Assembly (NCBI RefSeq): GCF_013122565.1 | Contig: NZ_CP053258.1 | Origin: Escherichia coli | GTDB lineage: Bacteria; Pseudomonadota; Gammaproteobacteria; Enterobacterales; Enterobacteriaceae | Reading direction: 5' to 3' (one strand) | DNA length: 64,000 nt | In this document: positions 1-64,000 of the stretch, one piece after another | Layout: each line of letters opens with the position of its first letter | Numbering within the stretch: position 1 is the first letter of the stretch | The notes under the pieces: model-generated | Database searches by the model: none | What the model was told of the DNA's origin: nothing | The model's input: only the letters and a program-made list of their open reading frames with translations | Made by a program: the position numbers and the translations under genes

Positions 1-191
<191 letters not shown>

Positions 192-203
192 ACCGCGTCA
201 AGG

Positions 204-229
204 GTTGCCGGATGTTTCCATCCGGCAAC
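204..229. terminator. Stem-loop between convergent glnB and hmp (candidate bidirectional terminator)
   Basis: Inverted repeat gttgccgga / tccggcaac with 8-nt loop, placed between the two stop codons. Confidence 0.45.
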
Positions 230-235
230 ATCAAA

Positions 236-1426
236 TCACAGCACCTTATGCGGGCCAAAGCATTCGTAATGAATGTTTTCCTGCTTCACGCCCAGATCCA
301 CTAACTGTTTCGCGGCAAACTGCATGAAGCCAACCGGGCCGCAGAGATAGAACTGCATTGTCGGATCGCTGAACGCACCTTCCAGTTTGCTCAAATCCAT
401 CAGACCTTCGCTATCAAACTGACCTTTAGCGCGATCGGCTTCGCTCGGCTGACGATACCAGGTGTGCGCGGTAAAGCGCGGCAGTGACTGCCCCAGTTCC
501 TTAACTTCATCGGCAAAGGCGTGAACATCGCCATTTTCTGCCGCATGGAACCAGTTCACTTGTGCTGTGTGGCCTGCTTTTGCCAGCGTGTCGAGCATTG
601 CCAGCATTGGCGTTTGACCGACACCGGCAGAGATTAACGTCACTGGTGTGTCATCGGCCACAGCCATAAAGAAATCACCTGCCGGAGCGACCAGTTTCAC
701 GACATCGCCAACATTGGCGTGATTGTGCAACCAGTTGGATACCTGCCCGCCATCTTCGCGTTTCACCGCAATACGATAGCCTTTGCCATCCGGTTTGCGA
801 GTCAAAGAGTACTGACGAATTTCCTGATGCGGGAAACCTTCCGGCTTCAGCCAGACGCCGAGATATTGCCCCGGACGGTATTCTGCCACTGCGCCACCGT
901 CGACCGGCTCCAGTTCGAAGCTGGTGATAAGCGCGCTGCGCGGTGTTTTAGCCACAATGCGGAAATCGCGAGTACCTTCCCAACCACCGGCTTTGCTGGC
1001 GTTTTCGTTATAGATTTCCGCCTCGCGATTGATAAATACATTAGCCAGTACGCCATAGGCTTTACCCCACGCGTCCAGCACTTCCTGCCCCGGGCTGAAC
1101 ATTTCGTCCAGCGTTGCCAACAGGTGTTCACCGACGATGTTGTACTGTTCCGGTTTGATCTGGAAACTGGTGTGCTTCTGCGCGATTTTTTCTACCGCTG
1201 GCAGCAGCGCAGGCAGGTTTTCAATATTACTGGCGTAGGCGGCAATAGCGTTAAACAGGGCTTCACGTTGATCGCCATTACGCTGGTTACTCATGTTAAA
1301 AATTTCTTTGAGTTCTGGGTTATGAGTAAACATACGGTCGTAGAAATGGGCGGTTAACTTTGGCCCCGTTTCCACCAGTAAAGGGATGGTGGCTTTTACT
1401 GTAGCGATGGTTTGAGCGTCAAGCAT
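236..1426 (-). CDS. hmp: Flavohemoglobin / nitric oxide dioxygenase
   Basis: ORF 236..1447 translation contains [17 protein letters not shown]... globin plus FAD/NAD reductase domains; start placed at internal ATG (1426) giving 396 aa; the longer ORF start at 1447 falls inside the promoter/operator. Confidence 0.93.
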
Positions 1427-1452
1427 ATGGTCTTCCTTTTTTTGCATCTTAA

Positions 1453-1475
1453 TTGATGTATCTCAAATGCATCTT
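1453..1475. promoter_or_regulatory. NsrR operator in hmp promoter
   Basis: Sequence ttgatgtatctcaaatgcatctt (reverse complement aagatgcatttgagatacatcaa) is an inverted repeat matching the NsrR site I recall for hmp, located just upstream of the hmp start. Confidence 0.65.
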
Positions 1476-1753
1476 ATAAAAAATAGCCCTGCAATGTAAA
1501 TGGTTCTTTGGTGTTTTTCAGAAAGAATGTGATGAAGTGAAAAATTTGCATCACAAACCTGAAAAGAAATCCGTTTCCGGTTGCAAGCTCTTTATTCTCC
1601 AAAGCCTTGCGTAGCCTGAAGGTAATCGTTTGCGTAAATTCCTTTGTCAAGACCTGTTATCGCACAATGATTCGGTTATACTGTTCGCCGTTGTCCAACA
1701 GGACCGCCTATAAAGGCCAAAAATTTTATTGTTAGCTGAGTCAGGAGATGCGG

Positions 1754-3007
1754 ATGTTAAAGCGTGAAATGAACATTGCCGATTATGATGCCGAACTGTG
1801 GCAGGCTATGGAGCAGGAAAAAGTACGTCAGGAAGAGCACATCGAACTGATCGCCTCCGAAAACTACACCAGCCCGCGCGTAATGCAGGCGCAGGGTTCT
1901 CAGCTGACCAACAAATATGCTGAAGGTTATCCGGGCAAACGCTACTACGGCGGTTGCGAGTATGTTGATATTGTTGAACAACTGGCGATCGATCGTGCGA
2001 AAGAACTGTTCGGCGCTGACTACGCTAACGTCCAGCCGCACTCCGGCTCCCAGGCTAACTTTGCGGTCTACACCGCGCTGCTGGAACCAGGTGATACCGT
2101 TCTGGGTATGAACCTGGCGCATGGCGGTCACCTGACTCACGGTTCTCCGGTTAACTTCTCCGGTAAACTGTACAACATCGTTCCTTACGGTATTGATGCT
2201 ACCGGTCATATCGACTACGCCGATCTGGAAAAACAAGCCAAAGAACACAAGCCGAAAATGATTATCGGTGGTTTCTCTGCATATTCCGGCGTGGTTGACT
2301 GGGCGAAAATGCGTGAAATCGCTGACAGCATCGGTGCTTACCTGTTTGTTGATATGGCGCACGTTGCGGGCCTGGTTGCTGCTGGCGTCTACCCGAACCC
2401 GGTTCCTCATGCTCACGTTGTTACTACCACCACTCACAAAACCCTGGCGGGTCCGCGCGGCGGCCTGATCCTGGCGAAAGGTGGTAGCGAAGAGCTGTAC
2501 AAAAAACTGAACTCTGCCGTTTTCCCTGGTGGTCAGGGCGGTCCGTTGATGCACGTAATCGCCGGTAAAGCGGTTGCTCTGAAAGAAGCGATGGAGCCTG
2601 AGTTCAAAACTTACCAGCAGCAGGTCGCTAAAAACGCTAAAGCGATGGTAGAAGTGTTCCTGGAACGCGGCTACAAAGTGGTTTCCGGCGGTACTGATAA
2701 CCATCTGTTCCTGGTTGATCTGGTAGATAAAAACCTGACCGGTAAAGAAGCAGACGCCGCTCTGGGCCGTGCTAACATCACCGTCAACAAAAACAGCGTA
2801 CCGAACGATCCGAAGAGCCCGTTTGTGACCTCCGGTATTCGCGTGGGTACTCCGGCAATTACGCGTCGCGGCTTCAAAGAAGCAGAAGCGAAAGAACTGG
2901 CTGGCTGGATGTGTGACGTGCTGGACAGCATCAATGATGAAGCCGTTATCGAGCGCATCAAAGGTAAAGTTCTCGACATCTGCGCACGTTACCCGGTTTA
3001 CGCATAA
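1754..3007 (+). CDS. glyA: Serine hydroxymethyltransferase
   Basis: ORF translation [22 protein letters not shown]... with PLP-lysine region [14 protein letters not shown]; AGGAG Shine-Dalgarno at 1744-1748; start at second ATG gives 417 aa. Confidence 0.96.
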
Positions 3008-3072
3008 GCGAAACGGTGATTTGCTGACAATGTGCTCGTTGTTCATGTTGGATGCGGCATGAACACCTTCTC

Positions 3073-3147
3073 AGGCCTACAAAATCTTGCAAATTCAATA
3101 TACTGCAATCTCCGTGTAGGCCTGATAAGCGCAGCGCATCAGGCAAT
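3073..3147. repeat. REP/BIME-type palindromic units downstream of glyA
   Basis: aggcctaca...tgtaggcct inverted repeat followed by gataagcgcagcgcatcaggc, typical E. coli REP consensus. Confidence 0.7.
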
Positions 3148-3204
3148 TTTTCGTTTATGATCATCAAGGCTTCCTTCGGGAAGCCTTTCTACGTTATCGC
3201 GCCA

Positions 3205-4404
3205 TCAAATCTGTCGTAACTGCGTCTCAACATACAAATAGCCAATTCCCAGCACCTGTTGTGCGCGGCTTAATTGCCCGAAGCCAATTTGCGTCGCTTT
3301 CACGCTCGGTCCTTCGTCGCGGTCGAACGGGTTAAATCCTGTCTGGCGAATAATGGTATTAAGCCAGTGCTCACCAAAGGCACAACTGCGACCGTACAAC
3401 CAAATCTGATTAATATTGAGGATGTTGAGGAAGTTATACAGACTCAAACCAATGGCATTGGCACTGCGGTCAACCCAGCTGGTGATCCACGGTTCTCCAC
3501 TCTGCCAGGCAGCGATTAACTGCGCGGTTGTCAGTTTTTCAGGATCAAGTTGAGTATTAACCGGTTGTGATTTTAGCCATACCCGCGCCTGTTTTTTTAA
3601 TGCACTTAACGAGGCGACGGTTTCCAGGCAGCCGTAACGTCCACAGTCGCAGACGACGCCATCCGTATTAACGATGGTGTGACCAATCTGTCCGCTACCA
3701 TACAAACTGCCGCGATAAATTTGCTCGTTAATCACGAACGACGAGCCAATGCCGTAATCAACGTTGATCACGCAGAAATCCCGTTCCTGCGAATTATTTT
3801 GCCATTTTTCCGCCAGCGCCAGCATCACGCAGTCATTATCGACCATCACCCGAATGCCCAGCTTCTCTTCCAGCAGATATTTCACCTCAACCGGCGTTGT
3901 CCACGGCGCTTGCGGCATGGTTTGCGACACTCCAGTCACTGGATCAACCTGACCGTGGATTGCCAGCGCCAGATTGATGGTGCGGTCCGGCCACAATTTA
4001 CGGTGGCGATGCCAGCATTTTTCGATTTCGGACAGCAGCGCCTGCGGCGTCGGTGCATCAATCTGTAAATACTCAAATTCACCTTTCGGACTTAAACAAG
4101 CATTAGCAACCTGACACTCAATACTGGTGGGCGTCACGTTCAGGCACAGCGTCCAGTCACCTTCCGGCGCAATCAGCCATGTACCGCTACTATGCCCGCG
4201 CGTCTGGCTTTCATCGTCGATATTCACCACCCGTTTTTCGCTTTCCAGTTCCTGCAAAATATTACTGACTGCCGGAATCGAAATTTGCGCCAGCCGGGCC
4301 AGCGTTGATTTATTGGCGCGCTTTTGCCGGTACAGCAGTTCCAGAATCACGCATTTGTTATGGTGGCGAATCTGTTGATTGTTAATGCAGGCTCTCATCT
4401 TCAC
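3205..4404 (-). CDS. yphH: ROK-family transcriptional regulator (NagC/Mlc-like)
   Basis: ORF translation has an N-terminal HTH region and the ROK zinc motif CDCGRYGCLE; position and sequence match K-12 yphH as I recall it. Start could be the second ATG at 4398. Confidence 0.85.
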   Translation of the reverse strand: MKMRACINNQQIRHHNKCVILELLYRQKRANKSTLARLAQISIPAVSNILQELESEKRVVNIDDESQTRGHSSGTWLIAPEGDWTLCLNVTPTSIECQVANACLSPKGEFEYLQIDAPTPQALLSEIEKCWHRHRKLWPDRTINLALAIHGQVDPVTGVSQTMPQAPWTTPVEVKYLLEEKLGIRVMVDNDCVMLALAEKWQNNSQERDFCVINVDYGIGSSFVINEQIYRGSLYGSGQIGHTIVNTDGVVCDCGRYGCLETVASLSALKKQARVWLKSQPVNTQLDPEKLTTAQLIAAWQSGEPWITSWVDRSANAIGLSLYNFLNILNINQIWLYGRSCAFGEHWLNTIIRQTGFNPFDRDEGPSVKATQIGFGQLSRAQQVLGIGYLYVETQLRQI

Positions 4405-4515
4405 TAAACCTTGTTTAGTTAATTGCGTGATTATTCCGCGAAAACATTGCCAGATTGTTCAATACACTGCCACAAATCTTTTAATTCAGTATGTCTTGTT
4501 AATATTGAGGGCACC

Positions 4516-7500
4516 ATGACTCCAGTAAAAGTGTGGCAAGAGCGCGTTGAGATCCCGACCTATGAAACCGGGCCGCAGGATATACATCCCATGTTCCTCG
4601 AAAATCGCGTTTATCAGGGATCGTCCGGCGCGGTTTATCCCTACGGCGTGACCGATACGCTGAGCGAGCAGAAAACCCTGAAATCCTGGCAGGCGGTGTG
4701 GCTGGAAAACGACTACATCAAAGTGATGATCCTGCCGGAATTGGGCGGTCGGGTGCATCGAGCATGGGATAAAGTGAAACAGCGCGATTTTGTCTATCAC
4801 AATGAAGTCATTAAACCTGCGCTGGTGGGGCTGCTGGGACCGTGGATCTCCGGCGGGATTGAGTTTAACTGGCCGCAACACCATCGCCCGACCACCTTTA
4901 TGCCCGTTGATTTCACCCTCGAAGCCCATGAAGACGGCGCACAGACGGTGTGGGTAGGCGAAACGGAGCCGATGCATGGTTTACAGGTGATGACAGGTTT
5001 CACCCTGCGCCCTGACCGGGCGGCGCTGGAAATCGCCAGCCGCGTCTATAACGGCAACGCCACGCCGCGTCATTTCTTGTGGTGGGCCAACCCGGCAGTG
5101 AAAGGGGGGGAAGGGCATCAGAGCGTCTTCCCGCCGGATGTAACGGCGGTGTTTGATCACGGCAAACGGGCCGTCTCCGCTTTCCCTATCGCCACCGGCA
5201 CTTACTACAAAGTGGACTACTCCGCTGGAGTGGACATTTCTCGCTATAAAAATGTGCCTGTTCCAACCTCATATATGGCCGAAAAATCGCAGTACGATTT
5301 TGTCGGCGCGTGGTGTCACGATGAAGATGGCGGTTTGCTGCACGTTGCCAACCACCATATTGCGCCAGGTAAAAAACAGTGGAGTTGGGGACACAGTGAA
5401 TTTGGCCAGGCGTGGGATAAGAGCCTAACTGATAATAACGGCCCGTATATCGAACTGATGACCGGTATTTTTGCCGATAACCAGCCCGATTTTACCTGGC
5501 TTGATGCTTACGAAGAGAAGCGTTTTGAGCAGTATTTCCTGCCTTATCATTCTTTGGGCATGGTGCAAAATGCCTCCCGCGATGCGGTGATAAAACTCCA
5601 GCGTAGTGAGCGGGGGATTGAGTGGGGGCTGTATGCCATCTCTCCGTTGAACGGATACCGCCTGGCGATCCGCGAAATCGGCAAATGCAACGCGTTACTT
5701 GATGATGCCGTGGCACTGATGCCTGCGACCGCCATCCAGGGCGTGTTGCACGGTATCAATCCTGAAAGGCTGACCATTGAGCTCTCTGATGCCGACGGCA
5801 ATATTGTACTGAGTTATCAGGAACATCAGCCGCAAGAGTTGCCGTTGCCGGACGTCGCCAAAGCGCCACTGGCAGCACAAGACATTACCAGTACAGATGA
5901 AGCCTGGTTTATCGGTCAGCATCTGGAGCAATATCATCACGCGAGCCGTTCACCGTTCGATTACTACCTGCGCGGCGTGGCGCTGGATCCGCTGGATTAC
6001 CGCTGTAACCTGGCGCTGGCGATGCTGGAGTATAACCGCGCAGATTTCCCGCAAGCGGTGGCGTATGCCACTCAGGCTCTGAAACGCGCACATGCGCTGA
6101 ACAAAAATCCGCAGTGCGGACAGGCGAGTTTGATTCGCGCCAGTGCTTACGAACGTCAGGGACAATATCAACAAGCCGAAGAGGATTTCTGGCGTGCGGT
6201 CTGGAGCGGCAACAGTAAAGCCGGAGGCTATTATGGTCTGGCACGACTGGCGGCGCGTAATGGTAACTTCGACGCGGGTCTGGATTTTTGCCAACAAAGT
6301 CTTCGCGCCTGCCCAACCAATCAGGAAGTGCTTTGCCTGCATAATCTGCTGCTGGTGTTAAGTGGTCGTCAGGACAACGCGCGTTTGCAGCGCGAGAAAC
6401 TGCTGCGCGATTATCCGCTGAACGCCACTCTGTGGTGGCTGAACTGGTTCGATGGTCGTAGCGAATCAGCTCTCGCGCAGTGGCGCGGTCTGTGTCAGGG
6501 ACGCGACGTTAACGCCCTGATGACCGCCGGGCAACTGATTAACTGGGGAATGCCCACCCTGGCGGCAGAGATGCTGAACGCACTGGACTGCCAGCGCACG
6601 CTGCCGCTTTACCTGCAAGCCAGCTTGCTGCCGAAAGCCGAACGTGGCGAACTGGTCGCAAAAGCCATTGATGTCTTCCCGCAGTTTGTCCGTTTCCCGA
6701 ATACGCTGGAAGAAGTGGCGGCGCTGGAGAGTATTGAAGAGTGCTGGTTTGCTCGCCATTTACTGGCCTGCTTCTACTACAACAAACGTAGCTACAACAA
6801 AGCCATTGCCTTATGGCAACGTTGCGAAGAGATGTCGCCGGAGTTTGCCGACGGCTGGCGCGGGTTAGCGATCCATGCGTGGAATAAGCAACACGATTAT
6901 GAGCTGGCCGCGCGTTATCTTGATAATGCTTATCAGCTTGCGCCGCAGGATGCACGTCTGCTTTTCGAACGGGATTTGCTTGATAAGTTAAGTGGAGCCA
7001 CACCGGAGAAACGACTGGCGCGTCTGGAAAATAATCTGGAAATTGCGCTGAAACGCGACGACATGACCGCAGAACTGCTCAATTTGTGGCATCTCACGGG
7101 GCAGGCAGACAAAGCGGCGGACATTCTCGCCACGCGCAAATTCCACCCGTGGGAAGGCGGGGAAGGGAAGGTCACCAGTCAGTTTATCCTCAACCAGTTA
7201 TTACGCGCCTGGCAGCATCTTGATGCCAGACAGCCGCAGCAGGCCAGCGAACTGCTTCATGCCGCGCTGCATTATCCGGAGAATTTAAGCGAAGGCCGTT
7301 TACCGGGGCAAACTGATAACGACATCTGGTTCTGGCAGGCGATATGCGCCAACGCGCAGGGCGATGAAACTGAAGCGACGCGTTGTTTACGTCTGGCGGC
7401 GACTGGCGATCGCACCATTAACATTCACAGTTATTACAACGATCAGCCGGTTGATTATCTCTTCTGGCAAGGAATGGCGCTGCGACTGCTGGGCGAACAA

Positions 7501-7797
7501 CAAATCGCACAGCAACTGTTTAGTGAAATGAAACAGTGGGCGCAAGAGATGGCGAAAACCAGTATCGAAGCGGATTTCTTTGCCGTCTCGCAACCTGACT
7601 TGTTGTCGCTGTATGGCGATTTACAACAGCAGCATAAAGAAAAATGCCTGATGGTGGCGATGCTGGCGTCCGCGGGACTCGGGGAGGTTGCGCAATATGA
7701 GTCTGCTCGCGCTGAATTGACGGCGATTAATCCGGCCTGGCCGAAAGCGGCATTATTCACCACTGTGATGCCTTTTATTTTTAACTACGTTCACTAA
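4516..7797 (+). CDS. yphG: Large TPR-repeat protein of unknown function
   Basis: 1124-aa ORF (track start is TTG at 4423); first ATG at 4516 with nearby GAGGG; C-terminal two-thirds is rich in TPR-like helical repeats; divergent from yphH. Confidence 0.8.
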   Translation: MTPVKVWQERVEIPTYETGPQDIHPMFLENRVYQGSSGAVYPYGVTDTLSEQKTLKSWQAVWLENDYIKVMILPELGGRVHRAWDKVKQRDFVYHNEVIKPALVGLLGPWISGGIEFNWPQHHRPTTFMPVDFTLEAHEDGAQTVWVGETEPMHGLQVMTGFTLRPDRAALEIASRVYNGNATPRHFLWWANPAVKGGEGHQSVFPPDVTAVFDHGKRAVSAFPIATGTYYKVDYSAGVDISRYKNVPVPTSYMAEKSQYDFVGAWCHDEDGGLLHVANHHIAPGKKQWSWGHSEFGQAWDKSLTDNNGPYIELMTGIFADNQPDFTWLDAYEEKRFEQYFLPYHSLGMVQNASRDAVIKLQRSERGIEWGLYAISPLNGYRLAIREIGKCNALLDDAVALMPATAIQGVLHGINPERLTIELSDADGNIVLSYQEHQPQELPLPDVAKAPLAAQDITSTDEAWFIGQHLEQYHHASRSPFDYYLRGVALDPLDYRCNLALAMLEYNRADFPQAVAYATQALKRAHALNKNPQCGQASLIRASAYERQGQYQQAEEDFWRAVWSGNSKAGGYYGLARLAARNGNFDAGLDFCQQSLRACPTNQEVLCLHNLLLVLSGRQDNARLQREKLLRDYPLNATLWWLNWFDGRSESALAQWRGLCQGRDVNALMTAGQLINWGMPTLAAEMLNALDCQRTLPLYLQASLLPKAERGELVAKAIDVFPQFVRFPNTLEEVAALESIEECWFARHLLACFYYNKRSYNKAIALWQRCEEMSPEFADGWRGLAIHAWNKQHDYELAARYLDNAYQLAPQDARLLFERDLLDKLSGATPEKRLARLENNLEIALKRDDMTAELLNLWHLTGQADKAADILATRKFHPWEGGEGKVTSQFILNQLLRAWQHLDARQPQQASELLHAALHYPENLSEGRLPGQTDNDIWFWQAICANAQGDETEATRCLRLAATGDRTINIHSYYNDQPVDYLFWQGMALRLLGEQQIAQQLFSEMKQWAQEMAKTSIEADFFAVSQPDLLSLYGDLQQQHKEKCLMVAMLASAGLGEVAQYESARAELTAINPAWPKAALFTTVMPFIFNYVH

Positions 7798-7893
7798 ACC
7801 CTATTAACTGTAATATTTGAGCGGCACGCGCTGCCGCTCATCACAAAATAATTAGAATAAGCCGTTGTTAATAAAAACCCTACAGGAGGCTCT

Positions 7894-8877
7894 ATGCCTA
7901 AAAAAATGAGAACAACCCGTAATCTATTATTAATGGCTACGCTATTAGGTAGCGCTTTATTTGCCAGGGCTGCGGATAAAGAAATGACCATTGGCGCAAT
8001 ATACCTTGATACTCAGGGATATTACGCTGGAGTGCGTCAGGGCGTTCAGGATGCGGCAAAAGATTCTTCAGTACAGGTACAGTTAATTGAAACTAACGCC
8101 CAGGGTGATATTTCGAAAGAAAGTACCTTTGTTGATACCCTCGTGGCGCGTAATGTCGATGCTATTATTTTATCGGCAGTGTCTGAAAATGGCAGTAGCC
8201 GTACCGTTCGTCGCGCCAGTGAAGCGGGTATTCCGGTGATTTGCTACAACACCTGTATTAATCAAAAGGGTGTCGATAAATATGTCTCGGCATATCTGGT
8301 GGGTGACCCGCTGGAATTTGGTAAAAAACTGGGTAACGCTGCCGCCGATTATTTTATTGCCAACAAAATTGACCAGCCGAAAATTGCCGTCATCAATTGC
8401 GAAGCCTTTGAAGTTTGTGTGCAACGACGTAAAGGGTTTGAAGAAGTATTAAAAGCCCGCGTTCCCGGCGCGCAAATTGTCGCTAATCAGGAAGGGACTG
8501 TTTTAGATAAAGCGATTTCCGTTGGTGAAAAACTAATTATCTCTACGCCGGATCTCAACGCCATTATGGGAGAATCGGGCGGTGCGACACTCGGCGCGGT
8601 AAAAGCGGTACGTAATCAAAATCAGGCAGGAAAAATTGCCGTTTTCGGTTCGGATATGACAACCGAAATTGCTCAGGAGCTGGAAAACAATCAGGTGCTG
8701 AAAGCGGTAGTGGATATTTCCGGTAAGAAAATGGGCAATGCTGTTTTCGCGCAAACATTGAAGGTTATCAATAAACAAGCCGACGGTGAAAAAGTGATTC
8801 AGGTGCCAATCGATCTCTATACCAAAACGGAAGACGGTAAACAGTGGCTGGCAACGCACGTTGATGGTCTGCCCTAA
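7894..8877 (+). CDS. yphF: Periplasmic sugar-binding protein of ABC transporter
   Basis: Signal peptide MPKKMRTTRNLLLMATLLGSALFARAADKE, periplasmic binding protein fold type I-like sequence; AGGAGG Shine-Dalgarno at 7885-7890. Confidence 0.88.
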   Translation: MPKKMRTTRNLLLMATLLGSALFARAADKEMTIGAIYLDTQGYYAGVRQGVQDAAKDSSVQVQLIETNAQGDISKESTFVDTLVARNVDAIILSAVSENGSSRTVRRASEAGIPVICYNTCINQKGVDKYVSAYLVGDPLEFGKKLGNAAADYFIANKIDQPKIAVINCEAFEVCVQRRKGFEEVLKARVPGAQIVANQEGTVLDKAISVGEKLIISTPDLNAIMGESGGATLGAVKAVRNQNQAGKIAVFGSDMTTEIAQELENNQVLKAVVDISGKKMGNAVFAQTLKVINKQADGEKVIQVPIDLYTKTEDGKQWLATHVDGLP

Positions 8878-8899
8878 TCGCTGATTCGCAGAGGTCCCT

Positions 8900-10411
8900 A
8901 TGTTCACGGCAACAGAGGCAGTCCCGGTAGCAAAAGTGGTGGCAGGAAATAAGCGTTATCCCGGCGTCGTTGCGTTGGATAACGTTAACTTCACGCTCAA
9001 TAAAGGCGAGGTTCGTGCGCTGTTAGGCAAAAACGGCGCGGGCAAATCGACCCTCATTCGAATGCTTACCGGTAGCGAACGTCCGGATAGCGGTGATATC
9101 TGGATTGGCGAGACGCGACTGGAAGGCGACGAAGCTACGCTGACTCGCCGTGCCGCTGAACTGGGGGTTCGTGCGGTTTATCAGGAGTTAAGTCTGGTGG
9201 AAGGGCTGACGGTGGCGGAAAACCTCTGCCTCGGTCAGTGGCCCCGCCACAACGGCATGATTGATTACCTGCAAATGGCGCAGGATGCCCAACGTTGCTT
9301 ACAGGCGCTGGGCGTTGACGTTAGTCCTGAACAACTTGTTTCAACACTAAGCCCGGCGCATAAGCAGCTGGTGGAAATTGCGCGGGTGATGAAGGGCGAG
9401 CCGCGCGTGGTCATTCTTGATGAACCTACCAGTTCGCTTGCGAGTGCGGAAGTTGAACTGGTGATCAGCGCGGTGAAAAAGATGTCGGCACTGGGCGTGG
9501 CGGTGATTTATGTCAGCCACCGGATGGAAGAAATTCGCCGCATTGCCTCCTGTGCCACCGTTATGCGCGACGGGCAGGTGGCTGGCGATGTGATGCTCGA
9601 AAACACTTCCACGCATCATATTGTGTCGCTAATGCTAGGGCGCGATCACGTTGATATTGCGCCGGTTGCACCTCAGGAAATTGTGGATCAGGCCGTGCTG
9701 GAAGTCCGTGCGTTACGCCATAAGCCCAAGCTGGAGGATATCAGTTTTACGCTACGTCGTGGCGAAGTGCTCGGCATTGCTGGTCTGCTGGGGGCAGGGC
9801 GCAGTGAATTGCTAAAGGCGATAGTTGGGCTGGAGACATATGAACAGGGCGAAATTGTTATCAACGGCGAGAAAATCACTCGCCCCGATTACGGCGACAT
9901 GCTGAAACGCGGCATTGGCTATACGCCAGAAAACCGCAAAGAAGCGGGGATCATTCCCTGGTTGGGCGTTGACGAAAATACAGTGCTGACCAATCGGCAA
10001 AAAATCAGCGCCAACGGTGTGCTGCAATGGTCCACCATCCGCCGCCTGACCGAAGAGGTGATGCAGCGGATGACGGTCAAGGCCGCCAGTAGTGAAACGC
10101 CCATCGGTACGCTTTCTGGCGGCAATCAGCAAAAAGTGGTGATCGGTCGTTGGGTCTATGCCGCCAGCCAGATTTTGTTGCTCGACGAGCCAACGCGCGG
10201 CGTCGATATCGAAGCCAAACAGCAGATTTACCGTATTGTCCGTGAGCTGGCTGCCGAAGGAAAAAGCGTGGTGTTTATCTCCAGTGAAGTGGAGGAGTTG
10301 CCGCTGGTGTGTGACCGCATCCTGTTATTACAGCACGGCACGTTCTCGCAGGAGTTTCACGCTCCGGTCAATGTGGATGAGCTGATGTCCGCCATTCTGT
10401 CTGTGCACTGA
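8900..10411 (+). CDS. yphE: Sugar ABC transporter ATP-binding protein with two ATPase domains
   Basis: Two Walker A motifs (GKNGAGKST and GLLGAGRSE) and two LSGG signature regions in 503 aa. Confidence 0.9.
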   Translation: MFTATEAVPVAKVVAGNKRYPGVVALDNVNFTLNKGEVRALLGKNGAGKSTLIRMLTGSERPDSGDIWIGETRLEGDEATLTRRAAELGVRAVYQELSLVEGLTVAENLCLGQWPRHNGMIDYLQMAQDAQRCLQALGVDVSPEQLVSTLSPAHKQLVEIARVMKGEPRVVILDEPTSSLASAEVELVISAVKKMSALGVAVIYVSHRMEEIRRIASCATVMRDGQVAGDVMLENTSTHHIVSLMLGRDHVDIAPVAPQEIVDQAVLEVRALRHKPKLEDISFTLRRGEVLGIAGLLGAGRSELLKAIVGLETYEQGEIVINGEKITRPDYGDMLKRGIGYTPENRKEAGIIPWLGVDENTVLTNRQKISANGVLQWSTIRRLTEEVMQRMTVKAASSETPIGTLSGGNQQKVVIGRWVYAASQILLLDEPTRGVDIEAKQQIYRIVRELAAEGKSVVFISSEVEELPLVCDRILLLQHGTFSQEFHAPVNVDELMSAILSVH

Positions 10412-10434
10412 TGAATTTTACCGAGGAACCTAAG

Positions 10435-11433
10435 ATGTCTGCTTCGTCATTACCATTGCCGCAGGGCAAGAGCGTCTCGCTCAAACTATTTGTCAGTCGC
10501 CATATTAATGAGATCGGTTTGCTGGTGGTGATTGCCATTCTTTATCTGGTCTTCTCCCTGAACGCGCCTGGCTTTATCTCATTGAATAACCAGATGAACG
10601 TGCTGCGCGATGCCGCCACCATTGGGATTGCCGCCTGGGCGATGACGCTGATTATTATCTCCGGTGAAATTGATGTCAGCGTTGGGCCGATGGTGGCTTT
10701 TGTCTCGGTGTGCCTGGCATTTTTGCTGCAATTTGAAGTTCCGCTGGCGGTGGCGTGTCTGCTGGTGTTGCTGTTAGGCGCGCTGATGGGAACGCTGGCC
10801 GGGGTGCTGCGCGGCGTGTTTAACGTACCAAGTTTCGTTGCCACACTGGGGCTGTGGAGCGCCCTGCGCGGAATGGGGCTGTTTATGACCAACGCACTGC
10901 CAGTGCCGATTGACGAAAACGAGGTGCTGGACTGGCTGGGCGGACAATTTCTCGGTGTGCCGGTATCCGCGCTGATCATGATGGTGCTGTTTGCGCTGTT
11001 TGTGTTCATTAGCCGAAAAACCGCCTTCGGGCGCTCGGTTTTTGCCGTTGGCGGTAATGCCACGGCGGCGCAGTTGTGCGGTATTAACGTTCGTCGGGTA
11101 CGCATTCTTATCTTTACCCTTTCGGGATTATTAGCGGCGGTGACCGGCATTTTGTTGGCGGCGCGCCTCGGTTCTGGTAACGCAGGTGCCGCAAACGGTC
11201 TGGAGTTTGACGTCATCGCCGCGGTCGTGGTCGGCGGTACGGCACTTTCCGGTGGTCGCGGCTCGTTGTTCGGTACGCTGCTTGGCGTACTGGTGATTAC
11301 GCTAATCGGTAACGGTCTGGTGCTGCTCGGGATTAACTCCTTTTTCCAGCAGGTGGTGCGCGGCGTCATCATCGTGGTGGCGGTGCTGGCGAATATCTTG
11401 CTGACCCAGCGTAGCAGTAAAGCGAAACGCTAA
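10435..11433 (+). CDS. yphD: ABC transporter permease
   Basis: Multi-pass hydrophobic protein; chosen start ATG at 10435 follows GAGGAA; an alternative ATG at 10411 overlaps the yphE stop (TGATG). Confidence 0.85.
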   Translation: MSASSLPLPQGKSVSLKLFVSRHINEIGLLVVIAILYLVFSLNAPGFISLNNQMNVLRDAATIGIAAWAMTLIIISGEIDVSVGPMVAFVSVCLAFLLQFEVPLAVACLLVLLLGALMGTLAGVLRGVFNVPSFVATLGLWSALRGMGLFMTNALPVPIDENEVLDWLGGQFLGVPVSALIMMVLFALFVFISRKTAFGRSVFAVGGNATAAQLCGINVRRVRILIFTLSGLLAAVTGILLAARLGSGNAGAANGLEFDVIAAVVVGGTALSGGRGSLFGTLLGVLVITLIGNGLVLLGINSFFQQVVRGVIIVVAVLANILLTQRSSKAKR

Positions 11434-11498
11434 ACCTTAACGCCCCTGGCGCGGGTGCGGCAGGGATGAAAATTAATCGTATTGTTAATGAGGGATTT

Positions 11499-12560
11499 AT
11501 GAAAACGATGCTGGCAGCTTATTTACCAGGAAATTCGACCGTCGATCTGCGGGAAGTTGCGGTGCCGACGCCGGGGATTAACCAGGTACTGATCAAAATG
11601 AAATCCTCCGGGATTTGCGGAAGCGATGTCCACTATATCTACCATCAACACCGCGCCACGGCGGCGGCGCCCGATAAACCGTTATACCAGGGCTTTATCA
11701 ACGGTCATGAGCCGTGCGGGCAAATTGTGGCGATGGGGCAAGGCTGCCGCCATTTTAAAGAGGGCGACCGCGTGCTGGTGTATCACATTTCTGGCTGTGG
11801 TTTTTGCCCGAACTGCCGTCGCGGTTTTCCTATATCTTGTACTGGCGAAGGAAAAGCGGCTTACGGCTGGCAGCGTGACGGCGGTCATGCCGAATATCTG
11901 CTGGCGGAAGAAAAAGATCTGATCCTCCTGCCGGATGCGCTGAGCTACGAAGATGGTGCGTTTATCAGTTGCGGCGTTGGCACGGCCTATGAAGGGATTT
12001 TACGCGGCGAAGTTTCCGGCAGCGATAACGTGCTGGTGGTCGGTCTGGGGCCGGTCGGCATGATGGCGATGATGCTGGCGAAAGGTCGCGGTGCAAAACG
12101 GATCATCGGCGTTGATATGCTGCCGGAACGTCTGGCGATGGCAAAACAGTTAGGGGTGATGGATCACGGTTATTTAGCGACCACCGAAGGTCTGCCGCAG
12201 ATAATTGCTGAACTTACCCACGGTGGCGCGGATGTTGCGCTCGATTGTTCCGGTAATGCCGCAGGTCGCTTGCTGGCACTGCAATCCACTGCTGACTGGG
12301 GGCGGGTGGTTTACATTGGTGAAACCGGAAAAGTGGAATTCGAGGTCAGCGCCGATCTGATGCACCATCAACGGCGGATTATTGGCTCCTGGGTGACCAG
12401 TCTGTTCCATATGGAAAAATGCGCCCACGATTTGACTGACTGGAAGCTGTGGCCGCGTAACGCCATTACCCATCGCTTCTCGCTGGAACAGGCAGGTGAT
12501 GCCTATGCGCTGATGGCGAGCGGCAAATGCGGGAAAGTTGTGATTAACTTCCCGGATTAA
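11499..12560 (+). CDS. yphC: Zinc-dependent alcohol/polyol dehydrogenase (MDR family)
   Basis: GHEPCGQIV and CGFCPNCRRG zinc-ligand motifs, GLGPVG Rossmann motif; start at internal ATG 11499. Confidence 0.85.
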   Translation: MKTMLAAYLPGNSTVDLREVAVPTPGINQVLIKMKSSGICGSDVHYIYHQHRATAAAPDKPLYQGFINGHEPCGQIVAMGQGCRHFKEGDRVLVYHISGCGFCPNCRRGFPISCTGEGKAAYGWQRDGGHAEYLLAEEKDLILLPDALSYEDGAFISCGVGTAYEGILRGEVSGSDNVLVVGLGPVGMMAMMLAKGRGAKRIIGVDMLPERLAMAKQLGVMDHGYLATTEGLPQIIAELTHGGADVALDCSGNAAGRLLALQSTADWGRVVYIGETGKVEFEVSADLMHHQRRIIGSWVTSLFHMEKCAHDLTDWKLWPRNAITHRFSLEQAGDAYALMASGKCGKVVINFPD

Positions 12561-12571
12561 GGAGTTAGCGG

Positions 12572-13444
12572 ATGACCATCTATACCTTATCCCACGGGTC
12601 GCTAAAGCTGGGCGTTTCTGACCAGGGCGGCGTAATCGAAGGCTTCTGGCGCGATACGACGCCGCTCTTACGTCCTGGTAAAAAAAACGGTGTGGCAACC
12701 GATGCCTCCTGTTTTCCGCTGGTGCCGTTTGCAAACCGGGTGAGCGGTAACCGTTTTGTCTGGCAGGGGCGTGAGTATCAACTGCAACCGAATGTTGAAT
12801 GGGATGCGCACTATCTGCACGGCGATGGCTGGCTGGTCGAGTGGCAATGTGTCTCGCACAGCGATGATAGTTTGTGTCTGGTGTATGAACATCGCAGCGG
12901 TGTCTATCACTATCGGGTAAGTCAGGCGTTTCATTTAACGGCGGATACGCTGACGGTGACGCTCTCTGTCACCAATCAAGGGGCAGAGACGCTGCCATTT
13001 GGTACCGGCTGGCATCCTTATTTTCCGTTGTCGCCGCAAACGCGGATTCAGGCACAGGCGAGCGGTTACTGGCTGGAGCGGGAGCAGTGGCTGGCGGGTG
13101 AGTTTTGCGAGCAGCTACCGCAAGAATTGGATTTTAACCAGCTCGCGCCGTTGCCGCGCCAGTGGGTGAACAATGGTTTTGCCGGATGGAATGGTCAGGC
13201 CCGCATCGAGCAGCCGCAGGAGGGTTATGCCATCATCATAGAAACGACGCCATCTGCACCGTGTTATTTCATCTTTGTTTCCGACCCGGCGTTTGATAAA
13301 GGATATGCGTTTGATTTCTTCTGTCTGGAGCCGATGAGCCATGCGCCGGATGACCATCATCGCCCGGAAGGGGGGGACCTCATTGCGCTTGCGCCGGGGG
13401 AATCAACAACCTCAGAGATGTCGTTGCGGGTAGAGTGGCTGTAA
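12572..13444 (+). CDS. yphB: Aldose 1-epimerase (mutarotase) family protein
   Basis: 290-aa ORF in yph cluster, length and position matching K-12 yphB; family assignment from recollection. Confidence 0.8.
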   Translation: MTIYTLSHGSLKLGVSDQGGVIEGFWRDTTPLLRPGKKNGVATDASCFPLVPFANRVSGNRFVWQGREYQLQPNVEWDAHYLHGDGWLVEWQCVSHSDDSLCLVYEHRSGVYHYRVSQAFHLTADTLTVTLSVTNQGAETLPFGTGWHPYFPLSPQTRIQAQASGYWLEREQWLAGEFCEQLPQELDFNQLAPLPRQWVNNGFAGWNGQARIEQPQEGYAIIIETTPSAPCYFIFVSDPAFDKGYAFDFFCLEPMSHAPDDHHRPEGGDLIALAPGESTTSEMSLRVEWL

Positions 13445-13454
13445 TTTATAAAAT

Positions 13455-13484
13455 GCCGGATAAGGCGTTCACGCCGCATCCGGC
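13455..13484. repeat. REP element
   Basis: gccggataaggcgttcacgccgcatccggc matches the REP palindromic unit consensus. Confidence 0.75.
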
Positions 13485-13491
13485 ATCTTTC

Positions 13492-13914
13492 CTAACGGCG
13501 ATCGAGAGAAATTGCCCCCGGCCCGGTAATTGCCAATAGCAAGAACGCGCCAGCGATACTGACATTCTTCCAGAAATTAATCATATTTGGCCCGACGGCA
13601 TCGCCGGTCATATCCCAGTAATGGTGACCAATCACCGCCGTACCCAGCGTGTAGAAAATAAACAGTACCGCCAGCGGACGGGTGAAAAAGCCAAGCACGA
13701 TTAATATCGCGGCGGGCACTTCCATAACTACCGCAATAATCGCTGCCAGCATCGGCATCGGTGCGCCCAGCGAGGCCATATATTGGACCGTACCGTCAAA
13801 GCCCATCATTTTGGGAAAACCAAAAATAATGAAAATTAGGACCACGGCGATACGGGCAATTAATAACAAAACGGGGCGGGCAGCACCAAAATCAAAATAA
13901 CGTAGTGAGTTCAT
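13492..13914 (-). CDS. yphA: DoxX-family inner membrane protein
   Basis: Hydrophobic 140-aa protein [25 protein letters not shown]...; start at internal ATG (cat at 13912-13914). Confidence 0.8.
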
Positions 13915-14010
13915 AACCAATCCCTTTGCAAGATAATGTGATTTAAACGTAATACACACTCTGGTACCTCGCCACGCCCCAAGCGTTGAGATATTCGCTA
14001 ATTATCCTGG

Positions 14011-15222
<1,212 letters not shown>

Positions 15223-16035
15223 TTAAAGATCCAGCCCAGCCGCTACGTGGCGAATGCCGCGAATCGCTAAACCCGCATCAGCGTTGATCATCACACCGCT
15301 TAATGCGCGATTATTGCGCCGCGATGCCAACATCACATACGGACCCGTAAAATCAGCCGGTTGCGGGAAAAATTGCAGCGGTAAAATGGCGGCAATTTTC
15401 TCCGGCGTCAGAGACTGCATTATTGAGGTTTCACTTTGCCCGAGCGCCTGTGGGCCGCGCAGGTCGCTGGCCATACCACAAGGGCCGACGCCATTCACCC
15501 GTACTTTCGGAGCCAGTTCATAAGCCAGTTGGCGAATAAGTCCGGTTGCGGCATGTTTACTGGCGGTGTACAGCGGGCCACCGCCGCCGGGATACCAGGC
15601 GGCATTTGATAGTGTGAAAATCATGCTGCCTTCACCGGCGATTAACGCCGGAGCGCAGGCTTTTGCACCCAGCAGGTAACCGAGTACGTTGACGTTAAAC
15701 AGCTCGTGGAAGCCGGTTTCGAGCGTCTCTGCGGGAGTATTAACCAGTGAGGCATTGTGATCCCAGATGCCCGCATTGCCGATAAAACAATCCAGCTTGC
15801 CGGAACGAGTCAGGATCTGATCGACCGCGCGTTGATAATCGGCATAACAGGTCACGTTGCCTTCCACCGCCAGAATATGTTCACCAAATCGCTGACGCAG
15901 ACTGGCGACTTTCGCCGCCGACAGTTCCAGCGTGGCAACCTGCGCGCCTTCTTCGATAAATCGCTCGACCAGCGCCAGCCCTAATCCCGATCCGCCGCCG
16001 GTAATAAAAATGGACTCGTTATGCAGATCGCTCAT
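15223..16035 (-). CDS. hcaB: 2,3-dihydroxy-2,3-dihydrophenylpropionate dehydrogenase (SDR family)
   Basis: SDR motif TGGGSGLG near N-terminus; 270 aa. Confidence 0.92.
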
Positions 16036-16351
16036 GGCTGCGCCTCCGGTAAGTCGATGAAAATGTCACCACCTTCAACGTGTACTGGATAAGTGGTGAG
16101 CGGATCGGTGGCGGGCAGGCATAACGCTTTCCCCGTTTTCAGGCAAAAACTGGCGGCGTGTAGCGGGCACTCCACCGTGGCGTCATCTTCCAGATACCCT
16201 TCTGACATAGACGCATTACCATGGCTGCAACGATCGTTAATGGCATAAAACTCGCCGCCAACGTTGAACAGGGCGATGACGGGCGAGGTATCGATCCGGA
16301 GAGCCTCACCCTCCGGCACATCCGCAACGGGACACGCATAAATTCGATTCA

Positions 16352-16352
<1 letters not shown>
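16032..16352 (-). CDS. hcaC: Rieske-type ferredoxin of 3-phenylpropionate dioxygenase
   Basis: Rieske motifs [11 protein letters not shown]...CPLHAASF; 4-bp overlap with hcaB. Confidence 0.92.
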
Positions 16353-18264
<1,912 letters not shown>

Positions 18265-18363
18265 CTATTTTTGTGCCATAAGGATGTTGCTGGTTGGTTG
18301 CTAATATGTGAAATAGTTAATTTCTACCAGCTGAGACGTTTTTTCGATAACAAGGGGAAGGTG

Positions 18364-19254
18364 ATGGAACTACGACATTTACGCTATTTCGTCGCAGTGG
18401 CGCAGGCACTGAACTTTACCCGTGCGGCGGAAAAACTGCATACCTCACAGCCTTCGTTAAGCAGCCAGATCCGCGATCTTGAAAACTGTGTCGGTGTTCC
18501 GTTACTGGTGAGGGATAAGCGCAAAGTCGCGTTGACGGCGGCGGGAGAATGTTTTCTCCAGGACGCGCTGGCAATCCTCGAACAAGCGGAAAATGCCAAA
18601 TTACGGGCGCGGAAAATTGTTCAGGAAGACAGACAATTAACCATTGGCTTTGTGCCATCGGCGGAAGTGAATTTACTGCCAAAAGTATTACCGATGTTTC
18701 GTCTCAGACAGCCAGACACCTTGATTGAGCTGGTGAGTTTAATCACCACGCAACAGGAGGAAAAAATTCGCCGTGGTGAACTCGACGTCGGCTTAATGCG
18801 CCATCCTGTTTATAGCCCGGAGATTGATTATCTGGAGCTTTTTGACGAACCATTAGTGGTGGTGTTACCGGTTGATCACCCTTTAGCACATGAAAAAGAG
18901 ATCACCGCCGCGCAACTGGATGGCGTGAATTTCGTCAGTACCGATCCGGCGTATTCCGGTTCGCTTGCGCCGATCGTTAAAGCGTGGTTTGCGCAAGAAA
19001 ACAGCCAGCCAAATATCGTCCAGGTGGCAACGAATATTCTGGTGACCATGAATCTGGTGGGCATGGGGCTGGGCGTCACTTTGATACCCGGTTATATGAA
19101 TAATTTTAATACCGGGCAGGTTGTTTTTCGTCCCATTGCCGGAAATGTGCCTTCCATTGCTTTACTGATGGCGTGGAGGAAAGGGGAGATGAAGCCGGCA
19201 TTACGCGATTTCATCGCCATTGTGCAGGAACGTTTGGCAAGCGTAACGGCATAA
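18364..19254 (+). CDS. hcaR: LysR-family transcriptional activator of hca operon
   Basis: MELRHLRYFVAVAQALNFTRAAEKLHTSQPSLSSQIRDLE HTH; divergent from hcaE; start at internal ATG 18364 (track ORF extends upstream to 18271). Confidence 0.92.
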   Translation: MELRHLRYFVAVAQALNFTRAAEKLHTSQPSLSSQIRDLENCVGVPLLVRDKRKVALTAAGECFLQDALAILEQAENAKLRARKIVQEDRQLTIGFVPSAEVNLLPKVLPMFRLRQPDTLIELVSLITTQQEEKIRRGELDVGLMRHPVYSPEIDYLELFDEPLVVVLPVDHPLAHEKEITAAQLDGVNFVSTDPAYSGSLAPIVKAWFAQENSQPNIVQVATNILVTMNLVGMGLGVTLIPGYMNNFNTGQVVFRPIAGNVPSIALLMAWRKGEMKPALRDFIAIVQERLASVTA

Positions 19255-19413
19255 TTACGCATTATTTTTGCAACATGCGTCGCGGATCGCAGTTTTTTAG
19301 TGCTTGTGAACTGGCGTTACAGACATCGGGAAGCAGACTCGAATATTCTTATTTTTCAACTTGCACCAACATTCGATTAACCCCAGACTAACGCCTCCTG
19401 ACGGGAGGGACTC

Positions 19414-20553
19414 ATGGTTTTGCAATCCACGCGCTGGTTGGCGCTCGGCTATTTCACATACTTTTTTAGTTACGGCATTTTTCTACCTTTCTGGAGCGTC
19501 TGGCTTAAAGGGATTGGTTTAACGCCAGAAACCATCGGCCTGTTATTGGGGGCGGGTCTGGTTGCCCGTTTCCTCGGGAGTTTGCTCATCGCGCCCCGCG
19601 TCAGCGATCCTTCTCGCCTGATTTCCGCCTTGCGCGTGCTGGCACTGCTGACACTTCTCTTTGCTGTCGCCTTCTGGGCGGGGGGGCACGTAGCGTGGCT
19701 GATGCTGGTGATGATTGGCTTTAACCTTTTTTTCTCACCGCTGGTACCGTTGACCGATGCACTGGCGAATACGTGGCAAAAGCAGTTCCCGCTTGATTAC
19801 GGCAAAGTGCGACTGTGGGGCTCGGTGGCGTTTGTCATTGGCTCGGCGCTGACGGGCAAACTGGTCACTATGTTTGATTATCGGGTGATCCTCGCGCTGT
19901 TGACGTTGGGCGTGGCATCCATGCTGCTCGGCTTTCTCATCCGTCCGACGATTCAGCCACAAGGGGCAAGCCGCCAGCAGGAGAGCACCGGTTGGTCAGC
20001 GTGGTTGGCGCTGGTTCGCCAGAACTGGCGCTTTCTGGCCTGCGTTTGTTTATTGCAGGGGGCACATGCGGCCTATTACGGTTTTAGCGCCATTTACTGG
20101 CAGGCCGCTGGCTACTCGGCCTCGGCGGTGGGGTATTTGTGGTCGCTGGGCGTGGTGGCGGAAGTCATTATCTTTGCGCTGAGTAATAAACTTTTCCGCC
20201 GTTGTAGTGCACGCGATATGCTGTTGATCTCGGCGATTTGCGGCGTAGTGCGCTGGGGCATTATGGGAGCAACTACGGCGTTGCCGTGGTTGATAGTGGT
20301 GCAAATTCTGCATTGCGGCACCTTCACGGTCTGCCACCTGGCCGCCATGCGTTATATTGCTGCTCGCCAGGGTAGCGAAGTTATCCGTTTACAGGCGGTT
20401 TACTCTGCCGTCGCGATGGGCGGCAGTATCGCTATCATGACCGTTTTCGCCGGTTTCCTGTATCAATATCTGGGCCACGGCGTGTTCTGGGTGATGGCGC
20501 TGGTGGCGCTTCCGGCAATGTTTTTGCGCCCGAAAGTTGTTCCCTCATGCTGA
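19414..20553 (+). CDS. hcaT: MFS transporter (probable 3-phenylpropionate transporter)
   Basis: 379-aa polytopic membrane protein downstream of hcaR; 3-prime end overlaps csiE convergently by 9 bp. Confidence 0.88.
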   Translation: MVLQSTRWLALGYFTYFFSYGIFLPFWSVWLKGIGLTPETIGLLLGAGLVARFLGSLLIAPRVSDPSRLISALRVLALLTLLFAVAFWAGGHVAWLMLVMIGFNLFFSPLVPLTDALANTWQKQFPLDYGKVRLWGSVAFVIGSALTGKLVTMFDYRVILALLTLGVASMLLGFLIRPTIQPQGASRQQESTGWSAWLALVRQNWRFLACVCLLQGAHAAYYGFSAIYWQAAGYSASAVGYLWSLGVVAEVIIFALSNKLFRRCSARDMLLISAICGVVRWGIMGATTALPWLIVVQILHCGTFTVCHLAAMRYIAARQGSEVIRLQAVYSAVAMGGSIAIMTVFAGFLYQYLGHGVFWVMALVALPAMFLRPKVVPSC

Positions 20554-21825
20554 TTCGAGCATTTTGCGGATCTGCTCCTGTTGATGTGTTGTCAGCGTCA
20601 GGTCCGTATAGATCAGCGGTGGTGAAAAGAGCGGTAACGGCATGGCGTAAGGCGCAATAATCAATGCTGCGCCGCGCGGAGCGCCTGTCTGCAAAAATGC
20701 CTTTACCGACATATGCTTAATGTTGAGCGGCAGTAACGTTAGTTCGCGTAACTGCTGCTCAATCTGCGCTTCTCGCTCGCTATCATTCCCGGTCAGTAGA
20801 ATAATCTGTTTTTCATGCAGATCGTTTTCCTGCATTAGCCAGGCACCGAAAATCACCGCGACCAGACCACTTTCCTCATCAGAAAGATGGACGCCGTATT
20901 CACTTTCAAATCCGGTCAACGCCGCGCGGGTGGTGCGCACCAGGCGTGGGTACAGTCTGGAGAACTCTTCCGGCAGGGTGTTATCAATACCGATGGCAAA
21001 CAAACTGCGATTTAACGCCTGGGCGAGGTGGGTATAAAGCTGATCGCATAACCCCTGTTCATCATAAAAACGAACATTTCCCAGCTCACGAAAATGGTTT
21101 ACCAGACGTTTGATAGACTGACGCAATTGTTTGTCCCGCTGATGCGCATCCCGGAGTGGATCGGGAACCCGCAACATGGAAAAAAGTAATGCCATAAACA
21201 GTGGCTCATCAGGCGGTACAGGCTGGAGCGCCCGACGCTGCCAGTGGCGTCCAATTTCCTGCGCTACTTGAAATTCAAGGCAGGATTCCGCCCAGCGACG
21301 TTGGAGCGGATTAAACTGAGGCGTAATTCCAGCGTGGTGTTGCAGCAAACAATATTGCAGATACAGACACAGGAAATGAATATCGCGCGATTCAAAGCGT
21401 TTTTGCAGCCGTCGGGAGCAGAGATTCACTAACGCTTGTAGATTGGTATCGTCGTAAAAGTTACGCGCAATTCCGCGCCGCTTCAGTTCACTCTTCAGGG
21501 CGGGGGTGAATTGGCTGGTAATAAATGACGGACACAGACGGAAACCACGTCGTAGCCAGTGAAATAAACACAAACGTTGGTTAAGCACTGTACCTTCAAC
21601 CCGGTAGCTACCGTCATAACCAGTCGTCAGTGTGAGTTGATGATAGCGCAGGATCTCCCGTCCTGTTTCGCTGATATCAAGACTGGCAATATCATCATCC
21701 ACACCATTAAGCTCGCTGAAGGTTGCCATGGTGGCGGTCAACCCCGGCTGAAAGAGCGTCAGCAAGATCTGGCAGCGGCGCTGGGGAGCCGAAAGGACAG
21801 ATGGTGGAGCAAGCGTAGGCATCAT
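20545..21825 (-). CDS. csiE: Stationary-phase inducible protein CsiE
   Basis: Translation from internal ATG begins MMPTLAPPSVLSAPQRRCQILL..., matching the CsiE N-terminus as I recall it; 426 aa. Confidence 0.88.
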   Translation of the reverse strand: MMPTLAPPSVLSAPQRRCQILLTLFQPGLTATMATFSELNGVDDDIASLDISETGREILRYHQLTLTTGYDGSYRVEGTVLNQRLCLFHWLRRGFRLCPSFITSQFTPALKSELKRRGIARNFYDDTNLQALVNLCSRRLQKRFESRDIHFLCLYLQYCLLQHHAGITPQFNPLQRRWAESCLEFQVAQEIGRHWQRRALQPVPPDEPLFMALLFSMLRVPDPLRDAHQRDKQLRQSIKRLVNHFRELGNVRFYDEQGLCDQLYTHLAQALNRSLFAIGIDNTLPEEFSRLYPRLVRTTRAALTGFESEYGVHLSDEESGLVAVIFGAWLMQENDLHEKQIILLTGNDSEREAQIEQQLRELTLLPLNIKHMSVKAFLQTGAPRGAALIIAPYAMPLPLFSPPLIYTDLTLTTHQQEQIRKMLESA

Positions 21826-22015
21826 CTGTAGATCTCCCATAAGCATAATTGATAAGAATAGCTAAAGTTTGCTCAGGGAAATGGCGAAGTGAATGCTAAT
21901 CATCAGAAATGTTGGCAAGCGTCACAGAATTTTTCTCATCTTAAACTGTTCTGACCAGTGGATTAGCATGTCTTAAGGTGGTTTTGTGAATGATTATCGC
22001 GCTAGCGATCATGGG

Positions 22016-22870
22016 TTAGTTCTGCGGATTCAACGCGCTAAGGATAAAGTCCACCATCTGTTCGCGATAAACATCGCCGTGACGATCGGAAAAAGCATCA
22101 ATGTGTTCGCCATCCGGGATTAGGATCAACCGTTTTGGCTCTTTTGCCAGGCTATACAACTTTTCGCTGTGCTGCCATGGGATAACGTGATCAGCTTTAC
22201 CATGTATAAGTAAAAGCGGGATCGGGCTGACGCTGGCGATGTAATTTTCGCCGCTGTAACTCTCATCAAGTAAGTAGCCACTGCCGGGGATCATCTGGTT
22301 GGCGATGGTTGCATAAGAGGCAAATGTGGAGTCGAGGATCACCGCACGTATGCCTTCACGATCACCCTGACCAATAACAGCAAGAATATTCGCCCCGCCA
22401 ATACTCTGCCCGAACAGCACCAGCCGTTGTGGGTTTACATCACTGCGATGGCGCACCACATTGATGGCGCTTTGCGTATCGTCCAGCAATCCGGCCTGGG
22501 ACGGCGTGCCTTTTGATTTACCAAACCCGCGATAATCAAACATAAAAACGTTGAAATTACGCTCGGGTAACCAACTGACCAGCGGCCAGTGGGCGGACAT
22601 ATTTCCGGCATTGCCGTGAGCATGAATGATGGTTGCGATGGCGTTGTCAGCAGGGCCCGTCGAAGAAGGGATAAACCAGCCTTGCAGACGAGTACCGTCC
22701 TTAGCCGTAAATTCGACGGATTCCGCCGACCATGGGTCGGGACCGTAAATTTTATCGTCAGGATAATAGAAGAAGTTGATGGCAACGCGCGGCACTAAAT
22801 AAACGCAGAAGGCAACAACAAAGAGAATAAACAGAATTTTGGGAACGCGTTTGTTCACTGGCAGTGCCAT
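22016..22870 (-). CDS. yfhR: Alpha/beta hydrolase family membrane-anchored protein
   Basis: N-terminal TM segment and GQSIGG nucleophile elbow; start at internal ATG giving 284 aa. Confidence 0.85.
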   Translation of the reverse strand: MALPVNKRVPKILFILFVVAFCVYLVPRVAINFFYYPDDKIYGPDPWSAESVEFTAKDGTRLQGWFIPSSTGPADNAIATIIHAHGNAGNMSAHWPLVSWLPERNFNVFMFDYRGFGKSKGTPSQAGLLDDTQSAINVVRHRSDVNPQRLVLFGQSIGGANILAVIGQGDREGIRAVILDSTFASYATIANQMIPGSGYLLDESYSGENYIASVSPIPLLLIHGKADHVIPWQHSEKLYSLAKEPKRLILIPDGEHIDAFSDRHGDVYREQMVDFILSALNPQN

Positions 22871-23014
22871 AACCTTTCCTTGCGACTTCTTTATCATCCA
22901 TTAATCGGGGAAAGATGGTGGGAGAGTGACGAAAGAAAGTAAAGCGGTGAGGAAGTATTTCGGAATAGCGCCTGAAAGGCGAGGGCGGGTGAGTGATATC
23001 ACCCGCCTGAGTCA

Positions 23015-23818
23015 TTAACGCTTCAGAGCGTCGCTTAACTCGTCACGCATGTTCGCCAGCATGGCTTTAACAACACGCGGGTTACCAGCAACGATGTTAC
23101 CGGTCAGCATATAGTTATGACCACCGGTGAAGTCGCTGACGATGCCGCCCGCTTCACGAACCAGCAGCTCGCCTGCAGCGAAGTCCCACGGGCGCAGACC
23201 GATTTCAAAGAAACCGTCAACACGACCCGCAGCGACGTAAGCCAGATCCAGCGCCGCAGAACCGGTACGACGGAAGTCTGCACATTCGTTGAACAGTTTG
23301 CCGACGATGTTGATGTAGGTAGTGGCGTACTGTTTTGCTTTGAACGGGAAGCCGGTCGCCAGAATAGTACCGTCGAGATCGCGAGCGGTGCTGCCGCGCA
23401 GACGGTAGCCGTTCAGCTGTGCGCCCTGACCGCGAGTGGCGGTGAACAGTTCGTTACGCATAGGATCGTATACCACAGCAACTTCGGTGCGGCCTTTGAT
23501 ACGAACGGCGATAGATACCGCGAAGTGCGGCAGACGTTTGATAAAGTTGGTAGTGCCATCCAGTGGATCGATAACCCATTGAACATCCTGATCAGTACCT
23601 TCAAGTTCACCGCTTTCTTCGGTGATGATGGTGTGCTGTGGGTAAGATTTACGAATCGTGTCGATAATCACCGCTTCGGCAGCTTTATCTACGTTGGTCA
23701 CGAAATCGTTACTGCCTTTCTGGCTCGCTTCTACAGCGTCCGGGGTTTCATAGTTTTTGGCAATTAAATTACCCGCCTTGCGCGCTGCGCGCACGGCGAT
23801 GTTCAGCATCGGATGCAT
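23015..23818 (-). CDS. suhB: Inositol monophosphatase family protein SuhB
   Basis: 267-aa ORF with IMPase motifs (DPLDGT, WDFAAG); divergent from trmJ. Confidence 0.93.
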   Translation of the reverse strand: MHPMLNIAVRAARKAGNLIAKNYETPDAVEASQKGSNDFVTNVDKAAEAVIIDTIRKSYPQHTIITEESGELEGTDQDVQWVIDPLDGTTNFIKRLPHFAVSIAVRIKGRTEVAVVYDPMRNELFTATRGQGAQLNGYRLRGSTARDLDGTILATGFPFKAKQYATTYINIVGKLFNECADFRRTGSAALDLAYVAAGRVDGFFEIGLRPWDFAAGELLVREAGGIVSDFTGGHNYMLTGNIVAGNPRVVKAMLANMRDELSDALKR

Positions 23819-23936
23819 CGGTCTCTCTCACTGGATGTTAAAGAACGGGAAAACGGCGCAGATTATAGCAGCGAGATCGGCATCTGTCTTCGTTTTATGA
23901 TAAGATGCGCTAATAATCTTTAGACGAAGAAAGACA

Positions 23937-24674
23937 ATGCTGCAAAATATTCGAATTGTGCTGGTGGAGACGTCACACACCGGCAATATGGGTTCTGTTG
24001 CCCGTGCCATGAAAACAATGGGATTAACCAATCTGTGGCTGGTTAATCCACTGGTGAAACCCGACTCCCAGGCGATTGCCCTGGCAGCAGGGGCCAGCGA
24101 TGTGATTGGTAATGCTCACATCGTCGATACGCTCGACGAAGCGTTAGCCGGTTGTAGCCTGGTGGTGGGCACCAGCGCACGCTCCCGCACGCTGCCGTGG
24201 CCGATGCTCGACCCGCGCGAATGCGGTCTGAAAAGCGTCGCTGAAGCGGCAAATACCCCGGTGGCGCTGGTTTTTGGTCGCGAGCGTGTTGGCTTGACCA
24301 ATGAAGAGTTGCAGAAATGCCATTATCATGTCGCGATTGCCGCGAACCCGGAATACAGCTCGCTGAACCTGGCGATGGCGGTGCAGGTTATTGCCTATGA
24401 AGTGCGTATGGCCTGGCTGGCAACTCAGGAAAACGGCGAGCAGGTCGAGCATGAAGAGACGCCATATCCGCTGGTCGATGATCTGGAGCGTTTTTATGGT
24501 CATCTCGAACAAACGCTGCTGGCAACCGGTTTTATTCGTGAAAACCATCCGGGGCAGGTGATGAATAAACTGCGACGTCTGTTTACCCGTGCGCGCCCGG
24601 AAAGCCAGGAATTGAATATCCTGCGCGGGATTCTGGCTTCTATAGAGCAGCAGAATAAAGGTAATAAGGCCTGA
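23937..24674 (+). CDS. trmJ: tRNA (cytidine/uridine-2-prime-O)-methyltransferase TrmJ (SpoU family)
   Basis: SPOUT-class methyltransferase sequence, 245 aa, directly upstream of iscR. Confidence 0.92.
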
Positions 24675-24696
24675 GGGCTAAGCCAGATAAATGCAC

Positions 24697-24746
24697 GGAC
24701 GGTCCCCTCGCCCCTTCGGGGAGAGGGTTAGGGTGAGGGGAAGAGG
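24697..24746. repeat. GC-rich stem-loop-forming element downstream of trmJ (REP-like / possible terminator)
   Basis: ggacggtcccctcgccccttcggggagagggttagggtgaggggaagagg contains nested inverted repeats (ccccttcgggg; tcccctc/gaggggaa). Confidence 0.35.
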
Positions 24747-24866
24747 CCAGCGCTAATGCGAATAATTGCCCTCAACCCGCCCATGGTCTGGAAGGACAAC
24801 AGGTACAAACGCCACGATAAAAAAATGGCACTGAAGGTTAAATACCCGACTAAATCAGTCAAGTAA

Positions 24867-24891
24867 ATAGTTGACCAATTTACTCGGGAAT
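24867..24891. promoter_or_regulatory. IscR type-1 binding site in iscR promoter
   Basis: atagttgaccaatttactcgggaat fits the IscR type-1 motif ATASYYGACTRwwwYAGTCRRSTAT as I recall it; a second similar site follows at about 24898-24922. Confidence 0.55.
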
Positions 24892-24974
24892 GTCAGACTT
24901 GACCCTGCTATGCAATACCCCCACTTTTACAATAAAAAACCCCGGGCAGGGGCGAGTTTGAGGTGAAGTAAGAC

Positions 24975-25463
24975 ATGAGACTGACATCTAAAGGGCGCTA
25001 TGCCGTGACCGCAATGCTTGACGTTGCGCTCAACTCTGAAGCGGGCCCGGTACCGTTGGCTGATATTTCCGAACGTCAGGGAATTTCCCTTTCTTATCTG
25101 GAACAACTGTTTTCCCGTCTGCGTAAAAATGGTCTGGTTTCCAGCGTACGTGGACCAGGCGGTGGTTATCTGTTAGGCAAAGATGCCAGCAGCATCGCCG
25201 TTGGCGAAGTGATTAGCGCCGTTGACGAATCTGTAGATGCCACCCGTTGTCAGGGTAAAGGCGGCTGCCAGGGCGGCGATAAATGCCTGACCCACGCGCT
25301 GTGGCGTGATTTGAGCGACCGTCTCACCGGTTTTCTCAACAACATTACTTTAGGCGAACTGGTTAATAACCAGGAAGTGCTGGATGTGTCTGGTCGTCAG
25401 CATACTCACGACGCACCACGCACACGCACACAAGACGCGATCGACGTTAAGTTACGCGCTTAA
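24975..25463 (+). CDS. iscR: Fe-S cluster assembly transcriptional regulator IscR (Rrf2 family)
   Basis: [55 protein letters not shown] with Cys ligands; 162 aa. Confidence 0.96.
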
Positions 25464-25476
25464 TAAAAAGAATTCA

Positions 25477-25540
25477 GAATCAGGCCGGGGCGTATCGCGC
25501 TCCGTAAACACGGTCGTACATCCAGCCGGTAGCCTGATTC
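25477..25540. promoter_or_regulatory. Structured iscR-iscS intergenic region (stem-loop; candidate site of RyhB-dependent differential stability)
   Basis: 9-bp arms gaatcaggc / gcctgattc enclosing a GC-rich interior, between the iscR stop and the iscS start codon. Confidence 0.45.
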
Positions 25541-25574
25541 CTTGCATTGAGTGATGTACGGAGTTTATAGAGCA

Positions 25575-26789
25575 ATGAAATTACCGATTTATCTCGACTA
25601 CTCCGCAACCACGCCGGTGGACCCGCGTGTTGCCGAGAAAATGATGCAGTTTATGACGATGGACGGAACCTTTGGTAACCCGGCCTCCCGTTCTCACCGT
25701 TTCGGCTGGCAGGCTGAAGAAGCGGTAGATATCGCCCGTAATCAGATTGCCGATCTGGTCGGCGCAGATCCGCGTGAAATCGTCTTTACCTCTGGTGCAA
25801 CCGAATCTGACAACCTGGCGATCAAAGGTGCAGCCAACTTTTATCAGAAAAAAGGCAAGCACATCATCACCAGCAAAACCGAACACAAAGCAGTACTGGA
25901 TACCTGCCGTCAGCTGGAGCGCGAAGGTTTTGAAGTCACCTACCTGGCACCGCAGCGTAACGGCATTATCGACCTGAAAGAACTTGAAGCAGCGATGCGT
26001 GACGACACCATCCTCGTGTCCATCATGCACGTAAATAACGAAATCGGCGTGGTGCAGGATATCGCGGCTATCGGCGAAATGTGCCGTGCTCGTGGCATTA
26101 TCTATCACGTTGATGCAACCCAGAGCGTGGGCAAACTGCCTATCGACCTGAGCCAGTTGAAAGTTGACCTGATGTCTTTCTCCGGTCACAAAATCTATGG
26201 CCCGAAAGGTATCGGTGCGCTGTATGTGCGTCGTAAACCGCGCGTACGCATCGAAGCGCAAATGCACGGCGGCGGTCACGAGCGCGGTATGCGTTCCGGC
26301 ACTCTGCCTGTTCACCAGATCGTCGGTATGGGCGAAGCCTATCGCATCGCAAAAGAAGAGATGGCGACCGAGATGGAACGTCTGCGCGGCCTGCGTAACC
26401 GTCTGTGGAACGGCATCAAAGATATCGAAGAAGTTTACCTGAACGGTGACCTCGAACACGGTGCGCCGAACATTCTCAACGTCAGCTTTAACTACGTTGA
26501 AGGTGAGTCGCTGATTATGGCGCTGAAAGACCTCGCGGTTTCTTCCGGTTCCGCCTGTACGTCAGCAAGCCTCGAACCGTCCTACGTGCTGCGCGCGCTG
26601 GGGCTGAACGACGAGCTGGCACATAGCTCTATCCGTTTCTCTTTAGGTCGTTTTACTACTGAAGAAGAGATCGACTACACCATCGAGTTAGTTCGTAAAT
26701 CCATCGGTCGTCTGCGTGACCTTTCTCCACTGTGGGAAATGTACAAGCAGGGCGTGGATCTGAACAGCATCGAATGGGCTCATCATTAA
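25575..26789 (+). CDS. iscS: Cysteine desulfurase IscS
   Basis: [19 protein letters not shown]..., PLP-lysine [10 protein letters not shown], active-site Cys region SSGSACTS; 404 aa from internal ATG. Confidence 0.97.
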
Positions 26790-26816
26790 TCGGTATCGGA
26801 ATCAGGAGAATTTATA

Positions 26817-27203
26817 ATGGCTTACAGCGAAAAAGTTATCGACCATTACGAGAATCCGCGTAACGTGGGTTCCTTTGACAACAACGACGAGAACGTCGGC
26901 AGCGGCATGGTGGGTGCACCGGCCTGTGGCGACGTGATGAAGTTGCAGATTAAAGTCAACGATGAAGGTATCATTGAAGACGCGCGTTTTAAAACTTACG
27001 GCTGCGGTTCTGCTATCGCTTCCAGCTCCCTGGTCACCGAATGGGTGAAAGGGAAGTCTCTCGACGAAGCGCAGGCGATCAAAAACACCGATATTGCTGA
27101 AGAACTTGAACTGCCGCCGGTGAAAATTCACTGTTCTATTCTGGCAGAAGACGCGATCAAAGCCGCCATTGCGGACTATAAAAGCAAACGTGAAGCAAAA
27201 TAA
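26817..27203 (+). CDS. iscU: Fe-S cluster scaffold protein IscU
   Basis: Conserved Cys motifs GAPACGDVMKLQ, YGCGSAIASS and LPPVKIHCS; 128 aa. Confidence 0.97.
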   Translation: MAYSEKVIDHYENPRNVGSFDNNDENVGSGMVGAPACGDVMKLQIKVNDEGIIEDARFKTYGCGSAIASSSLVTEWVKGKSLDEAQAIKNTDIAEELELPPVKIHCSILAEDAIKAAIADYKSKREAK

Positions 27204-27219
27204 GAGTTGAGGTTTGGTT

Positions 27220-27543
27220 ATGTCGATTACACTTAGCGACAGTGCAGCAGCGCGAGTAAATACCTTTCTGGCTAACCGTGGCAAAGGGTTTGGCCTGCGT
27301 CTGGGCGTGAGAACCTCCGGATGTTCAGGTATGGCTTATGTACTGGAATTTGTTGACGAACCGACGCCGGAAGACATCGTGTTTGAAGACAAAGGCGTGA
27401 AAGTCGTGGTCGATGGCAAAAGCCTGCAATTTCTGGACGGTACGCAGCTGGACTTCGTAAAAGAAGGCCTGAACGAAGGGTTTAAATTCACCAACCCGAA
27501 CGTTAAAGATGAGTGTGGTTGCGGCGAAAGCTTCCACGTTTGA
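27220..27543 (+). CDS. iscA: Fe-S cluster insertion protein IscA (A-type carrier)
   Basis: [13 protein letters not shown]... with C-terminal CGCGESF; start at ATG 27220. Confidence 0.96.
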
Positions 27544-27638
27544 TGCGCATACCGATAACCCCACCGTGGTCGCCTGCGCGTGGGGTTTGTTTTACCTGAT
27601 TCGCCGTTATCGCGGCGGATCGCAGCCCTGAGAATGTT

Positions 27639-28154
27639 ATGGATTACTTCACCCTCTTTGGCTTGCCTGCCCGTTATCAACTCGATACCCAGGCACTGAG
27701 CCTGCGTTTTCAGGATCTACAACGTCAGTATCATCCTGATAAATTCGCCAGCGGAAGCCAGGCGGAACAACTCGCCGCCGTACAGCAATCTGCAACCATT
27801 AACCAGGCATGGCAAACGCTGCGTCATCCGTTAATGCGCGCGGAATATTTGCTTTCTTTGCACGGCTTTGATCTCGCCAGCGAGCAGCATACTGTGCGCG
27901 ACACCGCGTTCCTGATGGAACAGCTGGAACTGCGCGAAGAACTGGACGAGATCGAACAGGCGAAAGATGAAGCGCGGCTGGAAAACTTTATCAAACGTGT
28001 GAAAAAGATGTTTGATACCCGCCATCAGTTGATGGTTGAACAGTTAGACAACGAGACGTGGGACGCGGCGGCGGATACCGTGCGTAAGCTGCGTTTTCTC
28101 GATAAACTGCAAAGCAGTGCCGAACAACTCGAAGAAAAACTGCTCGATTTTTAA
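27639..28154 (+). CDS. hscB: Co-chaperone HscB (J-domain)
   Basis: J-domain with HPD motif (QRQYHPDKF); 171 aa. Confidence 0.95.
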
Positions 28155-28170
28155 TTTCTGGAAGCTAAAC

Positions 28171-30021
28171 ATGGCCTTATTACAAATTAGTGAACCTGGT
28201 TTGAGTGCTGCGCCGCATCAGCGTCGTCTGGCGGCCGGTATTGACCTGGGCACAACCAACTCGCTGGTGGCGACAGTGCGCAGCGGTCAGGCCGAAACGT
28301 TAGCCGACCATGAAGGCCGTCACCTGCTGCCATCTGTTGTTCACTATCAACAGCAAGGGCATTCGGTGGGTTATGACGCGCGTACTAATGCAGCGCTCGA
28401 TACCGCCAACACAATTAGTTCTGTTAAACGCCTGATGGGACGCTCACTGGCTGATATCCAGCAACGCTATCCGCATCTGCCTTATCAATTCCAGGCCAGC
28501 GAAAACGGCCTGCCGATGATTGAAACGGCGGCGGGGCTGCTGAACCCGGTGCTCGTTTCTGCGGACATCCTCAAAGCACTGGCGGCGCGGGCAACTGAAG
28601 CCCTGGCAGGCGAGCTGGATGGTGTAGTTATCACCGTTCCGGCGTACTTTGACGATGCCCAGCGTCAGGGCACCAAAGACGCGGCGCGTCTGGCGGGCCT
28701 TCACGTCCTGCGCTTACTTAACGAACCGACCGCTGCGGCTATCGCCTACGGGCTGGATTCCGGTCAGGAAGGCGTGATCGCCGTTTATGACCTCGGTGGC
28801 GGGACGTTTGATATTTCCATTCTGCGCTTAAGTCGCGGCGTGTTTGAAGTGCTGGCAACCGGCGGTGATTCCGCGCTCGGCGGCGATGATTTCGACCATC
28901 TGCTGGCGGATTACATTCGTGAGCAGGCGGGCATTCCTGATCGTAGCGATAACCGCGTTCAGCGTGAACTGCTGGATGCCGCCATTGCAGCCAAAATCGC
29001 GCTGAGCGATGCGGACTCCGTGACCGTTAACGTTGCGGGCTGGCAGGGCGAAATCAGCCGTGAACAATTCAATGAACTGATCGCGCCACTGGTAAAACGA
29101 ACCTTACTGGCCTGTCGTCGCGCGCTGAAAGACGCGGGTGTAGAAGCTGATGAAGTGCTGGAAGTGGTGATGGTGGGCGGTTCTACTCGCGTGCCGCTAG
29201 TGCGTGAACGGGTAGGCGAATTTTTCGGTCGTCCACCGCTGACTTCCATCGACCCGGATAAAGTCGTCGCTATTGGCGCGGCGATTCAGGCGGATATTCT
29301 GGTGGGTAACAAGCCAGACAGCGAAATGCTGCTGCTTGATGTGATCCCACTGTCGCTGGGCCTCGAAACGATGGGCGGCCTGGTGGAGAAAGTGATTCCG
29401 CGTAATACCACTATTCCGGTGGCCCGCGCTCAGGATTTCACCACCTTTAAAGATGGTCAGACGGCGATGTCTATCCATGTAATGCAGGGTGAGCGTGAAC
29501 TGGTACAGGACTGCCGCTCGCTGGCGCGTTTTGCGCTGCGTGGTATCCCGGCGTTACCGGCTGGCGGAGCGCATATTCGCGTAACGTTCCAGGTTGATGC
29601 CGACGGTCTTTTGAGCGTGACGGCGATGGAGAAATCCACCGGCGTTGAGGCGTCTATTCAGGTCAAACCGTCTTACGGTCTGACCGATAGAGAAATCGCT
29701 TCGATGATCAAAGACTCAATGAGCTATGCCGAGCAGGACGTAAAAGCCCGAATGCTGGCAGAACAAAAAGTAGAAGCGGCGCGTGTGCTGGAAAGTCTGT
29801 ACGGCGCGCTGGCTGCTGATGCCGCGCTGTTAAGCGCCGCAGAACGTCAGGTCATTGACGATGCTGCCGCTCACCTGAGTGAAGTGGCGCAGGGCGATGA
29901 TGTTGACGCCATCGAACAAGCGATTAAAAACGTAGACAAACAAACCCAGGATTTCGCCGCTCGCCGCATGGACCAGTCGGTTCGTCGTGCGCTGAAAGGC
30001 CATTCCGTGGACGAGGTTTAA
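28171..30021 (+). CDS. hscA: Hsp70-type chaperone HscA
   Basis: [10 protein letters not shown]...[11 protein letters not shown] Hsp70 ATPase motifs; start at internal ATG 28171 giving 616 aa. Confidence 0.96.
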
Positions 30022-30022
30022 T

Positions 30023-30358
30023 ATGCCAAAGATTGTTATTTTGCCTCATCAGGATCTCTGCCCTGATGGCGCTGTTCTGGAAGCTAATAGCGGTGAAACC
30101 ATTCTCGACGCAGCTCTGCGTAACGGTATCGAGATTGAACACGCCTGTGAAAAATCCTGTGCTTGCACCACCTGCCACTGCATCGTTCGTGAAGGTTTTG
30201 ACTCGCTGCCGGAAAGCTCAGAGCAGGAAGACGACATGCTGGACAAAGCCTGGGGACTGGAGCCGGAAAGCCGTTTAAGCTGCCAGGCGCGCGTCACCGA
30301 CGAAGATTTAGTGGTCGAAATCCCGCGTTACACTATCAACCATGCGCGTGAGCATTAA
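30023..30358 (+). CDS. fdx: [2Fe-2S] ferredoxin
   Basis: Cys ligand pattern [12 protein letters not shown]...C; 111 aa. Confidence 0.96.
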
Positions 30359-30369
30359 CAGAGGTTAGT

Positions 30370-30570
30370 ATGGGACTTAAGTGGACCGATAGCCGCGAAA
30401 TTGGCGAAGCACTGTACGATGCGTATCCCGATCTTGATCCGAAAACGGTTCGATTCACCGATATGCATCAGTGGATTTGCGATCTGGAAGATTTCGACGA
30501 CGACCCGCAGGCATCCAACGAGAAAATCCTCGAAGCGATTTTGTTAGTCTGGCTGGACGAAGCCGAGTAA
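30370..30570 (+). CDS. iscX: Fe-S assembly protein IscX
   Basis: 66-aa acidic protein [47 protein letters not shown]. Confidence 0.93.
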
Positions 30571-30747
30571 TTTCCGCGTCATGCTTCACGCCGCAGATGC
30601 GTTGGCTGCGCTCGTTCACCCCAGTCACATAGTTATCTATGCTCCTGGGGCTTCACTCACTTGCCGCCTTCCTGCAACGCGAATCATTTAGCGGAAAAAT
30701 CCTGGGGCTGCCAACTGGCGGCCCTTTTACAAAGAAGGATAACTAAA

Positions 30748-32031
30748 ATGACAGAAGCGATGAAAATTACCCTCTCTACCCAACCTGCCGACGCGCGCTG
30801 GGGAGAAAAAGCAACTTACAGCATTAATAATGACGGCATTACCCTGCATTTGAACGGGGCAGACGATCTGGGGCTGATCCAGCGTGCGGCGCGCAAAATT
30901 GACGGTCTGGGCATCAAACATGTTCAGCTAAGCGGTGAAGGCTGGGATGTGGATCGCTGCTGGGCATTCTGGCAAGGTTACAAAGCCCCGAAAGGCACGC
31001 GTAAAGTGGAGTGGCCGGATCTGGACGATGCCCAGCGCCAGGAACTGGATAACCGCCTGATGATCATCGACTGGGTGCGTGACACCATCAACGCACCGGC
31101 GGAAGAGCTGGGGCCATCGCAACTGGCACAGCGTGCTGTTGATCTGATCAGCAACGTCGCAGGCGATCGTGTGACTTATCGGATCACCAAAGGTGAAGAT
31201 CTGCGTGATCAAGGTTATATGGGGCTGCACACTGTCGGGCGCGGTTCAGAACGTTCTCCGGTATTGCTGGCGCTGGATTACAACCCAACTGGCGATAAAG
31301 AAGCACCGGTGTACGCGTGCCTGGTTGGTAAAGGCATCACTTTTGATTCCGGCGGCTACAGCATCAAACAGACTGCGTTTATGGACTCGATGAAGTCGGA
31401 CATGGGCGGCGCGGCAACGGTTGCCGGGGCGCTGGCATTTGCCATTACGCGCGGACTGAACAAGCGCGTGAAGCTGTTCCTCTGCTGTGCGGATAACCTG
31501 ATTAGCGGCAATGCGTTCAAGCTGGGCGATATCATCACCTATCGCAACGGTAAAAAAGTTGAAGTGATGAACACTGATGCCGAAGGGCGTCTGGTGCTGG
31601 CCGATGGTCTGATTGATGCCAGTGCGCAGAAACCGGAACTGATCATTGATGCGGCGACCCTCACCGGGGCGGCGAAAACCGCGCTGGGTAATGATTATCA
31701 TGCGCTGTTCAGTTTTGACGATGCGCTGGCCGGTCGCTTGCTGGCGAGTGCCGCGCAGGAGAACGAACCATTCTGGCGTCTGCCGCTGGCGGAATTCCAC
31801 CGCAGCCAGCTGCCGTCTAACTTTGCCGAACTGAACAATACCGGAAGCGCGGCGTACCCGGCAGGCGCGAGCACGGCGGCGGGCTTCCTGTCGCACTTTG
31901 TTGAGAACTATCAGCAAGGCTGGCTGCATATCGACTGCTCGGCGACTTACCGTAAAGCGCCGGTTGAACAGTGGTCTGCGGGTGCTACGGGACTTGGTGT
32001 GCGCACGATTGCTAATCTGTTAACGGCGTAA
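30748..32031 (+). CDS. pepB: Peptidase B (M17 leucyl aminopeptidase family)
   Basis: M17 signature [12 protein letters not shown]; start at internal ATG 30748 (AAGGA Shine-Dalgarno) giving 427 aa. Confidence 0.95.
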
Positions 32032-32039
32032 ACTAATAT

Positions 32040-32150
<111 letters not shown>

Positions 32151-32173
32151 ACGTTGAATGAATTGTGGTTCTT

Positions 32174-32950
32174 ATGTCCGAAACAAAAAACGAACTTGAA
32201 GACCTGCTGGAAAAAGCAGCAACCGAACCGGCTCACCGCCCGGCCTTTTTCCGTACTCTACTGGAATCCACCGTCTGGGTGCCGGGTACGGCGGCGCAGG
32301 GCGAGGCAGTAGTTGAAGATAGCGCGCTTGATTTACAGCACTGGGAAAAAGAAGATGGCACCAGCGTCATTCCTTTTTTTACCTCGTTAGAAGCACTTCA
32401 ACAGGCGGTTGAAGACGAACAGGCATTTGTCGTAATGCCCGTTCGCACATTGTTTGAGATGACCCTTGGTGAAACGCTCTTCCTTAATGCCAAACTGCCA
32501 ACCGGTAAAGAGTTTATGCCGCGTGAAATCAGTTTGTTGATTGGTGAAGAAGGGAGTCCGCTGAGTAGTCAGGAAGTACTGGAAGGCGGTGAATCGCTGA
32601 TATTATCGGAAGTCGCAGAGCCGCCAGCACAAATGATTGATTCACTCACCACCTTATTTAAAACCATTAAGCCAGTGAAGCGTGCTTTTATTTGTTCAAT
32701 TAAAGAGAACGAAGAGGCACAGCCTAATTTACTTATTGGCATTGAAGCCGATGGTGATATCGAAGAAATTATTCAGGCGGCGGGAAGTGTAGCGACCGAT
32801 ACATTACCTGGCGATGAACCAATCGATATTTGTCAGGTGAAAAAAGGGGAAAAAGGAATTAGCCACTTTATTACCGAACATATTGCGCCATTCTATGAAC
32901 GTCGCTGGGGTGGTTTTTTGCGTGACTTTAAACAGAATCGGATAATCTAA
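32174..32950 (+). CDS. sseB: Protein SseB (enhances serine sensitivity)
   Basis: MSETKNELEDLLEKAATEPAHRPAFFRTLLEST...; 258 aa from ATG 32174; adjacent to pepB as in K-12. Confidence 0.88.
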   Translation: MSETKNELEDLLEKAATEPAHRPAFFRTLLESTVWVPGTAAQGEAVVEDSALDLQHWEKEDGTSVIPFFTSLEALQQAVEDEQAFVVMPVRTLFEMTLGETLFLNAKLPTGKEFMPREISLLIGEEGSPLSSQEVLEGGESLILSEVAEPPAQMIDSLTTLFKTIKPVKRAFICSIKENEEAQPNLLIGIEADGDIEEIIQAAGSVATDTLPGDEPIDICQVKKGEKGISHFITEHIAPFYERRWGGFLRDFKQNRII

Positions 32951-32953
32951 AAT

Positions 32954-32975
32954 ATGCCGCCCTAAAGGGCGGCAT
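32954..32975. terminator. Stem-loop after sseB, also positioned as terminator of the minus-strand toxin transcript
   Basis: atgccgccc taaa gggcggcat hairpin; on the minus strand it is followed by AUUUUA. Confidence 0.5.
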
Positions 32976-32981
32976 TCTGGC

Positions 32982-33119
32982 TTACCTGCTGTTCTGAAGG
33001 TTGTTAACCACCAGTAAATTGTCGCCGGAGAGACTCCGGTTATTATTTACCTCGGTTAACAGCGCACCAGAAACAATAAGTACGATACAGAAGCACCGTA
33101 TCTTCATTGTGCGGTCCAT
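32982..33119 (-). CDS. Small hydrophobic peptide, candidate type I toxin (TimP/RyfA-encoded-like), copy 1
   Basis: Minus-strand translation MDRTMKIRCFCIVLIVSGALLTEVNNNRSLSGDNLLVVNNLQNSR (internal Met gives 41 aa from 33107); single predicted TM-like segment; lies at the ryfA locus between sseB and sseA; below the 60-aa cutoff of the ORF track. Confidence 0.45.
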   Translation of the reverse strand: MDRTMKIRCFCIVLIVSGALLTEVNNNRSLSGDNLLVVNNLQNSR

Positions 33120-33330
33120 GCGAAGACCGCATCACGACAGCACCACTGGCGATATTGCCGCGATAGCAAGCGCTGAGACGCGCTTGCTCTAAAGGTCGCG
33201 GAACATCCTTTCCTTAAGCCAGCGCCCGCTTGCGAGACGGCGGAAAGGGCCGCAGTGGATAATACACTAACAGAACAATAATAACTCTCTTTTGCTTGAC
33301 AAAAAGAGAGTTACTGGCGAGTATTGTCTC

Positions 33331-33427
33331 CGCTGAGACGCGCTTGCATTACTACGGTAATACAACCTGCTGGAAAGGCCGCGAACCAAACCGGCAACAA
33401 ATAGCCGCCTGATTTTGGCGGTTTTTT
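33331..33427 (+). ncRNA. Divergent small RNA (TimR/RyfB-like antitoxin candidate), copy 1
   Basis: Sigma70-like promoter TTGACA (33296-33301), 17-bp spacer, GAGTAT (33319-33324); terminator ccgcc...ggcgg plus T6 at 33405-33427; 5-prime 17 nt (33331-33347) are the exact complement of the toxin mRNA leader segment at 33171-33187. Confidence 0.45.
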
Positions 33428-33552
33428 GTTGTTTAAAGAAAGTGAAATTACACGTTTAAGTAATATCTTTTATTGGTTAGTATTTTTAATATTAAGCGAA
33501 AATTGTTTATATTTGTCTGAATTCGGACTAATAAGTCAGGTTATTTTAATAT

Positions 33553-33628
33553 CGAACATATTGCGCCATTCTATGAATGTCGCTGGGGTGGGCTTTTGCG
33601 TGACTTTAAACAGAATCGGATAATCTAA
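33553..33628 (+). pseudogene. Duplicated 3-prime fragment of sseB (unit 2)
   Basis: Near-identical copy of sseB 32875-32950 including the stop codon and followed by a copy of the terminator hairpin; no upstream sseB sequence. Confidence 0.8.
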
Positions 33629-33659
33629 AATATGCCGCCCCAAAGGGCGGCATTCGGGC

Positions 33660-33797
33660 TTACTTGCTGCTCTGACGGTTGTTAACCACCAGTAAATTGT
33701 CGCCGGAGAGACTCCGGTTATTATTTACCTCGGTTAACAGCGCACCAGAAACAATAAGTACGATACAGAAGCACCGTATCTTCATTGTGCGGTCCAT
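33660..33797 (-). CDS. Small hydrophobic peptide, candidate type I toxin, copy 2
   Basis: Same ORF as copy 1 with identical hydrophobic core; C-terminal tail differs (…VVNNRQSSK). Confidence 0.45.
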   Translation of the reverse strand: MDRTMKIRCFCIVLIVSGALLTEVNNNRSLSGDNLLVVNNRQSSK

Positions 33798-34008
33798 GCG
33801 AAGACCGCATCACGACAGCACCACTGGCGATATTGCCGCGATAGCAAGCGCTGTGAAACACCTGCATTTACGGCCACGGAACATCCTTTCCTAAAGCCAG
33901 CGCCCGTTTGCGAGACGGCGGAAAGGGCCGGTGTCGATAATACGCTAAATAAACAATAATTACTCTCTTTTGCTTGACAAAAAGAGAGTTGCTGGCGAAT
34001 ATTGCTCT

Positions 34009-34109
34009 GCTGTGAAGCACCTGCGTTGCTCATGCAACACAAGTCAATCTGCTGGAGAGGCCGCGAACCAAACCGGCAACAAATAACCGCCTGATCTTGG
34101 CGGTTTTTT
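34009..34109 (+). ncRNA. Divergent small RNA (TimR/RyfB-like), copy 2
   Basis: TTGACA (33974-33979), 17-bp spacer, GAATAT (33997-34002); terminator at 34087-34109; 5-prime gctgtgaagcacctgc matches mRNA-leader segment 33850-33865 (two positions form G-U pairs). Confidence 0.45.
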
Positions 34110-34234
34110 GTTGCTTAAAGAAAGTGAATTTACATGTTTAAGTAATATCTTTTACCGGTTAGTATTTTTAATATTGAGCGGGATTTGTTTATATTTGTCT
34201 GAATTCGGACTAATAAGCCAGGTCATTTTAATAT

Positions 34235-34310
34235 CGAACATATTGCGCCATTCTATGAACGTCGCTGGGGTGGTTTTTTGCGTGACTTTAAACAGAATCG
34301 GATAATCTAA
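34235..34310 (+). pseudogene. Duplicated 3-prime fragment of sseB (unit 3)
   Basis: Identical to sseB 32875-32950 including stop; followed by terminator hairpin copy. Confidence 0.8.
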
Positions 34311-34341
34311 AATATGCCGCCCCAAAGGGCGGCATTCGGGC

Positions 34342-34479
34342 TTACCTGCTGTTCTGAAGGTTGTTAACCACCAATAAATTGTTGCCGGAGAGACTCCGGT
34401 TATTATTTACCTCAGTTAACAGCGCACCAGAAACAATAAGTACGATACAGAAGCACCGTATCTTCATTGTGCGGTCCAT
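34342..34479 (-). CDS. Small hydrophobic peptide, candidate type I toxin, copy 3
   Basis: Same ORF; relative to copy 1 two synonymous changes and one D-to-N change (…SLSGNNLLVV…). Confidence 0.45.
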   Translation of the reverse strand: MDRTMKIRCFCIVLIVSGALLTEVNNNRSLSGNNLLVVNNLQNSR

Positions 34480-34693
34480 GCGAAGACCGCATCACGACAG
34501 CACCACTGGCGATATTGCCGCGATAGCAAGCACTGTGGGGTGCCTGTATTTACGGTCATGGAACATCCTTTCCTAAAGCCAGTGCCCGTTTGCGAGACGG
34601 CGAAAAGGGCCGTTAAGAATAATACTCTCATGTTTGAATAATTACTCTGTTTATTATCTTGACATGGCCAGGCATAAAAGAGAGTATTTCAAC

Positions 34694-34793
34694 ACTGTGG
34701 GGTGCCTGCGTTGCTCCGGCAACACAAGCCAACCTGCTGGAAAGGCCGCGAACCAGACCAGCAATAAAAAACCGCCAAATTCGGCGGTTTTTT
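34694..34793 (+). ncRNA. Divergent small RNA (TimR/RyfB-like), copy 3
   Basis: TTGACA (34659-34664), 17-bp spacer, GAGTAT (34682-34687); terminator accgcc...ggcgg plus T6 at 34771-34793; 5-prime cactgtggggtgcctg equals mRNA-leader segment 34531-34546. Confidence 0.45.
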
Positions 34794-34809
34794 ATTGCCT
34801 GTAAAAAGC

Positions 34810-35655
34810 TTATTTCACTGGCTCAACCGGTAAATCTGCCCGCGCGCCCCATTCACTCCATGCGCCGTCGTACAGTTTCACGTTTGGCACATCCAGCGTC
34901 GCGAGTGCCAACAAAACCACGGCTGCTGTTACACCAGAGCCGCAGCTGACGATAATCGGTTTGTCATAGCTGACGCCGCGACCAAAAAATATCGCATCCA
35001 GTTCATCGGTCGTTTTTAGTTCGCCTTCGCGCACCAGTTCCGTCCACGGAACGTTCAATGCACCGGGAATATGTCCGCGACGTAAACCTGGGCGAGGTTC
35101 ATCAACTTCTGCGTTAAAACGTGCAGCCGGGCGGGCATCAACAATTTGCGCCGTATTTTCATGGCTTGCCAATAATACATCGGTTACTTTCACCACGGCT
35201 TCAGGATTAAACGCGGCGTTAAACTCTCCTTCCGGCAGCTCTACTGCACCTTCTTCTAACAACAGATCATCGCGCTGCCAGCCTGCAAGTCCACCCCCCA
35301 GAATCGACACTTTCTCTACACCAAAGGTGCGCAGCATCCACCATGCTCGTGGGGCTGAGAAAAGATTACCTTCGTCATAGACAATCAGGTGCTTATCCTG
35401 GTTAACGCCTAATTCACGCATTGCCACGGCGAACGTTTCCGGGCGCGGCAGCATGTGCGGAAGCGGGGAAGTGTGATCAGAAAGCGCTTCGATATCAAAA
35501 AACACTGCGCCGGGAATATGTCCATTCAGATACTCCTGAGCAACGTTACGATCTTCCTGTCCAGGCGACGCCATGCGGGCATCGATAATCTGAATTTCCG
35601 GGTCATCAATATGTTCGGCGAGCCAGTCGGCTCCTACAAACCATGTCGTGGACAT
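34810..35655 (-). CDS. sseA: 3-mercaptopyruvate sulfurtransferase (rhodanese family)
   Basis: Translation from internal ATG begins MSTTWFVGADWLAEHIDDPEIQIIDARM...; tandem rhodanese domains; 281 aa. Confidence 0.92.
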   Translation of the reverse strand: MSTTWFVGADWLAEHIDDPEIQIIDARMASPGQEDRNVAQEYLNGHIPGAVFFDIEALSDHTSPLPHMLPRPETFAVAMRELGVNQDKHLIVYDEGNLFSAPRAWWMLRTFGVEKVSILGGGLAGWQRDDLLLEEGAVELPEGEFNAAFNPEAVVKVTDVLLASHENTAQIVDARPAARFNAEVDEPRPGLRRGHIPGALNVPWTELVREGELKTTDELDAIFFGRGVSYDKPIIVSCGSGVTAAVVLLALATLDVPNVKLYDGAWSEWGARADLPVEPVK

Positions 35656-35861
35656 AGGCATCTCCATTTTTGCCGGGGTTAGGCTAAATTGTCGGATGTT
35701 TAGTGAAAAGCGACAAGCAAAAGAGGCTGATTTGGCTGTCTGAGCCACAATTCTCACTAAAATTCGGATTGTATGGGCGTGATACTGAATTACATAACGT
35801 AAATTCTCACGCATAATAATTATTCGACGTTGCTAACGGGCCATTGTGGCAGGGATGAAAA

Positions 35862-38800
35862 ATGAAAAAGTTACGCTTAGCCGCCTGCATGCTAATGCTG
35901 GCGCTGGCAGGGTGCGACAACAACGATAACGCGCCAACAGCGGTGAAAAAAGATGCGCCTTCTGAAGTTACTAAAGCGGCCTCTTCAGAAAACGCGAGTT
36001 CAGCAAAACTCTCCGCGCCAGAGCGACAAAAACTGGCACAACAGAGTGCCGGTAAGGCGCTGACATTGCTGGATCTCGCTGAAGTCCAACTTGATGGTGC
36101 AGCCACGCTGGTGCTGACGTTCTCCATCCCTCTCGACCCGGATCAGGATTTCTCACGCGTTATTCATGTCGTCGATAAAAAAAGCGGCAAAGTGGATGGT
36201 GCCTGGGAGCTGTCAGATAATCTTAAAGAGCTGCGTTTACGCCACCTCGAACCGAAACGTGATTTGATCGTTACTATTGGCAAGGAGGTCAAAGCACTCA
36301 ACAACGCAACCTTCAGTAAAGATTACGAAAAAACTATAACTACCCGCGACATCCAACCCAGCGTCGGTTTTGCCAGCCGTGGTTCGCTGCTGCCTGGTAA
36401 AGTCGTTGAAGGGCTGCCGGTAATGGCGCTCAACGTTAATAATGTCGATGTTAACTTCTTCCGCGTTAAGCCAGAATCTCTGCCAGCATTCATTAGCCAA
36501 TGGGAATACCGCAATTCGCTGGCGAACTGGCAGTCAGACAAACTGCTGCAGATGGCGGATCTGGTCTACACCGGACGGTTTGATCTCAATCCTGCGCGTA
36601 ACACCCGTGAAAAATTATTGCTGCCGCTGGGCGATATCAAACCGCTTCAGCAGGCGGGCGTGTATCTGGCTGTGATGAATCAGGCTGGACGTTACGATTA
36701 CAGTAATCCCGCGACGCTGTTTACGTTAAGTGATATCGGCGTTTCAGCTCACCGTTATCACAATCGTCTGGATATCTTTACCCAAAGTCTGGAAAACGGC
36801 GCGGCCCAGCAAGGAATTGAAGTCTCTTTATTAAATGAGAAAGGGCAGACTCTGACTCAGGCAACAAGTGACGCTCAGGGGCATGTGCAGCTGGAAAATG
36901 ATAAAAATGCGGCATTACTGCTGGCACGTAAAGACGGTCAGACAACGCTACTCGATTTAAAACTTCCGGCGCTGGACTTAGCAGAATTTAACATTGCTGG
37001 CGCGCCAGGCTATAGCAAACAGTTTTTCATGTTTGGCCCGCGCGATCTTTATCGCCCAGGTGAAACGGTCATCCTCAATGGTTTGCTGCGTGATGCAGAC
37101 GGTAAAGCGTTGCCCGATCAACCCATCAAGTTAGACGTGATTAAACCCGACGGGCAGGTACTCAGGAGCGTCGTTAGTCAGCCGGAGAATGGCCTCTACC
37201 ACTTAACCTGGCCACTCGATAGCAATGCGGCAACCGGTATGTGGCATATTCGCGCTAACACGGGCGATAACCAGTATCGGATGTGGGATTTCCACGTCGA
37301 AGATTTTATGCCAGAGCGCATGGCGCTGAATCTGACCGGTGAGAAAACCCCGCTTATGCCGAAAGATGAAGTGAAATTCTCCGTGGTGGGGTACTACCTG
37401 TACGGTGCACCTGCTAATGGTAATACTTTGCAAGGGCAACTTTTCCTGCGCCCACTGCGTGACGCTGTGTCAGCCTTACCTGGTTTTGAATTCGGCGATA
37501 TAGCTGCCGAAAACCTTTCCCGCACGCTGGATGAAGTTCAGTTGACGCTGGATGATAAAGGGCGCGGCGAAGTTTCTACAGAAAGCCAGTGGAAGGAAAC
37601 GCATTCCCCATTACAGGTTATTTTCCAGGGTAGTTTGCTGGAATCGGGCGGTCGCCCGGTGACGCGCCGCGCTGAGCAGGCTATCTGGCCTGCCGATGCA
37701 TTGCCGGGGATCCGTCCGCAGTTCGCCTCGAAATCGGTTTACGATTATCGCACTGACAGCACGGTGAAACAGCTCATTGTTGATGAAGGCAGTAACGCCG
37801 CTTTTGACATCGTTTATAGCGATGCGCAAGGCGTGAAAAAAGCTGTGTCGGGCTTGCAAGTGCGCCTGATTCGCGAACGCCGTGATTACTACTGGAACTG
37901 GTCAGAAGATGAAGGCTGGCAGTCACAGTTTGATCAAAAAGATCTGATCGAAAATGAACAAACTCTGGATCTTCAGGCGGATGAAACCGGTAAGGTCAGT
38001 TTCCCGGTAGAGTGGGGCGCTTATCGTCTGGAAGTCAAAGCGCCGAATGAAGCGGTCAGTAGCGTGCGTTTCTGGGCTGGCTATAGCTGGCAGGACAACA
38101 GCGACGGGAGCGGTACCGTGCGACCCGACCGTGTCACGCTGAAACTGGATAAAGCCAGTTATCGCCCTGGCGATACCATCAAGTTGCATATTGCCGCGCC
38201 AACGGCGGGTAAAGGTTATGCGATGGTCGAGTCCAGTGAAGGGCCGCTGTGGTGGCAAGAGATTGATGTTCCGGCTCAAGGGCTAGATCTGACGATTCCG
38301 GTCGATAAAACCTGGCATCGTCATGATCTGTATTTAAGTACACTGGTGGTACGTCCTGGCGATAAATCTCGCTCCGCGACGCCAAAACGCGCGGTTGGGG
38401 TGTTGCATCTTCCGCTTGGTGATGAAAACCGTCGCCTCGATCTGGCGCTGGAAACACCAGCAAAAATGCGTCCCAATCAGCCATTAACCGTGAAAATTAA
38501 AGCCAGCAATAAAAATGGTGAGATGCCAAAACAGGTGAATGTGCTGGTGTCTGCCGTTGATAGCGGTGTGCTGAATATTACTGACTACGTTACCCCCGAT
38601 CCGTGGCAGGCGTTCTTTGGTCAGAAACGCTATGGTGCAGACATTTACGATATTTACGGTCAGGTCATTGAAGGTCAGGGGCGTCTGGCAGCTCTGCGTT
38701 TTGGTGGCGATGGTGATGAGCTGAAACGTGGTGGTAAACCGCCGGTCAATCACGTCAATATTGTCGCGCAGCAGGCGCTGCCGGTAACGCTCAATGAACA

Positions 38801-40823
38801 GGGCGAAGGCTCGGTTACACTGCCAATTGGCGATTTTAACGGTGAATTACGCGTCATGGCGCAAGCCTGGACGGCAGATGACTTCGGTAGCAACGAAAGC
38901 AAAGTGATAGTTGCCGCACCGGTGATTGCTGAACTGAACATGCCGCGCTTTATGGCGAGTGGCGATACCTCGCGTCTGACGCTGGATATCACTAATCTTA
39001 CCGATAAACCGCAAAAACTGAACGTTGCCCTGACCGCCAGTGGTTTGCTTGAACTGGTCAGCGATTCACCCGCAGCCGTTGAATTAGCGCCAGGTGTGCG
39101 TACTACGCTGTTTATCCCGGTGCGAGCATTGCCGGGTTATGGCGATGGAGAAATTCAGGCCACCATTAGCGGGTTAGCGTTACCGGGTGAAACCGTTGCC
39201 GATCAGCATAAGCAGTGGAAAATCGGCGTCCGTCCGGCGTTCCCGGCACAAACGGTTAATGACGGTACGGCGTTGCAGCCTGGTGAGTCATGGGCGATTC
39301 CGGCGGATGGATTGCAAAACTTCTCGCCTGTTACGCTGGAAGGGCAATTGTTGTTGAGCGGCAAACCACCGCTGAACATCGCACGTTATATCAAAGAGTT
39401 AAAAGCGTATCCGTACGGCTGTCTCGAGCAAACCGCCAGCGGCCTGTTCCCGTCACTTTATACCAACGCAGCCCAACTGCAGGCGTTGGGCATCAAAGGC
39501 GACAGTGATGAGAAACGCCGTGCATCGGTCGATATCGGCATTTCCCGTTTGCTGCAAATGCAACGTGATAACGGCGGCTTTGCGCTGTGGGATAAAAACG
39601 GTGACGAAGAGTACTGGCTGACGGCTTACGTGATGGATTTCCTGGTCCGCGCAGGCGAACAGGGTTACAGCGTGCCGACAGACGCCATTAACCGGGGTAA
39701 TGAGCGTCTGCTGCGCTATTTACAAGATCCGGGCATGATGTCGATCCCGTACGCGGATAATCTCAAAGCCAGTAAATTCGCCGTACAGTCTTACGCTGCG
39801 CTGGTGTTGGCCCGTCAGCAAAAGGCTCCACTGGGTGCGCTGCGTGAAATCTGGGAGCATCGTGCAGATGCCGCTTCTGGTTTACCGCTGCTGCAACTTG
39901 GCGTTGCGCTGAAAACCATGGGTGATGCAACGCGTGGTGAAGAAGCGATTGTGCTGGCGCTGAAAACGCAGAGAAATAGTGATGAGCGGATATGGCTGGG
40001 TGATTACGGTAGTCCACTGCGCGACAACGCGTTAATGCTCTCCTTGCTGGAAGAAAATAAACTGCTACCCGATGAGCAGTACACTTTGCTGAACACACTT
40101 TCGCAGCAGGCGTTTGGTGAACGCTGGCTATCGACGCAGGAAAGTAACGCGTTGTTCCTGGCTGCCCGTACGATTCAGGATTTACCGGGTAAATGGCAGG
40201 CGCAAACCTCTTTCTCATCTGAGCCGCTGATAGGCGAGAAAGCGCAAAACAGCACTCTGAATAGCGATCAACTTGCCACCTTGCAGGTGACCAACAGTGG
40301 CGATCAGCCGTTATGGCTGCGTGTGGATGCCAGCGGTTATCCGCAATCCGCACCTTTACCGGCGAACAATGTGCTGCAAATCGAGCGTCATATTCTTGGT
40401 ACTGATGGTAAGAGCAAATCGCTGGACTCGTTACGTAGCGGCGATCTGGTGCTGGTCTGGTTGCAGGTAAAAGCCAGTAACAGCGTGCCAGATGCGTTAG
40501 TCGTGGATTTGCTGCCTGCGGGTCTGGAACTGGAAAACCAGAATCTGGCGAACGGTAGCGCCAGCCTGGAGCAAAGTGGTGGCGAAGTGCAAAACTTACT
40601 GAACCAGATGCAGCAGGCGAGTATTAAGCACATTGAGTTCCGTGACGATCGCTTTGTGGCGGCGGTTGCCGTTGATGAATACCAACCGGTAACGCTGGTG
40701 TATCTGGCGCGGGCGGTGACGCCGGGAACGTATCAGGTACCGCAACCGATGGTGGAATCAATGTATGTTCCCCAATGGCGGGCGACTGGCGCGGCTGAAG
40801 ATCTGCTGATTGTCAGACCGTAA
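35862..40823 (+). CDS. yfhM: Alpha-2-macroglobulin family lipoprotein
   Basis: Lipoprotein signal MKKLRLAACMLMLALAGC; thioester motif GCLEQ (about 39420); 1653 aa. Confidence 0.93.
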   Translation: MKKLRLAACMLMLALAGCDNNDNAPTAVKKDAPSEVTKAASSENASSAKLSAPERQKLAQQSAGKALTLLDLAEVQLDGAATLVLTFSIPLDPDQDFSRVIHVVDKKSGKVDGAWELSDNLKELRLRHLEPKRDLIVTIGKEVKALNNATFSKDYEKTITTRDIQPSVGFASRGSLLPGKVVEGLPVMALNVNNVDVNFFRVKPESLPAFISQWEYRNSLANWQSDKLLQMADLVYTGRFDLNPARNTREKLLLPLGDIKPLQQAGVYLAVMNQAGRYDYSNPATLFTLSDIGVSAHRYHNRLDIFTQSLENGAAQQGIEVSLLNEKGQTLTQATSDAQGHVQLENDKNAALLLARKDGQTTLLDLKLPALDLAEFNIAGAPGYSKQFFMFGPRDLYRPGETVILNGLLRDADGKALPDQPIKLDVIKPDGQVLRSVVSQPENGLYHLTWPLDSNAATGMWHIRANTGDNQYRMWDFHVEDFMPERMALNLTGEKTPLMPKDEVKFSVVGYYLYGAPANGNTLQGQLFLRPLRDAVSALPGFEFGDIAAENLSRTLDEVQLTLDDKGRGEVSTESQWKETHSPLQVIFQGSLLESGGRPVTRRAEQAIWPADALPGIRPQFASKSVYDYRTDSTVKQLIVDEGSNAAFDIVYSDAQGVKKAVSGLQVRLIRERRDYYWNWSEDEGWQSQFDQKDLIENEQTLDLQADETGKVSFPVEWGAYRLEVKAPNEAVSSVRFWAGYSWQDNSDGSGTVRPDRVTLKLDKASYRPGDTIKLHIAAPTAGKGYAMVESSEGPLWWQEIDVPAQGLDLTIPVDKTWHRHDLYLSTLVVRPGDKSRSATPKRAVGVLHLPLGDENRRLDLALETPAKMRPNQPLTVKIKASNKNGEMPKQVNVLVSAVDSGVLNITDYVTPDPWQAFFGQKRYGADIYDIYGQVIEGQGRLAALRFGGDGDELKRGGKPPVNHVNIVAQQALPVTLNEQGEGSVTLPIGDFNGELRVMAQAWTADDFGSNESKVIVAAPVIAELNMPRFMASGDTSRLTLDITNLTDKPQKLNVALTASGLLELVSDSPAAVELAPGVRTTLFIPVRALPGYGDGEIQATISGLALPGETVADQHKQWKIGVRPAFPAQTVNDGTALQPGESWAIPADGLQNFSPVTLEGQLLLSGKPPLNIARYIKELKAYPYGCLEQTASGLFPSLYTNAAQLQALGIKGDSDEKRRASVDIGISRLLQMQRDNGGFALWDKNGDEEYWLTAYVMDFLVRAGEQGYSVPTDAINRGNERLLRYLQDPGMMSIPYADNLKASKFAVQSYAALVLARQQKAPLGALREIWEHRADAASGLPLLQLGVALKTMGDATRGEEAIVLALKTQRNSDERIWLGDYGSPLRDNALMLSLLEENKLLPDEQYTLLNTLSQQAFGERWLSTQESNALFLAARTIQDLPGKWQAQTSFSSEPLIGEKAQNSTLNSDQLATLQVTNSGDQPLWLRVDASGYPQSAPLPANNVLQIERHILGTDGKSKSLDSLRSGDLVLVWLQVKASNSVPDALVVDLLPAGLELENQNLANGSASLEQSGGEVQNLLNQMQQASIKHIEFRDDRFVAAVAVDEYQPVTLVYLARAVTPGTYQVPQPMVESMYVPQWRATGAAEDLLIVRP

Positions 40824-43136
40824 ATGCCTCGCCTGTTAACCAAACGCGGCTGCTGGATAACGCTGGCAGCTGCGCCCTTTCTCCTTTTTCTTGCAGCGTG
40901 GGGAGCAGATAAACTCTGGCCTCTACCGCTGCATGAAGTCAATCCCGCACGAGTGGTCGTGGCGCAGGATGGTACGCCGCTCTGGCGCTTCGCCGATGCT
41001 GACGGCATCTGGCGTTATCCGGTAACAATCGAAGATGTTTCTCCACGTTACCTTGAAGCGCTGATCAATTATGAAGATCGCTGGTTCTGGAAGCATCCGG
41101 GGGTGAATCCATTCTCGGTGGCGCGCGCAGCATGGCAAGATCTCACTTCGGGACGGGTTATTTCCGGTGGCAGCACGCTCACTATGCAGGTTGCTCGTCT
41201 GCTTGATCCTCACCCCAAAACATTTGGCGGCAAAATTCGCCAGCTCTGGCGCGCGTTGCAACTGGAGTGGCATTTGTCTAAGCGTGAAATTCTGACCTTG
41301 TATCTTAACCGCGCTCCGTTTGGCGGTACGTTGCAGGGGATCGGTGCGGCAAGTTGGGCTTATCTCGGAAAATCGTCTGCGAATTTAAGCTATTCCGAGG
41401 CGGCAATGCTGGCGGTGTTGCCGCAAGCGCCCAGCCGACTGCGCCCGGATCGCTGGCCGGAACGTGCCGAAGCCGCGCGTAATAAAGTGCTCGAACGGAT
41501 GGCTGCGCAAGGTGTGTGGTCCCGTGAGCAGGTAAAAGAGTCAAGGGAAGAACCCATCTGGCTGGCACCCCGACAAATGCCGCAACTGGCACCGCTGTTT
41601 TCGCGCATGATGCTCGGTAAAAGCAAAAGCGACAAAATTGTTACTACGCTGGATGCCGGTCTTCAACGACGTCTGGAAGAACTGGCGCAAAACTGGAAAG
41701 GACGATTACCACCGAGCAGCTCACTGGCGATGATCGTGGTTGATCATACCGATATGCGTGTTCGCGGCTGGGTGGGATCGGTTGATCTCAACGATGATTC
41801 ACGCTTTGGTCATGTCGATATGGTCAATGCGATCCGATCGCCAGGATCGGTGCTCAAACCGTTTGTTTATGGTCTGGCGCTGGATGAAGGCTTGATCCAC
41901 CCGGCATCACTGCTGCAAGACGTCCCCCGGCGCACCGGTGATTATCGACCAGGTAATTTTGATGGCGGTTTTCATGGCCCGATCAGCATGAGCGAGGCGC
42001 TGGTGCGCTCGCTGAATTTACCTGCTGTGCAGGTGCTGGAAGCCTATGGCCCGAAACGGTTTGCGGCAAAGTTACGCAATGTTGGATTGCCGTTATATTT
42101 GCCCAACGGTGCTGCGCCGAATCTTTCACTCATACTCGGCGGCGCTGGTGCAAAACTGGAAGATATGGCGGCAGCGTATACCGCGTTTGCTCGCCACGGC
42201 AAGGCAGGCAAATTGCGCTTACAGCCTGACGATCCGCTGCTTGAACGGCCTTTAATGTCGTCGGGGGCGGCGTGGATCATTCGCCGGATTATGGCTGATG
42301 AAGCGCAACCCTTGCCGGATAGTGCCTTGCCGCGCGTCGCCCCACTGGCATGGAAAACGGGCACCAGCTATGGCTATCGTGATGCCTGGGCGATTGGGGT
42401 TAACGCTCGCTATGTCATTGGGATCTGGACTGGCAGACCGGATGGCACGCCCGTTGTTGGTCAGTTTGGCTTTGCCAGCGCCGTACCGCTGTTGAATCAG
42501 GTTAATAATATCTTATTGTCGCGCAGTGCTAATCTGCCGGAAGACCCGCGCCCGAACTCAGTCACTCGTGGCGTTATCTGCTGGCCGGGCGGACAGTCTT
42601 TGCCGGAAGGTGACGGTAACTGTCGCCGCCGCCTGGCAACCTGGTTGCTGGACGGGAGCCAGCCGCCAACTCTATTACTGCCGGAGCAGGAAGGCATTAA
42701 TGGCATTCGTTTTCCCATCTGGCTGGATGAAAACGGCAAACGTGTTGCCGCTGATTGCCCTCAGGCGCGACAAGAAATGATAAATGTCTGGCCGCTACCG
42801 CTGGAACCCTGGTTGCCCGCATCAGAACGCCGCGCTGTGCGCTTACCACCGGCCTCGACAATTTGCCCGCCATACGGTCACGATGCACAACTCCCGCTGC
42901 AGCTGACAGGCGTTCGCGATGGCGCGATTATTAAACGTTTACCGGGCGCAGCAGAAGCGACTTTGCCGGTGCAATCAAGTGGAGGAGCAGGTGAACGCTG
43001 GTGGTTTCTGAATGGCGAACCGTTAACTGAACGCGGGCGCAACGTGACCCTGCATTTGATGGATAAAGGCGATTATCAATTGCTGGTGATGGATGAGGTG
43101 GGGCAAATCGCGACAGTGAAATTTGTCATGCAATAG
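40824..43136 (+). CDS. pbpC: Penicillin-binding protein 1C (transglycosylase/transpeptidase)
   Basis: 770 aa; glycosyltransferase family 51 N-terminal region plus transpeptidase region; start ATG immediately follows the yfhM stop. Confidence 0.93.
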   Translation: MPRLLTKRGCWITLAAAPFLLFLAAWGADKLWPLPLHEVNPARVVVAQDGTPLWRFADADGIWRYPVTIEDVSPRYLEALINYEDRWFWKHPGVNPFSVARAAWQDLTSGRVISGGSTLTMQVARLLDPHPKTFGGKIRQLWRALQLEWHLSKREILTLYLNRAPFGGTLQGIGAASWAYLGKSSANLSYSEAAMLAVLPQAPSRLRPDRWPERAEAARNKVLERMAAQGVWSREQVKESREEPIWLAPRQMPQLAPLFSRMMLGKSKSDKIVTTLDAGLQRRLEELAQNWKGRLPPSSSLAMIVVDHTDMRVRGWVGSVDLNDDSRFGHVDMVNAIRSPGSVLKPFVYGLALDEGLIHPASLLQDVPRRTGDYRPGNFDGGFHGPISMSEALVRSLNLPAVQVLEAYGPKRFAAKLRNVGLPLYLPNGAAPNLSLILGGAGAKLEDMAAAYTAFARHGKAGKLRLQPDDPLLERPLMSSGAAWIIRRIMADEAQPLPDSALPRVAPLAWKTGTSYGYRDAWAIGVNARYVIGIWTGRPDGTPVVGQFGFASAVPLLNQVNNILLSRSANLPEDPRPNSVTRGVICWPGGQSLPEGDGNCRRRLATWLLDGSQPPTLLLPEQEGINGIRFPIWLDENGKRVAADCPQARQEMINVWPLPLEPWLPASERRAVRLPPASTICPPYGHDAQLPLQLTGVRDGAIIKRLPGAAEATLPVQSSGGAGERWWFLNGEPLTERGRNVTLHLMDKGDYQLLVMDEVGQIATVKFVMQ

Positions 43137-43284
43137 TCTGTTTTGTCCCTGATTGTTGCTTAAACTGGGTTTATTTTAAAAAAATGTTACCTTCAGCAAT
43201 AGTCAACGGCCCTGTTGCTCATTATAATCCGCGCCATCTCGTACGCTGGTACAGACAACAACAGAACAATTTACAGAGGTAAAC

Positions 43285-43716
43285 ATGGCTATTGAACGTA
43301 CTTTTTCCATCATCAAACCGAACGCGGTAGCAAAAAACGTCATTGGTAATATCTTTGCGCGCTTTGAAGCTGCAGGGTTCAAAATTGTCGGCACCAAAAT
43401 GCTGCACCTGACCGTTGAACAGGCTCGTGGCTTTTATGCTGAACACGATGGAAAACCGTTCTTTGATGGTCTGGTTGAATTCATGACCTCTGGCCCGATC
43501 GTGGTTTCCGTGCTGGAAGGTGAAAACGCCGTTCAGCGTCACCGCGATCTGCTGGGCGCGACCAATCCGGCAAACGCACTGGCCGGTACTCTGCGCGCTG
43601 ATTACGCTGACAGCCTGACCGAAAATGGTACCCACGGTTCTGATTCCGTCGAATCTGCCGCTCGCGAAATCGCTTATTTTTTCGGCGAAGGCGAAGTGTG
43701 CCCGCGCACCCGTTAA
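43285..43716 (+). CDS. ndk: Nucleoside diphosphate kinase
   Basis: [28 protein letters not shown]... with active-site NGTHGSDS; 143 aa. Confidence 0.97.
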
Positions 43717-43775
43717 TAATTTCGTAAATGCCGCGTGCAAACGTGGCATCCGTGCGCCAGAATTTGTACAATGAA

Positions 43776-43819
43776 GCGCCCCCGGACGAGCAGCCGCTCA
43801 CCGGGGCGTTTCTTTTTTC
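43776..43819 (+). terminator. Rho-independent terminator downstream of ndk
   Basis: GC-rich stem gcgcccccgg...ccggggcg followed by tttcttttttc. Confidence 0.7.
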
Positions 43820-43865
43820 AACCCTCCAGGGGCCATAACGTGTAATAACGAGGCCGGAATAGCAT

Positions 43866-45020
43866 ATGTCTGAACAATTAGTCACACCTGAAAACGTCAC
43901 CACGAAAGATGGAAAAATCAACCTGCTGGATCTCAACCGTCAGCAGATGCGGGAGTTTTTTAAAGATTTAGGTGAAAAACCCTTCCGCGCCGATCAGGTG
44001 ATGAAGTGGATGTATCACTATTGCTGCGACAACTTTGATGAGATGACCGACATCAACAAAGTGTTGCGCGGCAAACTGAAAGAGGTGGCGGAGATCCGCG
44101 CACCGGAAGTGGTTGAAGAACAGCGTTCATCTGACGGCACCATTAAATGGGCGATCGCCGTTGGCGATCAGCGCGTCGAAACGGTGTATATCCCGGAAGA
44201 CGACCGTGCCACGCTCTGCGTCTCTTCGCAGGTGGGGTGTGCGCTGGAGTGTAAATTCTGTTCCACCGCCCAGCAGGGCTTTAACCGCAACCTGCGGGTA
44301 TCGGAAATTATCGGTCAGGTGTGGCGTGCGGCGAAAATCGTCGGCGCAGCAAAAGTCACCGGTCAGCGCCCAATCACTAACGTAGTGATGATGGGCATGG
44401 GCGAGCCGCTGCTCAACCTGAACAACGTCGTTCCGGCGATGGAAATCATGCTTGATGATTTCGGTTTTGGCCTGTCTAAACGTCGCGTCACGCTTTCTAC
44501 TTCCGGTGTAGTTCCGGCGCTGGATAAACTGGGCGATATGATCGACGTTGCACTGGCAATTTCCCTGCACGCGCCGAACGACGAAATTCGTGACGAAATT
44601 GTGCCGATCAACAAAAAGTACAATATCGAAACGTTCCTTGCTGCGGTGCGCCGTTATCTGGAGAAATCCAACGCCAATCAGGGCCGAGTCACTATTGAAT
44701 ACGTGATGCTTGACCACGTTAACGACGGCACTGAACACGCGCACCAACTGGCGGAACTGCTGAAAGATACGCCGTGTAAGATCAACCTGATCCCGTGGAA
44801 CCCGTTCCCGGGTGCGCCGTATGGACGCAGCTCGAACAGCCGTATCGACCGTTTCTCAAAAGTGCTGATGAGCTACGGTTTCACCACTATTGTGCGTAAA
44901 ACTCGTGGTGATGATATCGATGCTGCCTGTGGTCAGTTGGCGGGCGATGTTATCGACCGTACAAAACGTACCCTGCGTAAACGGATGCAGGGTGAAGCCA
45001 TCGACATTAAAGCGGTCTGA
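43866..45020 (+). CDS. rlmN: 23S rRNA m2A2503 / tRNA m2A37 methyltransferase, radical SAM
   Basis: Radical SAM motif [10 protein letters not shown]; 384 aa. Confidence 0.95.
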
Positions 45021-45025
45021 TAGCC

Positions 45026-45067
45026 ATTACGCCACGGTTACTTTATGTACCGTGGCGTAATGTTTTA
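45026..45067 (+). terminator. Stem-loop terminator downstream of rlmN
   Basis: 13-bp stem attacgccacggt / accgtggcgtaat, 10-nt loop, followed by gtttta. Confidence 0.55.
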
Positions 45068-45304
45068 TGAATGAAGTATTAAGTTGCAATTGTCTGGTCA
45101 ATATTAACGGTGCGTTTTTGCTGACTTTAAGGCAGTATGTAACGATGCAACAGTAAGTTAGCCTTAGTGAATGTGGGCTTTGTCACGAGCACACAGACGG
45201 TCTTATACTGTATGATAACGGTTAACTTAACGGATGTTTCGCGGTGTGGGTGAGCATGATGGTTCACCGGCATCTCAATTCTCATTTAAACGTACCTGCA
45301 GCGA

Positions 45305-46318
45305 ATGAATACTGAAGCCACGCACGACCAAAATGAAGCACTTACTACCGGCGCTCGCCTGCGTAATGCTCGCGAACAACTAGGACTTAGTCAGCAGGCC
45401 GTTGCCGAGCGACTTTGCCTGAAGGTTTCCACGGTACGCGACATTGAAGAAGATAAGGCACCCGCCGATCTTGCTTCAACATTCCTGCGCGGATATATCC
45501 GCTCTTATGCGCGTCTGGTACATATTCCAGAAGAAGAACTGCTGCCAGGGCTGGAAAAGCAGGCTCCACTACGGGCTGCAAAAGTTGCGCCGATGCAGAG
45601 TTTTTCCCTCGGTAAACGCCGCAAAAAACGTGACGGCTGGCTGATGACCTTCACCTGGCTGGTGTTGTTTGTGGTTATCGGCCTGAGCGGTGCCTGGTGG
45701 TGGCAAGACCACAAAGCTCAGCAGGAAGAGATCACCACTATGGCCGATCAATCTTCGGCGGAACTGAGCAGTAATAGCGAGCAGGGGCAGAGTGTTCCGT
45801 TAAATACGTCGACAACTACAGATCCGGCTACAACGTCCACGCCGCCAGCGTCTGTGGATACTACCGCAACCAACACGCAAACACCTGCCGTAACTGCGCC
45901 AGCACCAGCTGTTGATCCGCAACAGAATGCGGTTGTCTCGCCTTCGCAGGCAAATGTTGAGACCGCCGCGACCCCGGCACCAACGGCAACAACAACGCCA
46001 GATGGCGCTGCGCCGTTGCCAACCGATCAGGCTGGCGTGACCACGCCGGCGGCTGATCCGAATGCGCTGGTGATGAACTTTACTGCCGATTGCTGGCTGG
46101 AGGTCACTGATGCTACCGGTAAAAAATTGTTTAGCGGTATGCAGCGTAAAGACGGTAATTTGAACTTAACCGGCCAGGCACCGTACAAACTGAAAATTGG
46201 TGCGCCAGCCGCAGTACAGATCCAGTATCAAGGGAAACCTGTCGATCTGAGTCGTTTTATCAGAACTAACCAGGTTGCGCGTCTGACCCTCAATGCCGAA
46301 CAATCACCGGCGCAGTAA
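45305..46318 (+). CDS. rodZ: Cytoskeleton protein RodZ
   Basis: N-terminal HTH, single TM segment ([21 protein letters not shown]), T/P-rich linker; 337 aa. Confidence 0.94.
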
Positions 46319-46344
46319 CAGACGGGTAACGCGGGAGATTTTTC

Positions 46345-47463
46345 ATGCATAACCAGGCTCCAATTCAACGTAGAAAATCAACACGTATTTACGTTGGGAA
46401 TGTGCCGATTGGCGATGGTGCTCCCATCGCCGTACAGTCCATGACCAATACGCGTACGACAGACGTCGAAGCAACGGTCAATCAAATCAAGGCGCTGGAA
46501 CGCGTTGGCGCTGATATCGTCCGTGTATCCGTACCGACGATGGACGCGGCAGAAGCGTTCAAACTCATCAAACAGCAGGTTAACGTGCCGCTGGTGGCTG
46601 ACATCCACTTCGACTATCGCATTGCGCTGAAAGTAGCGGAATACGGCGTCGATTGTCTGCGTATTAACCCTGGCAATATCGGTAATGAAGAGCGTATTCG
46701 CATGGTGGTTGACTGTGCGCGCGATAAAAACATTCCAATCCGTATTGGCGTTAACGCCGGATCGCTGGAAAAAGATCTGCAAGAAAAGTATGGCGAACCG
46801 ACGCCGCAGGCGTTGCTGGAATCCGCCATGCGTCATGTTGATCATCTCGATCGCCTGAACTTCGATCAGTTCAAAGTTAGCGTGAAAGCGTCTGACGTCT
46901 TCCTCGCTGTTGAGTCTTATCGTTTGCTGGCAAAACAGATCGATCAGCCACTGCATCTGGGGATCACCGAAGCCGGTGGTGCGCGCAGTGGGGCAGTAAA
47001 ATCCGCCATTGGTTTAGGTCTGCTGCTGTCTGAAGGCATCGGCGACACGCTGCGCGTATCGCTGGCGGCCGATCCGGTCGAAGAGATCAAAGTCGGTTTC
47101 GATATTTTGAAATCGCTGCGTATCCGTTCGCGCGGGATCAACTTCATCGCCTGCCCAACCTGTTCGCGTCAGGAGTTTGATGTTATCGGTACGGTTAACG
47201 CGTTGGAGCAACGCCTGGAAGATATCATCACTCCGATGGACGTTTCGATAATCGGCTGCGTGGTGAATGGCCCAGGTGAGGCGCTGGTTTCTACACTCGG
47301 CGTCACCGGCGGCAACAAGAAAAGCGGCCTCTATGAAGATGGCGTGCGCAAAGACCGTCTGGACAACAACGATATGATCGACCAGCTGGAAGCACGCATT
47401 CGTGCGAAAGCCAGTCAGCTGGACGAAGCGCGTCGAATTGACGTTCAGCAGGTTGAAAAATAA
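46345..47463 (+). CDS. ispG: 4-hydroxy-3-methylbut-2-enyl diphosphate synthase
   Basis: Fe-S ligands CPTCSR...GCVVNGPGE; 372 aa. Confidence 0.96.
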
Positions 47464-47465
47464 TA

Positions 47466-47560
47466 ACGTGATGGGAAGCGCCTCGCTTCCCGTGTATGAT
47501 TGAACCCGCATGGCTCCCGAAACATTGAGGGAAGCGTTGAGGGTTCATTTTTATATTCAG
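47466..47560 (+). ncRNA. sroE: Possible SroE-like sRNA in the ispG-hisS intergenic region
   Basis: Position-only inference: I recall an sRNA (SroE) in the ispG-hisS spacer of E. coli; region contains hairpin gggaagcg-cctc-gcttccc (47473-47491). Sequence identity was not verified. Confidence 0.25.
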
Positions 47561-47573
47561 AAAGAGAATAAAC

Positions 47574-48863
47574 GTGTCGAAGAAAATTCAGTCTGTACGC
47601 GGTATGAATGATTATTTGCCAGTGGAAACCGCTGTATGGCAACGCGTTGAGCGCATAATTAAAAGCGTCGTTGAGTCTTACGGATACAGTGAGATTCGCA
47701 CACCTATTCTTGAGCAAACGCCACTGTTTAAGCGCGCTATCGGTGAAGTTACTGATGTTGTTGAAAAGGAGATGTACACCTTCAACGATCGTGAGCGTGA
47801 TGCGAAAGAGGTTGTTTCGTTAACTCTTCGCCCTGAAGGTACAGCAGGATGTGTACGCGCCGGCATCGAGCATGGCCTTCTGTACAATCAGGAACAGCGT
47901 TTGTGGTATATGGGACCGATGTTCCGCCACGAGCGCCCGCAAAAAGGGCGTTATCGTCAGTTCCACCAAATCGGTCTGGAAGTTTTCGGTCTGCAAGGTC
48001 CGGATATCGACGCTGAACTGATTATGCTCACCGCCCGCTGGTGGCGTGCGCTGGGTATCTCCGAACACGTAACTCTTGAGCTGAACTCTATCGGTTCGCT
48101 GGAAGCACGTGCCAATTACCGCGATGCGCTGGTGGCATTCCTCGAGCAGCATAAAGAAAAGCTGGACGAAGACTGCAAACGTCGCATGTACACTAACCCG
48201 CTGCGCGTGCTGGATTCAAAAAATCCGGAAGTGCAGGCGCTTCTCAACGACGCTCCGGCATTAGGTGATTATCTGGACGAGGAATCTCGTGAGCATTTTG
48301 CCGGTCTGTGCAAACTGCTTGAGAGCGCGGGGATCGCTTACACCGTAAACCAGCGTCTGGTGCGTGGTCTGGATTACTATAACCGTACCGTTTTCGAGTG
48401 GGTGACTAACAGTCTCGGCTCCCAGGGCACCGTGTGTGCAGGCGGTCGTTATGACGGTCTTGTGGAACAACTGGGCGGTCGTGCAACACCGGCTGTCGGT
48501 TTTGCGATGGGCCTCGAACGTCTTGTATTGTTAGTACAGGCCGTTAATCCGGAATTTAAAGCCGATCCTGTTGTCGATATCTATCTGGTGGCTTCAGGTG
48601 CTGATACACAATCTGCGGCTATGGCATTAGCTGAGCGTCTGCGTGATGAATTACCGGGCGTGAAACTGATGACCAACCACGGCGGCGGCAACTTTAAGAA
48701 ACAGTTTGCCCGTGCTGATAAATGGGGTGCCCGCGTTGCTGTGGTGCTGGGTGAGTCTGAAGTGGCTAACGGCACAGCTGTAGTGAAGGATTTGCGCTCT
48801 GGTGAGCAAACGGCAGTTGCGCAGGATAGCGTAGCCGCGCATTTGCGCACGTTACTGGGTTAA
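47574..48863 (+). CDS. hisS: Histidine--tRNA ligase
   Basis: Class II aaRS motifs; GTG start (first in-frame start; next Met would delete the conserved N-terminus); 429 aa; the first ~130 codons look divergent from the K-12 protein as I remember it. Confidence 0.93.
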
Positions 48864-48880
48864 GGAAGGAGAAGGACAGC

Positions 48881-49501
48881 GTGGAAATTTACGAGAACGA
48901 AAACGACCAGGTTGAAGCGGTTAAACGCTTTTTTGCTGAAAATGGCAAAGCACTGGCTGTTGGGGTGATTTTGGGCGTTGGCGCACTGATTGGCTGGCGC
49001 TACTGGAACAGCCATCAGGTTGATTCTGCACGCTCCGCTTCTCTTGCCTATCAAAATGCGATTACCGCAGTGAGCGAAGGCAAACCGGATAGTATCCCGG
49101 CGGCGGAAAAATTTGCTGCTGAAAATAAAAATACCTATGGTGCGCTGGCTTCTTTGGAACTTGCGCAGCAATTTGTTGACAAAAATGAACTAGAGAAAGC
49201 TGCCGCCCAGTTACAACAGGGGCTGGCAGACACGAGCGATGAAAATCTCAAAGCCGTGATAAATCTGCGTCTTGCTCGCGTTCAGATACAGCTCAAGCAG
49301 GCTGATGCCGCGCTGAAAACCCTTGATACCATCAAAGGTGAAGGGTGGGCTGCCATTGTTGCCGACCTGCGTGGTGAAGCATTGCTGAGCAAAGGTGATA
49401 AGCAAGGTGCGCGTAGTGCATGGGAAGCAGGCGTGAAAAGCGATGTTACTCCGGCACTGAGCGAAATGATGCAGATGAAAATTAATAATTTGTCCATCTG
49501 A
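48881..49501 (+). CDS. yfgM: TPR-like membrane-anchored protein YfgM
   Basis: GTG start; translation …EIYENENDQVEAVKRFFAENGKALAVGVILGVGALIGW (TM anchor); 206 aa. Confidence 0.92.
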   Translation: MEIYENENDQVEAVKRFFAENGKALAVGVILGVGALIGWRYWNSHQVDSARSASLAYQNAITAVSEGKPDSIPAAEKFAAENKNTYGALASLELAQQFVDKNELEKAAAQLQQGLADTSDENLKAVINLRLARVQIQLKQADAALKTLDTIKGEGWAAIVADLRGEALLSKGDKQGARSAWEAGVKSDVTPALSEMMQMKINNLSI

Positions 49502-49511
49502 GAGGGACCCG

Positions 49512-50690
49512 ATGCAATTGCGTAAATTACTGCTGCCAGGACTGCTTTCCGTTACCCTTTTAAGCGGCTGTTCGCTGTTTAACAGCGAAGAAGATGTGGT
49601 AAAGATGTCCCCATTGCCGACCGTTGAAAACCAGTTTACGCCGACCACGGCGTGGAGCACTTCCGTTGGTAGCGGCATTGGCAACTTCTATTCCAATCTT
49701 CATCCGGCACTGGCGGACAACGTTGTCTATGCAGCGGACCGCGCTGGTTTAGTAAAAGCGCTGAATGCGGATGATGGCAAAGAAATCTGGTCTGTCAGCC
49801 TGGCCGAGAAAGATGGCTGGTTCTCTAAAGAGCCTGCATTACTTTCTGGCGGTGTGACCGTGTCTGGTGGGCATGTCTACATTGGCAGCGAAAAGGCGCA
49901 GGTTTACGCGCTGAATACCAGCGATGGTACTGTGGCATGGCAAACTAAAGTCGCGGGTGAAGCACTTTCGCGCCCGGTGGTCAGCGACGGTCTGGTGTTA
50001 ATCCACACCAGTAACGGTCAGTTACAGGCGCTGAACGAAGCTGACGGCGCTGTCAAATGGACAGTTAACCTCGATATGCCTTCGCTCTCTTTGCGTGGCG
50101 AGTCTGCGCCAGCAACGGCTTTTGGTGCGGCCGTCGTGGGTGGCGATAATGGTCGCGTCAGTGCAGTGCTGATGGAACAAGGCCAGATGATTTGGCAGCA
50201 GCGTATTTCCCAGGCGACCGGTTCTACCGAAATTGACCGTCTGAGTGATGTTGACACGACTCCCGTCGTTGTTAACGGCGTTGTTTTCGCGCTGGCCTAT
50301 AATGGTAACCTGACGGCGCTTGATCTGCGCAGTGGTCAGATTATGTGGAAACGCGAACTGGGTTCGGTGAATGATTTCATCGTCGACGGCAATCGCATCT
50401 ATCTGGTCGATCAAAATGACCGGGTGATGGCGTTGACCATTGATGGCGGCGTTACGCTGTGGACACAAAGTGATCTGCTACATCGCCTGCTGACTTCTCC
50501 GGTGCTGTATAATGGCAACCTGGTGGTAGGTGACAGTGAAGGTTATCTGCACTGGATTAACGTCGAAGATGGTCGTTTCGTTGCCCAGCAAAAAGTTGAT
50601 AGTTCCGGTTTCCAGACTGAACCGGTTGCCGCTGACGGCAAACTGCTGATCCAGGCAAAAGACGGAACCGTGTACTCTATTACACGTTAA
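49512..50690 (+). CDS. bamB: Outer membrane protein assembly factor BamB (PQQ beta-propeller lipoprotein)
   Basis: Lipoprotein signal with lipobox LSGC; 392 aa. Confidence 0.95.
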   Translation: MQLRKLLLPGLLSVTLLSGCSLFNSEEDVVKMSPLPTVENQFTPTTAWSTSVGSGIGNFYSNLHPALADNVVYAADRAGLVKALNADDGKEIWSVSLAEKDGWFSKEPALLSGGVTVSGGHVYIGSEKAQVYALNTSDGTVAWQTKVAGEALSRPVVSDGLVLIHTSNGQLQALNEADGAVKWTVNLDMPSLSLRGESAPATAFGAAVVGGDNGRVSAVLMEQGQMIWQQRISQATGSTEIDRLSDVDTTPVVVNGVVFALAYNGNLTALDLRSGQIMWKRELGSVNDFIVDGNRIYLVDQNDRVMALTIDGGVTLWTQSDLLHRLLTSPVLYNGNLVVGDSEGYLHWINVEDGRFVAQQKVDSSGFQTEPVAADGKLLIQAKDGTVYSITR

Positions 50691-50711
50691 TCGTCTCTGT
50701 CGTTCACTTTG

Positions 50712-50749
50712 AAAACGGCTCCTGGACAGGGGCCGTTTTCCTGTTTTTA
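50712..50749 (+). terminator. Rho-independent terminator downstream of bamB
   Basis: Stem aaaacggc-t-cctg / cagg-g-gccgtttt followed by cctgttttt. Confidence 0.65.
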
Positions 50750-50807
50750 ACAACGACGCGAATATAGCGTGCGTTGTCTGATGATTTATAAAAATGAGGC
50801 TTTAAAC

Positions 50808-52280
50808 ATGGTACCTGTGGTCGCGCTTGTCGGGCGCCCTAACGTAGGAAAATCCACGTTATTTAACCGTCTAACTCGCACCCGAGATGCGCTGGTTGCG
50901 GATTTCCCGGGTCTGACTCGTGACCGTAAGTACGGTCGTGCGGAAATTGAAGGCCGTGAGTTTATCTGTATTGATACCGGCGGGATTGATGGTACAGAAG
51001 ACGGTGTAGAAACCCGCATGGCGGAACAGTCGCTGCTGGCGATTGAAGAAGCGGACGTCGTACTGTTTATGGTGGATGCGCGCGCGGGCCTGATGCCGGC
51101 AGATGAAGCGATTGCCAAACATCTGCGCTCCCGTGAAAAACCGACCTTCCTGGTGGCAAACAAAACTGACGGTCTGGATCCCGATCAGGCAGTGGTTGAT
51201 TTCTACTCGCTTGGTTTAGGTGAAATCTACCCGATCGCCGCGTCTCACGGTCGTGGCGTATTAAGTCTGCTGGAGCATGTGCTACTGCCGTGGATGGAAG
51301 ATCTCGCACCGCAAGAGGAAGTCGACGAAGACGCTGAATACTGGGCGCAATTTGAAGCGGAAGAGAACGGCGAAGAAGAAGAGGAAGACGACTTCGACCC
51401 GCAAAGTCTGCCGATCAAACTGGCGATTGTGGGTCGTCCGAACGTAGGTAAGTCTACACTCACTAACCGTATTCTTGGTGAAGAGCGCGTTGTTGTTTAT
51501 GACATGCCTGGTACGACGCGTGACAGTATCTACATTCCAATGGAACGCGATGGACGTGAGTATGTGCTCATTGACACCGCTGGCGTACGTAAACGCGGTA
51601 AAATCACCGATGCTGTAGAGAAATTCTCCGTAATCAAAACGTTGCAGGCCATTGAAGATGCCAACGTGGTGATGTTGGTGATTGATGCGCGCGAAGGTAT
51701 TTCCGATCAGGATCTCTCCCTGCTGGGCTTTATTCTCAATAGTGGGCGCTCACTTGTCATTGTGGTGAATAAGTGGGATGGCCTGAGCCAGGAAGTGAAA
51801 GAGCAGGTGAAAGAAACGCTGGACTTCCGTCTGGGCTTTATCGATTTTGCTCGTGTGCACTTTATCTCTGCCTTGCACGGCAGTGGTGTTGGTAACTTGT
51901 TTGAATCAGTACGTGAAGCGTATGACAGCTCCACCCGTCGTGTGGGGACCTCTATGCTGACGCGCATCATGACGATGGCTGTTGAAGATCACCAACCGCC
52001 GCTGGTACGCGGTCGTCGTGTGAAGCTGAAATATGCACACGCCGGTGGTTATAATCCGCCGATTGTGGTGATTCACGGTAACCAGGTGAAAGACCTGCCT
52101 GATTCCTACAAGCGTTACTTGATGAACTACTTCCGCAAATCGCTGGACGTAATGGGATCGCCGATTCGTATTCAGTTCAAAGAAGGGGAAAACCCGTATG
52201 CGAACAAGCGTAACACCCTGACGCCAACCCAGATGCGTAAACGTAAGCGCCTGATGAAGCACATCAAGAAAAGTAAGTAA
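50808..52280 (+). CDS. der: Ribosome assembly GTPase Der (EngA), tandem GTPase domains
   Basis: Two G1 motifs GRPNVGKST (N-terminal and about residue 213), acidic linker, KH-like C-terminus; start at internal ATG 50808 giving 490 aa. Confidence 0.96.
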
Positions 52281-52339
52281 TTACTTATCTGGTTTCCCTT
52301 TTCTCATGGAGAGGGAAACCGAATAACACGCGAGGAGTA

Positions 52340-52558
52340 TTGATGGAATTCAATTGCCCAACCTGCCATAAACCTCTCGAACATCACGGCGAGACGGCTC
52401 ATTGCGTAACTTGCGACAAAGATTTCACCATCCAGGCACTTTGCCCTGACTGCCATCAGCCGCTACAGGTGTTAAAGGCTTGTGGCGCTGTGGACTATTT
52501 CTGCCAACATGGCCACGGATTAATTTCTAAAAAACGCGTTGAGTTTATTATTGCTTAA
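52340..52558 (+). CDS. yfgJ: Small zinc-ribbon protein YfgJ
   Basis: 72 aa with two CxxC…HxxxC pairs (CPTCHKPLEHHGETAHCVTC and CPDCHQPLQVLKACGAVDYFCQHGH); GAGGAG Shine-Dalgarno at 52331-52336. Confidence 0.85.
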   Translation: MMEFNCPTCHKPLEHHGETAHCVTCDKDFTIQALCPDCHQPLQVLKACGAVDYFCQHGHGLISKKRVEFIIA

Positions 52559-52767
52559 TATCATCTGAATGTATGGTTTTATCATTTGTATTTAATATAT
52601 AAATGATAAAGCCATCTCTTATTGGTTAAATCACTAGTACATGTGAGTGAAATCATTTTGATAAATTTTTAGGAATATATTTAGTTTTTCTGACGTGCCT
52701 TCCTGAATGTTCTGGCATAGAATATTAGAGCTTATTCATCAAATTATCATTGCCACAGGGAAAGTGC

Positions 52768-54942
52768 ATGCTGCGATGGAGTCGCTTTATAATGTTACTA
52801 TTTATCTCTGCTGCAACTCCTGCGGCAGAGATAAATAGTAAGCAAAATGAATCGTTACCTGATTTAGGCAGCCAGGCGGCTCAACAAGTAGAACAAACGG
52901 ATAAGGGTAAATCGTTAAAAGAGCGTGGAGCCGATTACGTCATCGATTCTGCTACGCAAGGGTTCGAAAACCTGACCCCCGAGGCGCTGGAATCTCAGGC
53001 CAGAAGCTATCTGCAAAGTCAAATCACCTCAACCGCGCAATCTTATATTGAAGAGACACTCTCTCCCTACGGTAAGGTCCGTTCGAATCTCTCTATTGGT
53101 CAAGGTGGCGATCTGGATGGTAGCTCCATCGATTATTTTGTTCCCTGGTATGATAATCAAACGACCGTTTATTTCAGTCAATTTTCTGCGCAACGAAAAG
53201 AGGACCGTACGATCGGGAATATCGGAATTGGAGCAAGACATAATTTCGATGAATGGCTTTTGGGTGGAAATATATTTTACGATTATGATTTCACCCGTGG
53301 GCATCGACGTTTAGGTTTGGGGACAGAGGCCTGGACCAATTATTTAAAATTTTCTGGCAACTATTATCATCCGCTCTCTGACTGGAAAGACTCTGAAGAT
53401 TTCGACTTTTATGAAGAGCGCCCTGCGCGCGGTTGGGATATTCGCGCTGAAGCCTGGTTACCTTCTTATCCGCAACTGGGGGGCAAAATTGTCTTCGAGC
53501 AATATTACGGTGATGAAGTCGCCCTTTTTGGTACGGATAATTTAGAGAAAGATCCCTATGCGGTGACGCTAGGACTGAATTATCAACCGGTACCGTTACT
53601 GACAGTTGGAACGGATTATAAAGCGGGGACAGGAGATAACAGCGATGTCAGCATTAATGCCACTCTTAATTATCAATTCGGCGTTCCGCTAAAAGATCAA
53701 CTCGACAGCAATAAAGTAAAAGCAGCCCACTCGTTGATGGGCAGTCGCCATGATTTTGTCGAGCGTAATAACTTTATCGTCCTGGAATATAAAGAGAAAG
53801 ACCCTCTGGATGTGACGTTGTGGCTGAAAGCGGATGCGACCAACGAGCACCCTGAGTGCGTCATTAAGGACACTCCAGAAGCGGCGATCGGGCTGGAAAA
53901 ATGTAAGTGGACCATTAACGCACTGATCAATCACCACTACAAAATTGTCGCTGCGTCATGGCAGGCGAAAAACAATGCCGCCCGCACGCTGGTGATGCCG
54001 GTCATCAAAGAAAATACCATCACTGAAGGCAACAACAACCACTGGAATCTGATACTGCCAGCCTGGCAGTACAGCTCTGACAAAGCCGAGCAGGAAAAAC
54101 TCAACACCTGGCGGGTACGGCTGGCGCTGGAAGATGAAAAGGGTAATCGGCAAAACTCCGGCCTGGTTGAGATCACCGTTCAGCAGGACCGTAAAATTGA
54201 GCTGACCGTCAATAACATTGCTGATGTGCCTGATGAGAATAACCACAGCCATGAAGCCAGCGCTCAGGCGGATGGCGTTGATGGTGTGGTCATGGACCTC
54301 GAGGTGACGGACAGTTTTGGCGATAACACGGACCGCAACGGTGATGCTCTGCCAGAAGATAATCTTGCACCGCAGCTCTACGACGCTCAGGACAAAAAAG
54401 TCACGCTAACCAATAAACCCTGCTCGACCGACAACCCCTGCGTGTTTATTGCCAAACAAGATAAAGAAAAGGGAACGGTAACCCTCTCCAGTACATTGCC
54501 AGGCGTTTTCCGCTGGAAAGCGAAAGCGGCTCCCTACGATGACAGTAACTATGTGGATGTCACGTTTATTGGATCTGATATCGGCGGGCTTAATGCTTTC
54601 ATTTACCGGCTTGGGGGAGCGAAGCCAGTCAATTTGATCGGCAATGATAAAGACCCCCTGCCGCTGGGCAACACGTACCGATTTGTGTTGTGGCGTGATG
54701 CCAACAAAGACGGCGTTTTTCAGCAGTCGGAAAAACTAACCGATGAAGAGATGACTCAGTACGACTACAAGTGGGAATTTACCGGCAAGAGCATCAATGG
54801 CGAAGTAGGTGCGCAGGCGAACACATCCAATGCAGACATTGTAATACCGGCGACCAACCGTGAAGCGGCGCAATCCTATGGTGCAAAAGTGGAAGATGGC
54901 TTGCAGGGTTACGGTTTACGCGTGCTGTACACCAAAAAATAA
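52768..54942 (+). CDS. sinH: Intimin/invasin-family outer membrane protein (inverse autotransporter), SinH-like
   Basis: Signal peptide MLRWSRFIMLLFISAATPAAE; central region aligns by eye with the invasin/intimin beta-barrel domain (…EAWTNYLKFSGNYYHP…ERPARGWDIRAEAWLPSYPQLGGKIVFEQYYGDEVALFG…RNNFIVLEYKE); ATG at 52768 (track ORF starts at upstream TTG). Confidence 0.8.
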   Translation: MLRWSRFIMLLFISAATPAAEINSKQNESLPDLGSQAAQQVEQTDKGKSLKERGADYVIDSATQGFENLTPEALESQARSYLQSQITSTAQSYIEETLSPYGKVRSNLSIGQGGDLDGSSIDYFVPWYDNQTTVYFSQFSAQRKEDRTIGNIGIGARHNFDEWLLGGNIFYDYDFTRGHRRLGLGTEAWTNYLKFSGNYYHPLSDWKDSEDFDFYEERPARGWDIRAEAWLPSYPQLGGKIVFEQYYGDEVALFGTDNLEKDPYAVTLGLNYQPVPLLTVGTDYKAGTGDNSDVSINATLNYQFGVPLKDQLDSNKVKAAHSLMGSRHDFVERNNFIVLEYKEKDPLDVTLWLKADATNEHPECVIKDTPEAAIGLEKCKWTINALINHHYKIVAASWQAKNNAARTLVMPVIKENTITEGNNNHWNLILPAWQYSSDKAEQEKLNTWRVRLALEDEKGNRQNSGLVEITVQQDRKIELTVNNIADVPDENNHSHEASAQADGVDGVVMDLEVTDSFGDNTDRNGDALPEDNLAPQLYDAQDKKVTLTNKPCSTDNPCVFIAKQDKEKGTVTLSSTLPGVFRWKAKAAPYDDSNYVDVTFIGSDIGGLNAFIYRLGGAKPVNLIGNDKDPLPLGNTYRFVLWRDANKDGVFQQSEKLTDEEMTQYDYKWEFTGKSINGEVGAQANTSNADIVIPATNREAAQSYGAKVEDGLQGYGLRVLYTKK

Positions 54943-54996
54943 GATTGGCGTAAGGCCAGTCGGCCAGTCGCTGAAGATTCATTAAGGAGAGACTCA

Positions 54997-55974
54997 ATGA
55001 AGCAGGACAAAAGACGCGGTCTGACCCGGATCGCATTGGCGCTGGCACTGGCTGGTTACTGCGTGACGCCCCTGGCGCTGGCGGAAGACAGCGCGTGGAT
55101 CGACAGCGGCGAGACCAATATTTTCCAGGGGACTATTCCGTGGCTCTACCCCGTTGATGAAGATGAGGTAACTGGCGCGGGTCGGGTGACGTTAACCTCT
55201 GACTATAAAGGTACTCGTCCGTCGGGAAGTACATCCGACAAGCGTATGTACTCTGGCGACAAATTAACGCTCAGTTGGGTGATTGGCGATACTGAAGGCG
55301 ACGTCGATCTTGGTACGGCGGGTAAAGATGCAAAAACCATCGACACCATCCGCTGGATGAGCTACAAGGACGCCCAGGGTGGCGATCCGAAAGAGCTGGC
55401 AACAAAGGTGACCACTTACACCCTTACCGATGCCGACCGTGGTCGTTATATCGGTATTGAAATTACCCCAACCACCCAGACGGGTACGCCATACGTTGGG
55501 ACTGCGCTGCATCTTTATGATGTTTCGAATGCTAACGGCGGGGGAAGCGATAAAGATAACGTTGATCCAGGACCGGTAGTTAACCAGAACCTGAAAGTCG
55601 CCATCTTTGTTAAAGACACCTCGACTAACCTCATTAACGGTAGTACGCCAATCCAGTTGGGCAAAACGTACGTCGCCAAACTGTACTCGGATGAGAACAA
55701 AAACGGTCAGTATGACGCAGGTACTGACGTTGATGTTACCGCCAATTACGACTTCCGTTGGGTTCTTTCTGACACCAGCGATCAGCTCGGTACGGGGGGC
55801 GGCATTGTTAACTCAAGCTTCGATAATCAAAACCTGGTCATCCCTGCGACCAACGACGAAGCCAGAACCAACCTTAACGGCCCTGCTCGTGATGGCAAAG
55901 ATGCCCTTGCGATCCCGACCAACGGCGATGGGGTTCAGGGTTACAAACTGCAGATTATCTACAAACACAAATAA
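54997..55974 (+). CDS. sinI: Secreted protein with SinH-like C-terminal domain, SinI-like
   Basis: Signal peptide MKQDKRRGLTRIALALALAGYCVTPLALA; C-terminus (…LVIPATNDEA…DGVQGYKLQIIYKHK) parallels the SinH C-terminus (…IVIPATNREA…DGLQGYGLRVLYTKK). Confidence 0.7.
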   Translation: MKQDKRRGLTRIALALALAGYCVTPLALAEDSAWIDSGETNIFQGTIPWLYPVDEDEVTGAGRVTLTSDYKGTRPSGSTSDKRMYSGDKLTLSWVIGDTEGDVDLGTAGKDAKTIDTIRWMSYKDAQGGDPKELATKVTTYTLTDADRGRYIGIEITPTTQTGTPYVGTALHLYDVSNANGGGSDKDNVDPGPVVNQNLKVAIFVKDTSTNLINGSTPIQLGKTYVAKLYSDENKNGQYDAGTDVDVTANYDFRWVLSDTSDQLGTGGGIVNSSFDNQNLVIPATNDEARTNLNGPARDGKDALAIPTNGDGVQGYKLQIIYKHK

Positions 55975-55983
55975 CACTTGCTC

Positions 55984-56011
55984 AACAGCATTCCCGCAAG
56001 GGAATGCTGTT
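55984..56011 (+). terminator. Terminator-like hairpin downstream of sinI
   Basis: 12-bp stem aacagcattccc / gggaatgctgtt with GCAA loop, followed by T-rich tccgcatatttt. Confidence 0.6.
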
Positions 56012-56015
56012 TCCG

Positions 56016-56050
56016 CATATTTTGCTTAATCCAGGATTAAGCAAAATATG
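56016..56050. promoter_or_regulatory. Perfect 35-bp palindrome upstream of ratA (candidate operator or attenuator)
   Basis: catattttgcttaatcc-a-ggattaagcaaaatatg: 17-bp arms with no mismatches, 45 bp upstream of the ratA ATG. Confidence 0.4.
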
Positions 56051-56094
56051 TTGATGCGGTAACCGTTCGTTAAATAACTGGTGGAGTTCTTTTC

Positions 56095-59000
56095 ATGTCC
56101 CAGCCCCTGAAACCCGGCACTTTTTATGTTCTGCTTGTATTGCTGCTAACCGCAATGCTGCCGGGATGGTCATGGGCGGGCTCATCATGGCAAGACTCAT
56201 CCGATACGGCGGGTGAATTTAACGGTACCGTCCCCAATGCCGACAGCGCCAGTATGCCGGTTTATCAGGGCAGTATTTGGCTTGATCCTGCAAAGCCCCA
56301 TGATGTTTCGTTTTCCGCTAAACCCAATGAATTTAGCGTTAATCTGGATGTGTCGAAGCTGATTGTGACGAACCCGCAGGACCTGGAAGGCGATGTGTTT
56401 ACCAACCCGCGTTGGGAAAACCAAACGCCGCCAGTGGTCTCTTTAGTCTGGGCGGATGCGGCGACACCGGAAACCCCACTTAATCCTCAGCCAGTGGCTG
56501 GGCGTTCCTTTTGTGCGCAAGGGCTTGCCGGGCGTTCGCTGGTTGTCTGGCCGCAGCCAGACCCACAGCAGACCATGCCGCAGCTTTATCTACGCACCTC
56601 GACAGGTTATCCCTATGAAAGTCTTCTGACGCTTGTCGATAAGAAAGTGACGTTAAATATTGCACCGGCCCAGGGCGACTTAATTTCTGTCAGCGCGGCC
56701 GGTTATGACGACACCGTGGGCGGGGCGAAAACTACCGTTGGCGGCAATATCACGTTGACCGTTACCACCAAAGACTGCAGCGGTAACGTTGCCGGAAATA
56801 TTCCTTTTATTATCAAACGCAAAGATGCTGAAAACCGACAGGGCGCAGTCAACAATGCTTCGCCGGTTGTTCTGGACAAAACTGAACTGACCACTATCGC
56901 GACCGAATATCACAGCACCACGGATGCGAACGGCGTTGCGACGATCACGGTCACGCAACCCAACGGCCCTGGTGTAAAAACGCCGCTGGTAGCCAGTCTT
57001 TCAGGTATTGGTCAAACCAGTGAAACGGCAGTGATCTTTACCGTCCTTACCAGCCCGGATGTCCCTCAAGCCATGATGTGGGGCCATATGCCCGATACGC
57101 TAAAGGCCCATGATTATACGTTCAGTCGGCCAAAACTGGCGGCGGAGGTCGATAACGAAAATGGTACCGTTAACGATCACAATGAAACCTGGTCTACCTT
57201 CACCTGGAATGGTGCGGATAAACATTGCGACATTTTGCCTGGTATGCGCCAGTTTGGCGCGTTGGCAACGGTGGTGCCCACGACAGTTCAGGATCTCGTT
57301 GGTTGGCCGATACAGGGTAACTACTACTGGTCATCACTGGCGGGGATGACCGGACAGCACCATGCGGCGGATGTTTCCAACCGTAGCGAAGCGCAAAAAC
57401 CGGACGATACGACGTTTATTGTCAGTTGTGTCGATAAAGACGCTCCTGACGTTGAACCGAAACTGGTGCTAACACCGGGAAGCTATGATTCGACGTTAAA
57501 GGCGATGAAAGTAAAGGTGGGGGAAGAAGCGTCTCTGCGTGTAACCATCACCGATAATAAAAACAATAATCAACCGCTGGCGTATTACTACTTTTCGTTA
57601 CATCTGGATGACGGCATCAACCGTAAAAATCAATCGGATGCGGCATGGGAAGCGCATCCGGTGCAGATAGCGGGTGGCAGCAATGTCCATCAGGTTGACG
57701 CGCATACCTATGAAGGCATTACGGATGTGAACGGTCAGGCATCACTGACGCTAACGCAACCGGGCGGCGCGGGCGTGAAAACACACATTACTGCGAAAAT
57801 GCGCAGCGACTTCACCACGTCGGATGAGAAAGACGTGATTTTTACAGTCATTACCAGCCCCGATACTGACAAAGCCCGGATGTGGGGGCATATGCAGGGT
57901 ATTATTGATTCTAATAATATCTTTAAACGTCCACGGCTGGCAGATGAAACCGACCATGAACTCGATTCAGTGCGAGAGAACAACGAAGACTGGGCGCTGT
58001 TCGACCAAAATGGCAGCATGCAGGCTGAATGTGGTGTAGGTCATATTCCGAGCCAGAATCAATTACAGGGTCTGTTCACGGCGCATCCTGGCAATGCGAT
58101 TGGCACCGAATATGGCTGGCCGACGGCGCAAAAAGATTACCTTAGTGCGGTACAACAAGAGCCACACTCCTCCGTGAACCTGGGCACAGGTAACATCGAC
58201 ACCTATTCAGGCTTTAAGCAGAACTATCTCTCCTGTTCCGGTAATGAGATGGTTGCTCAGATTACCGCAACGACCGATCATGACGTTTCCGTGGGTAGCA
58301 GGGCGCAGGCTAAAGTTGGAGAAACCGTCACCATGACGGTGCATACCTTCAATGCACTGAATAATGCGCCCGTGCCGTTTACCGCCTTCAGCATCACAAA
58401 GGAGATGGGTAAAAACCGTCAGGGGCAGACTACCGGATATACCGATCCGACGAGTGGCGCAATTGAGATGAATGGCAAGCTCTACGGAACATCCCAGGCC
58501 TCGGTGGTTTATTCCGGGACTACGGATGCACAGGGCTACGCAACGGTGGAGATTGAACAACCGCAGGGCGTGGGCTTAGCGACGCCGCTAAATATTGCGC
58601 CTGTGAACTCCTACATTCCCAATACAGTAAATTACAACGTGATTTTCACCACGCCTACCAGCCCGGATGCGGTGGCGGCGCAGATGTGGGGGCATATGGA
58701 TGAGACTATTACAGTCGATTCTTTAACCTTCACCCGGCCTAAACTGGCAGCGGAAGTTTCCAGCCCGGATGCGACATTGACAGAAAATAATGAAGTCTGG
58801 GCGCGTGTGAGTCAGGCGAATACATCCAGTATAAGTAAAGGTGGCTGCGGAGCGAATATGCTGCCGCGTCGATCCCAGCTTAGCGCGCTCTATGATGCCA
58901 ATAACGGTAATGCTGTACAGACAGTACACGGCTGGCCAACTCTGCGTGAGCCTTACTGGAGTAGTTCCCCTGCGGATAAAGTTCCTCATTTTTACACCAT

Positions 59001-62000
59001 TGCTCTCAATGATGGCGCACAGGCTATTGGCGGTAGCAACGCGGTTTATGTCAGCTGCCTGACGACGGCAAATAATCCTGCAAACGCTATTACTTTAGAG
59101 GTGGTGGATCAGGCGCAATGGAACGCGACGGCGAAAGCGGCGAAGCTGAAAAAAGGCGAAACGCTCCAGGTTAAGGTAACGGTGAAGGATGCTCAGGGCA
59201 ATGCACTGTCGGATATGCCATTCACCCTGAAACGTGGCGATGGTTATACTCGCTCAAATGAAAAACATATTGCTGGCAGCGGGGATGCGCTGGTTGCGCC
59301 AGTCATCGTCAACGGTGGCCTGACGGATGAGACTTCACTGAATGACACCGCGACAGCATACGCTACCATGACCGGCAGCGACGGCACTAAAATACTTACC
59401 ATAACCCGCCCTGAGACGCATGGCACCAAAACGGCGCTGATCGCTGCGCTGTATTCTGATGCAACGAAAAACGCCAGCCTCGACACCATTTTTACCGTTG
59501 CGACCAGCCCGGACAGCGATAAGGCGAAAATGTGGGGGCACATGGCGGAAACGGTGACGGCTACTGACGGCACGGTATTTAAACGCCCGCGCTTACTGAA
59601 AGAGTGGTCAACTCAGTCCTCTCTTACTGAAGATAATGAGGTCTGGGGGTTGTATAACATCAGCGATGCAAAATCTACCAGCAATGGCTGTGGCGCTAAT
59701 TATGTTCCTGCGCAGGTTGGGCTGGAGTCACTGTTTGACAATAACCGCAGCAACGCGATGAAAACCGTACAAGGTTGGCCGGTAGATACCCATTATCTTT
59801 CAAATACCTCAAGTACCGACAGTTTATCGCAGCATAATTACAAAGCCGTGGATCTGGGCAATGGTACCAGTACCTCAATATCCGCTTCCGAGAGGAAGTT
59901 GTTAACCTGCCAGACGACCGCGGTGTTACAGGCAAGCCAGATTCTGCTGGACGCAGCGGATCCAACCACCTTCGACAGCACAAATAATGTTGTCAAAGTT
60001 AAAAAAGGCGAAGCGGCAGTGGTGCGTGTAACCACGAAGGATTCGCAGGGGAATCCTGTAGGAAATACCGCATTTACCCTCAAACGAAACCACAGCGTGA
60101 ACAGGGCTAATGCGTCGAATACCACGTCGATTGCTTCACTGGTGGTAACGGATGCATGGGGAAATACTCAGGACAGTTTTCTTTCAACGTCCCTGGTCAT
60201 ATATGGCGTAACGGGGGCCGATGGCACCACCACCTTTACACTGAAACAAGACCAGTCTACCGGCTTAAAAACGGAACTCACGGCAGCGCTGGACTCCTCC
60301 AGCAGCATTACATCGTCGCTTCCCGTCGTCTTTACGGTGCTTACCAGCCCGGATTCGCCAAAAGCCAAATTCTGGGGGCATATGGCTGAAACGGCGACAG
60401 GCGATGACGGTCTCATTTATAAAAGACCATTGCTGAGAGACGAGATTAGCGCCTCTAGCGGTATCAGCACCCTGACAGAAGAGGGGGAAAACTGGTCTGC
60501 ATTCTGGGCGAACAATGCTAATGATACTTCGATAAGTGGTTGTGGCGCAGAGTATGTTCCCTCTGCCGATGAACTTAAGGCCATTTATGCGCACCAGGGG
60601 GGGAGCGCATTGCATGGTGCTATTGGCTGGCCAGTTTCGAAGCCCTATATCTCGAATACCGTCGCAGATATGTTCACTCAACCCTTTAAGTTTGATGTCG
60701 TTTCGCTGAAGACAGGAGATGAAACACAGATTTCATCAGGTAGTGGTGTAGGGCCTCTGAGTTGCCGGACCACACCTGTCGCCGTTGCCAGTCAGATCAT
60801 TGTTGAGGCGAACGATGCGGCGCAATTTGTCAAAGTTGACGATACCTTGAGTGCACTGAAAGTGAAAAAAGGTGAAGACGCGGTGATTCGCGTGGTGACC
60901 AAGGATGCGCAGGGGAATACCGTGCCCAATGTTCCCTTTATTCTCAAGCGCGAGGGCTCGAGAAACCGTCAAAATGTCGAGATGATAAACAAATCGATTA
61001 CGGTGATTAACGCGGCAGGGACTTCTACGAATGTGCTTAGTTCGTCAACACTGCTTTATGGGGTAACGGGCGCGGACGGGACTACCACGTTTACAGTAAA
61101 ACAAGATGATTCTATGGGTCTGATGACCAATATGTACGCTCAGTTGTATCAGTCGACGATAGAATCCAACAAATTACCGGTGATGTTTACCGTTATAACC
61201 AGCCCGGATACGCCTCTGGCAAACTACTGGGGGCATATGTCTGAAACCTTCACGACAAGGTCGGGGGTTGTCTTCAAGCGGCCAATGCTTAGTGCCGAGC
61301 ATCCAGCGGGGCAGTCAACCGTGGATAATAATGAAACCTGGCTTTCCTTGAATACAGCAGCAAAAAATGATGTCAGCAAATCAGGCTGTGACGAACCTTA
61401 TCAACCGTTATTAAGCGAACTTCAGGAGTTGTACAGTGAACATCCTAATGGTGCGATAGGAACCGATTTAGGCCTGCCGCTGACGAAAACCTGGTGGGCT
61501 TACGATAAAGTGGCCAACTCGAATGCCTGGTACGATCAGTCTGTTAATTTGTCGAATGGGTCAAGCGCCAGGGCGTCGTCAACCACCGTGGCGTTTGTGC
61601 CCTGTCTGGTAAACCCTCATCCAGTGGCTGCTTCTATTGAGATAACCTCCACGGCACTGGATGCGGAGAAAACGGCCAGTAACGATGGTCGCCCCAGCGC
61701 AACCGCACCGAAAGGTACGGCGATCCGGATGACGGTGATTGTGCGGGATAGCGCAGGAAATCCATTGCCCGGCGCCAACTTTAACCTCGTACGCGGGACG
61801 GCATTGGATCGTGCAAAATACAGTGTCGATAGTTCAGCTGATGATCTTACTCTCGTGCCTGTCACGCCTGCTGGCGTAAATATGACTCTCACGAGTAATA
61901 CATCAAAAGCACTGTTGACGACAGGCAGTGATGGTAAAGTGACCTTTGATGTGACGCAAAACGGGACTTATGGGCTGGCAACCCCGCTCACTGCAACATT

Positions 62001-64000
62001 GCTACGCGACACTTCAATAAGCGCCACGATGGATGTCATTTTCACGGTGATAACCAGTCCCGACTCACCGAAAGCAAAATACTGGGGTCATATGCCCGAC
62101 ACGTTTACCAGCAGTGCGGGGGTGACCTTTAAACGGCCGCTACTGGCAGCCGAAGCGACCTCCGGGTCCTCGGTTGGCAGTAATAATGAGTCGTGGTCAT
62201 ACATTGGTATTAACGAAAGAGCTACGTCGGATTGCTCACTGGAGTATCAGCCGCGTCTTAATGAGTTACAGGGGTTATATAACGATCATCCTGGCGGGGC
62301 CATACAGACGGATCTGGGGTTACCTGTAGCTGCCGGAAGTGGAAACTGGTGGGCTTATGAAATGAGTATGCCTAACCCCAGCGGGTCGGTGTGGTTTTAC
62401 GGCATCATTAATTTGAAAACGGGACAATCGTCGACCACGTCGAGTGGATTCGCTTTAATGCTCTGCCTGACGCAGCCGCATACGGTACCGGCAAGCCTTA
62501 CACTGTCATCAACCGCCTACGATGAAGGCAGAACCGCCAGCAATGGTGGCACACCTACGTCATCTGTGAAAAAAGGTGAGACGCTTCCCTTAGTGGTGAC
62601 GATCAAAGATGCCAATGGTAACCCCGTTGGCGGCGAAGGCGTTACGCTCAAGCGCGCGCAGGCGAAAAGCCGTTCAGGTATCTCTGTCTCCCCCACTACC
62701 GCCGATGATCTTATTTTAAATGAAGTCACACCGGAATCAGCCAGCTTTTCCTTCGCCGCGGATTTGGCATCATGGAGCGGCATCACCGGCAGTGACGGCA
62801 CTGTAACGTTCAATATTACACAAAAAAATACAATCGGCCTGGTAACGCCGTTTACAGCCTCATTGGGGCGAAATCCGCAGGTCACCGCCAACCAGGACCT
62901 GATGTTCACGGTGGTAACCAGCCCGGATTCGCCGAAGGCAAACTACTGGGGGCATATGCCAGCAACCTTGACGGCAGTGAATGGTGCGGTATTTGAACGC
63001 CCGAAATTGTGGAGTGAACTGCCATCGACCTCCGGCGTCGGCAAGATCAATAACAATAATGAGGACTGGCCGTACTATTCACCGACAAAAAAATCTGATG
63101 AGAGTGTGACCCCTTGCGAAGTGGCAAGACAGCCTCTGCTTAGTGATTTAAATTCGCTGTCTGCGCGTTATCCGAATAACTCCTTCGCTGCTGAAACGGG
63201 CTGGTCTGTGTATTACACCTGGTGGGCAGAGGATAAATCCGCCGCGGGTAAAGATCAGTCGGTGGATTTGAGAGATGGCACGCTGTATACGTATGCATCA
63301 GGAGCATTTCAACCTTGCCTGGTTAACGCGCGTTCAACTGTTTCTAGCGTCACACTTACCTCAACGGCGTTTGACGCTACCACTCAGGCGGCGAAAGTGA
63401 AAAAAGGCGAAGCCATGCCGGTGACGGTCACGGTGAAAGACAGCGCCGGGAAAACGGTGCCGAATGTGGCTTTTACCCTGAAACGCGGTGATGCTGCGCC
63501 AAGAAACCCTGGTATGGCCTTGTACGGTGATGTGGATGCGATGGATGACCTGACCGTTCAACCGACATCGGGAGCGGCGGTGACGTGGTCTGAAAGTGGC
63601 AACTTGCTACAGGGGACCACTGGCTCTGACGGCACCGCGACGTTTATGATTAAACAGGATCATTCGCCGGGCTATAAAACCCCTTTGACGGTCACGTTGG
63701 ACAATAACACCAGCATCACTGCGACAATGGACGCTATTTTCACCGTCGTGACCAGCCCGAATGTCTCAAGCGCCTATTACTGGGGGCACATGGCAGATAC
63801 GACCACGGTGAACGGTAAAACACTGCATCGCCCGTTGTTGGCATCGGAGCTACCTGCGAATGCTTCTTCCCCAGCCACGCCTGACGTAAACAATGAAGCC
63901 TGGGCTATGGGGCATATGGTGGATTCAAGGAATTGGGATATCGAGGCGCAGTGTGGCAGCTTGACCAACGCGCCAAACGATGACGACTTAATGGGTCTGT
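56095..64000 (+). CDS. ratA: Giant repetitive surface/secreted protein, RatA-like; 3-prime end beyond window
   Basis: ATG at 56095 preceded by GGTGGAG; signal-peptide-like N-terminus [28 protein letters not shown]; the frame has no listed ORF (no in-window stop) and every repeat landmark checked lies in this frame; synteny after sinH-sinI. Confidence 0.8.
57049..64000 (+). repeat. In-frame tandem repeats within ratA (~805-865 bp, ~270-290 aa each, at least 9 copies)
   Basis: Motif accagcccggat (TSPD) followed ~30 nt later by tgggg(g)ca(t/c)atg (WGHM) recurs at 57049, 57853, 58657, 59503, 60343, 61198, 62053, 62917 and 63751. Confidence 0.9.

What the first reader, a model, noticed from the sequence alone, without database searches (positions are those of the whole stretch)
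52559..52767. AT-rich regulatory region at the island boundary upstream of sinH
The ~210 bp between yfgJ and sinH is strongly AT-rich with runs such as atttgtatttaatatataaatgataaa, typical of silenced horizontally acquired promoters and in contrast to the GC-balanced core on the left.
Basis: inference. Interest (0 to 1): 0.3.

Follow-up and report, generated by a model that had tools for sequence, protein, structure and literature searches.

The report
AT-rich control region of sinH
The 209-base gap before the adhesin gene sinH is real, unusually AT-rich regulatory DNA that holds the end-of-transcript hairpin of the upstream gene and a weak, probably silenced sinH promoter; this is an ordinary kind of control region, with one conserved, unassigned protein-binding box.

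Summary
Window 52559-52767 is exactly the yfgJ-sinH intergenic region. Its GC is 29.2% against 52.3% for the window, making it the lowest-GC spot in 64 kb and well below every other intergenic gap (38-57%).

It is the loop and 3' arm of a 19-bp RNA stem-loop (52573-52615) that ends the der-yfgJ transcript.
- The region is not a composition step at an island edge. sinH, sinI and the giant adhesin gene are 48-53% GC.
- The yfgJ-sinH arrangement, with a 200-345 bp, 22-34% GC spacer, recurs in Escherichia, Salmonella, Citrobacter, Pseudocitrobacter and Superficieibacter.
- Divergence from K-12 begins at the der stop, so yfgJ belongs to the variable segment.

Comparison of 19 orthologous spacers shows a promoter architecture. 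A conserved box TTTTTAGGAATATATTTAG (52666-52684) sits 33-34 bp upstream of a conserved -10 hexamer TAnAAT (52718-52723). The -35 is weak, and a Shine-Dalgarno sequence and the ATG follow.

Published work shows the orthologue iatB is silent in culture and rises about 15-fold when LeuO, an H-NS antagonist, is overexpressed. H-NS occupancy itself could not be tested. The box best resembles an RcsAB box, but that is only a lead.

The parts
52343..52558 (+). yfgJ (zinc-ribbon protein, 71 aa); an allele linked to sinH-carrying genomes
   Evidence: ORF and RefSeq annotation of the homologue. It is only 68% DNA / 67% protein identical to K-12 yfgJ, while the adjacent der is 98.7% identical. It is next to sinH in all 17 other loci examined, including C. 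freundii, where der is not adjacent.
52559..52767 (.). yfgJ-sinH intergenic region, 209 bp, 29.2% GC
   Evidence: A homologous spacer is present once per chromosome in 1,615 of 5,426 complete E. coli genomes, with no annotated feature under it. Only 10 genomes are at least 90% identical to this allele.
52573..52615 (+). RNA stem-loop (19-bp stem, 5-nt loop) followed by CTCTTATT; terminator or 3'-end stabiliser of the der-yfgJ transcript.
   Evidence: Terminator-like hit and inverted repeat I1. The + strand RNA folds at -21.2 kcal/mol, z = -6.2, versus -12.8 for the - strand. In 5 alleles 95.8% of cells are paired, with 3 compensatory pairs and many U-G changes that work only on the + strand. 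Non-homologous stem-loops occupy the same place in most of the other genera.
52658..52667 (+). TTGATAAATT, a 9/10 match to the H-NS high-affinity motif TCGATAAATT
   Evidence: 7 one-mismatch sites in 64 kb against 3.9 expected; p about 0.06 within the spacer. It is not conserved in other alleles. Weak evidence.
52666..52684 (+). Conserved box TTTTTAGGAATATATTTAG, a presumed activator-binding site. On the - strand, 52670-52683 reads TAAATATATTCCTA, 12/14 identical to the RcsAB box TaAGaatatTCctA.
   Evidence: It is the most conserved block of the spacer across 19 sequences from 5 genera. In the 12-mer conservation test the summed distance was 11 against a null of 26.0 +/- 1.3. It occurs once per locus. 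The RcsAB match is the only site with 2 or fewer mismatches in 64 kb and was reached by 0-3 of 300 shuffles.
52695..52700 (+). Weak -35 candidate GTGCCT (3/6), 17 bp upstream of the -10
   Evidence: Inferred from the position of the -10. The strict sigma-70 scan found no promoter, and -35 candidates are equally weak in all orthologues.
52707..52725 (.). 7-N5-7 palindrome ATGTTCT-GGCAT-AGAATAT, resembling the LeuO core site (cas: ATATTCA-TACTG-TGAATAT); it overlaps the -10
   Evidence: LeuO core sites were recovered from the K-12 cas and leuO regions using the description in PMC6698644. The match is 11/14, p about 0.04 uncorrected. It is a lead only.
52718..52723 (+). -10 hexamer TAGAAT of the predicted sinH promoter
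   Evidence: T1, A2, A4 and T6 are invariant in 19 orthologues (TAGAAT, TACAAT, TATAAT, TAAAAT, TAAACT). In 16 sequences it lies 33-34 nt downstream of the box.
52729..52731 (+). Predicted transcription start (about 7 nt after the -10), giving a leader of about 38 nt
   Evidence: Inference only; no mapped start site could be retrieved.
52757..52761 (+). Shine-Dalgarno AGGGA, 6 nt before the ATG
   Evidence: Read from the sequence; ACAGGGA is conserved in most orthologues.
52768..54942 (+). sinH (intimin-like inverse autotransporter, 724 aa)
   Evidence: 92% identical to the representative of a cluster of 4,850 E. coli SinH sequences; Pfam PF11924.
54997..55974 (+). sinI-family gene, reported as co-transcribed with sinH
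   Evidence: co-transcription as stated in review PMC12525524.
56094..64000 (+). 5' part of a giant adhesion-domain (RatA-like) gene that runs off the window
   Evidence: Open frame from 56094 to the window end; annotated as an adhesion domain-containing protein in the homologous locus.

Best explanation
The spacer is a two-part control region.

Its first third encodes an AU-rich RNA stem-loop (52573-52615) that terminates or stabilises the der-yfgJ transcript.

The rest is the promoter region of the sinH-sinI adhesin operon:
- a conserved 19-bp box (52666-52684);
- 33 bp further on, a conserved -10 hexamer TAGAAT (52718-52723) with only a weak -35;
- a leader of about 38 nt with a Shine-Dalgarno sequence, then the ATG at 52768.

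Such a promoter should be intrinsically weak and dependent on a factor bound at the box. Because it lies in about 170 bp of 27-30% GC DNA, it is most likely coated and silenced by H-NS (and StpA) under laboratory conditions, and relieved by antagonists such as LeuO.

Shown: the composition, the stem-loop with covariation, and the conserved box, -10 hexamer and their spacing. Taken from the literature: silence of the orthologue in culture and its LeuO responsiveness. Inferred: H-NS occupancy, the transcription start, and the identity of the factor that binds the box.
For: - Composition.
- Stem-loop.
- Conservation: the yfgJ-sinH arrangement with a 200-218 bp spacer (345 bp in Salmonella, which has an extra REP-like insert) of 22-34% GC is found in five genera.
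- Box and -10: these are the only invariant blocks. The box is far beyond chance.
- Spacing: the distance from box to -10 is 33-34 nt in 16 of 18 orthologues.
- Promoter strength: the strict consensus scan finds no strong sigma-70 promoter, which fits activator dependence.
- Experiments on the orthologue: iatB protein is undetectable in wild-type SMS-3-5 under all culture conditions tried. All 12 up-mutants in a screen of about 30,000 Tn5 insertions drove leuO, and LeuO overexpression raised the transcript about 15-fold (PMC6714894).
- LeuO is an established H-NS antagonist (PMC6698644, PMC3950696).
- Weak motif support: an H-NS motif-like site and a LeuO core-like palindrome are present.
- SMS-3-5, the strain in which IatB stayed undetectable even with LeuO, has a degenerate box (AATAATGATATATTTAT).
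Against: - No H-NS binding or hns-mutant data for this locus were found.
- The transposon screen in PMC6714894 recovered no hns insertions.
- The strongly AT-rich patch is short (about 300 bp) and the flanking coding DNA has normal GC, unlike classic long H-NS-bound islands.
- The transcription start is unmapped, so the -10 assignment rests on conservation alone.
- Two orthologues (Superficieibacter 1612 and Escherichia sp. MOD1-EC7003) have the nearest TAAAAT/TAAACT at 22 nt and a second TAAAAT at 42-45 nt, so the spacing rule is not universal.
- The H-NS and LeuO motif matches are marginal (p 0.04-0.06 before correction for about 15 motifs tried).
Confidence: 0.6

Rival explanations
1. The conserved box is a binding site for RcsB paired with an auxiliary partner (an RcsA-, BglJ- or MatA-type heteromer). 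sinH would then be switched on by envelope-stress (Rcs) signalling, with one good RcsB half-site (TATTCCTA on the - strand) and a partner-specific half (TAAAT).
For: - The - strand at 52670-52683, TAAATATATTCCTA, matches the RcsAB consensus TaAGaatatTCctA at 12/14 positions. It is the only site with 2 or fewer mismatches in 64 kb, and 0/300 and 3/300 shuffles did as well.
- The same match occurs in Salmonella and LHM10-1, with 3 mismatches in 8 further orthologues.
- The variable positions of the box, T[A/C][G/A]GAAT, mirror the degenerate RcsB half-site wwTTCykA reported in PMC3950696.
- RcsB heteromer sites share only one half with the RcsB consensus, act at helically phased positions 52-79 bp upstream of the start, and often target H-NS-repressed genes.
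Against: - The highly conserved G of the left half-site is absent (A instead).
- The most invariant part of the box, ATTTA(G), is the part that does not fit RcsB.
- The match is poor in E. whittamii, Pseudocitrobacter, C. sp. MGH106 and SMS-3-5.
- About 15 motifs were tried, so the corrected significance is borderline.
- No paper links Rcs to sinH.
- The predicted centre, near -54, is 2-3 bp off the reported BglJ-RcsB phases of 57/67/77.
Confidence: 0.2
2. The AT-richness simply reflects what the spacer has to encode: an AU-rich terminator hairpin, an UP-element-like A/T tract and a promoter. There is no nucleoid-protein silencing, and low expression in culture reflects only the lack of an activating signal.
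For: - The lowest-GC stretch is the hairpin itself.
- The box region resembles the distal UP-element subsite at the expected -57 to -47 position (by eye, 9/11 for GAATATATTTA against AAAWWTWTTTT).
- AT-richness is maintained across genera alongside normal-GC genes, so it is functional sequence rather than foreign composition.
- No hns mutants were found in the published screen.
Against: - LeuO, whose best-known role is H-NS antagonism, activates the orthologue.
- Related intimin-like adhesin genes such as fdeC are reported to be H-NS-repressed (title cited).
- 29% GC is far below the other intergenic regions of the window, which also hold terminators and promoters.
- The automated UP-motif test was not significant.
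- The invariant G residues of the box are not explained by alpha-CTD binding.
Confidence: 0.2
3. The spacer is the scar or edge of a recently acquired foreign island, and its AT content is a remnant of donor base composition.
For: - sinH-sinI-ratA-like genes are absent from K-12, where xseA abuts yfgJ.
- Only about 30% of complete E. coli genomes carry the spacer.
- The literature calls the locus a horizontally acquired island (PMC12525524).
Against: - Island coding DNA is 48-53% GC.
- The same gene order at the same chromosomal site occurs in Salmonella, Citrobacter, Pseudocitrobacter, Superficieibacter and several Escherichia species. This favours an old locus with repeated loss and allelic exchange.
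- Divergence from K-12 starts at the der stop, not in this spacer.
- Functional blocks inside the spacer are conserved while the rest has diverged.
Confidence: 0.1
4. sinH has no promoter of its own. It is transcribed by read-through from der-yfgJ, and the conserved blocks are RNA elements of a long leader (for example CsrA-type GGA sites).
For: - All genes are co-oriented.
- The stem-loop has only a weak U-tract.
- GGA motifs occur in both the box and the Shine-Dalgarno region.
Against: - The pattern TA.A.T at a fixed distance from the box is what a -10 hexamer looks like.
- Several alleles have TAAGAAT, without GGA, in the box.
- A stable stem-loop follows yfgJ in most of the genera examined.
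- der is a housekeeping gene, whereas the sinH orthologue is silent in culture.
- There is no Rfam match.
Confidence: 0.07

Closest known systems
iatB (= sinH orthologue) promoter of E. coli SMS-3-5, activated by LeuO (Goh et al. 2019, PMC6714894)
   Same: It is the same locus and gene order (der-yfgJ-sinH-sinI-adhesin). The spacer is the same length (208 bp, 24% GC), with the same -10 region, LeuO-like palindrome and Shine-Dalgarno sequence. It is silent in culture and induced about 15-fold by LeuO overexpression.
   Different: The window carries a rare allele: the commoner E. coli alleles are about 74-80% identical to it in the spacer. It has an intact box TTAGGAATATATTTAG, where SMS-3-5 has AATAATGATATATTTAT. 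That paper mapped no promoter, start site, H-NS binding or box.
H-NS-repressed, LeuO / BglJ-RcsB-activated promoters of E. coli (cas, leuO, bgl, yidL; PMC6698644, PMC3950696)
   Same: These are AT-rich regulatory DNA with weak core promoters and an activator site upstream at a helically phased distance. Activation is partly by antagonising H-NS. The sinH spacer carries sequence resemblances to both the LeuO core palindrome and the RcsB half-site.
   Different: Binding of H-NS, LeuO or RcsB to the sinH region has not been shown. The motif matches are imperfect (11/14 and 12/14). The LeuO-like palindrome overlaps the -10 instead of lying upstream.
Promoters of other intimin/invasin-family adhesins under H-NS control (fdeC/eaeH in EHEC, cited in PMC6714894; Yersinia inv with RovA/H-NS, from my own knowledge)
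   Same: They belong to the same protein family, show cryptic expression in the laboratory, have AT-rich upstream DNA, and are controlled by a nucleoid silencer plus a dedicated or global counter-silencer.
   Different: They are at different loci with no sequence similarity in the upstream regions. The box found here is absent from the more distant inverse-autotransporter loci fetched (L020-L026).
Intrinsic (Rho-independent) terminators
   Same: The stem-loop lies immediately after a stop codon and is followed by a T-rich stretch. It is asymmetric between strands and shows compensatory changes.
   Different: The stem is unusually long and AU-rich (19 bp, 3 G-C pairs) and the U-tract is interrupted (CUCUUAUU). 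Termination efficiency is therefore uncertain, and it may act mainly as a 3'-end stabiliser.

Membership tests
H-NS (xenogeneic) silenced promoter | DNA markedly more AT-rich than the genome | tested here: met
   29.2% GC against 52.3%. It is the lowest-GC spot in 64 kb and below all other intergenic gaps.
H-NS (xenogeneic) silenced promoter | H-NS occupancy in vivo or in vitro | not testable with these tools
   No ChIP data could be retrieved: the Lucchini 2006 supplements are not held and the EAEC 042 table is truncated. The only sequence evidence is one 9/10 match to TCGATAAATT, which is not conserved.
H-NS (xenogeneic) silenced promoter | Derepression in hns mutants, or relief by a counter-silencer | not testable with these tools
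   From the literature only: LeuO overexpression raises the transcript of the orthologue about 15-fold (PMC6714894). No hns-mutant data were found, and no hns insertions came out of that paper's screen.
H-NS (xenogeneic) silenced promoter | Horizontally acquired DNA of foreign composition | tested here: not met
   sinH is 48.3% GC, sinI 52.7% and the giant gene 52.0%. The same arrangement is conserved in five genera.
Sigma-70 promoter | -10 hexamer with A at position 2 and T at position 6 | tested here: met
   TAGAAT at 52718-52723. T1, A2, A4 and T6 are invariant in 19 orthologues.
Sigma-70 promoter | -35 hexamer at 16-18 bp | tested here: not met
   The best candidate is GTGCCT (3/6). The consensus scan returned no promoter in 52200-52900. 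This is compatible with an activator-dependent promoter.
Sigma-70 promoter | Mapped transcription start | not testable with these tools
   No start-site table listing sinH could be retrieved.
Intrinsic terminator | Stable stem-loop followed by a U-tract on the transcribed strand | tested here: met
   It passes the permissive scan (19 pairs, 3 G-C, 5 T in 8). The + strand folds at -21.2 kcal/mol, z = -6.2. The U-tract is interrupted.
Intrinsic terminator | Structure conserved through compensatory change | tested here: met
   Five alleles show 95.8% paired cells and 3 pairs changed on both sides. The U-G changes are tolerated only on the + strand. Slid controls give 34-48% paired. The sample is small and the sequences are related.
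RcsAB / RcsB box (TaAGaatatTCctA) | Match to the 14-bp consensus, including the strongly conserved T1, A3, G4, T10, C11 and A14 | tested here: inconclusive
   The match is 12/14 overall and 5/6 of the strongly conserved bases, with G4 replaced by A. p is about 0.01 uncorrected, and about 15 motifs were tried.
RcsAB / RcsB box (TaAGaatatTCctA) | Match retained in orthologous promoters | tested here: inconclusive
   There are 2 mismatches in 3 sequences, 3 in 8, and 4-5 or a different location in 8.
RcsAB / RcsB box (TaAGaatatTCctA) | RcsB-dependent expression or binding | not testable with these tools
   No literature link was found.
[quoted passage not shown] | 7-N5-7 palindrome matching the cas/leuO core sites | tested here: inconclusive
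   ATGTTCT-GGCAT-AGAATAT at 52707-52725 matches 11/14, p about 0.04 uncorrected. Conservation outside Escherichia is partial.
Described RNA families (Rfam 15) | Covariance-model match at or near the gathering score | tested here: not met
   There are only sub-threshold chance hits to eukaryotic miRNA models on the hairpin.

The most novel reading that the evidence does not exclude
The 19-bp box (52666-52684) is conserved from Escherichia to Salmonella, Citrobacter, Pseudocitrobacter and Superficieibacter, and lies 33-34 bp upstream of the -10 in most of them. It may be the operator of an as yet unassigned activator of the SinH adhesin operon, possibly an RcsB heteromer that couples envelope-stress signalling to display of this adhesin and vaccine antigen. 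Natural box variants, such as the degenerate box of SMS-3-5 or the TTTAT variant of phylogroup B2 strains, might then explain strain differences in SinH expression.
Probability: 0.2. Interest if true: 0.5.

Novelty: new member of a known kind. Interest (0 to 1): 0.25.

Why it matters
SinH is an ExPEC and Salmonella colonisation factor and a current vaccine candidate (PMC9937491, PMC12525524). Yet its orthologue IatB was undetectable in laboratory culture of SMS-3-5 (PMC6714894), and the signals that turn it on are unknown.

Locating the likely promoter, a conserved activator box and the transcript-end hairpin of the upstream operon gives concrete targets for mutagenesis and reporter work. It also suggests that natural variation in the box could affect antigen expression between lineages.

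For genome annotation, the locus shows that an AT-rich spacer next to an accessory gene need not mark recently acquired foreign DNA. As a biological phenomenon it is ordinary: a silenced, activator-dependent adhesin promoter.

Tried and rejected
- **Rfam.** A search of 52000-53200 found nothing meaningful.
- **Strict sigma-70 scan.** No hit.
- **Sigma-54, sigma-E and extended -10 readings.** Checked by eye around TGGCATAGAAT and GGAATAT and rejected on spacing or missing GC/TG dinucleotides.
- **Motif tests.** Fur, PhoP, IHF, CpxR, Lrp, SlyA, ArcA, PmrA, the GAD box and the UP element were not better than shuffles; CRP was marginal (p 0.07).
- **CsrA-type RNA reading of the box.** Rejected because several alleles lack GGA.
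- **Phase variation.** There is no GATC site in the spacer and no long inverted repeats bracketing the promoter.
- **Small ORFs in the spacer.** Only 21-24-aa reverse-strand ORFs and a 43-aa out-of-frame ORF, none conserved in position.
- **Other copies of the box.** None in the window or in any fetched locus.
- **Literature dead ends.**
  - No paper links sinH with H-NS or RcsB.
  - The Lucchini 2006 supplements are not held.
  - Kröger 2012 is not held.
  - The D23580 supplements lack sinH.
  - The EAEC 042 hns RNA-seq table is stored truncated, well before the 2.89-Mb locus.
  - The LeuO paper's supplement with site sequences is not held, so the core sites were recovered from the K-12 sequence instead.
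- **Salmonella locus.** The genome-contig scan did not return Salmonella. The Salmonella locus was obtained through a protein search and contig look-up.

Full report

Yes.
- The yfgJ stop codon ends at 52558 and the sinH ATG is at 52768. The RefSeq annotation of the closest complete genome, E. coli LHM10-1, gives the same gene ends. The finding's coordinates, 52559-52767, are therefore exactly the 209-bp intergenic region.
- Its GC content is 29.2%, against 52.3% for the window.
- Only 0.14% of all 209-nt windows are as low, and the global minimum of the 64 kb (25.8%) lies here.
- A crude gene model leaves 18 other gaps of at least 80 bp, with 37.6-56.9% GC. This spacer is an outlier even among intergenic DNA.
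- The only other low-GC spot (33.3-34.3 kb) is a tandem ryfA/IS128 small-RNA array.

**2. Genomic setting**

The window is E. coli: der is 98.7-99.4% identical to K-12 and other E. coli. The gene order is bamB-der-yfgJ-sinH-sinI, followed by a giant adhesion-domain gene that runs off the window.

The boundary with K-12 has two different positions.
- In K-12, xseA converges on yfgJ and overlaps its stop codon. By gene content, everything to the right of the yfgJ stop is accessory.
- By sequence, divergence from K-12 begins at the der stop codon. The der-yfgJ spacer is 55% identical and yfgJ itself 68% at the DNA level (67% protein), with the N-terminal half differing.
- yfgJ therefore belongs to the variable segment.
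- In Citrobacter freundii the yfgJ-sinH pair is not even next to der.

The allele in the window is rare.
- A homologous spacer is present once per chromosome in 1,615 of 5,426 complete E. coli genomes.
- Only 10 of these are at least 90% identical; the rest are 74-80% identical.
- No feature is annotated under it in any record inspected.

**3. Is it an island edge of foreign composition?**

No.
- sinH is 48.3% GC, sinI 52.7% and the giant gene 52.0%.
- A scan of one genome per species, plus two contig look-ups, recovered yfgJ-sinH neighbours in several taxa. These were E. whittamii, E. albertii, other Escherichia lineages, Salmonella enterica, C. freundii, Citrobacter sp. MGH106, three Pseudocitrobacter and two Superficieibacter.
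- In every case the spacer is 200-218 bp, except Salmonella, and 22-34% GC. In Salmonella a GC-rich REP-like insert after yfgJ lengthens it to 345 bp.
- The AT trough is thus a conserved property of this control region beside genes of normal composition. It is not a remnant of donor DNA.

**4. Anatomy, first third: a transcript-end hairpin**

- Positions 52573-52615 form a 19-bp inverted repeat with a 5-nt loop, followed by CTCTTATT.
- As + strand RNA it folds at -21.2 kcal/mol, z = -6.2, with 0 of 200 shuffles as stable. The - strand gives only -12.8 kcal/mol, because several pairs are G-U.
- Across five E. coli alleles, 95.8% of cells pair. Three pairs changed on both sides, and the many one-sided changes are U-A to U-G, which preserve pairing only in + strand RNA. 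Slid controls pair in 34-48% of cells.
- Most of the other genera have a different but equally placed stem-loop just after the yfgJ stop.
- This is best read as the terminator, or 3'-end stabiliser, of the der-yfgJ transcript.

**5. Anatomy, remaining two thirds: the sinH promoter region**

Alignments of 16 and then 19 orthologous spacers show that most of the sequence has diverged beyond recognition between genera, apart from two blocks.

- **(a) The box.**
  - The box TTTTTAGGAATATATTTAG lies at 52666-52684. The pattern across sequences is TT[A/C][G/A]GAAT..ATTTAG, with ATTTA invariant.
  - In a 12-mer test against ten distant spacers, the box scored a summed minimum Hamming distance of 11-18. 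The best 12-mer in shuffled spacers scored 26.0 +/- 1.3, and never below 23 in 100 trials.
  - It occurs once per locus and nowhere else in the window.
- **(b) The -10 hexamer.**
  - TAGAAT lies at 52718-52723. Variants in other sequences are TACAAT, TATAAT, TAAAAT and TAAACT.
  - T1, A2, A4 and T6 are invariant, which is the signature of a sigma-70 -10 element.

The distance from the end of the box to this hexamer is 33 or 34 nt in 16 of 18 orthologues. Two related sequences (Superficieibacter 1612 and Escherichia sp. MOD1-EC7003) have a TAAAAT/TAAACT at 22 nt and a second TAAAAT at 42-45 nt.

The -35 position holds only 3/6 matches in all sequences, and a strict consensus scan reports no promoter.

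I therefore infer the following:
- a weak, activator-dependent promoter;
- a start near 52730;
- a leader of about 38 nt;
- a Shine-Dalgarno AGGGA at 52757-52761;
- the ATG at 52768.

The start site is an inference. I could not retrieve any mapped start for sinH.

**6. What binds the box?**

I compared the spacer with about 15 published consensus motifs, using shuffles of the spacer as a control.

- **RcsAB box.**
  - Only this motif stood out. The consensus is TaAGaatatTCctA, as quoted in PMC3950696.
  - The - strand at 52670-52683 reads TAAATATATTCCTA, a 12/14 match.
  - It is the only site with 2 or fewer mismatches in the 64 kb, and 0/300 and 3/300 shuffles did as well.
  - The variable positions of the box mirror the degenerate RcsB half-site wwTTCykA.
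  - RcsB heteromer sites are known to share only one half with the RcsB consensus, and to act at phased positions upstream of often H-NS-repressed promoters.
- **Points against the RcsAB reading.**
  - The conserved G of the other half-site is missing.
  - The most invariant part of the box (ATTTAG) is the non-RcsB half.
  - Eight orthologues match poorly.
  - After correcting for the number of motifs tried, the significance is borderline.
  - No paper links Rcs to sinH.
  - I treat this as a lead, with a probability of about 0.2.
- **LeuO core-like palindrome.**
  - ATGTTCT-N5-AGAATAT at 52707-52725 matches 11/14 against the cas and leuO core sites. I recovered those sites from the K-12 sequence following PMC6698644.
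  - It overlaps the -10, with p about 0.04 uncorrected.
- **H-NS motif-like site.**
  - TTGATAAATT at 52658-52667 is a 9/10 match, but it is not conserved between alleles.
  - Both the LeuO-like and H-NS-like matches are weak.

**7. Silencing**

The literature supports a cryptic, counter-silenced promoter.
- Goh et al. (PMC6714894) studied iatB, the sinH orthologue of E. coli SMS-3-5, which lies at the same locus.
- The protein was undetectable in wild type under all culture conditions tried.
- In a chromosomal iatB::lacZ strain, all 12 up-mutants among about 30,000 Tn5 insertions drove leuO.
- Plasmid-borne leuO raised the transcript about 15-fold, yet the protein remained undetectable.
- LeuO is an established H-NS antagonist.
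- Together with 170 bp of 27-30% GC DNA over and upstream of the core promoter, this makes H-NS/StpA silencing the most likely mechanism.

H-NS binding itself remains untested.
- No ChIP or hns-mutant data for this locus could be retrieved.
- The published screen yielded no hns insertions.
- The strongly AT-rich patch is short.

One further detail: SMS-3-5 has a degenerate box (AATAATGATATATTTAT). This might contribute to the failure to detect IatB there, but that is speculation.

**8. Verdict**

The general idea, a regulatory and probably silenced promoter region, is reasonable and partly backed by published work on the orthologue.

Three corrections apply.
- The quoted AT run is a transcript-end hairpin.
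- The region is not a compositional island boundary.
- The AT-richness is conserved regulatory sequence in an old, widely shared locus.

The kind of element is well known. What may be new is the conserved box, its fixed spacing to the -10 and the covarying hairpin, which I did not find described. Interest is modest.

Noticed in passing
window 32949-34613 (- strand): Three tandem copies of the ryfA RNA (each with a 45-aa TimP-like small toxin ORF, MDRTMKIRCFCIVLIVSGALL...) are interleaved with two IS128 RNAs between sseB and sseA. E. coli SMS-3-5 has a single timP there in a gap of about 500 bp. This array accounts for the other low-GC spot in the window.
   Followed up: partly
window 52285-52326: A 15-bp inverted repeat (TTATCTGGTTTCCCT / AGGGAAACCGAATAA) lies in the der-yfgJ spacer right after the der stop. 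K-12 has a different hairpin at the same place (CCATTCCCTCT...AGAGGGAATGG). Structure rather than sequence seems to be kept.
   Followed up: no
window 52548-52558 and 52619-52629: An 11-nt imperfect direct repeat (TTATTGCTTAA / TTATTGGTTAA) brackets the 52573-52615 hairpin. It could be chance, or a duplication left by insertion of a small palindromic element. It is only partly kept in other alleles.
   Followed up: no
window 55975-56093: A GC-rich hairpin followed by T residues (CAACAGCATTCCCGCAAGGGAATGCTGTTTCC) lies just after the sinI stop and before the giant adhesin gene. It is a likely terminator, which suggests that sinH-sinI and the giant gene are separate transcription units.
   Followed up: no
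L028 (Citrobacter freundii contig) 989-2500: Here yfgJ-sinH-sinI-adhesin is preceded by an MFS transporter gene and a GFO/IDH/MocA oxidoreductase gene rather than by der. Either yfgJ travels with the sinH module, or there is an extra insertion between der and yfgJ.
   Followed up: no
L027 (Salmonella enterica contig) 2156-2290: The Salmonella spacer is 345 bp because of a GC-rich, REP-like palindromic insert (GCCGACGT...GCCGGATAAG-type) right after yfgJ. The box, the 33-nt spacing and a consensus TATAAT are intact downstream.
   Followed up: partly
L001 (E. coli LHM10-1) 6489-8663: In the closest complete genome, sinH is annotated as a pseudogene with an internal stop. The window's copy is an intact 724-aa frame.
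   Followed up: no
L030 (E. coli SMS-3-5) 5440-5470, - strand: The strain used for the published LeuO experiments has a degenerate version of the conserved box (AATAATGATATATTTAT instead of TTAAGAATATATTTAG).
   Followed up: partly
Salmonella LT2 sinH coding region (literature): A sigma-54 ChIP study lists an intragenic sigma-54 binding site, TGGTACGGATCTTGCCAT, inside sinH (STM2517) (PMC3844500). It is unrelated to the spacer studied here.
   Followed up: no

What the first reader, a model, noticed from the sequence alone, without database searches (positions are those of the whole stretch)
54600..55974. SinI carries a domain paralogous to the SinH C-terminus
The last ~100 residues of the 730-aa inverse autotransporter and of the 325-aa downstream protein share an ordered set of motifs: LG(N/K)TY, D(A/E)NK(D/N)G, YD(Y/F)(K/R)W, (I/L)VIPATN(R/D)EA and DG(L/V)QGY(G/K)L(R/Q)(V/I)(L/I)Y(T/K)(K/H)K. 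SinI therefore looks like a barrel-less copy of the SinH passenger tip, which could act as a soluble competitor, a co-secreted partner or a decoy.
Basis: seen in the sequence. Interest (0 to 1): 0.4.

Follow-up and report, generated by a model that had tools for sequence, protein, structure and literature searches.

The report
SinI shares SinH's tip domain
The small protein SinI, encoded just after the surface adhesin SinH, really does carry a copy of SinH's outermost domain, but this was already published and annotated; its other half matches the start of the giant neighbouring adhesin RatA instead.

Summary
SinH residues 627-730 and SinI residues 210-325 align at 36% identity (BLASTP E=9e-12; Smith-Waterman z=20 against shuffles), and all five motifs occur in the same order in both. 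The shared unit is a ~125-residue C-terminal Ig-like domain. It is SinH "Ig-like domain 3", the published "receptor-binding domain" and SinH-3 vaccine antigen.

It is not new. Heinz 2016, citing Kingsley 2003, and Goh 2019 describe SinI as a barrel-less protein similar to SinH's Ig domains and propose a ZirT/ZirS/ZirU-like partner system. NCBI already names it "SinI family autotransporter-associated protein".

SinI is not just a copy of the tip. Its N-terminal ~60% has no similarity to SinH. It is related to the N-terminus of the downstream RatA-like adhesin, through a conserved post-signal-peptide tag T-x-[IF]-x-G-T-x-P plus a D-T-E-G-D strand, and remotely to ZirU.

sinH-sinI-ratA order is conserved in every complete enterobacterial locus I fetched. 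The domain occurs only as a SinH/SinI pair. SinI evolves 2-5 times faster than SinH but under purifying selection.

Best reading: SinI is an exported partner of SinH. This is inferred, not shown; an AlphaFold fusion gave no evidence of docking.

The parts
52768..54942 (+). sinH, an intimin-like inverse autotransporter. The ORF is open from TTG 52750 (730 aa); the RefSeq-type start is ATG 52768 (724 aa).
   Evidence: NCBIfam inverse_SinH scores 1465 bits against a cutoff of 999. The orthologue is annotated sinH in E. coli MB53 at 97.6% nucleotide identity.
52951..53772 (+). SinH outer-membrane beta-barrel domain (residues 68-341 in 730-aa numbering).
   Evidence: Pfam PF11924 IAT_beta, E=1.9e-107.
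54565..54939 (+). SinH C-terminal domain (residues ~606-730). [quoted passage not shown]
   Evidence: BLASTP E=9e-12 to SinI 210-325; alignment A2. PMC9937491 defines SinH-3 as residues 602-724 in 724-aa numbering.
54697..54732 (+). EF-hand-like 12-residue loop DANKDGVFQQSE in the SinH C-terminal domain (residues 650-661).
   Evidence: Across 30 SinH/SinI domains: position 1 D 29/30, position 3 N/D 28/30, position 5 D/N 28/30, position 6 G 23/30, position 8 aromatic 30/30, position 12 E 25/30. Calcium binding is inferred from the pattern only.
54943..54996 (+). sinH-sinI spacer of 54 bp, with ribosome-binding site AAGGAG at 54984-54989. No hairpin or terminator.
   Evidence: Sequence. No terminator-like site in the scan. 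Co-transcription of sinH and sinI is reported in PMC12525524.
54997..55974 (+). sinI, the SinI-family autotransporter-associated protein (325 aa).
   Evidence: NCBIfam partner_SinI scores 321.9 bits against a cutoff of 165. A 100% identical protein is annotated in E. coli (P0001).
54997..55083 (+). SinI signal peptide (residues 1-29, MKQDKRRGLTRIALALALAGYCVTPLALA|ED). The AGYC motif is not a canonical lipobox.
   Evidence: Read from the sequence: a basic n-region, a hydrophobic core and an A-L-A cleavage motif. Conserved in 34 homologues. No predictor was run.
55084..55146 (+). SinI N-terminal tag (residues 30-50, EDSAWIDSGETNIFQGTIPWL). It is predicted disordered and is shared with RatA.
   Evidence: pLDDT 27-33. 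G45 and P48 are invariant even in distant family members. The motif is found almost only at SinI, RatA and third-gene N-termini: 46 of 50 hits in 383,000 ORF residues.
55183..55521 (+). SinI domain 1 (residues ~63-175), a beta-sandwich with the GDTEGD strand. Related to the RatA N-terminus and remotely to ZirU.
   Evidence: AlphaFold strands and pLDDT 57-92. hhalign to RatA-N. ZirU_fam hits in 14 of 34 homologues.
55522..55572 (+). Gly/Ser/Asp-rich inter-domain linker (residues 176-192).
   Evidence: pLDDT below 50 at residues 180-187; alignment A1.
55573..55971 (+). SinI C-terminal domain (residues 193-325), the paralogue of SinH domain 3.
   Evidence: AlphaFold pLDDT 68-93.
55690..55725 (+). 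EF-hand-like loop DENKNGQYDAGT in the SinI C-terminal domain (residues 232-243). Position 12 is T in this allele.
55984..56011 (+). Conserved GC-rich hairpin followed by a T-run, directly after the sinI stop codon. Probably a partial intrinsic terminator.
   Evidence: The spacer folds at -47.3 kcal/mol against -24.7 +/- 3.2 for shuffles. It is conserved in 19 loci; 7 of 10 pairs show compensatory changes. The T-run is only TTT in this window and TTTT-TTTTT elsewhere, so the consensus scan did not call it.
56015..56051 (+). Second hairpin / palindrome with invariant core TTTGCTTA-N-TAAGCAAA, about 45 bp upstream of ratA. An RNA element or an operator.
   Evidence: One copy in the window (0 expected) and one per locus in 21 loci, always in this spacer. 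The outer pairs covary. No Rfam match.
56095..64000 (+). ratA-like giant adhesin gene. It is open for more than 2635 codons and runs off the end of the window.
   Evidence: Translation without a stop codon. NCBIfam RatA-like, E=3e-241.
56179..56409 (+). RatA mature N-terminus: the tag [19 protein letters not shown] (residues 29-47) and the strand ending DLEGD (to about residue 105). Homologous to the SinI N-module.
   Evidence: hhalign aligns 67 columns at E=2e-5. The permutation control gave 0 of 150. 4 of 14 RatA N-termini hit the curated SinI HMM, best E=3.2e-6.

Best explanation
SinI is the Sec-exported, barrel-less partner protein of the inverse autotransporter SinH. It is built from two borrowed modules.

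Module 1 covers mature residues 30-175. It is a short disordered tag (…T-x-[IF]-x-G-T-x-P…) followed by an Ig-like domain. The downstream giant adhesin RatA also has this module at its N-terminus, and it is remotely related to ZirU.

Module 2 covers residues 193-325. It is an old paralogue of SinH's most distal Ig-like domain (D3). It includes a conserved EF-hand-like loop, an [IL]-V-I-P-x-T-N-x-x-A motif and the terminal D-G-V-Q-G-Y strand.

Shown here: the homology, the domain boundaries, and the strict sinH-sinI-ratA order across Enterobacterales. Also shown: the domain occurs exactly twice per complete locus (always C-terminal, never in RatA), both genes are under purifying selection, and the layout is bicistronic with a conserved hairpin after sinI.

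Inferred: SinI crosses the inner membrane by Sec. Its N-module is the element recognised for SinH-dependent export to, or retention at, the cell surface, as ZirT does for ZirS and ZirU. Once outside, its D3-like domain supplies a second copy of the tip's binding activity, either free or docked on SinH. RatA would use the same N-module to enter the same route.
For: - Homology of the C-terminal domains.
- No barrel, two beta-sandwiches and a disordered N-terminal tag.
- Only generic Ig/FnIII structural matches.
- sinH-sinI-ratA order is kept wherever the contig is complete, in the 22 genome loci plus 4 more, covering Escherichia, Salmonella, Citrobacter, Kluyvera, Pseudocitrobacter, Superficieibacter, Leminorella, Buttiauxella and Lelliottia.
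- A profile of the domain against 1.84 billion representative proteins gave only 66 hits. The strong, full-length ones lie at the C-terminus of SinI-sized (~300-400 aa) or SinH-sized (~730-750 aa) proteins or are fragments of them. The weak multi-stretch hits are DxNxDG-type loops in unrelated repeat proteins.
- In 2722 ORF segments the domain HMM hits only SinH-sized and SinI-sized ORFs or truncated fragments of them, at or within about 15 residues of the C-terminus, never RatA.
- In two distant systems the inverse autotransporter's own C-terminus again matches its partner's C-terminal domain (L024 domain E=3.5e-7; L026 E=7e-4).
- SinI-N is related to RatA-N: hhalign E=1.6e-9 with signal peptides and 2e-5 without. 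The reversed control gave 0.22 and 0 of 150 permutations reached the score. 4 of 14 RatA N-termini hit the curated SinI HMM..
- The tag motif is essentially restricted to the N-termini of SinI, RatA and the third-gene proteins.
- Third genes in Buttiauxella and Lelliottia join the same N-module to an intimin-like Ig plus lectin tip.
- ZirU_fam hits in 14 of 34 SinI homologues. ZirS and ZirU are secreted in a ZirT-dependent way (PMC4943183, PMC2270342).
- dN/dS is 0.10-0.31 for sinI, so it is a functional gene.
- The 54-bp spacer has a ribosome-binding site and no terminator, and a conserved, covarying hairpin follows sinI.
- Co-transcription of sinH and sinI is reported in PMC12525524.
Against: - No experiment shows that SinI is secreted or binds SinH.
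- An AlphaFold2 run on a SinH-linker-SinI fusion with 15 paired sequences gave pLDDT 57.6 and pTM 0.31. The SinI tag stayed below pLDDT 50 with no strand, so no docking was predicted. This is weak evidence, because the alignment was shallow and no error map or coordinates were available.
- SinI alleles are shuffled relative to SinH alleles. For example, SinH is 87% identical to the window in genomes whose SinI is either 66% or 43% identical. The distance correlation between the SinH and SinI C-terminal domains (r=0.55) is no better than between the SinH barrel and SinI (0.50). This argues against a tight, allele-specific contact between the two domains.
- IatB (SinH) mediates biofilm formation without the downstream gene (PMC6714894).
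- One distant SinI-like gene has no neighbouring inverse autotransporter (L025).
- Sequence-to-profile search with the SinI-N model does not reach RatA. Only profile-profile comparison and a curated HMM do.
- How a folded substrate could pass a barrel already plugged by SinH's own linker is unresolved (PMC4943183).
Confidence: 0.55

Rival explanations
1. Decoy or competitor. SinI is released as a soluble copy of the SinH tip. It either occupies the host receptor or soaks up antibodies raised against SinH domain 3.
For: The shared domain is exactly the protective antigen SinH-3, also called the 'receptor-binding domain' (PMC9937491). SinI is the fastest-evolving gene of the locus: 36-73% identity where the SinH barrel is 74-91% (57% in Buttiauxella). 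Its dN/dS is 2-5 times higher. E. coli carries at least three deeply diverged sinI allele classes. All of this fits immune pressure on an exposed protein.
Against: The paralogues are only 31-36% identical in every genome. The split predates the family, since distant systems show the same pairing, so shared antibody epitopes are unlikely. There is no sign of gene conversion keeping the two copies alike. A decoy does not explain the N-module shared with RatA. dN/dS is below 1 throughout.
Confidence: 0.1
2. Periplasmic assembly factor. SinI remains in the periplasm as a dedicated two-Ig-domain chaperone. It holds the SinH passenger and/or RatA in an export-competent state, for example by pairing its D3-like domain with SinH D3.
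For: SinI is a signal-peptide protein of about 30 kDa with two Ig-like domains and no anchor. Ig-fold periplasmic chaperones are well known, and Heinz 2016 raises this role for IgSF domains. It is made in a fixed bicistronic unit with sinH.
Against: There is no Pfam match to PapD-like chaperone families. Housekeeping chaperones are usually well conserved, whereas SinI is hypervariable. SinH works in biofilm assays without the downstream gene (PMC6714894). The related ZirU and ZirS are found outside the cell.
Confidence: 0.15
3. No functional coupling. The shared domain is only the trace of an old duplication or domain shuffle. SinI now acts independently of SinH, for example as a free periplasmic or secreted binding protein exported by another route.
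For: An orphan SinI-like gene exists without an adjacent inverse autotransporter (L025). There is no co-evolution signal between the two C-terminal domains. No complex was predicted.
Against: Gene order is invariant and the spacer is tight across many genera. The domain never occurs outside SinH/SinI-type pairs. The pairing recurs in distant systems. Natural in-frame sinH::sinI fusions are tolerated.
Confidence: 0.1

Closest known systems
SinH/SinI (SivH/SivI) of the Salmonella CS54 island, and IatB with EcSMS35_2660 in E. coli
   Same: This is the same locus. SinH and SinI exceed the NCBIfam equivalog and subfamily cutoffs, and the gene order der - zinc-ribbon gene - sinH - sinI - ratA is the same. 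The similarity of SinI to SinH's Ig domains and its lack of a barrel are already stated in PMC4943183 (citing Kingsley 2003) and PMC6714894.
   Different: The window carries a rare, divergent sinI allele. Only 10 of 5426 complete E. coli genomes reach 90% nucleotide identity or more. It is about 44% identical in amino acids to the Salmonella and ST131 types, and it lacks the 'GNLKxGQWQ' start of the common tag. The papers I could read do not delimit the shared domain and do not mention the SinI-RatA N-terminal relationship.
ZirT / ZirS / ZirU of Salmonella, an inverse autotransporter with secreted barrel-less partners
   Same: An inverse-autotransporter gene is followed by genes for signal-peptide-bearing, barrel-less Ig-like proteins that resemble the transporter's own passenger domains. 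SinI domain 1 is remotely related to the ZirU family (14 of 34 homologues, best E=3.5e-8). Secretion of ZirS is ZirT-dependent (PMC2270342).
   Different: SinI scores far below the ZirU family cutoff (22 bits against 100), so it is not a member. SinH-dependence of SinI is untested. The third gene here is a giant adhesin of more than 2600 residues. I could not obtain ZirS or ZirU sequences to check whether they carry the tag.
Classical two-partner secretion (TpsB/TpsA, e.g. FhaC/FHA)
   Same: The logic is the same: a separate outer-membrane transporter, Sec-exported substrates, and a conserved N-terminal element on the substrates. Here that element is the tag and domain shared by SinI and RatA, which could play the part of the TPS domain.
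   Different: There is no Omp85/POTRA transporter and no TPS domain with NPNL/NPNGI motifs (no Pfam hit; Gal-Mor 2008 notes the same for ZirS). The transporter is a 12-strand intimin-type barrel that also carries its own passenger.
Receptor-binding tip domains of intimin and invasin
   Same: It is the most distal, C-terminal passenger domain of an inverse autotransporter, and the most variable part of SinH (59-80% identity where D1-D2 are 64-94%, in the enterobacterial loci outside Buttiauxella).
   Different: It is an Ig-like sandwich, not a C-type lectin-like domain. It has no detectable sequence relative in the PDB and only generic Ig/FnIII structural matches. Unlike the intimin and invasin tips, it is duplicated on a separate barrel-less protein. 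In Buttiauxella and Lelliottia the third gene does carry an intimin-like Ig plus lectin tip.

Membership tests
SinI family autotransporter-associated protein (NCBIfam NF040711) | Whole-protein HMM score at or above the curated cutoff of 165 bits | tested here: met
   321.9 bits, E=4.6e-96, covering residues 7-322.
SinI family autotransporter-associated protein (NCBIfam NF040711) | Encoded immediately downstream of sinH | tested here: met
   54-bp spacer in the window. The same arrangement is seen in all loci with enough flank.
SinH intimin-like inverse autotransporter (NCBIfam NF033423; Pfam IAT_beta) | [quoted passage not shown] | tested here: met
   1465 bits. PF11924 E=1.9e-107, residues 68-341.
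ZirT/ZirS/ZirU-type inverse-autotransporter partner system | Barrel-less, signal-peptide-bearing Ig-like protein encoded downstream of an inverse autotransporter and resembling its passenger | tested here: met
   The signal peptide was read from the sequence; no predictor was run.
ZirT/ZirS/ZirU-type inverse-autotransporter partner system | Secretion of the partner depends on the inverse autotransporter | not testable with these tools
   Needs fractionation of wild type against a sinH deletion. The AlphaFold fusion was uninformative.
ZirU family (NCBIfam NF040485) | Score at or above the curated cutoff of 100 bits | tested here: not met
   22 bits, E=1.5e-4, residues 76-208. 14 of 34 homologues hit at E below 0.01, best 3.5e-8. 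This is remote homology of one domain, not membership.
Classical two-partner secretion substrate (TpsA) | N-terminal TPS (haemagglutination activity) domain with NPNL/NPNGI motifs, and an Omp85/POTRA transporter | tested here: not met
   No Pfam family other than a weak IG_AIR9 hit in SinI at E up to 1. The adjacent transporter is IAT_beta, not Omp85.
PapD-like periplasmic chaperone (rival explanation) | PapD_N / PapD_C domains | tested here: not met
EF-hand-like (DxDxDG) calcium-binding loop | 12-residue pattern D-x-[DN]-x-[DN]-G-x-hydrophobic-x-x-x-E | tested here: met
   Column counts over 30 SinH/SinI domains. In the window's SinI, position 12 is T.
EF-hand-like (DxDxDG) calcium-binding loop | Binds Ca2+ | not testable with these tools
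   Needs calorimetry, a 45Ca overlay or a structure.
Lipoprotein | Lipobox [LVI][ASTVI][GAS]C at the end of the signal peptide | tested here: not met
   The sequence is L-A-G-Y-C, with Y at position -1. The hydrophobic core continues to A-L-A|E.

The most novel reading that the evidence does not exclude
The disordered tag and first Ig-like domain shared by SinI, RatA and the Buttiauxella/Lelliottia third-gene proteins form the missing 'address label' of inverse-autotransporter two-partner export. It would be functionally equivalent to the TPS domain and recognised by SinH. SinH would then be a platform that exports or docks interchangeable tip modules: a D3 copy on SinI, a giant repeat adhesin on RatA, and a lectin tip in Buttiauxella. 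SinI's D3 paralogue would cap or extend the SinH stalk in a calcium-dependent way.
Probability: 0.25. Interest if true: 0.6.

Novelty: already known. Interest (0 to 1): 0.27.

Why it matters
SinH domain 3 is being developed as a vaccine antigen against extraintestinal E. coli (PMC9937491). The same bacteria make, from the same transcript, a second exported protein with a diverged copy of that domain. This bears on antigen choice, on cross-reactivity, and on what the 'receptor-binding domain' actually does.

More generally, it is unresolved how barrel-less partners of inverse autotransporters (ZirS, ZirU, SinI, RatA) reach the surface. The conserved N-terminal tag shared by SinI and RatA gives a concrete element to mutate. 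As a discovery, however, the SinH-SinI similarity itself is old and already annotated.

Tried and rejected
1. AlphaFold2 of mature SinH + 50-residue Gly-Ser linker + mature SinI, with 15 paired sequences. Confidence was low and the tag stayed disordered. No error map or coordinates are returned, so the result is uninformative rather than negative.

3. Sequence and profile searches of the PDB with SinI, the N-module and the C-terminal domain. No solved relative was found.

4. A word-indexed protein search with the N-module profile returned only SinI fragments. It found no RatA or ZirU, so it could not widen the family.

5. hmmsearch of the SinI-N model against all ORFs does not reach RatA. The relationship therefore rests on profile-profile comparison with controls, the curated SinI HMM, and the position-specific motif.

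6. A mirror-tree test for co-evolution of the two C-terminal domains gave no signal beyond background.

7. Pairwise BLAST of SinI against the RatA N-terminus was not significant on its own.

8. Ideas considered and dropped:
- The tag mimics the first strand of the C-terminal domain (a donor-strand idea). The register does not match.
- The NGT in the RatA tag is a glycosylation sequon. SinI has QGT.
- SinI is a lipoprotein. It has no lipobox.
- SinI domain 1 is a copy of SinH D1 or D2. hhalign gives E>=0.3.

9. Kingsley 2003 and Prehna 2012 could not be read. Their content is cited only through PMC4943183.


Full report
**What is at the coordinates.** The window region reads bamB, der, a small zinc-ribbon gene, then sinH. 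sinH runs 52750/52768-54942 (730 aa from TTG, 724 aa from the RefSeq-type ATG). It is followed by sinI (54997-55974, 325 aa) and a ratA-like gene that starts at 56095 and is still open at the window end after more than 2635 codons. The best E. coli match is strain MB53 at 97.6%, annotated "intimin-like inverse autotransporter SinH", "SinI family autotransporter-associated protein" and "adhesion domain-containing protein". Both proteins exceed NCBI's curated cutoffs: SinH scores 1465 bits against 999, and SinI 321.9 against 165. SinH has a Pfam IAT_beta barrel at residues 68-341.

**Checking the observation.** BLASTP aligns SinH 627-730 with SinI 210-325 at 36% identity, E=9e-12 with compositional adjustment. 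Nothing else in the two proteins aligns significantly.
- The Smith-Waterman score is 140, against 30.3 +/- 5.4 for 2000 shuffles (z=20.5).
- The curated SinI HMM hits SinH 625-727 (E=1.2e-21), and the SinH HMM hits SinI 208-325.
- All 34 diverse SinI homologues hit the SinH model's C-terminus.
- A joint alignment of 10 SinH and 20 SinI C-termini extends the domain to about 125 residues (SinH 606-730, SinI 193-325). Its invariant positions include Y, W, P-x-x-N-x-x-A and D-G-x-Q-G.

**It is already known.** Heinz et al. [quoted passage not shown] 2003)". They also propose a ZirT/ZirS/ZirU-like translocator-substrate relationship. Goh et al. 2019 (PMC6714894) say the same for E. coli IatB (=SinH) and its downstream gene. 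Xing et al. 2023 (PMC9937491) define SinH "Ig-like domain-3" (residues 602-724) as the putative receptor-binding domain and use it as the vaccine antigen SinH-3. That is exactly the domain shared with SinI. I found no experimental work on SinI itself.

**Anatomy of SinI.** An AlphaFold2 model built from 34 homologues (mean pLDDT 67) shows the following:
- a signal peptide (residues 1-29);
- a disordered but sequence-conserved segment (30-62);
- a beta-sandwich (63-175);
- a Gly/Ser/Asp linker (176-192);
- a second beta-sandwich (193-325, pLDDT 68-93).

**The other half of SinI is not SinH-like.** Profile-profile comparison of the SinI N-module with SinH D1-D2, the whole passenger or the periplasmic N-region gives E>=0.3. 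The same N-module matches the mature N-terminus of the RatA-like protein.
- hhalign gives E=1.6e-9 with signal peptides and 2e-5 without. The reversed control gives 0.22.
- The real score is 39.7, against 12.9 +/- 2.3 (max 20.6) for 150 column permutations.
- 4 of 14 RatA N-termini hit the curated SinI HMM, best E=3.2e-6.
- The aligned core is a tag directly after the signal peptide, followed by a strand ending D-T-E-G-D. The tag reads SinI …W…T-N-I-F-Q-G-T-I-P-W and RatA …W…[10 protein letters not shown].
- A loose regular expression for the tag hits 50 of 2722 ORF segments (383,000 residues). 46 of the 50 are the N-termini of SinI-like, RatA-like or "third-gene" proteins.
- G and P of the tag are invariant even in SinI-like proteins only about 20% identical overall.
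- In Buttiauxella and Lelliottia the third gene encodes a 360-413 aa protein. It joins either the SinI-type or the RatA-type N-module to an intimin-like Ig plus lectin C-terminus.
- SinI domain 1 is also remotely related to ZirU (14 of 34 homologues, best E=3.5e-8), well below the family cutoff.

Limitations: HMM-to-sequence search does not connect SinI-N to RatA, and pairwise BLAST does not either. Heinz et al. described Rat N-termini only as "highly divergent". The papers I could read do not report this shared module.

**Distribution and context.** A scan of one genome per species returned 22 loci, and four more were fetched by exact protein. Wherever the contig is complete the order is sinH-sinI-ratA (or another third gene). 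This holds in Escherichia, Salmonella, Citrobacter, Kluyvera, Pseudocitrobacter, Superficieibacter, Leminorella, Buttiauxella and Lelliottia.
- A profile of the shared domain against 1.84 billion representative proteins found only 66 hits. The strong, full-length ones lie at the C-terminus of SinI-sized or SinH-sized proteins or are fragments of them. The weak multi-stretch hits are DxNxDG-type loops in unrelated repeat proteins.
- Against every ORF of all fetched DNA, the domain occurs only in SinH- and SinI-sized ORFs or truncated fragments of them, at or within about 15 residues of the C-terminus, and never in RatA.
- In two distant systems the inverse autotransporter's own C-terminus again matches its partner's C-terminal domain: L024 domain E=3.5e-7, and L026 E=7e-4 as a split match. 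The pairing is therefore old.
- One distant SinI-like gene is an orphan, with no adjacent inverse autotransporter (L025).

**Evolutionary rates.** I compared each domain with the window copy in the same genomes. The figures are for the enterobacterial loci outside the two Buttiauxella loci, where SinH is 28-57% identical.

| Region | Identity to window |
|---|---|
| SinH barrel | 74-91% |
| SinH D1-D2 | 64-94% |
| SinH D3 | 59-80% |
| SinI N-module | 36-62% |
| SinI C-terminal domain | 39-73% |

- dN/dS is below 1 everywhere: 0.03-0.07 in sinH and 0.10-0.31 in sinI. sinI is a functional gene evolving 2-5 times faster, without gene-wide positive selection.
- SinI allele types are decoupled from SinH types. 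The SinH-D3 / SinI C-terminal-domain distance correlation (0.55) is no better than the barrel / SinI correlation (0.50).
- Paralogue identity is 31-36% in every genome, so there is no recent gene conversion.
- In E. coli, sinI is present once in 1696 of 5426 complete genomes. Relative to the window, 10 genomes are at 90% nucleotide identity or more, 928 are at 80-90%, and 758 are at 60-80%, including ST131.

**Transcription layout.** The sinH-sinI spacer is 54 bp, with a good ribosome-binding site and no hairpin. Co-transcription is reported in PMC12525524. The sinI-ratA spacer folds into two strong tandem hairpins: -47.3 kcal/mol against -24.7 +/- 3.2 for shuffles, z=-7.1.
- Across 19 loci the first hairpin shows compensatory changes in 7 of 10 pairs and is followed by a T-run. 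This is the hallmark of an intrinsic terminator, although the run is short (TTT) in this window.
- The second hairpin has an invariant palindromic core, TTTGCTTA…TAAGCAAA, that occurs once per locus and only there. It has no Rfam match.
- This supports sinH-sinI as a fixed bicistronic unit, with ratA expression separately modulated.

**How it most likely works (confidence 0.55).**
- Shown: SinI is a modular, barrel-less protein. Its C-terminal domain is a paralogue of SinH's distal domain, and its N-module is shared with RatA. It is always encoded next to SinH and is under purifying selection.
- Inferred from established type Ve and Zir knowledge: SinI is Sec-exported. Its N-module is the element through which SinH, the only outer-membrane component of the locus, exports or retains it. 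RatA would use the same route. The D3-like domain then provides a second copy of the tip's binding activity.
- Against this: the AlphaFold fusion of SinH and SinI gave no ordering of the tag (pLDDT below 50) and a poor overall model (pTM 0.31). There is no co-evolution signal. SinH acts in biofilm formation without the downstream gene. The barrel-occupancy problem is unsolved.
- Rivals: periplasmic chaperone (0.15), decoy or competitor (0.10), no functional coupling (0.10).

**Verdict.** The tip-domain paralogy is right, 'co-secreted partner' is the best-supported option, and 'copy of the tip' misses the RatA/ZirU-like N-terminal half. The modest additions here are:
- the exact domain limits and their identity with the SinH-3 antigen;
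- the EF-hand-like loop;
- the exclusive paired occurrence of the domain;
- the SinI-RatA N-terminal tag;
- the hypervariability of sinI;
- the conserved hairpins after sinI.

Noticed in passing
window 55084-55146 (SinI residues 30-50) and 56179-56235 (RatA residues 29-47): SinI and the RatA-like giant adhesin share a conserved tag right after their signal peptides (…W…T-x-x-[IF]-x-G-T-x-P), followed by a D-T/L-E-G-D strand. The motif is essentially confined to the N-termini of barrel-less proteins in these operons. The inverse-autotransporter papers I read do not describe it.
   Followed up: yes
window 55984-56011: A GC-rich hairpin with a T-run lies directly after the sinI stop codon. It is conserved in 19 loci with compensatory changes in 7 of 10 pairs. 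It is probably a partial intrinsic terminator separating sinHI from ratA. The T-run is weak (TTT) in this window.
   Followed up: partly
window 56015-56051: A 17-bp-stem hairpin / palindrome with invariant core TTTGCTTA-N-TAAGCAAA lies about 45 bp upstream of ratA. There is one copy per locus in 21 loci and none elsewhere in the window. It has no Rfam match. It could be an operator or an RNA element.
   Followed up: partly
window 54697-54732 and 55690-55725: Both copies of the shared domain contain a 12-residue loop matching the EF-hand calcium-binding pattern (D-x-N-x-D/N-G-x-aromatic-x-x-x-E), conserved across 30 sequences.
   Followed up: partly
L022 8382-9470, L018 1758-2864, L020 8417-9658 (Buttiauxella, Lelliottia): In place of a giant RatA, the third gene encodes a 360-413 aa protein. 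It joins the SinI-type or RatA-type N-module to an intimin-like Ig plus lectin-like C-terminus (intimin model positions about 780-870). This is a barrel-less 'tip module'.
   Followed up: partly
proteins P0155, P0152, P0157 and P0161-P0164: Natural in-frame deletions fuse the SinH barrel and first passenger part to the middle of SinI (e.g. P0155: SinH 1-447 joined to SinI ~130-321) or to RatA repeats. The junctions are not in the shared domain.
   Followed up: partly
L025 7001-8074 (CP050253.1, 2.6-Mb genome): A distant SinI-like gene (P0193) sits alone between slyX and an EamA transporter gene, with no inverse autotransporter within 7 kb.
   Followed up: no
window 52768-56400 compared with L001, L032, L003, L008: Synonymous divergence between E. 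coli alleles of this island is very high (dS 0.5 to more than 1.6), and the pattern is mosaic. Against strain MB53, the 123 codons of the SinH C-terminal domain have dS=0 while the flanks have about 0.1. This suggests old allelic lineages and recombination.
   Followed up: partly
window 52573-52615: An AT-rich perfect hairpin (19-pair stem) lies in the 190-bp gap between the zinc-ribbon gene and sinH, in an AT-rich putative promoter region.
   Followed up: no
window 54997-55083: The SinI signal peptide is unusually conserved for a signal peptide. L14, A19, G20, C22, P25 and A29 are invariant in 34 homologues that are only 42-85% identical overall.
   Followed up: no
protein P0179: A SinH-like database protein shows systematic T-to-I/V/M and P-to-L/F type replacements. 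It looks like a translation of C-to-T converted or damaged DNA, so it is a database artefact.
   Followed up: no

What the first reader, a model, noticed from the sequence alone, without database searches (positions are those of the whole stretch)
56016..56050. Perfect 17-bp-arm palindrome immediately upstream of ratA
catattttgcttaatcc-a-ggattaagcaaaatatg sits between the sinI terminator hairpin and the ratA ribosome-binding site. A mismatch-free inverted repeat of this length is unlikely by chance in an AT-moderate spacer and suggests a dimeric regulator operator or an attenuator controlling ratA separately from sinHI.
Basis: seen in the sequence. Interest (0 to 1): 0.4.

Follow-up and report, generated by a model that had tools for sequence, protein, structure and literature searches.

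The report
Conserved RNA hairpin upstream of ratA
The perfect palindrome is real, but it is most likely not a protein-binding DNA site: it is the local version of an RNA stem-loop, conserved from Escherichia to Salmonella and Citrobacter, that sits in the messenger RNA just ahead of the giant adhesin gene ratA and probably tunes its expression after transcription.

Summary
Observation confirmed. Arms 56016-56032 and 56034-56050 are 17 nt, 100% complementary, with 1 nt between them. This is the longest perfect inverted repeat in the window (4e-5 expected by chance).

It is not a dispersed repeat. It occurs at one locus in 946 of 5,426 E. coli genomes, always between sinI and the ratA-like gene, and never in phages or true plasmids.

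The same module follows sinI in Escherichia, Salmonella, Citrobacter, Pseudocitrobacter, Superficieibacter and Kluyvera, although SinI is only about 40-45% identical. The module is a terminator-like hairpin, UUUUCCG, 5 variable bases, UUUGCUUA, an 8-26-nt centre, UAAGCAAA, 5 variable bases, then UUGA.

- The outer pairs covary: 8 of 16 pairs changed on both sides and 93.5% of cells are paired.
- Mismatches are strand-biased: 49 G·U against 5 A·C on the + strand.
- The + strand RNA is more stable in 25 of 29 versions.

This points to a 17-22-bp RNA hairpin in the sinH-sinI-ratA transcript rather than a DNA operator. The invariant 8-bp core and stem base suggest recognition by a specific factor. 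The mechanism is inferred only: processing or stability control, with RNase III as the lead candidate. No Rfam family or paper describes it.

The parts
52750..54942 (+). sinH, an intimin-like inverse autotransporter and first gene of the operon
   Evidence: ORF. NCBIfam NF033423 inverse_SinH, 1465 bits against a cutoff of 999.
54997..55974 (+). sinI, a SinI-family autotransporter-associated protein
   Evidence: ORF. NCBIfam NF040711 partner_SinI, 322 bits against a cutoff of 165.
55984..56011 (+). Hairpin 1: 12-bp stem with a GCAA loop. It is terminator-like, followed by U3 here and U4-5 in most relatives.
   Evidence: I2, 100% complementary. RNAalifold on 19 orthologues keeps 10 pairs, several with compensatory changes, for example CG:8 UA:7 AU:2 GC:1. 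The tool's stricter terminator scan did not call it.
56009..56015 (+). Conserved linker GUUUCCG (UUUUCCG in most relatives). UCCG forms the 5' side of the hairpin-2 base.
   Evidence: Nearly invariant columns in A3. It pairs with UUGA in the consensus fold as U-A, C-G, a C·U mismatch and G·U. The C of the C·U mismatch is A (giving A-U) in four versions. The linker stays next to hairpin 2 when about 50 nt are inserted after hairpin 1 in L028.
56016..56050 (+). The reported palindrome, which is the main stem of hairpin 2. It comprises outer pairs 56016-56020/56046-56050, the invariant core, and a self-complementary centre 56029-56037.
   Evidence: Covariation and strand bias.
56021..56028 (+). 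Invariant core, 5' arm: TTTGCTTA (UUUGCUUA)
   Evidence: Consensus pair kept in 227 of 232 core cells across 29 distinct versions. One departure is compensated, G-C to A-U in E. albertii.
56038..56045 (+). Invariant core, 3' arm: TAAGCAAA (UAAGCAAA)
56051..56054 (+). Conserved TTGA (UUGA), the 3' side of the hairpin-2 base
   Evidence: T43, G45 invariant and T44, A46 nearly invariant in A3 numbering. Paired with UCCG.
56080..56086 (+). Shine-Dalgarno sequence GGTGGAG of the ratA-like gene. It is not paired with hairpin 2 in the consensus structure.
   Evidence: Sequence. The alignment shows GGTGGA/CTGGAG/CGGGTGG at the same place, and no conserved pairing.
56095..64000 (+). ratA-like giant adhesin ORF with BIg21/InvE_AD repeats, open to the end of the window (more than 2,635 codons)
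   Evidence: no stop. NCBIfam PRK15316 RatA-like, 2142 bits on the first 1000 aa. Pfam BIg21 and InvE_AD.

Best explanation
The palindrome is the DNA image of a conserved cis-acting RNA stem-loop, called hairpin 2 here. It has 17-22 base pairs and folds at about -21 kcal/mol. It lies in the intercistronic leader of the ratA-like gene within a sinH-sinI-ratA transcript, directly after a terminator-like hairpin that closes sinI.

Shown:
- The hairpin is conserved, single-copy and specific to the sinI-ratA junction.
- Its outer pairs covary.
- Selection acts on the + (sense) strand.
- An 8-bp core (UUUGCUUA/UAAGCAAA) and the stem base (UCCG/UUGA) are almost invariant.

Inferred:
- Hairpin 1 with its short U-tract lets only part of the transcription continue into ratA.
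- Hairpin 2 then acts after transcription on the read-through RNA to set RatA output separately from SinH and SinI.
- The invariant core suggests recognition by a specific factor rather than structure alone.

My preferred mechanism is a processing or stability determinant. One form is cleavage of the roughly 20-bp helix by a double-strand-specific nuclease such as RNase III. The other is cleavage in the U-rich linker that leaves hairpin 2 as a protective 5' end for the very long ratA message.
For: - Conservation: the same module follows sinI in 29 distinct versions from Escherichia, Salmonella enterica and bongori, Citrobacter, Pseudocitrobacter, Superficieibacter, Kluyvera and unnamed Enterobacteriaceae. 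SinI proteins are only about 40-47% identical to the window's.
- Local contrast: within E. coli the 73-nt block carrying both hairpins differs from the window at 1 base, while the surrounding 501 nt are about 84% identical.
- Pairing: 93.5% of cells are paired against 33-47% with slid partners. Eight of 16 pairs changed on both sides, giving 50 compensatory cells. No shuffle of 500 reached the covariation score.
- Strand: 49 G·U against 5 A·C on the + strand, binomial p = 4e-10. The + strand RNA is more stable than the - strand in 25 of 29 versions, mean -21.3 against -16.7 kcal/mol, Wilcoxon p = 1.3e-5. A covariance model scores true sites 64-69 bits on + and 28-36 bits on -.
- Loop behaviour: the centre varies in sequence and length (8, 9, 11, 26 nt) while the arms persist.
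- Sequence-specific part: the core keeps its consensus pair in 227 of 232 cells against 75 of 145 for the outer five pairs.
- Association with ratA: the module is present where a BIg21/InvE_AD adhesin follows. It is absent in Buttiauxella, where a short Big_2 protein follows, and in Lelliottia. It is also absent from the ratA-ratB junction.
- Length: MFE stems of 17-22 bp, median 19, match the size of double-strand-nuclease substrates (established knowledge of RNase III).
Against: - No transcript data were available, so co-transcription of sinI and ratA, read-through of hairpin 1 and any cleavage are unproven.
- The 29 sequences are phylogenetically related, so the shuffle and binomial statistics overstate independence.
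- Strict conservation of a double-stranded core is unusual for RNase III sites, which have weak sequence rules. A 5'-protective hairpin would not need a fixed sequence either. The specific mechanism therefore explains the structure better than it explains the invariance.
- An invariant inverted repeat with mostly 8-9 nt between half-sites is also what a DNA-binding dimer would conserve.
- In the window and the main E. coli lineage the palindrome is perfect, so those sequences alone cannot tell the strands apart.
Confidence: 0.6

Rival explanations
1. DNA operator. A dimeric transcription factor binds TTTGCTTA-N9-TAAGCAAA on double-stranded DNA and represses or activates ratA.
For: The two 8-bp half-sites are nearly invariant, and the spacing is 8-9 nt in 26 of 29 versions. 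The arrangement fits the generic T-N11-A dyad of LysR-type sites (own knowledge, not tested).
Against: - Pairs outside the half-sites covary, which a protein touching only the core would not require.
- Mismatches are 49 G·U against 5 A·C, an asymmetry that has no meaning on duplex DNA.
- The centre is 26 nt in E. albertii and 11 nt in two others, with the arms kept.
- No sigma-70-like promoter lies in 55700-56400. The Shine-Dalgarno sequence is too close for TTGA to serve as a -35 element.
- No regulator gene is in the island.
- No second site was found in the window or related loci.
Confidence: 0.1
2. Structure-only element. The hairpin has no specific partner. It acts as a barrier to exonucleases or reduces free RNA on which Rho could load in the 120-nt untranslated gap before an 8-kb gene.
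For: The hairpin is stable in every lineage, -13 to -28 kcal/mol. Leminorella has a different-sequence hairpin (UUUUGAAAA...UUUUCAAAG) at the same position before a giant ORF, which suggests structure is the older requirement.
Against: Structure alone does not explain why six of eight core pairs never change, while neighbouring pairs pass freely through G·U to compensated pairs. It also does not explain why UCCG and UUGA, with a fixed C·U mismatch, are kept.
Confidence: 0.15
3. Classical attenuator or riboswitch-like switch. Hairpin 2 competes with hairpin 1 or with the ribosome-binding site to switch ratA on or off.
For: Two adjacent hairpins lie in a leader, the first terminator-like. The U-rich and CC-rich linker could in principle pair with GG-rich Shine-Dalgarno sequences.
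Against: - The consensus fold shows two independent, non-overlapping helices and no conserved alternative pairing with the terminator or the Shine-Dalgarno sequence.
- Hairpin 2 lies downstream of the termination point of hairpin 1, so it cannot prevent that termination.
- No U-run follows hairpin 2.
- The spacer to the Shine-Dalgarno sequence is variable, 17-40 nt.
- No Rfam match was found.
Confidence: 0.08
4. Relic or target of a mobile element, or a single-stranded or cruciform DNA structure (REP/MITE-like, recombination site).
For: It is a perfect palindrome in an island of horizontally acquired adhesin genes. Insertions occur right beside it: a Mu-like prophage in UPEC129 and REP-like DNA in Escherichia sp. 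E1V33.
Against: - One locus per genome in 946 E. coli genomes and none elsewhere.
- No phage match, and only two 'plasmid' records that are 4.9-Mb chromosomes.
- Metagenome hits to the core are unrelated contexts, except five with sinI-ratA flanks.
- A cruciform would not show strand-biased wobble.
Confidence: 0.03

Closest known systems
Intercistronic stem-loops that give differential expression within adhesin or fimbrial operons (for example papB-papA mRNA processing, daa operon cleavage; own knowledge)
   Same: Located between cistrons of an adhesin operon. A partial terminator-like hairpin is followed by a stable stem-loop ahead of the downstream gene. The presumed role is to uncouple the amounts of upstream and downstream products.
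   Different: No processing site or transcript ends are known here. The hairpin has an invariant 8-bp core and a fixed stem base, which those elements are not known to need.
RNase III processing hairpins (T7 R1.1, rpsO-pnp, rnc leader; own knowledge)
   Same: A helix of about 20 bp, mostly uninterrupted, with one small internal mismatch. It is AU-rich and lies in an untranslated intercistronic region.
   Different: Cleavage is untested. RNase III substrates show only weak sequence preferences, whereas this core is fixed across genera.
Palindromic operators of dimeric regulators (generic LysR-type T-N11-A dyads; SlyA site TTAGCAAGCTAA; own knowledge)
   Same: Inverted 8-bp half-sites with a spacer of about 9 bp.
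   Different: Strand-biased G·U, covariation outside the half-sites, spacer expansion to 26 nt, no nearby promoter, and no sequence identity to those sites.
Cis-acting anti-termination signals for long operons (HK022 put RNA, Bacillus EAR, RfaH ops; own knowledge)
   Same: Two adjacent stem-loops with sequence-constrained stems, located just upstream of an unusually long gene.
   Different: No sequence resemblance. No ops match near the operon. Hairpin 1 looks like a terminator rather than part of an RNA polymerase-binding fold. Nothing was tested functionally.
REP/BIME and other intergenic palindromic repeat families
   Same: An intergenic palindrome able to form an RNA hairpin after a gene.
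   Different: Single copy per genome and tied to one gene junction.

Membership tests
Dimeric transcription-factor operator (DNA palindrome) | Two conserved inverted half-sites | tested here: met
   TTTGCTTA / TAAGCAAA are nearly invariant in 29 versions.
Dimeric transcription-factor operator (DNA palindrome) | Fixed half-site spacing in all functional orthologues | tested here: not met
   The centre is 8 or 9 nt in 26 versions, but 11 nt in two and 26 nt in E. albertii, with the arms retained.
Dimeric transcription-factor operator (DNA palindrome) | Constraint acts on duplex DNA, so there should be no strand bias in tolerated mismatches and no need for pairing outside the contacted bases | tested here: not met
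   49 G·U against 5 A·C on the + strand. The five outer pairs covary. The + strand RNA is more stable in 25 of 29 versions.
Dimeric transcription-factor operator (DNA palindrome) | Overlaps or adjoins a promoter that it controls | tested here: not met
   No sigma-70-like site in 55700-56400. Other promoter types are not covered by the scan.
Dimeric transcription-factor operator (DNA palindrome) | A cognate DNA-binding protein | not testable with these tools
   No regulator gene lies within the island. Binding needs experiments.
Intrinsic (Rho-independent) terminator, applied to the palindrome itself | G+C-rich stem followed directly by a U-run | tested here: not met
   The stem is AU-rich and is followed by GUUGAUG / GUUGAAn. 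It was not called by the scan. In contrast, the other long palindromes in the window at 34761-34798 and 45025-45062 are textbook terminators.
Dispersed palindromic repeat family (REP/BIME/ERIC/MITE) | Many copies per genome in unrelated intergenic sites | tested here: not met
   One locus per genome in 946 of 5,426 E. coli genomes and none in the rest. One per related locus. No phage match, and only two chromosome-sized 'plasmid' records. Isolated 17-nt half-sites would escape BLAST, so only copies of roughly 25 nt or more are excluded genome-wide.
Transcription attenuator with alternative pairings | Mutually exclusive terminator and antiterminator helices sharing bases | tested here: not met
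   The RNAalifold consensus has two separate helices with no shared bases and no conserved alternative.
Shine-Dalgarno-sequestering element (RNA thermometer or translational operator) | The ribosome-binding site lies inside the conserved helix | tested here: not met
   The Shine-Dalgarno sequence is 17-40 nt downstream of the helix and unpaired in the consensus.
RNase III substrate hairpin | About two turns (roughly 20 bp) of mostly continuous double-stranded RNA | tested here: met
   MFE stems of 17-22 bp, median 19. There are 21 pairs in the window's MFE fold, with small interruptions at the stem base (the conserved C·U mismatch among them).
RNase III substrate hairpin | Staggered double-strand cleavage in vivo that depends on rnc | not testable with these tools
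   No transcript-end data are available.
Any described RNA family (Rfam 15) | Match to a curated covariance model | tested here: not met
   Only sub-threshold chance hits (19 bits or less) for the window and for the Salmonella orthologue.
Conserved cis-regulatory mRNA stem-loop (generic kind) | Orthologous position, conserved pairing with compensatory changes, and sense-strand specificity | tested here: met

The most novel reading that the evidence does not exclude
Hairpin 2, with its invariant UUUGCUUA/UAAGCAAA core and its UCCG/UUGA base carrying a fixed C·U mismatch, is the docking site of a dedicated, still unknown RNA-binding factor. Alternatively, together with hairpin 1 it acts directly on RNA polymerase as a put-like anti-termination RNA. 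Either way it would form a specific switch that decides whether the 8-kb ratA adhesin gene is expressed in Salmonella, pathogenic E. coli and Citrobacter.
Probability: 0.15. Interest if true: 0.65.

Novelty: new member of a known kind. Interest (0 to 1): 0.45.

Why it matters
RatA, SinH and SinI belong to a gut-colonisation island of Salmonella (CS54) and to a locus enriched in extraintestinal pathogenic E. coli. How these genes are regulated is essentially undescribed in the papers I could search. A deeply conserved, single-copy RNA element with a sequence-fixed core, placed exactly at the boundary between the transporter genes and the giant adhesin, gives a concrete and easily mutated handle on that regulation. 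It is also a candidate new RNA motif, with no Rfam family. It is nevertheless one more cis-acting mRNA hairpin, a well-known kind of element, and its effect size is unknown.

Tried and rejected
- Dispersed repeat: rejected.
- Known RNA family: no Rfam match for the window or the Salmonella orthologue.
- Promoter built from the arms or from the conserved TTGA: no scan hit. By eye, the hexamers are poor and not conserved, and the Shine-Dalgarno sequence would lie upstream of any transcription start from a TTGA -35. An extended -10-like TGGTATTTT in Salmonella hairpin 1 is not conserved in other genera.
- Sigma-54 promoter (TTGCT as a -12 element): the -24 position reads TTCCGC, not TGGCAC. The published sigma-54 site in LT2 sinH is intragenic and unrelated.
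- RfaH ops: no exact match in the window, and none of the one-mismatch hits is in the operon leader.
- CsrA site: GGA sits in the loop only in the E. coli lineage and is not conserved.
- IHF, CRP, FNR, RcsB and SlyA consensus sequences were compared from memory. None matched convincingly, and none was tested formally.
- Mini-ORF ATG-TTG-ATG-CGG-TAA (56048-56062): not conserved in relatives.
- Second copy upstream of ratB, at sinH-sinI or upstream of sinH: none.
- Metagenome scan for the core: over 120 hits, but nearly all are unrelated chance contexts, so it was of little use beyond one extra variant, L122.
- Literature searches for sinH/sinI/ratA regulation, locus tags and the sequence itself: nothing relevant.

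Full report
**1. The observation**

The window carries sinH (52750-54942), sinI (54997-55974) and a ratA-like ORF. The ORF starts at ATG 56095 and stays open to the end of the window.

In the 120-nt gap, the repeat finder reports a 12-bp GCAA-loop hairpin at 55984-56011. Four bases later it reports the palindrome: arms 56016-56032 and 56034-56050, 17 nt, 100% complementary, one base between them.

It is the longest perfect inverted repeat in the 64 kb, where 4e-5 are expected from base composition. The half-site has no other copy in the window at up to 3 mismatches.

**2. Not a dispersed repeat, not mobile**

A 55-nt query around the element was run with blastn at E ≤ 10 against 5,426 complete E. 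coli genomes. It hit 946 genomes, each at a single locus; the two 'places' per genome are the two strands of the palindrome. The locus is always intergenic between the SinI-family gene and the adhesin gene.

There is no phage match. The only 'plasmid' matches are two 4.9-Mb records, evidently chromosomes. In all related loci fetched, the motif occurs once, at the sinI-ratA junction. It does not occur upstream of sinH, between sinH and sinI, or between ratA and ratB of Salmonella.

One caveat applies. BLAST cannot see an isolated 17-nt half-site in 28 Gb, so only copies of roughly 25 nt or more are excluded genome-wide.

**3. Conservation**

The window is 99.4% identical to 'E. coli' MB53 and only about 84% identical to the main E. 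coli sinI-ratA lineage over 501 nt. Yet the 73-nt block carrying both hairpins differs at only the central base.

A divergent sinH-sinI-adhesin locus in EPEC E2348/69 has the same layout with changed sequences. Hairpin 1 is rebuilt with a UUCG loop. The second hairpin reads ATACTTTGCTTAAT-CAACC-ATTAAGCAAAGTAT, a compensated T>C/A>G change.

More loci came from a SinI alignment searched against one genome per species and from exact-protein look-ups. They cover:
- Escherichia, including E. albertii and E. whittamii
- Salmonella enterica, salamae and bongori
- Citrobacter, Pseudocitrobacter, Superficieibacter and Kluyvera
- unnamed Enterobacteriaceae

SinI is 40-47% identical to the window's protein in most of these. 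All carry one module:
- hairpin 1
- UUUUCCG
- five variable bases
- UUUGCUUA
- a variable centre (8-9 nt in 26 of 29 versions, 11 nt in two, 26 nt in E. albertii)
- UAAGCAAA
- five variable bases
- UUGA
- a variable, often A-rich spacer of 17-40 nt
- the Shine-Dalgarno sequence and ATG

The window's 17-bp perfection arises because its centre (ATCC-A-GGAT) is itself self-complementary. That part is lineage-specific.

**4. RNA, not DNA**

On the 29-sequence alignment A3, the 16-pair helix has 93.5% of cells paired, against 33-47% when partners are slid by 1-3 columns. Eight pairs changed on both sides, giving 50 compensatory cells. No shuffle of 500 reached the observed covariation score.

The non-Watson-Crick cells are strongly strand-biased: 49 G·U against 5 A·C when read on the + strand (29 against 2 in the outer five pairs; binomial p = 4e-10). 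On duplex DNA or in a cruciform, a G·T on one strand is an A·C on the other, so this bias only makes sense for a single-stranded + strand molecule. That molecule would be the sense transcript of sinI and ratA.

Two further results agree:
- The + strand RNA is more stable than the - strand RNA in 25 of 29 versions. Means are -21.3 and -16.7 kcal/mol, Wilcoxon p = 1.3e-5. S. bongori, for example, gives -20.6 against -10.8.
- A covariance model built from A3 scores true sites 64-69 bits on the + strand and 28-36 bits on the - strand. Chance occurrences of the bare core in metagenomes score at most 27 bits.

The sequences are related, so these statistics overstate independence. Even so, the many different pair types per column show repeated events (for example UA:14 CG:10 UG:5).

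RNAalifold over the whole gap recovers hairpin 1 with 10 pairs, several of them compensated. It extends hairpin 2 at its base by pairing the conserved flanks UCCG and UUGA as U-A, C-G, a C·U mismatch and G·U. In four versions the mismatched C is A, giving an A-U pair. Total stem length is 17-22 bp, median 19. No conserved pairing involves the Shine-Dalgarno sequence or competes with hairpin 1.

**5. More than structure**

The outer five pairs keep their consensus pair in only 75 of 145 cells. The eight core pairs keep theirs in 227 of 232. One of the five departures is a compensated G-C to A-U in E. albertii.

Six of the eight core pairs are A-U or U-A and could drift through G·U, as their neighbours do. 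Their constancy, together with that of the stem base, argues for sequence-specific recognition or a second, unseen constraint. In Leminorella, the most distant locus with a giant downstream ORF, a hairpin of different sequence (UUUUGAAAA...UUUUCAAAG) sits at the same place. This suggests that structure is the older requirement and the fixed core a feature of the Escherichia-Salmonella-Citrobacter group.

**6. Association with ratA**

The module is present wherever a BIg21/InvE_AD repeat adhesin follows sinI, whether that adhesin is 760 aa or more than 2,600 aa. It is absent in Buttiauxella, where a 388-420-aa Big_2 protein follows, and in Lelliottia.

**7. Mechanism**

The following are shown:
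- a conserved, sense-strand RNA hairpin at a fixed operon position
- a terminator-like hairpin with only a 3-5 U tail directly before it
- no promoter-like site
- no alternative pairings

The rest is inferred. Hairpin 1 probably ends or stabilises most sinH-sinI transcripts. RNA that reads through carries hairpin 2, which then governs the fate of the ratA message.

Several features favour a processing or stability determinant over a translational operator, attenuator or thermometer:
- The helix is about 20 bp long.
- It is AU-rich and has a small internal mismatch.
- It lies in an intercistronic gap.
- It does not contain the ribosome-binding site.

This function has two possible forms. One is RNase III-type cleavage. 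The other is cleavage in the U-rich linker, leaving a 5'-terminal protective hairpin. Neither explains the invariant core well, so a dedicated binding factor remains open. I put about 0.85 on 'selected RNA hairpin in the sense transcript'. I put about 0.6 on 'post-transcriptional cis-control of ratA' and about 0.3 on the nuclease-based version.

**8. Comparison with known systems and novelty**

The closest analogues are:
- intercistronic hairpins of fimbrial and adhesin operons
- RNase III processing sites
- more remotely, cis-acting anti-termination RNAs of long operons

The element fails the tests for a DNA operator, an intrinsic terminator, a dispersed repeat, a classical attenuator and a Shine-Dalgarno-sequestering element (see the membership table). 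No Rfam model matches the window or the Salmonella orthologue. Full-text searches for the genes, locus tags and the sequence itself found nothing on this element. The one structural paper on the family (PMC4943183) discusses SinH/SinI/RatA as a ZirTSU-like translocator-substrate operon, without mention of RNA elements.

I class it as a new member of a known kind: an undescribed, conserved cis-acting mRNA hairpin.

**9. Verdict**

'Separate control of ratA' is plausible, but at the RNA level. Interest is moderate (0.45): a well-supported candidate RNA motif in a virulence locus with unexplained sequence invariance, but of a familiar type and without functional data.

Noticed in passing
L004 (E. 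coli UPEC129, NZ_CP071522) about 2449-3000; equivalent to window 55986/55987: A Mu-like prophage (Mor activator, gp16-family genes) is inserted at the left edge of hairpin 1. It clips the hairpin's 5' arm and separates sinI from ratA, while hairpin 2 and ratA stay intact.
   Followed up: partly
L011 (Escherichia sp. E1V33) about 4560-4770; L028 (Escherichia sp. MOD1-EC7003) about 5385-5430: E1V33 has REP-like DNA inserted after hairpin 1, with a second partial copy of the hairpin-1 3' half before UCUCCG. MOD1-EC7003 has about 50 extra nt between hairpin 1 and UUCCG. In both, UCCG and hairpin 2 stay together.
   Followed up: partly
L022 (Leminorella grimontii) about 5455-5520: At the position of hairpin 2 there is a different palindrome (GTTTTGAAAAG ... 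CTATTTTTCAAAGC) enclosing a small inner hairpin, ahead of a giant ORF. It may be an analogue with another sequence. The covariance model does not detect it.
   Followed up: partly
window 34761-34798 and 45025-45062: These are the two next-longest perfect inverted repeats in the window (16-bp and 14-bp arms). Both look like ordinary intrinsic terminators. The first is bidirectional, with A-run and T-run flanks around GC-rich CCGCC/GGCGG. The second is followed by TTTTATG.
   Followed up: partly
L001 (E. coli MB53, NZ_CP073939) 3296 onward, against window 56095-64000: In the near-identical genome MB53 the ratA-like gene is annotated as a pseudogene with an internal stop. In the window the frame is open for all 2,635 codons available.
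   Followed up: no
L034, L036, L042, L063, L074, L093, L116, L118, L128 (human-gut metagenome contigs): An unrelated recurrent element, ...CTCTTTCATCA-TTTGCTTATGAAAGTAATAAGCAAA-GCAGAGGGCTAA, shares the 8-bp core by chance. Its context is different and unexamined.
   Followed up: no
window 56048-56062: A mini-ORF, ATG TTG ATG CGG TAA, overlaps the 3' end of hairpin 2. It is not conserved in relatives.
   Followed up: yes
window 56009-56018 / 56054-56063: A window-specific outer inverted repeat, GTTTCCGCAT / ATGCGGTAAC (90% complementary), offers an alternative register for the stem base (CCGCAU with AUGCGG). It is absent from other lineages.
   Followed up: partly

What the first reader, a model, noticed from the sequence alone, without database searches (positions are those of the whole stretch)
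56095..64000. Giant open reading frame with at least nine tandem ~280-aa repeats, missing from the ORF track
From the ATG at 56095 one plus-strand frame shows no listed ORF and carries every repeat landmark checked through the window end (more than 2,600 codons); it is absent from the six-frame table because it has no stop in the window. The protein has a signal-peptide-like N-terminus and a periodic module ending in …FTV(L/I/V)TSPD…(M/Y/F)WGHM…, preceded by Ig-like beta-rich segments (…GxDGTxTFTxKQ…G(L/V)xTPLTA). This matches what I recall of RatA/RatB of the Salmonella CS54 island and E. coli ratA. Repeat units differ enough (periods 804-864 bp) to suggest long-standing divergence.
Basis: partly seen in the sequence, partly recalled or inferred. 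Interest (0 to 1): 0.6.

Follow-up and report, generated by a model that had tools for sequence, protein, structure and literature searches.

The report
Known giant RatA-like adhesin gene
The long open frame is the already annotated E. coli ratA-like gene, which encodes a giant adhesin made of nine repeated modules and sits in the known sinH-sinI-ratA island, so it is real but ordinary.

Summary
From the ATG at 56095 the + frame stays open for 2,635 codons to the window end.

The product scores 5,143.6 bits against NCBIfam NF011844 'RatA-like protein' (cutoff 3,870). It has a Sec-type signal peptide, then a family-specific N-terminal domain of about 190 aa. Nine alternating BIg21 (PF05688) and InvE_AD (PF05689) domain pairs follow.

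The gene lies directly downstream of sinH (an inverse autotransporter) and sinI, in the island between der/yfgJ and xseA. Annotated E. coli orthologues are 2,683 aa, so about 49 codons and the stop lie just beyond the window. 948 of 5,426 complete E. coli genomes carry the gene.

Each repeat is homologous to the Ig-like plus adhesion domains of Yersinia InvE (PDB 5n40). The repeats are only 28-47% identical to each other, so they diverged long ago.

The likely role is a Sec-exported adhesin, possibly passed across the outer membrane by SinH. That hypothesis is published but untested for RatA.

One possibly new detail emerged. The SinI and Rat families share a conserved motif at their mature N-termini, and the sinH-sinI-rat gene order held in all seven divergent lineages sampled.

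Novelty: already known. Interest is low.

The parts
52768..54942 (+). sinH, an intimin-like inverse autotransporter with an outer-membrane beta-barrel. It is the candidate translocator. The likely start is the ATG at ORF residue 7; the ORF as listed runs 52750-54942.
   Evidence: NCBIfam NF033423 inverse_SinH, 1,465.1 bits (cutoff 999), residues 7-730 against profile 1-730. It is intact here but a pseudogene in the closest relative, LHM10-1.
54997..55974 (+). sinI, a SinI-family autotransporter-associated protein with a signal peptide. Its C-terminal ~100 aa resemble the SinH C-terminus. Its mature N-terminus carries the motif shared with Rat-like proteins.
   Evidence: NF040711 partner_SinI, 321.9 bits (cutoff 165). 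Residues 208-325 also match SinH profile positions 625-730. Motif evidence.
55984..56011 (+). First hairpin of the sinI-ratA spacer: 12-bp perfect stem, 4-nt loop, followed by GTTTCC. It looks like a terminator or attenuator.
   Evidence: spacer RNA fold -47.3 kcal/mol, z = -6.65. The stem is kept by different sequences in L013 and L008.
56016..56050 (+). Second hairpin or palindrome of the spacer: 17-bp perfect arms with 1 nt between them. It could be an RNA structure or a protein-binding site. Its function is unknown.
   Evidence: The GCTTA...TTAAGC core is conserved across loci.
56080..56086 (+). Shine-Dalgarno sequence GGTGGAG, 8 nt upstream of the ATG.
   Evidence: Read directly from the sequence. 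It is conserved in LHM10-1, CFT073 and KE55.
56095..64000 (+). ratA-like coding sequence, cut at its 3' end by the window. 2,635 of an expected ~2,684 codons are present. The stop is expected near 64147-64149 if the length matches the closest orthologue.
   Evidence: It is 97.6% aa identical to the 2,683-aa LHM10-1 protein (WP_089601673.1) and 81.0% identical to the CFT073 protein.
56095..56178 (+). Predicted Sec signal peptide, [28 protein letters not shown], with cleavage inferred after SWA.
   Evidence: Hydropathy and motif inspection. All homologues have equivalent N-termini. No dedicated predictor was run.
56179..56241 (+). Mature N-terminal motif [21 protein letters not shown]. The family consensus is LK-x-G-x-W-Q-x5-T-G-x-I-N-G-T-x-P, and it is shared with the SinI family. 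The copy in this protein is degenerate.
   Evidence: Profile-profile comparison gives P = 2.3e-6, with controls. A SinI-only motif HMM scores the window's RatA at 7.5 bits against a best noise score of 6.4. AlphaFold pLDDT is below 55 over this stretch.
56179..56742 (+). Rat-family-specific N-terminal domain, aa 29-216. It is all-beta and has no Pfam model.
   Evidence: No Pfam hit. Only 41 hits among 1.84 billion representatives, and the long ones all carry the domain at their N-terminus. AF2 pLDDT 80.4. No PDB fold match with E below 0.1. There are remote AFDB matches to small Yersinia and Budvicia 'invasin domain' proteins.
56704..57507 (+). Repeat unit 1: BIg21 at aa 217-318 and InvE_AD at aa 321-446. 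Unit boundaries are approximate; each was set 125 aa upstream of the WGHM landmark.
   Evidence: Pfam. The AF2 model's best PDB match is InvE 5n40, E = 2e-19, followed by intimin 1f00, E = 3.4e-5.
57508..58311 (+). Repeat unit 2: BIg21 at aa 476-586 and InvE_AD at aa 589-715.
   Evidence: Pfam.
58312..59157 (+). Repeat unit 3: BIg21 at aa 742-853 and InvE_AD at aa 857-989.
   Evidence: Pfam.
59158..59997 (+). Repeat unit 4: BIg21 at aa 1021-1136 and InvE_AD at aa 1139-1272.
   Evidence: Pfam.
59998..60852 (+). Repeat unit 5: BIg21 at aa 1305-1416 and InvE_AD at aa 1419-1556.
   Evidence: Pfam.
60853..61707 (+). Repeat unit 6: BIg21 at aa 1593-1701 and InvE_AD at aa 1704-1838.
   Evidence: Pfam.
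61708..62571 (+). Repeat unit 7: BIg21 at aa 1875-1986 and InvE_AD at aa 1989-2124.
   Evidence: Pfam.
62572..63405 (+). Repeat unit 8: BIg21 at aa 2161-2274 and InvE_AD from aa 2277.
   Evidence: Pfam.
63406..64000 (+). Repeat unit 9, the last one. Its BIg21 is complete, and its InvE_AD is cut by the window end.
   Evidence: Pfam on the 98%-identical orthologue shows BIg21 at about aa 2437-2551 and a shortened InvE_AD at about aa 2554-2656, then the stop.

Best explanation
This is the 5' 98% of the Escherichia coli ratA-like gene, the third gene of the sinH-sinI-ratA ('ila', CS54-like) island inserted between der/yfgJ and xseA.

Shown: the product is a ~2,683-aa protein with a Sec-type signal peptide and a ~190-aa all-beta N-terminal domain found only in Rat-like proteins. 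Nine tandem modules follow, each an Ig-like BIg21 domain plus an InvE-type adhesion domain. Each adhesion domain has two invariant cysteines. Each module is homologous to the receptor-binding end of Yersinia InvE and resembles that of intimin.

Inferred: the protein is exported to the periplasm by Sec, and the paired cysteines form one disulfide per adhesion domain. It then reaches the cell surface or the medium. There it would act as a long, multivalent, non-fimbrial adhesin or colonisation factor presenting nine different binding heads.

Inferred with about 50% confidence: outer-membrane passage depends on the co-encoded inverse autotransporter SinH, in a ZirT/ZirS-like 'two-partner type Ve' arrangement. 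SinI may serve as a co-substrate or adaptor. It shares its C-terminal domain with SinH and an N-terminal motif with RatA.
For: Identity:
- NF011844, 5,143.6 bits against a cutoff of 3,870, aligned end to end.
- 98.1% nt and 97.6% aa identity to an annotated 2,683-aa E. coli CDS in the same locus.
- Nine BIg21 + InvE_AD pairs.

Module homology:
- A profile of the nine repeats hits PDB 5n40 (Y. pseudotuberculosis InvE) at E = 8.6e-45 over 238 profile positions.
- The AF2 model of repeat 1 matches 5n40 (E = 2e-19), intimin 1f00 (E = 3.4e-5) and invasin 1cwv (E = 3.2e-3).
- There are two invariant Cys per repeat, at +49 to +57 and +116 to +130 from each WGHM.

Export: the signal-peptide features are present.

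Link to SinH and SinI:
- The order IAT-barrel gene, sinI-like gene, rat-like gene held in all seven divergent Rat-like lineages sampled. One of them (L005) sits at a different chromosomal site.
- The SinI and Rat families share a mature N-terminal motif: hhalign P = 2.3e-6, against 0.14 for the reversed control, at least 0.02 for 30 column shuffles and 0.43-0.55 for unrelated profiles.
- A SinI-only motif HMM ranks the Rat N-termini directly after the SinI proteins among 5,744 six-frame ORFs.

Literature:
- Heinz et al. 2016 (PMC4943183) proposed Rat-like proteins as substrates of SinH-type inverse autotransporters.
- ZirT-dependent secretion of ZirS was shown experimentally (PMC2270342).
- Salmonella RatB is reported to be needed for optimal caecal colonisation in mice (Kingsley 2003, as cited in PMC8011750).
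- Deleting ila-cluster genes is reported to attenuate UPEC in mouse UTI (Shea 2022, as cited in PMC12928451).
Against: - No experiment shows that RatA is surface-exposed, secreted or dependent on SinH.
- The two perfect hairpins between sinI and ratA suggest that ratA may be transcribed or regulated separately from sinH-sinI.
- The closest relative, LHM10-1, keeps an intact ratA next to a sinH pseudogene, which argues against strict co-dependence.
- A ~280-kDa protein with nine disulfide-bonded domains is a difficult cargo for a 12-stranded barrel.
- The shared N-terminal motif is weak in the window's own RatA (7.5 bits against a noise maximum of 6.4).
- Block shuffles show that the profile-profile significance rests on short local motifs, not on a collinear domain alignment.
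- The ZirU profile appears to start downstream of the motif region of SinI, so the motif is probably not general to Zir-type substrates.
- No ligand is known for any InvE_AD domain.
Confidence: 0.85

Rival explanations
1. RatA is a Sec-exported adhesin, but its outer-membrane passage or release does not use SinH. It could stay periplasmic, be released in vesicles, or use another route. On this view the conserved neighbourhood reflects co-regulation or joint inheritance of an adhesin island, not a translocator-substrate relationship.
For: The closest relative has an intact ratA beside a sinH pseudogene. Two strong hairpins separate sinI from ratA. A review states that sinH is co-transcribed with sinI and does not mention ratA (PMC12525524). 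IatB/SinH mediates biofilm formation on its own (PMC6714894). The size and disulfide content of RatA make barrel transit hard to picture.
Against: The three-gene order held in all seven divergent lineages sampled, including one at a different chromosomal site. SinI and Rat-like proteins share an N-terminal motif. RatA has no beta-barrel, TPS domain or T1SS features of its own, and no other secretion genes lie in the island.
Confidence: 0.3
2. The gene is a decaying, no longer functional relic in this strain.
For: Pseudogene alleles exist. GN04592 has an internal stop at codon 905, and KE55 has lost one repeat. Salmonella ratB is a recurrent pseudogene in host-adapted lineages (PMC8011750).
Against: All 2,635 codons are open here, while the other frames carry 81-177 stops. 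The start codon, Shine-Dalgarno sequence and signal peptide are intact. All nine domain pairs are recognised by Pfam at E values of 1e-14 to 1e-35. The neighbouring sinH and sinI are also intact.
Confidence: 0.04
3. RatA is a self-sufficient secreted giant adhesin of another class: an inverse autotransporter, a classical TpsA, or a T1SS-exported Big-repeat adhesin like SiiE or BapA.
For: It shares large size, Ig-like repeats and an adhesin annotation with these classes.
Against: No IAT_beta (PF11924), TPS or RTX domains were found anywhere in the 2,635 aa. It has an N-terminal Sec signal peptide, not a C-terminal T1SS signal. No ABC transporter, MFP or TpsB genes lie in the island.
Confidence: 0.02

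Closest known systems
E. coli RatA-like protein (NCBIfam NF011844 / PRK15316), e.g. WP_089601673.1 of strain LHM10-1 and WP_000059885.1 of CFT073, in the 'ila' sinH-sinI-ratA cluster
   Same: Same locus between sinI and xseA, same 2,683-aa length, and the same nine BIg21 + InvE_AD units. Amino-acid identity is 97.6% to LHM10-1 and 81.0% to CFT073.
   Different: The window carries the rare allele class. Only 10 of the 948 ratA-positive complete genomes are 95-99% identical at the nucleotide level, and the common ExPEC/B2-type allele is 80-90% identical. Divergence from CFT073 is uneven along the gene, 59-92% per 100 aa, and highest at the N-terminus, around aa 1200-1300 and in the last unit.
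Salmonella enterica RatA (1,860-aa profile, NF011843) and RatB (2,435-aa profile, NF011842) of the CS54 island
   Same: Same domain architecture, same N-terminal Rat-specific domain (46-49% identical), and same position downstream of sinH-sinI (L006).
   Different: The number of repeat units differs. Salmonella has two paralogues plus shdA. The window protein scores below both curated cutoffs (2,051.8 < 3,700 and 2,218 < 4,079), so it is not an equivalog of either.
Yersinia pseudotuberculosis InvE (PDB 5n40)
   Same: Each RatA repeat aligns to the InvE Ig-like + adhesion domain pair, including the TSPD...WG.M...FKRP..AAE...NNETW...GWP signature (E = 8.6e-45; Foldseek E = 2e-19, 33% identity).
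   Different: From my own knowledge, InvE is an inverse autotransporter with its own barrel and a single terminal adhesion domain. RatA has no barrel and strings nine such heads in series.
Intimin and invasin receptor-binding superdomain (PDB 1f00, 1cwv)
   Same: An Ig-like domain followed by a disulfide-containing adhesion domain. The fold similarity is detectable (E = 3.4e-5 and 3.2e-3).
   Different: There is no sequence-level match. TM-scores are low (0.25-0.28). Tir- or integrin-binding determinants were not examined.
ZirT/ZirS/ZirU two-partner inverse-autotransporter secretion (Salmonella)
   Same: An inverse-autotransporter gene is followed by barrel-less, signal-peptide-bearing, Ig-rich proteins. 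SinI has a weak ZirU_fam match (E = 1.5e-4). The analogy was proposed in PMC4943183 and PMC6714894.
   Different: Secretion through the barrel protein has been shown only for ZirS and ZirU (PMC2270342, PMC4943183). RatA is about ten times larger. The SinI/Rat N-terminal motif seems to be absent from the ZirU profile.

Membership tests
NCBIfam NF011844 RatA-like protein (equivalog) | Whole-protein score at or above the curated cutoff of 3,870 bits, with an end-to-end alignment | tested here: met
   5,143.6 bits; residues 5-2632 against profile 3-2631 of 2,683, even though the last ~49 residues are missing.
NCBIfam NF011843 RatA / NF011842 RatB (Salmonella equivalogs) | Score at or above the curated cutoffs of 3,700 and 4,079 bits | tested here: not met
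   2,051.8 and 2,218 bits, aligned mainly over the first ~1,460 residues. It is a homologue, not an equivalog.
DUF823/DUF824 (InvE_AD/BIg21) repeat adhesins | Alternating BIg21 (PF05688) and InvE_AD (PF05689) domains | tested here: met
   Nine pairs, with i-Evalues of 1e-14 to 1e-35. The ninth adhesion domain was seen in full in the 98%-identical orthologue.
Rat-like proteins | The family-specific ~190-aa domain directly after the signal peptide | tested here: met
   41 hits among 1.84 billion representatives. The long ones all place the domain at about residues 30-220 of proteins of 743-2,708 aa.
CS54 / ila island | Gene order sinH-sinI-rat, inserted between der/yfgJ and xseA | tested here: met
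   The upstream side is seen in the window. The downstream xseA lies outside the window but is present in both full-length orthologous loci.
Inverse autotransporter (type Ve) | An N-terminal 12-stranded IAT beta-barrel domain (PF11924) | tested here: not met
   RatA has no PF11924 hit. The barrel is in the neighbouring SinH.
Two-partner type Ve substrates (ZirS/ZirU-like) | A signal peptide, no barrel, Ig-type domains, and a gene downstream of an inverse-autotransporter gene on the same strand | tested here: met
   and the conserved synteny.
Two-partner type Ve substrates (ZirS/ZirU-like) | Secretion across the outer membrane that depends on the partner barrel protein | not testable with these tools
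   This requires sinH deletion and fractionation experiments. It exists only as a hypothesis in PMC4943183.
Classical two-partner secretion TpsA | An N-terminal TPS domain (NPNL/NPNGI motifs) and an Omp85-type TpsB partner | tested here: not met
   The N-terminal 216 residues have no Pfam hit. The partner is an IAT barrel, not an Omp85 protein.
T1SS giant adhesins (SiiE/BapA type) | No Sec signal peptide, a C-terminal secretion signal, and adjacent ABC/MFP/OMP genes | tested here: not met
   An N-terminal signal peptide is present, and the island contains no T1SS genes.

The most novel reading that the evidence does not exclude
SinH, SinI and RatA form one export or docking chain held together by shared modules. 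SinI has a C-terminal domain homologous to the SinH C-terminus. It also has a mature N-terminal segment homologous to that of all Rat-like proteins. That segment has the consensus LK-x-G-x-W-Q-x5-T-G-x-I-(Q/N)-G-T-x-P, followed by DTEGD at the same distance of about 69 residues.

The motif would be the targeting or docking signal of a 'two-partner type Ve' pathway, the functional counterpart of the TPS domain. SinI would be either a co-substrate using the same signal or an adaptor between SinH and the giant adhesin. I did not find this shared motif described in the papers I read. Heinz et al. 2016 call the Rat N-terminus 'highly divergent'.
Probability: 0.35. Interest if true: 0.5.

Novelty: already known. 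Interest (0 to 1): 0.18.

Why it matters
As a finding it mostly closes a question. The 'missing' ORF is a product of the window edge, and the gene is a catalogued E. coli adhesin gene with a curated family model. It is present in about 17% of complete E. coli genomes and is part of an island already studied in UPEC and Salmonella.

What remains open is how a ~280-kDa protein with no barrel of its own reaches the surface, and what its nine different adhesion heads bind. Two results here make the published 'two-partner inverse autotransporter' hypothesis directly testable by mutagenesis. One is the strictly conserved sinH-sinI-rat order. The other is the N-terminal motif shared by the SinI and Rat families. 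Since SinH is being pursued as an ExPEC vaccine antigen (PMC9937491), a SinH-dependent giant adhesin would be relevant to that work.

Tried and rejected
- **Word-indexed protein search, N-terminal domain.** It returned only short fragments. The exhaustive representative search replaced it.
- **Foldseek of the N-terminal domain model against PDB.** Nothing scored below E = 0.16, so no fold assignment was made. AFDB50 gave only Rat-like proteins and remote small 'invasin domain' proteins of Yersinia and Budvicia. No SinI family member was in the top 50, so structure did not independently confirm the SinI-RatA link.
- **Direct BLASTP of the RatA N-terminus against SinI and SinH.** Neither was significant alone: best E = 0.015 against SinI and nothing against SinH. 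The signal appears only at the family-profile level.
- **First hhalign run, full domains with -M first.** It gave only P = 6.8e-4 and 27% probability. The anchored-window run (E = 1.7e-9) is inflated by how I cut the windows, so I do not rely on it. The unanchored 120-column run with controls is the one I cite.
- **Apparent absence of sinH from L003/L004.** This turned out to be a contig-end artefact. The 3' end of sinH is present there.
- **Tandem Repeats Finder.** It found nothing, as expected, because its maximum period is 500 nt and the units are too diverged.
- **Simple promoter scan.** It found no sigma-70-like site upstream of ratA, and its hit count matched the shuffled expectation, so it is uninformative.
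- **Primary papers.** Kingsley 2003, Shea 2022 and the InvE structure paper are not held in the library. Their content is cited second-hand or from memory and marked as such.

Full report
**Observation**

Translating window 56095-64000 on the + strand gives 2,635 sense codons and no stop. The nearest upstream in-frame stop is TAA at 56071. The first start codon after it is the ATG at 56095, preceded by GGTGGAG at 56080-56086. The other five frames of the same span contain 81-177 stops each.

The ORF list shows no + strand ORF there only because the tool omits ORFs that run off the end of the source.

Nine ...FT(V/T)xTSP(D/N)...WGHM junctions lie at aa 329, 597, 865, 1147, 1427, 1712, 1997, 2285 and 2563. 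Their spacings are 804, 804, 846, 840, 855, 855, 864 and 834 nt. The gene's G+C content (52.2%) equals that of the window (52.3%).

**Identity**

- The product scores 5,143.6 bits against the curated NCBIfam equivalog NF011844 'RatA-like protein' (cutoff 3,870). Residues 5-2632 align with profile positions 3-2631 of 2,683.
- The two ORFs immediately upstream are SinH (NF033423, 1,465.1 bits, cutoff 999) and a SinI-family protein (NF040711, 321.9 bits, cutoff 165). They are preceded by the yfgJ-type zinc-ribbon gene and der.
- In complete E. coli genomes the same DNA is annotated as an 'adhesion domain-containing protein'. It is 8,052 nt (2,683 aa) long and lies between sinI and a convergent xseA.
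- The window protein is 97.6% identical to that of strain LHM10-1 and 81.0% identical to that of CFT073. Its last residue aligns with residue 2,634 of 2,683. About 49 codons and the stop therefore lie just beyond the window.
- 948 of 5,426 complete E. coli genomes carry the gene, always as one chromosomal copy. Only 10 of them have the window's allele class (95-99% nt identity), and 928 are at 80-90%.
- The flanking housekeeping genes are at best 98.4% identical to any complete genome. A 100%-identical SinI is on record as E. coli. The source is therefore an E. coli of a sparsely sampled lineage.

**Anatomy**

Pfam finds nine alternating BIg21 (PF05688) and InvE_AD (PF05689) domains and nothing else significant. 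The ninth adhesion domain was seen in full, and is somewhat shortened, in the 98%-identical orthologue.

Residues 1-28 look like a Sec signal peptide.

Residues 29-216 have no Pfam model. An exhaustive search of 1.84 billion representative proteins found only 41 relatives. All of the long ones (743-2,708 aa) carry this domain at about residues 30-220, directly after a signal peptide. An AlphaFold model (pLDDT 80.4) is all-beta, and its first ~20 mature residues have low confidence. It has no convincing PDB match. In AFDB50 it has remote matches to small 'invasin domain' proteins of Yersinia and Budvicia.

The nine repeat units are 268-288 aa long and 28-47% identical to each other. They share 26 invariant positions, including two cysteines per unit. 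At the DNA level they resemble each other only in patches of at most 121 nt. It also explains why the copy number is fairly stable.

Even so, E. coli KE55 has an eight-unit allele of 2,397 aa. GN04592 has an internal stop at codon 905. Relatives in other taxa range from 1,562 to 2,708 aa.

**What the module is**

A profile of the nine repeats hits one solved structure, PDB 5n40 (Y. pseudotuberculosis InvE). The match has E = 8.6e-45 and covers the Ig-like domain and the adhesion domain, including the TSPD...WG.M...FKRP..AAE...NNETW...GWP signature.

An AlphaFold model of repeat 1 (pLDDT 73.8) matches three structures:
- 5n40, E = 2e-19;
- the C-terminal fragment of EPEC intimin (1f00), E = 3.4e-5;
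- invasin (1cwv), E = 3.2e-3.

Each unit is therefore a copy of the receptor-binding end of the intimin/invasin/InvE class. RatA strings nine different copies in series. It has no beta-barrel, no TPS domain and no T1SS features of its own.

**How it most likely works**

Shown: the domain architecture, the signal-peptide features, the conserved cysteine pairs, and the gene neighbourhood.

Inferred from family knowledge: Sec export, disulfide formation in the periplasm, and display or release as a long multivalent adhesin. Second-hand literature supports a colonisation role for the family. Salmonella RatB is needed for optimal caecal colonisation in mice (Kingsley 2003, cited in PMC8011750). Deleting ila-cluster genes attenuates UPEC in mouse UTI (Shea 2022, cited in PMC12928451).

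The open step is passage across the outer membrane. Heinz et al. (PMC4943183) proposed that Rat-like proteins are substrates of SinH-type inverse autotransporters. Their analogy was ZirT, which secretes ZirS and ZirU (PMC2270342). Goh et al. raised the same possibility for E. coli IatB/SinH (PMC6714894).

I tested two predictions of this idea.

1. **Synteny.** Seven Rat-like representatives with only 40-62% identity in the N-terminal domain were traced to contigs. All seven lie in the order IAT-barrel gene (725-740 aa), sinI-like gene (319-337 aa), then one or two rat-like genes. One of them (L005) sits at a different chromosomal site, next to a poly(A) polymerase gene. An apparent exception (L003/L004) was a contig-end artefact.
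2. **A shared signal.**
   - *The motif.* The SinI family and the Rat family both begin their mature chains with (N)LK-(S/G)-G-x-W-Q-x5-T-G-x-I-(Q/N)-G-T-x-P. Both also have DTEGD about 69 residues in.
   - *The test.* An unanchored profile-profile comparison of the first ~120 mature columns gives P = 2.3e-6 and 89% probability, aligning both islands.
   - *Controls.* The reversed control gives 0.14, thirty column shuffles give at least 0.02, and unrelated profiles give 0.43-0.55.
   - *What drives the score.* Block shuffles that keep the local motifs still reach 4e-6. The signal therefore lies in the short motifs, not in a long collinear alignment.
   - *Independent check.* A motif HMM built from SinI sequences alone ranks the Rat N-termini directly after the SinI proteins among 5,744 six-frame ORFs. 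The window's own RatA scores only 7.5 bits against a noise maximum of 6.4.

Both results fit a functional three-gene module. SinI shares its C-terminus with SinH and its N-terminus with RatA.

Several observations argue against strict dependence on SinH:
- LHM10-1 keeps an intact ratA beside a sinH pseudogene.
- Two perfect hairpins lie between sinI and ratA, at 55984-56011 and 56016-56050. The spacer RNA fold has z = -6.65, and the first stem is kept by different sequences in other taxa. This suggests separate transcriptional control.
- The cargo is very large.

I put SinH-dependent export at about 0.5 and SinH-independent behaviour at about 0.3.

**Comparison and novelty**

The gene is a member of NF011844 (tested, met). 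It is not an equivalog of Salmonella RatA or RatB (tested, below both cutoffs). It is a BIg21/InvE_AD repeat adhesin (met). It is not an inverse autotransporter, a TpsA or a T1SS adhesin (tested, not met).

The finding is therefore already known. There are exactly nine units, and the protein belongs to the Escherichia 'RatA-like' orthologue group.

The only possibly new element is the N-terminal motif shared by the SinI and Rat families. I could not find it described in the papers available to me. It would need experiments to mean anything.

**Scores**

- Interest: 0.18.
- Novelty: already known.
- Novel reading (the shared N-terminal module as a docking or targeting signal of a two-partner type Ve system): probability 0.35, interest 0.5 if true.

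Noticed in passing
window 32949-34613 (-): Three tandem copies of ryfA (the timP toxin mRNA; 32949-33253, 33627-33931, 34309-34613) alternate with two IS128/ryfB-type sRNA copies (33385-33595, 34067-34277), between sseB and sseA. Among 5,426 complete E. coli genomes only strain MEW (from an ivory gull) gives a collinear full-length match annotated with three timP genes. Nearly all the other genomes listed have a single copy.
   Followed up: partly
window 55984-56011 and 56016-56050 (+), the sinI-ratA spacer: Two perfect hairpins (12-bp and 17-bp stems) fill the 120-nt spacer. The RNA fold is -47.3 kcal/mol with z = -6.65. The first stem is kept by different sequences in distant loci, and the second keeps a GCTTA...TTAAGC core. 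They may act as a terminator or attenuator, or as a protein-binding palindrome, controlling ratA separately from sinH-sinI.
   Followed up: partly
window 55084-55152 (SinI mature N-terminus) and 56179-56241 (RatA mature N-terminus): The SinI family and the Rat family share a conserved motif directly after the signal peptide, and both have DTEGD about 69 residues further in. The profile-profile P value is 2.3e-6, with clean reversed and shuffled controls. I did not find this described in the papers I read.
   Followed up: yes
window 46345-52280: The housekeeping stretch from ispG to der is at best 98.4% identical to any of 5,426 complete E. coli genomes. The ratA allele class of the window occurs in only 10 of them. 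The source therefore appears to be an under-sampled E. coli lineage.
   Followed up: no
L001 8674-10848; L015 2336-10378; L016 3502-10695: The island decays in different ways in different strains. sinH is a pseudogene next to an intact ratA in LHM10-1. ratA has an internal stop at codon 905 in GN04592. KE55 has an in-frame eight-unit allele of 2,397 aa.
   Followed up: partly
window 52573-52615 (+), between yfgJ and sinH: An AT-rich inverted repeat with a 19-bp stem (ATGGTTTTATCATTTGTATTT...AAATGATAAAGCCAT) lies about 150 nt upstream of sinH, at the left edge of the island. It could be a regulatory site or an island-boundary feature.
   Followed up: no
window 25464-25573 (+) and 47463-47554 (+): The iscRS stability element and the sRNA sroE sit at their expected places, and the gene order from hmp/glyA to der looks the same as in K-12. 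Nothing unusual was seen.
   Followed up: no
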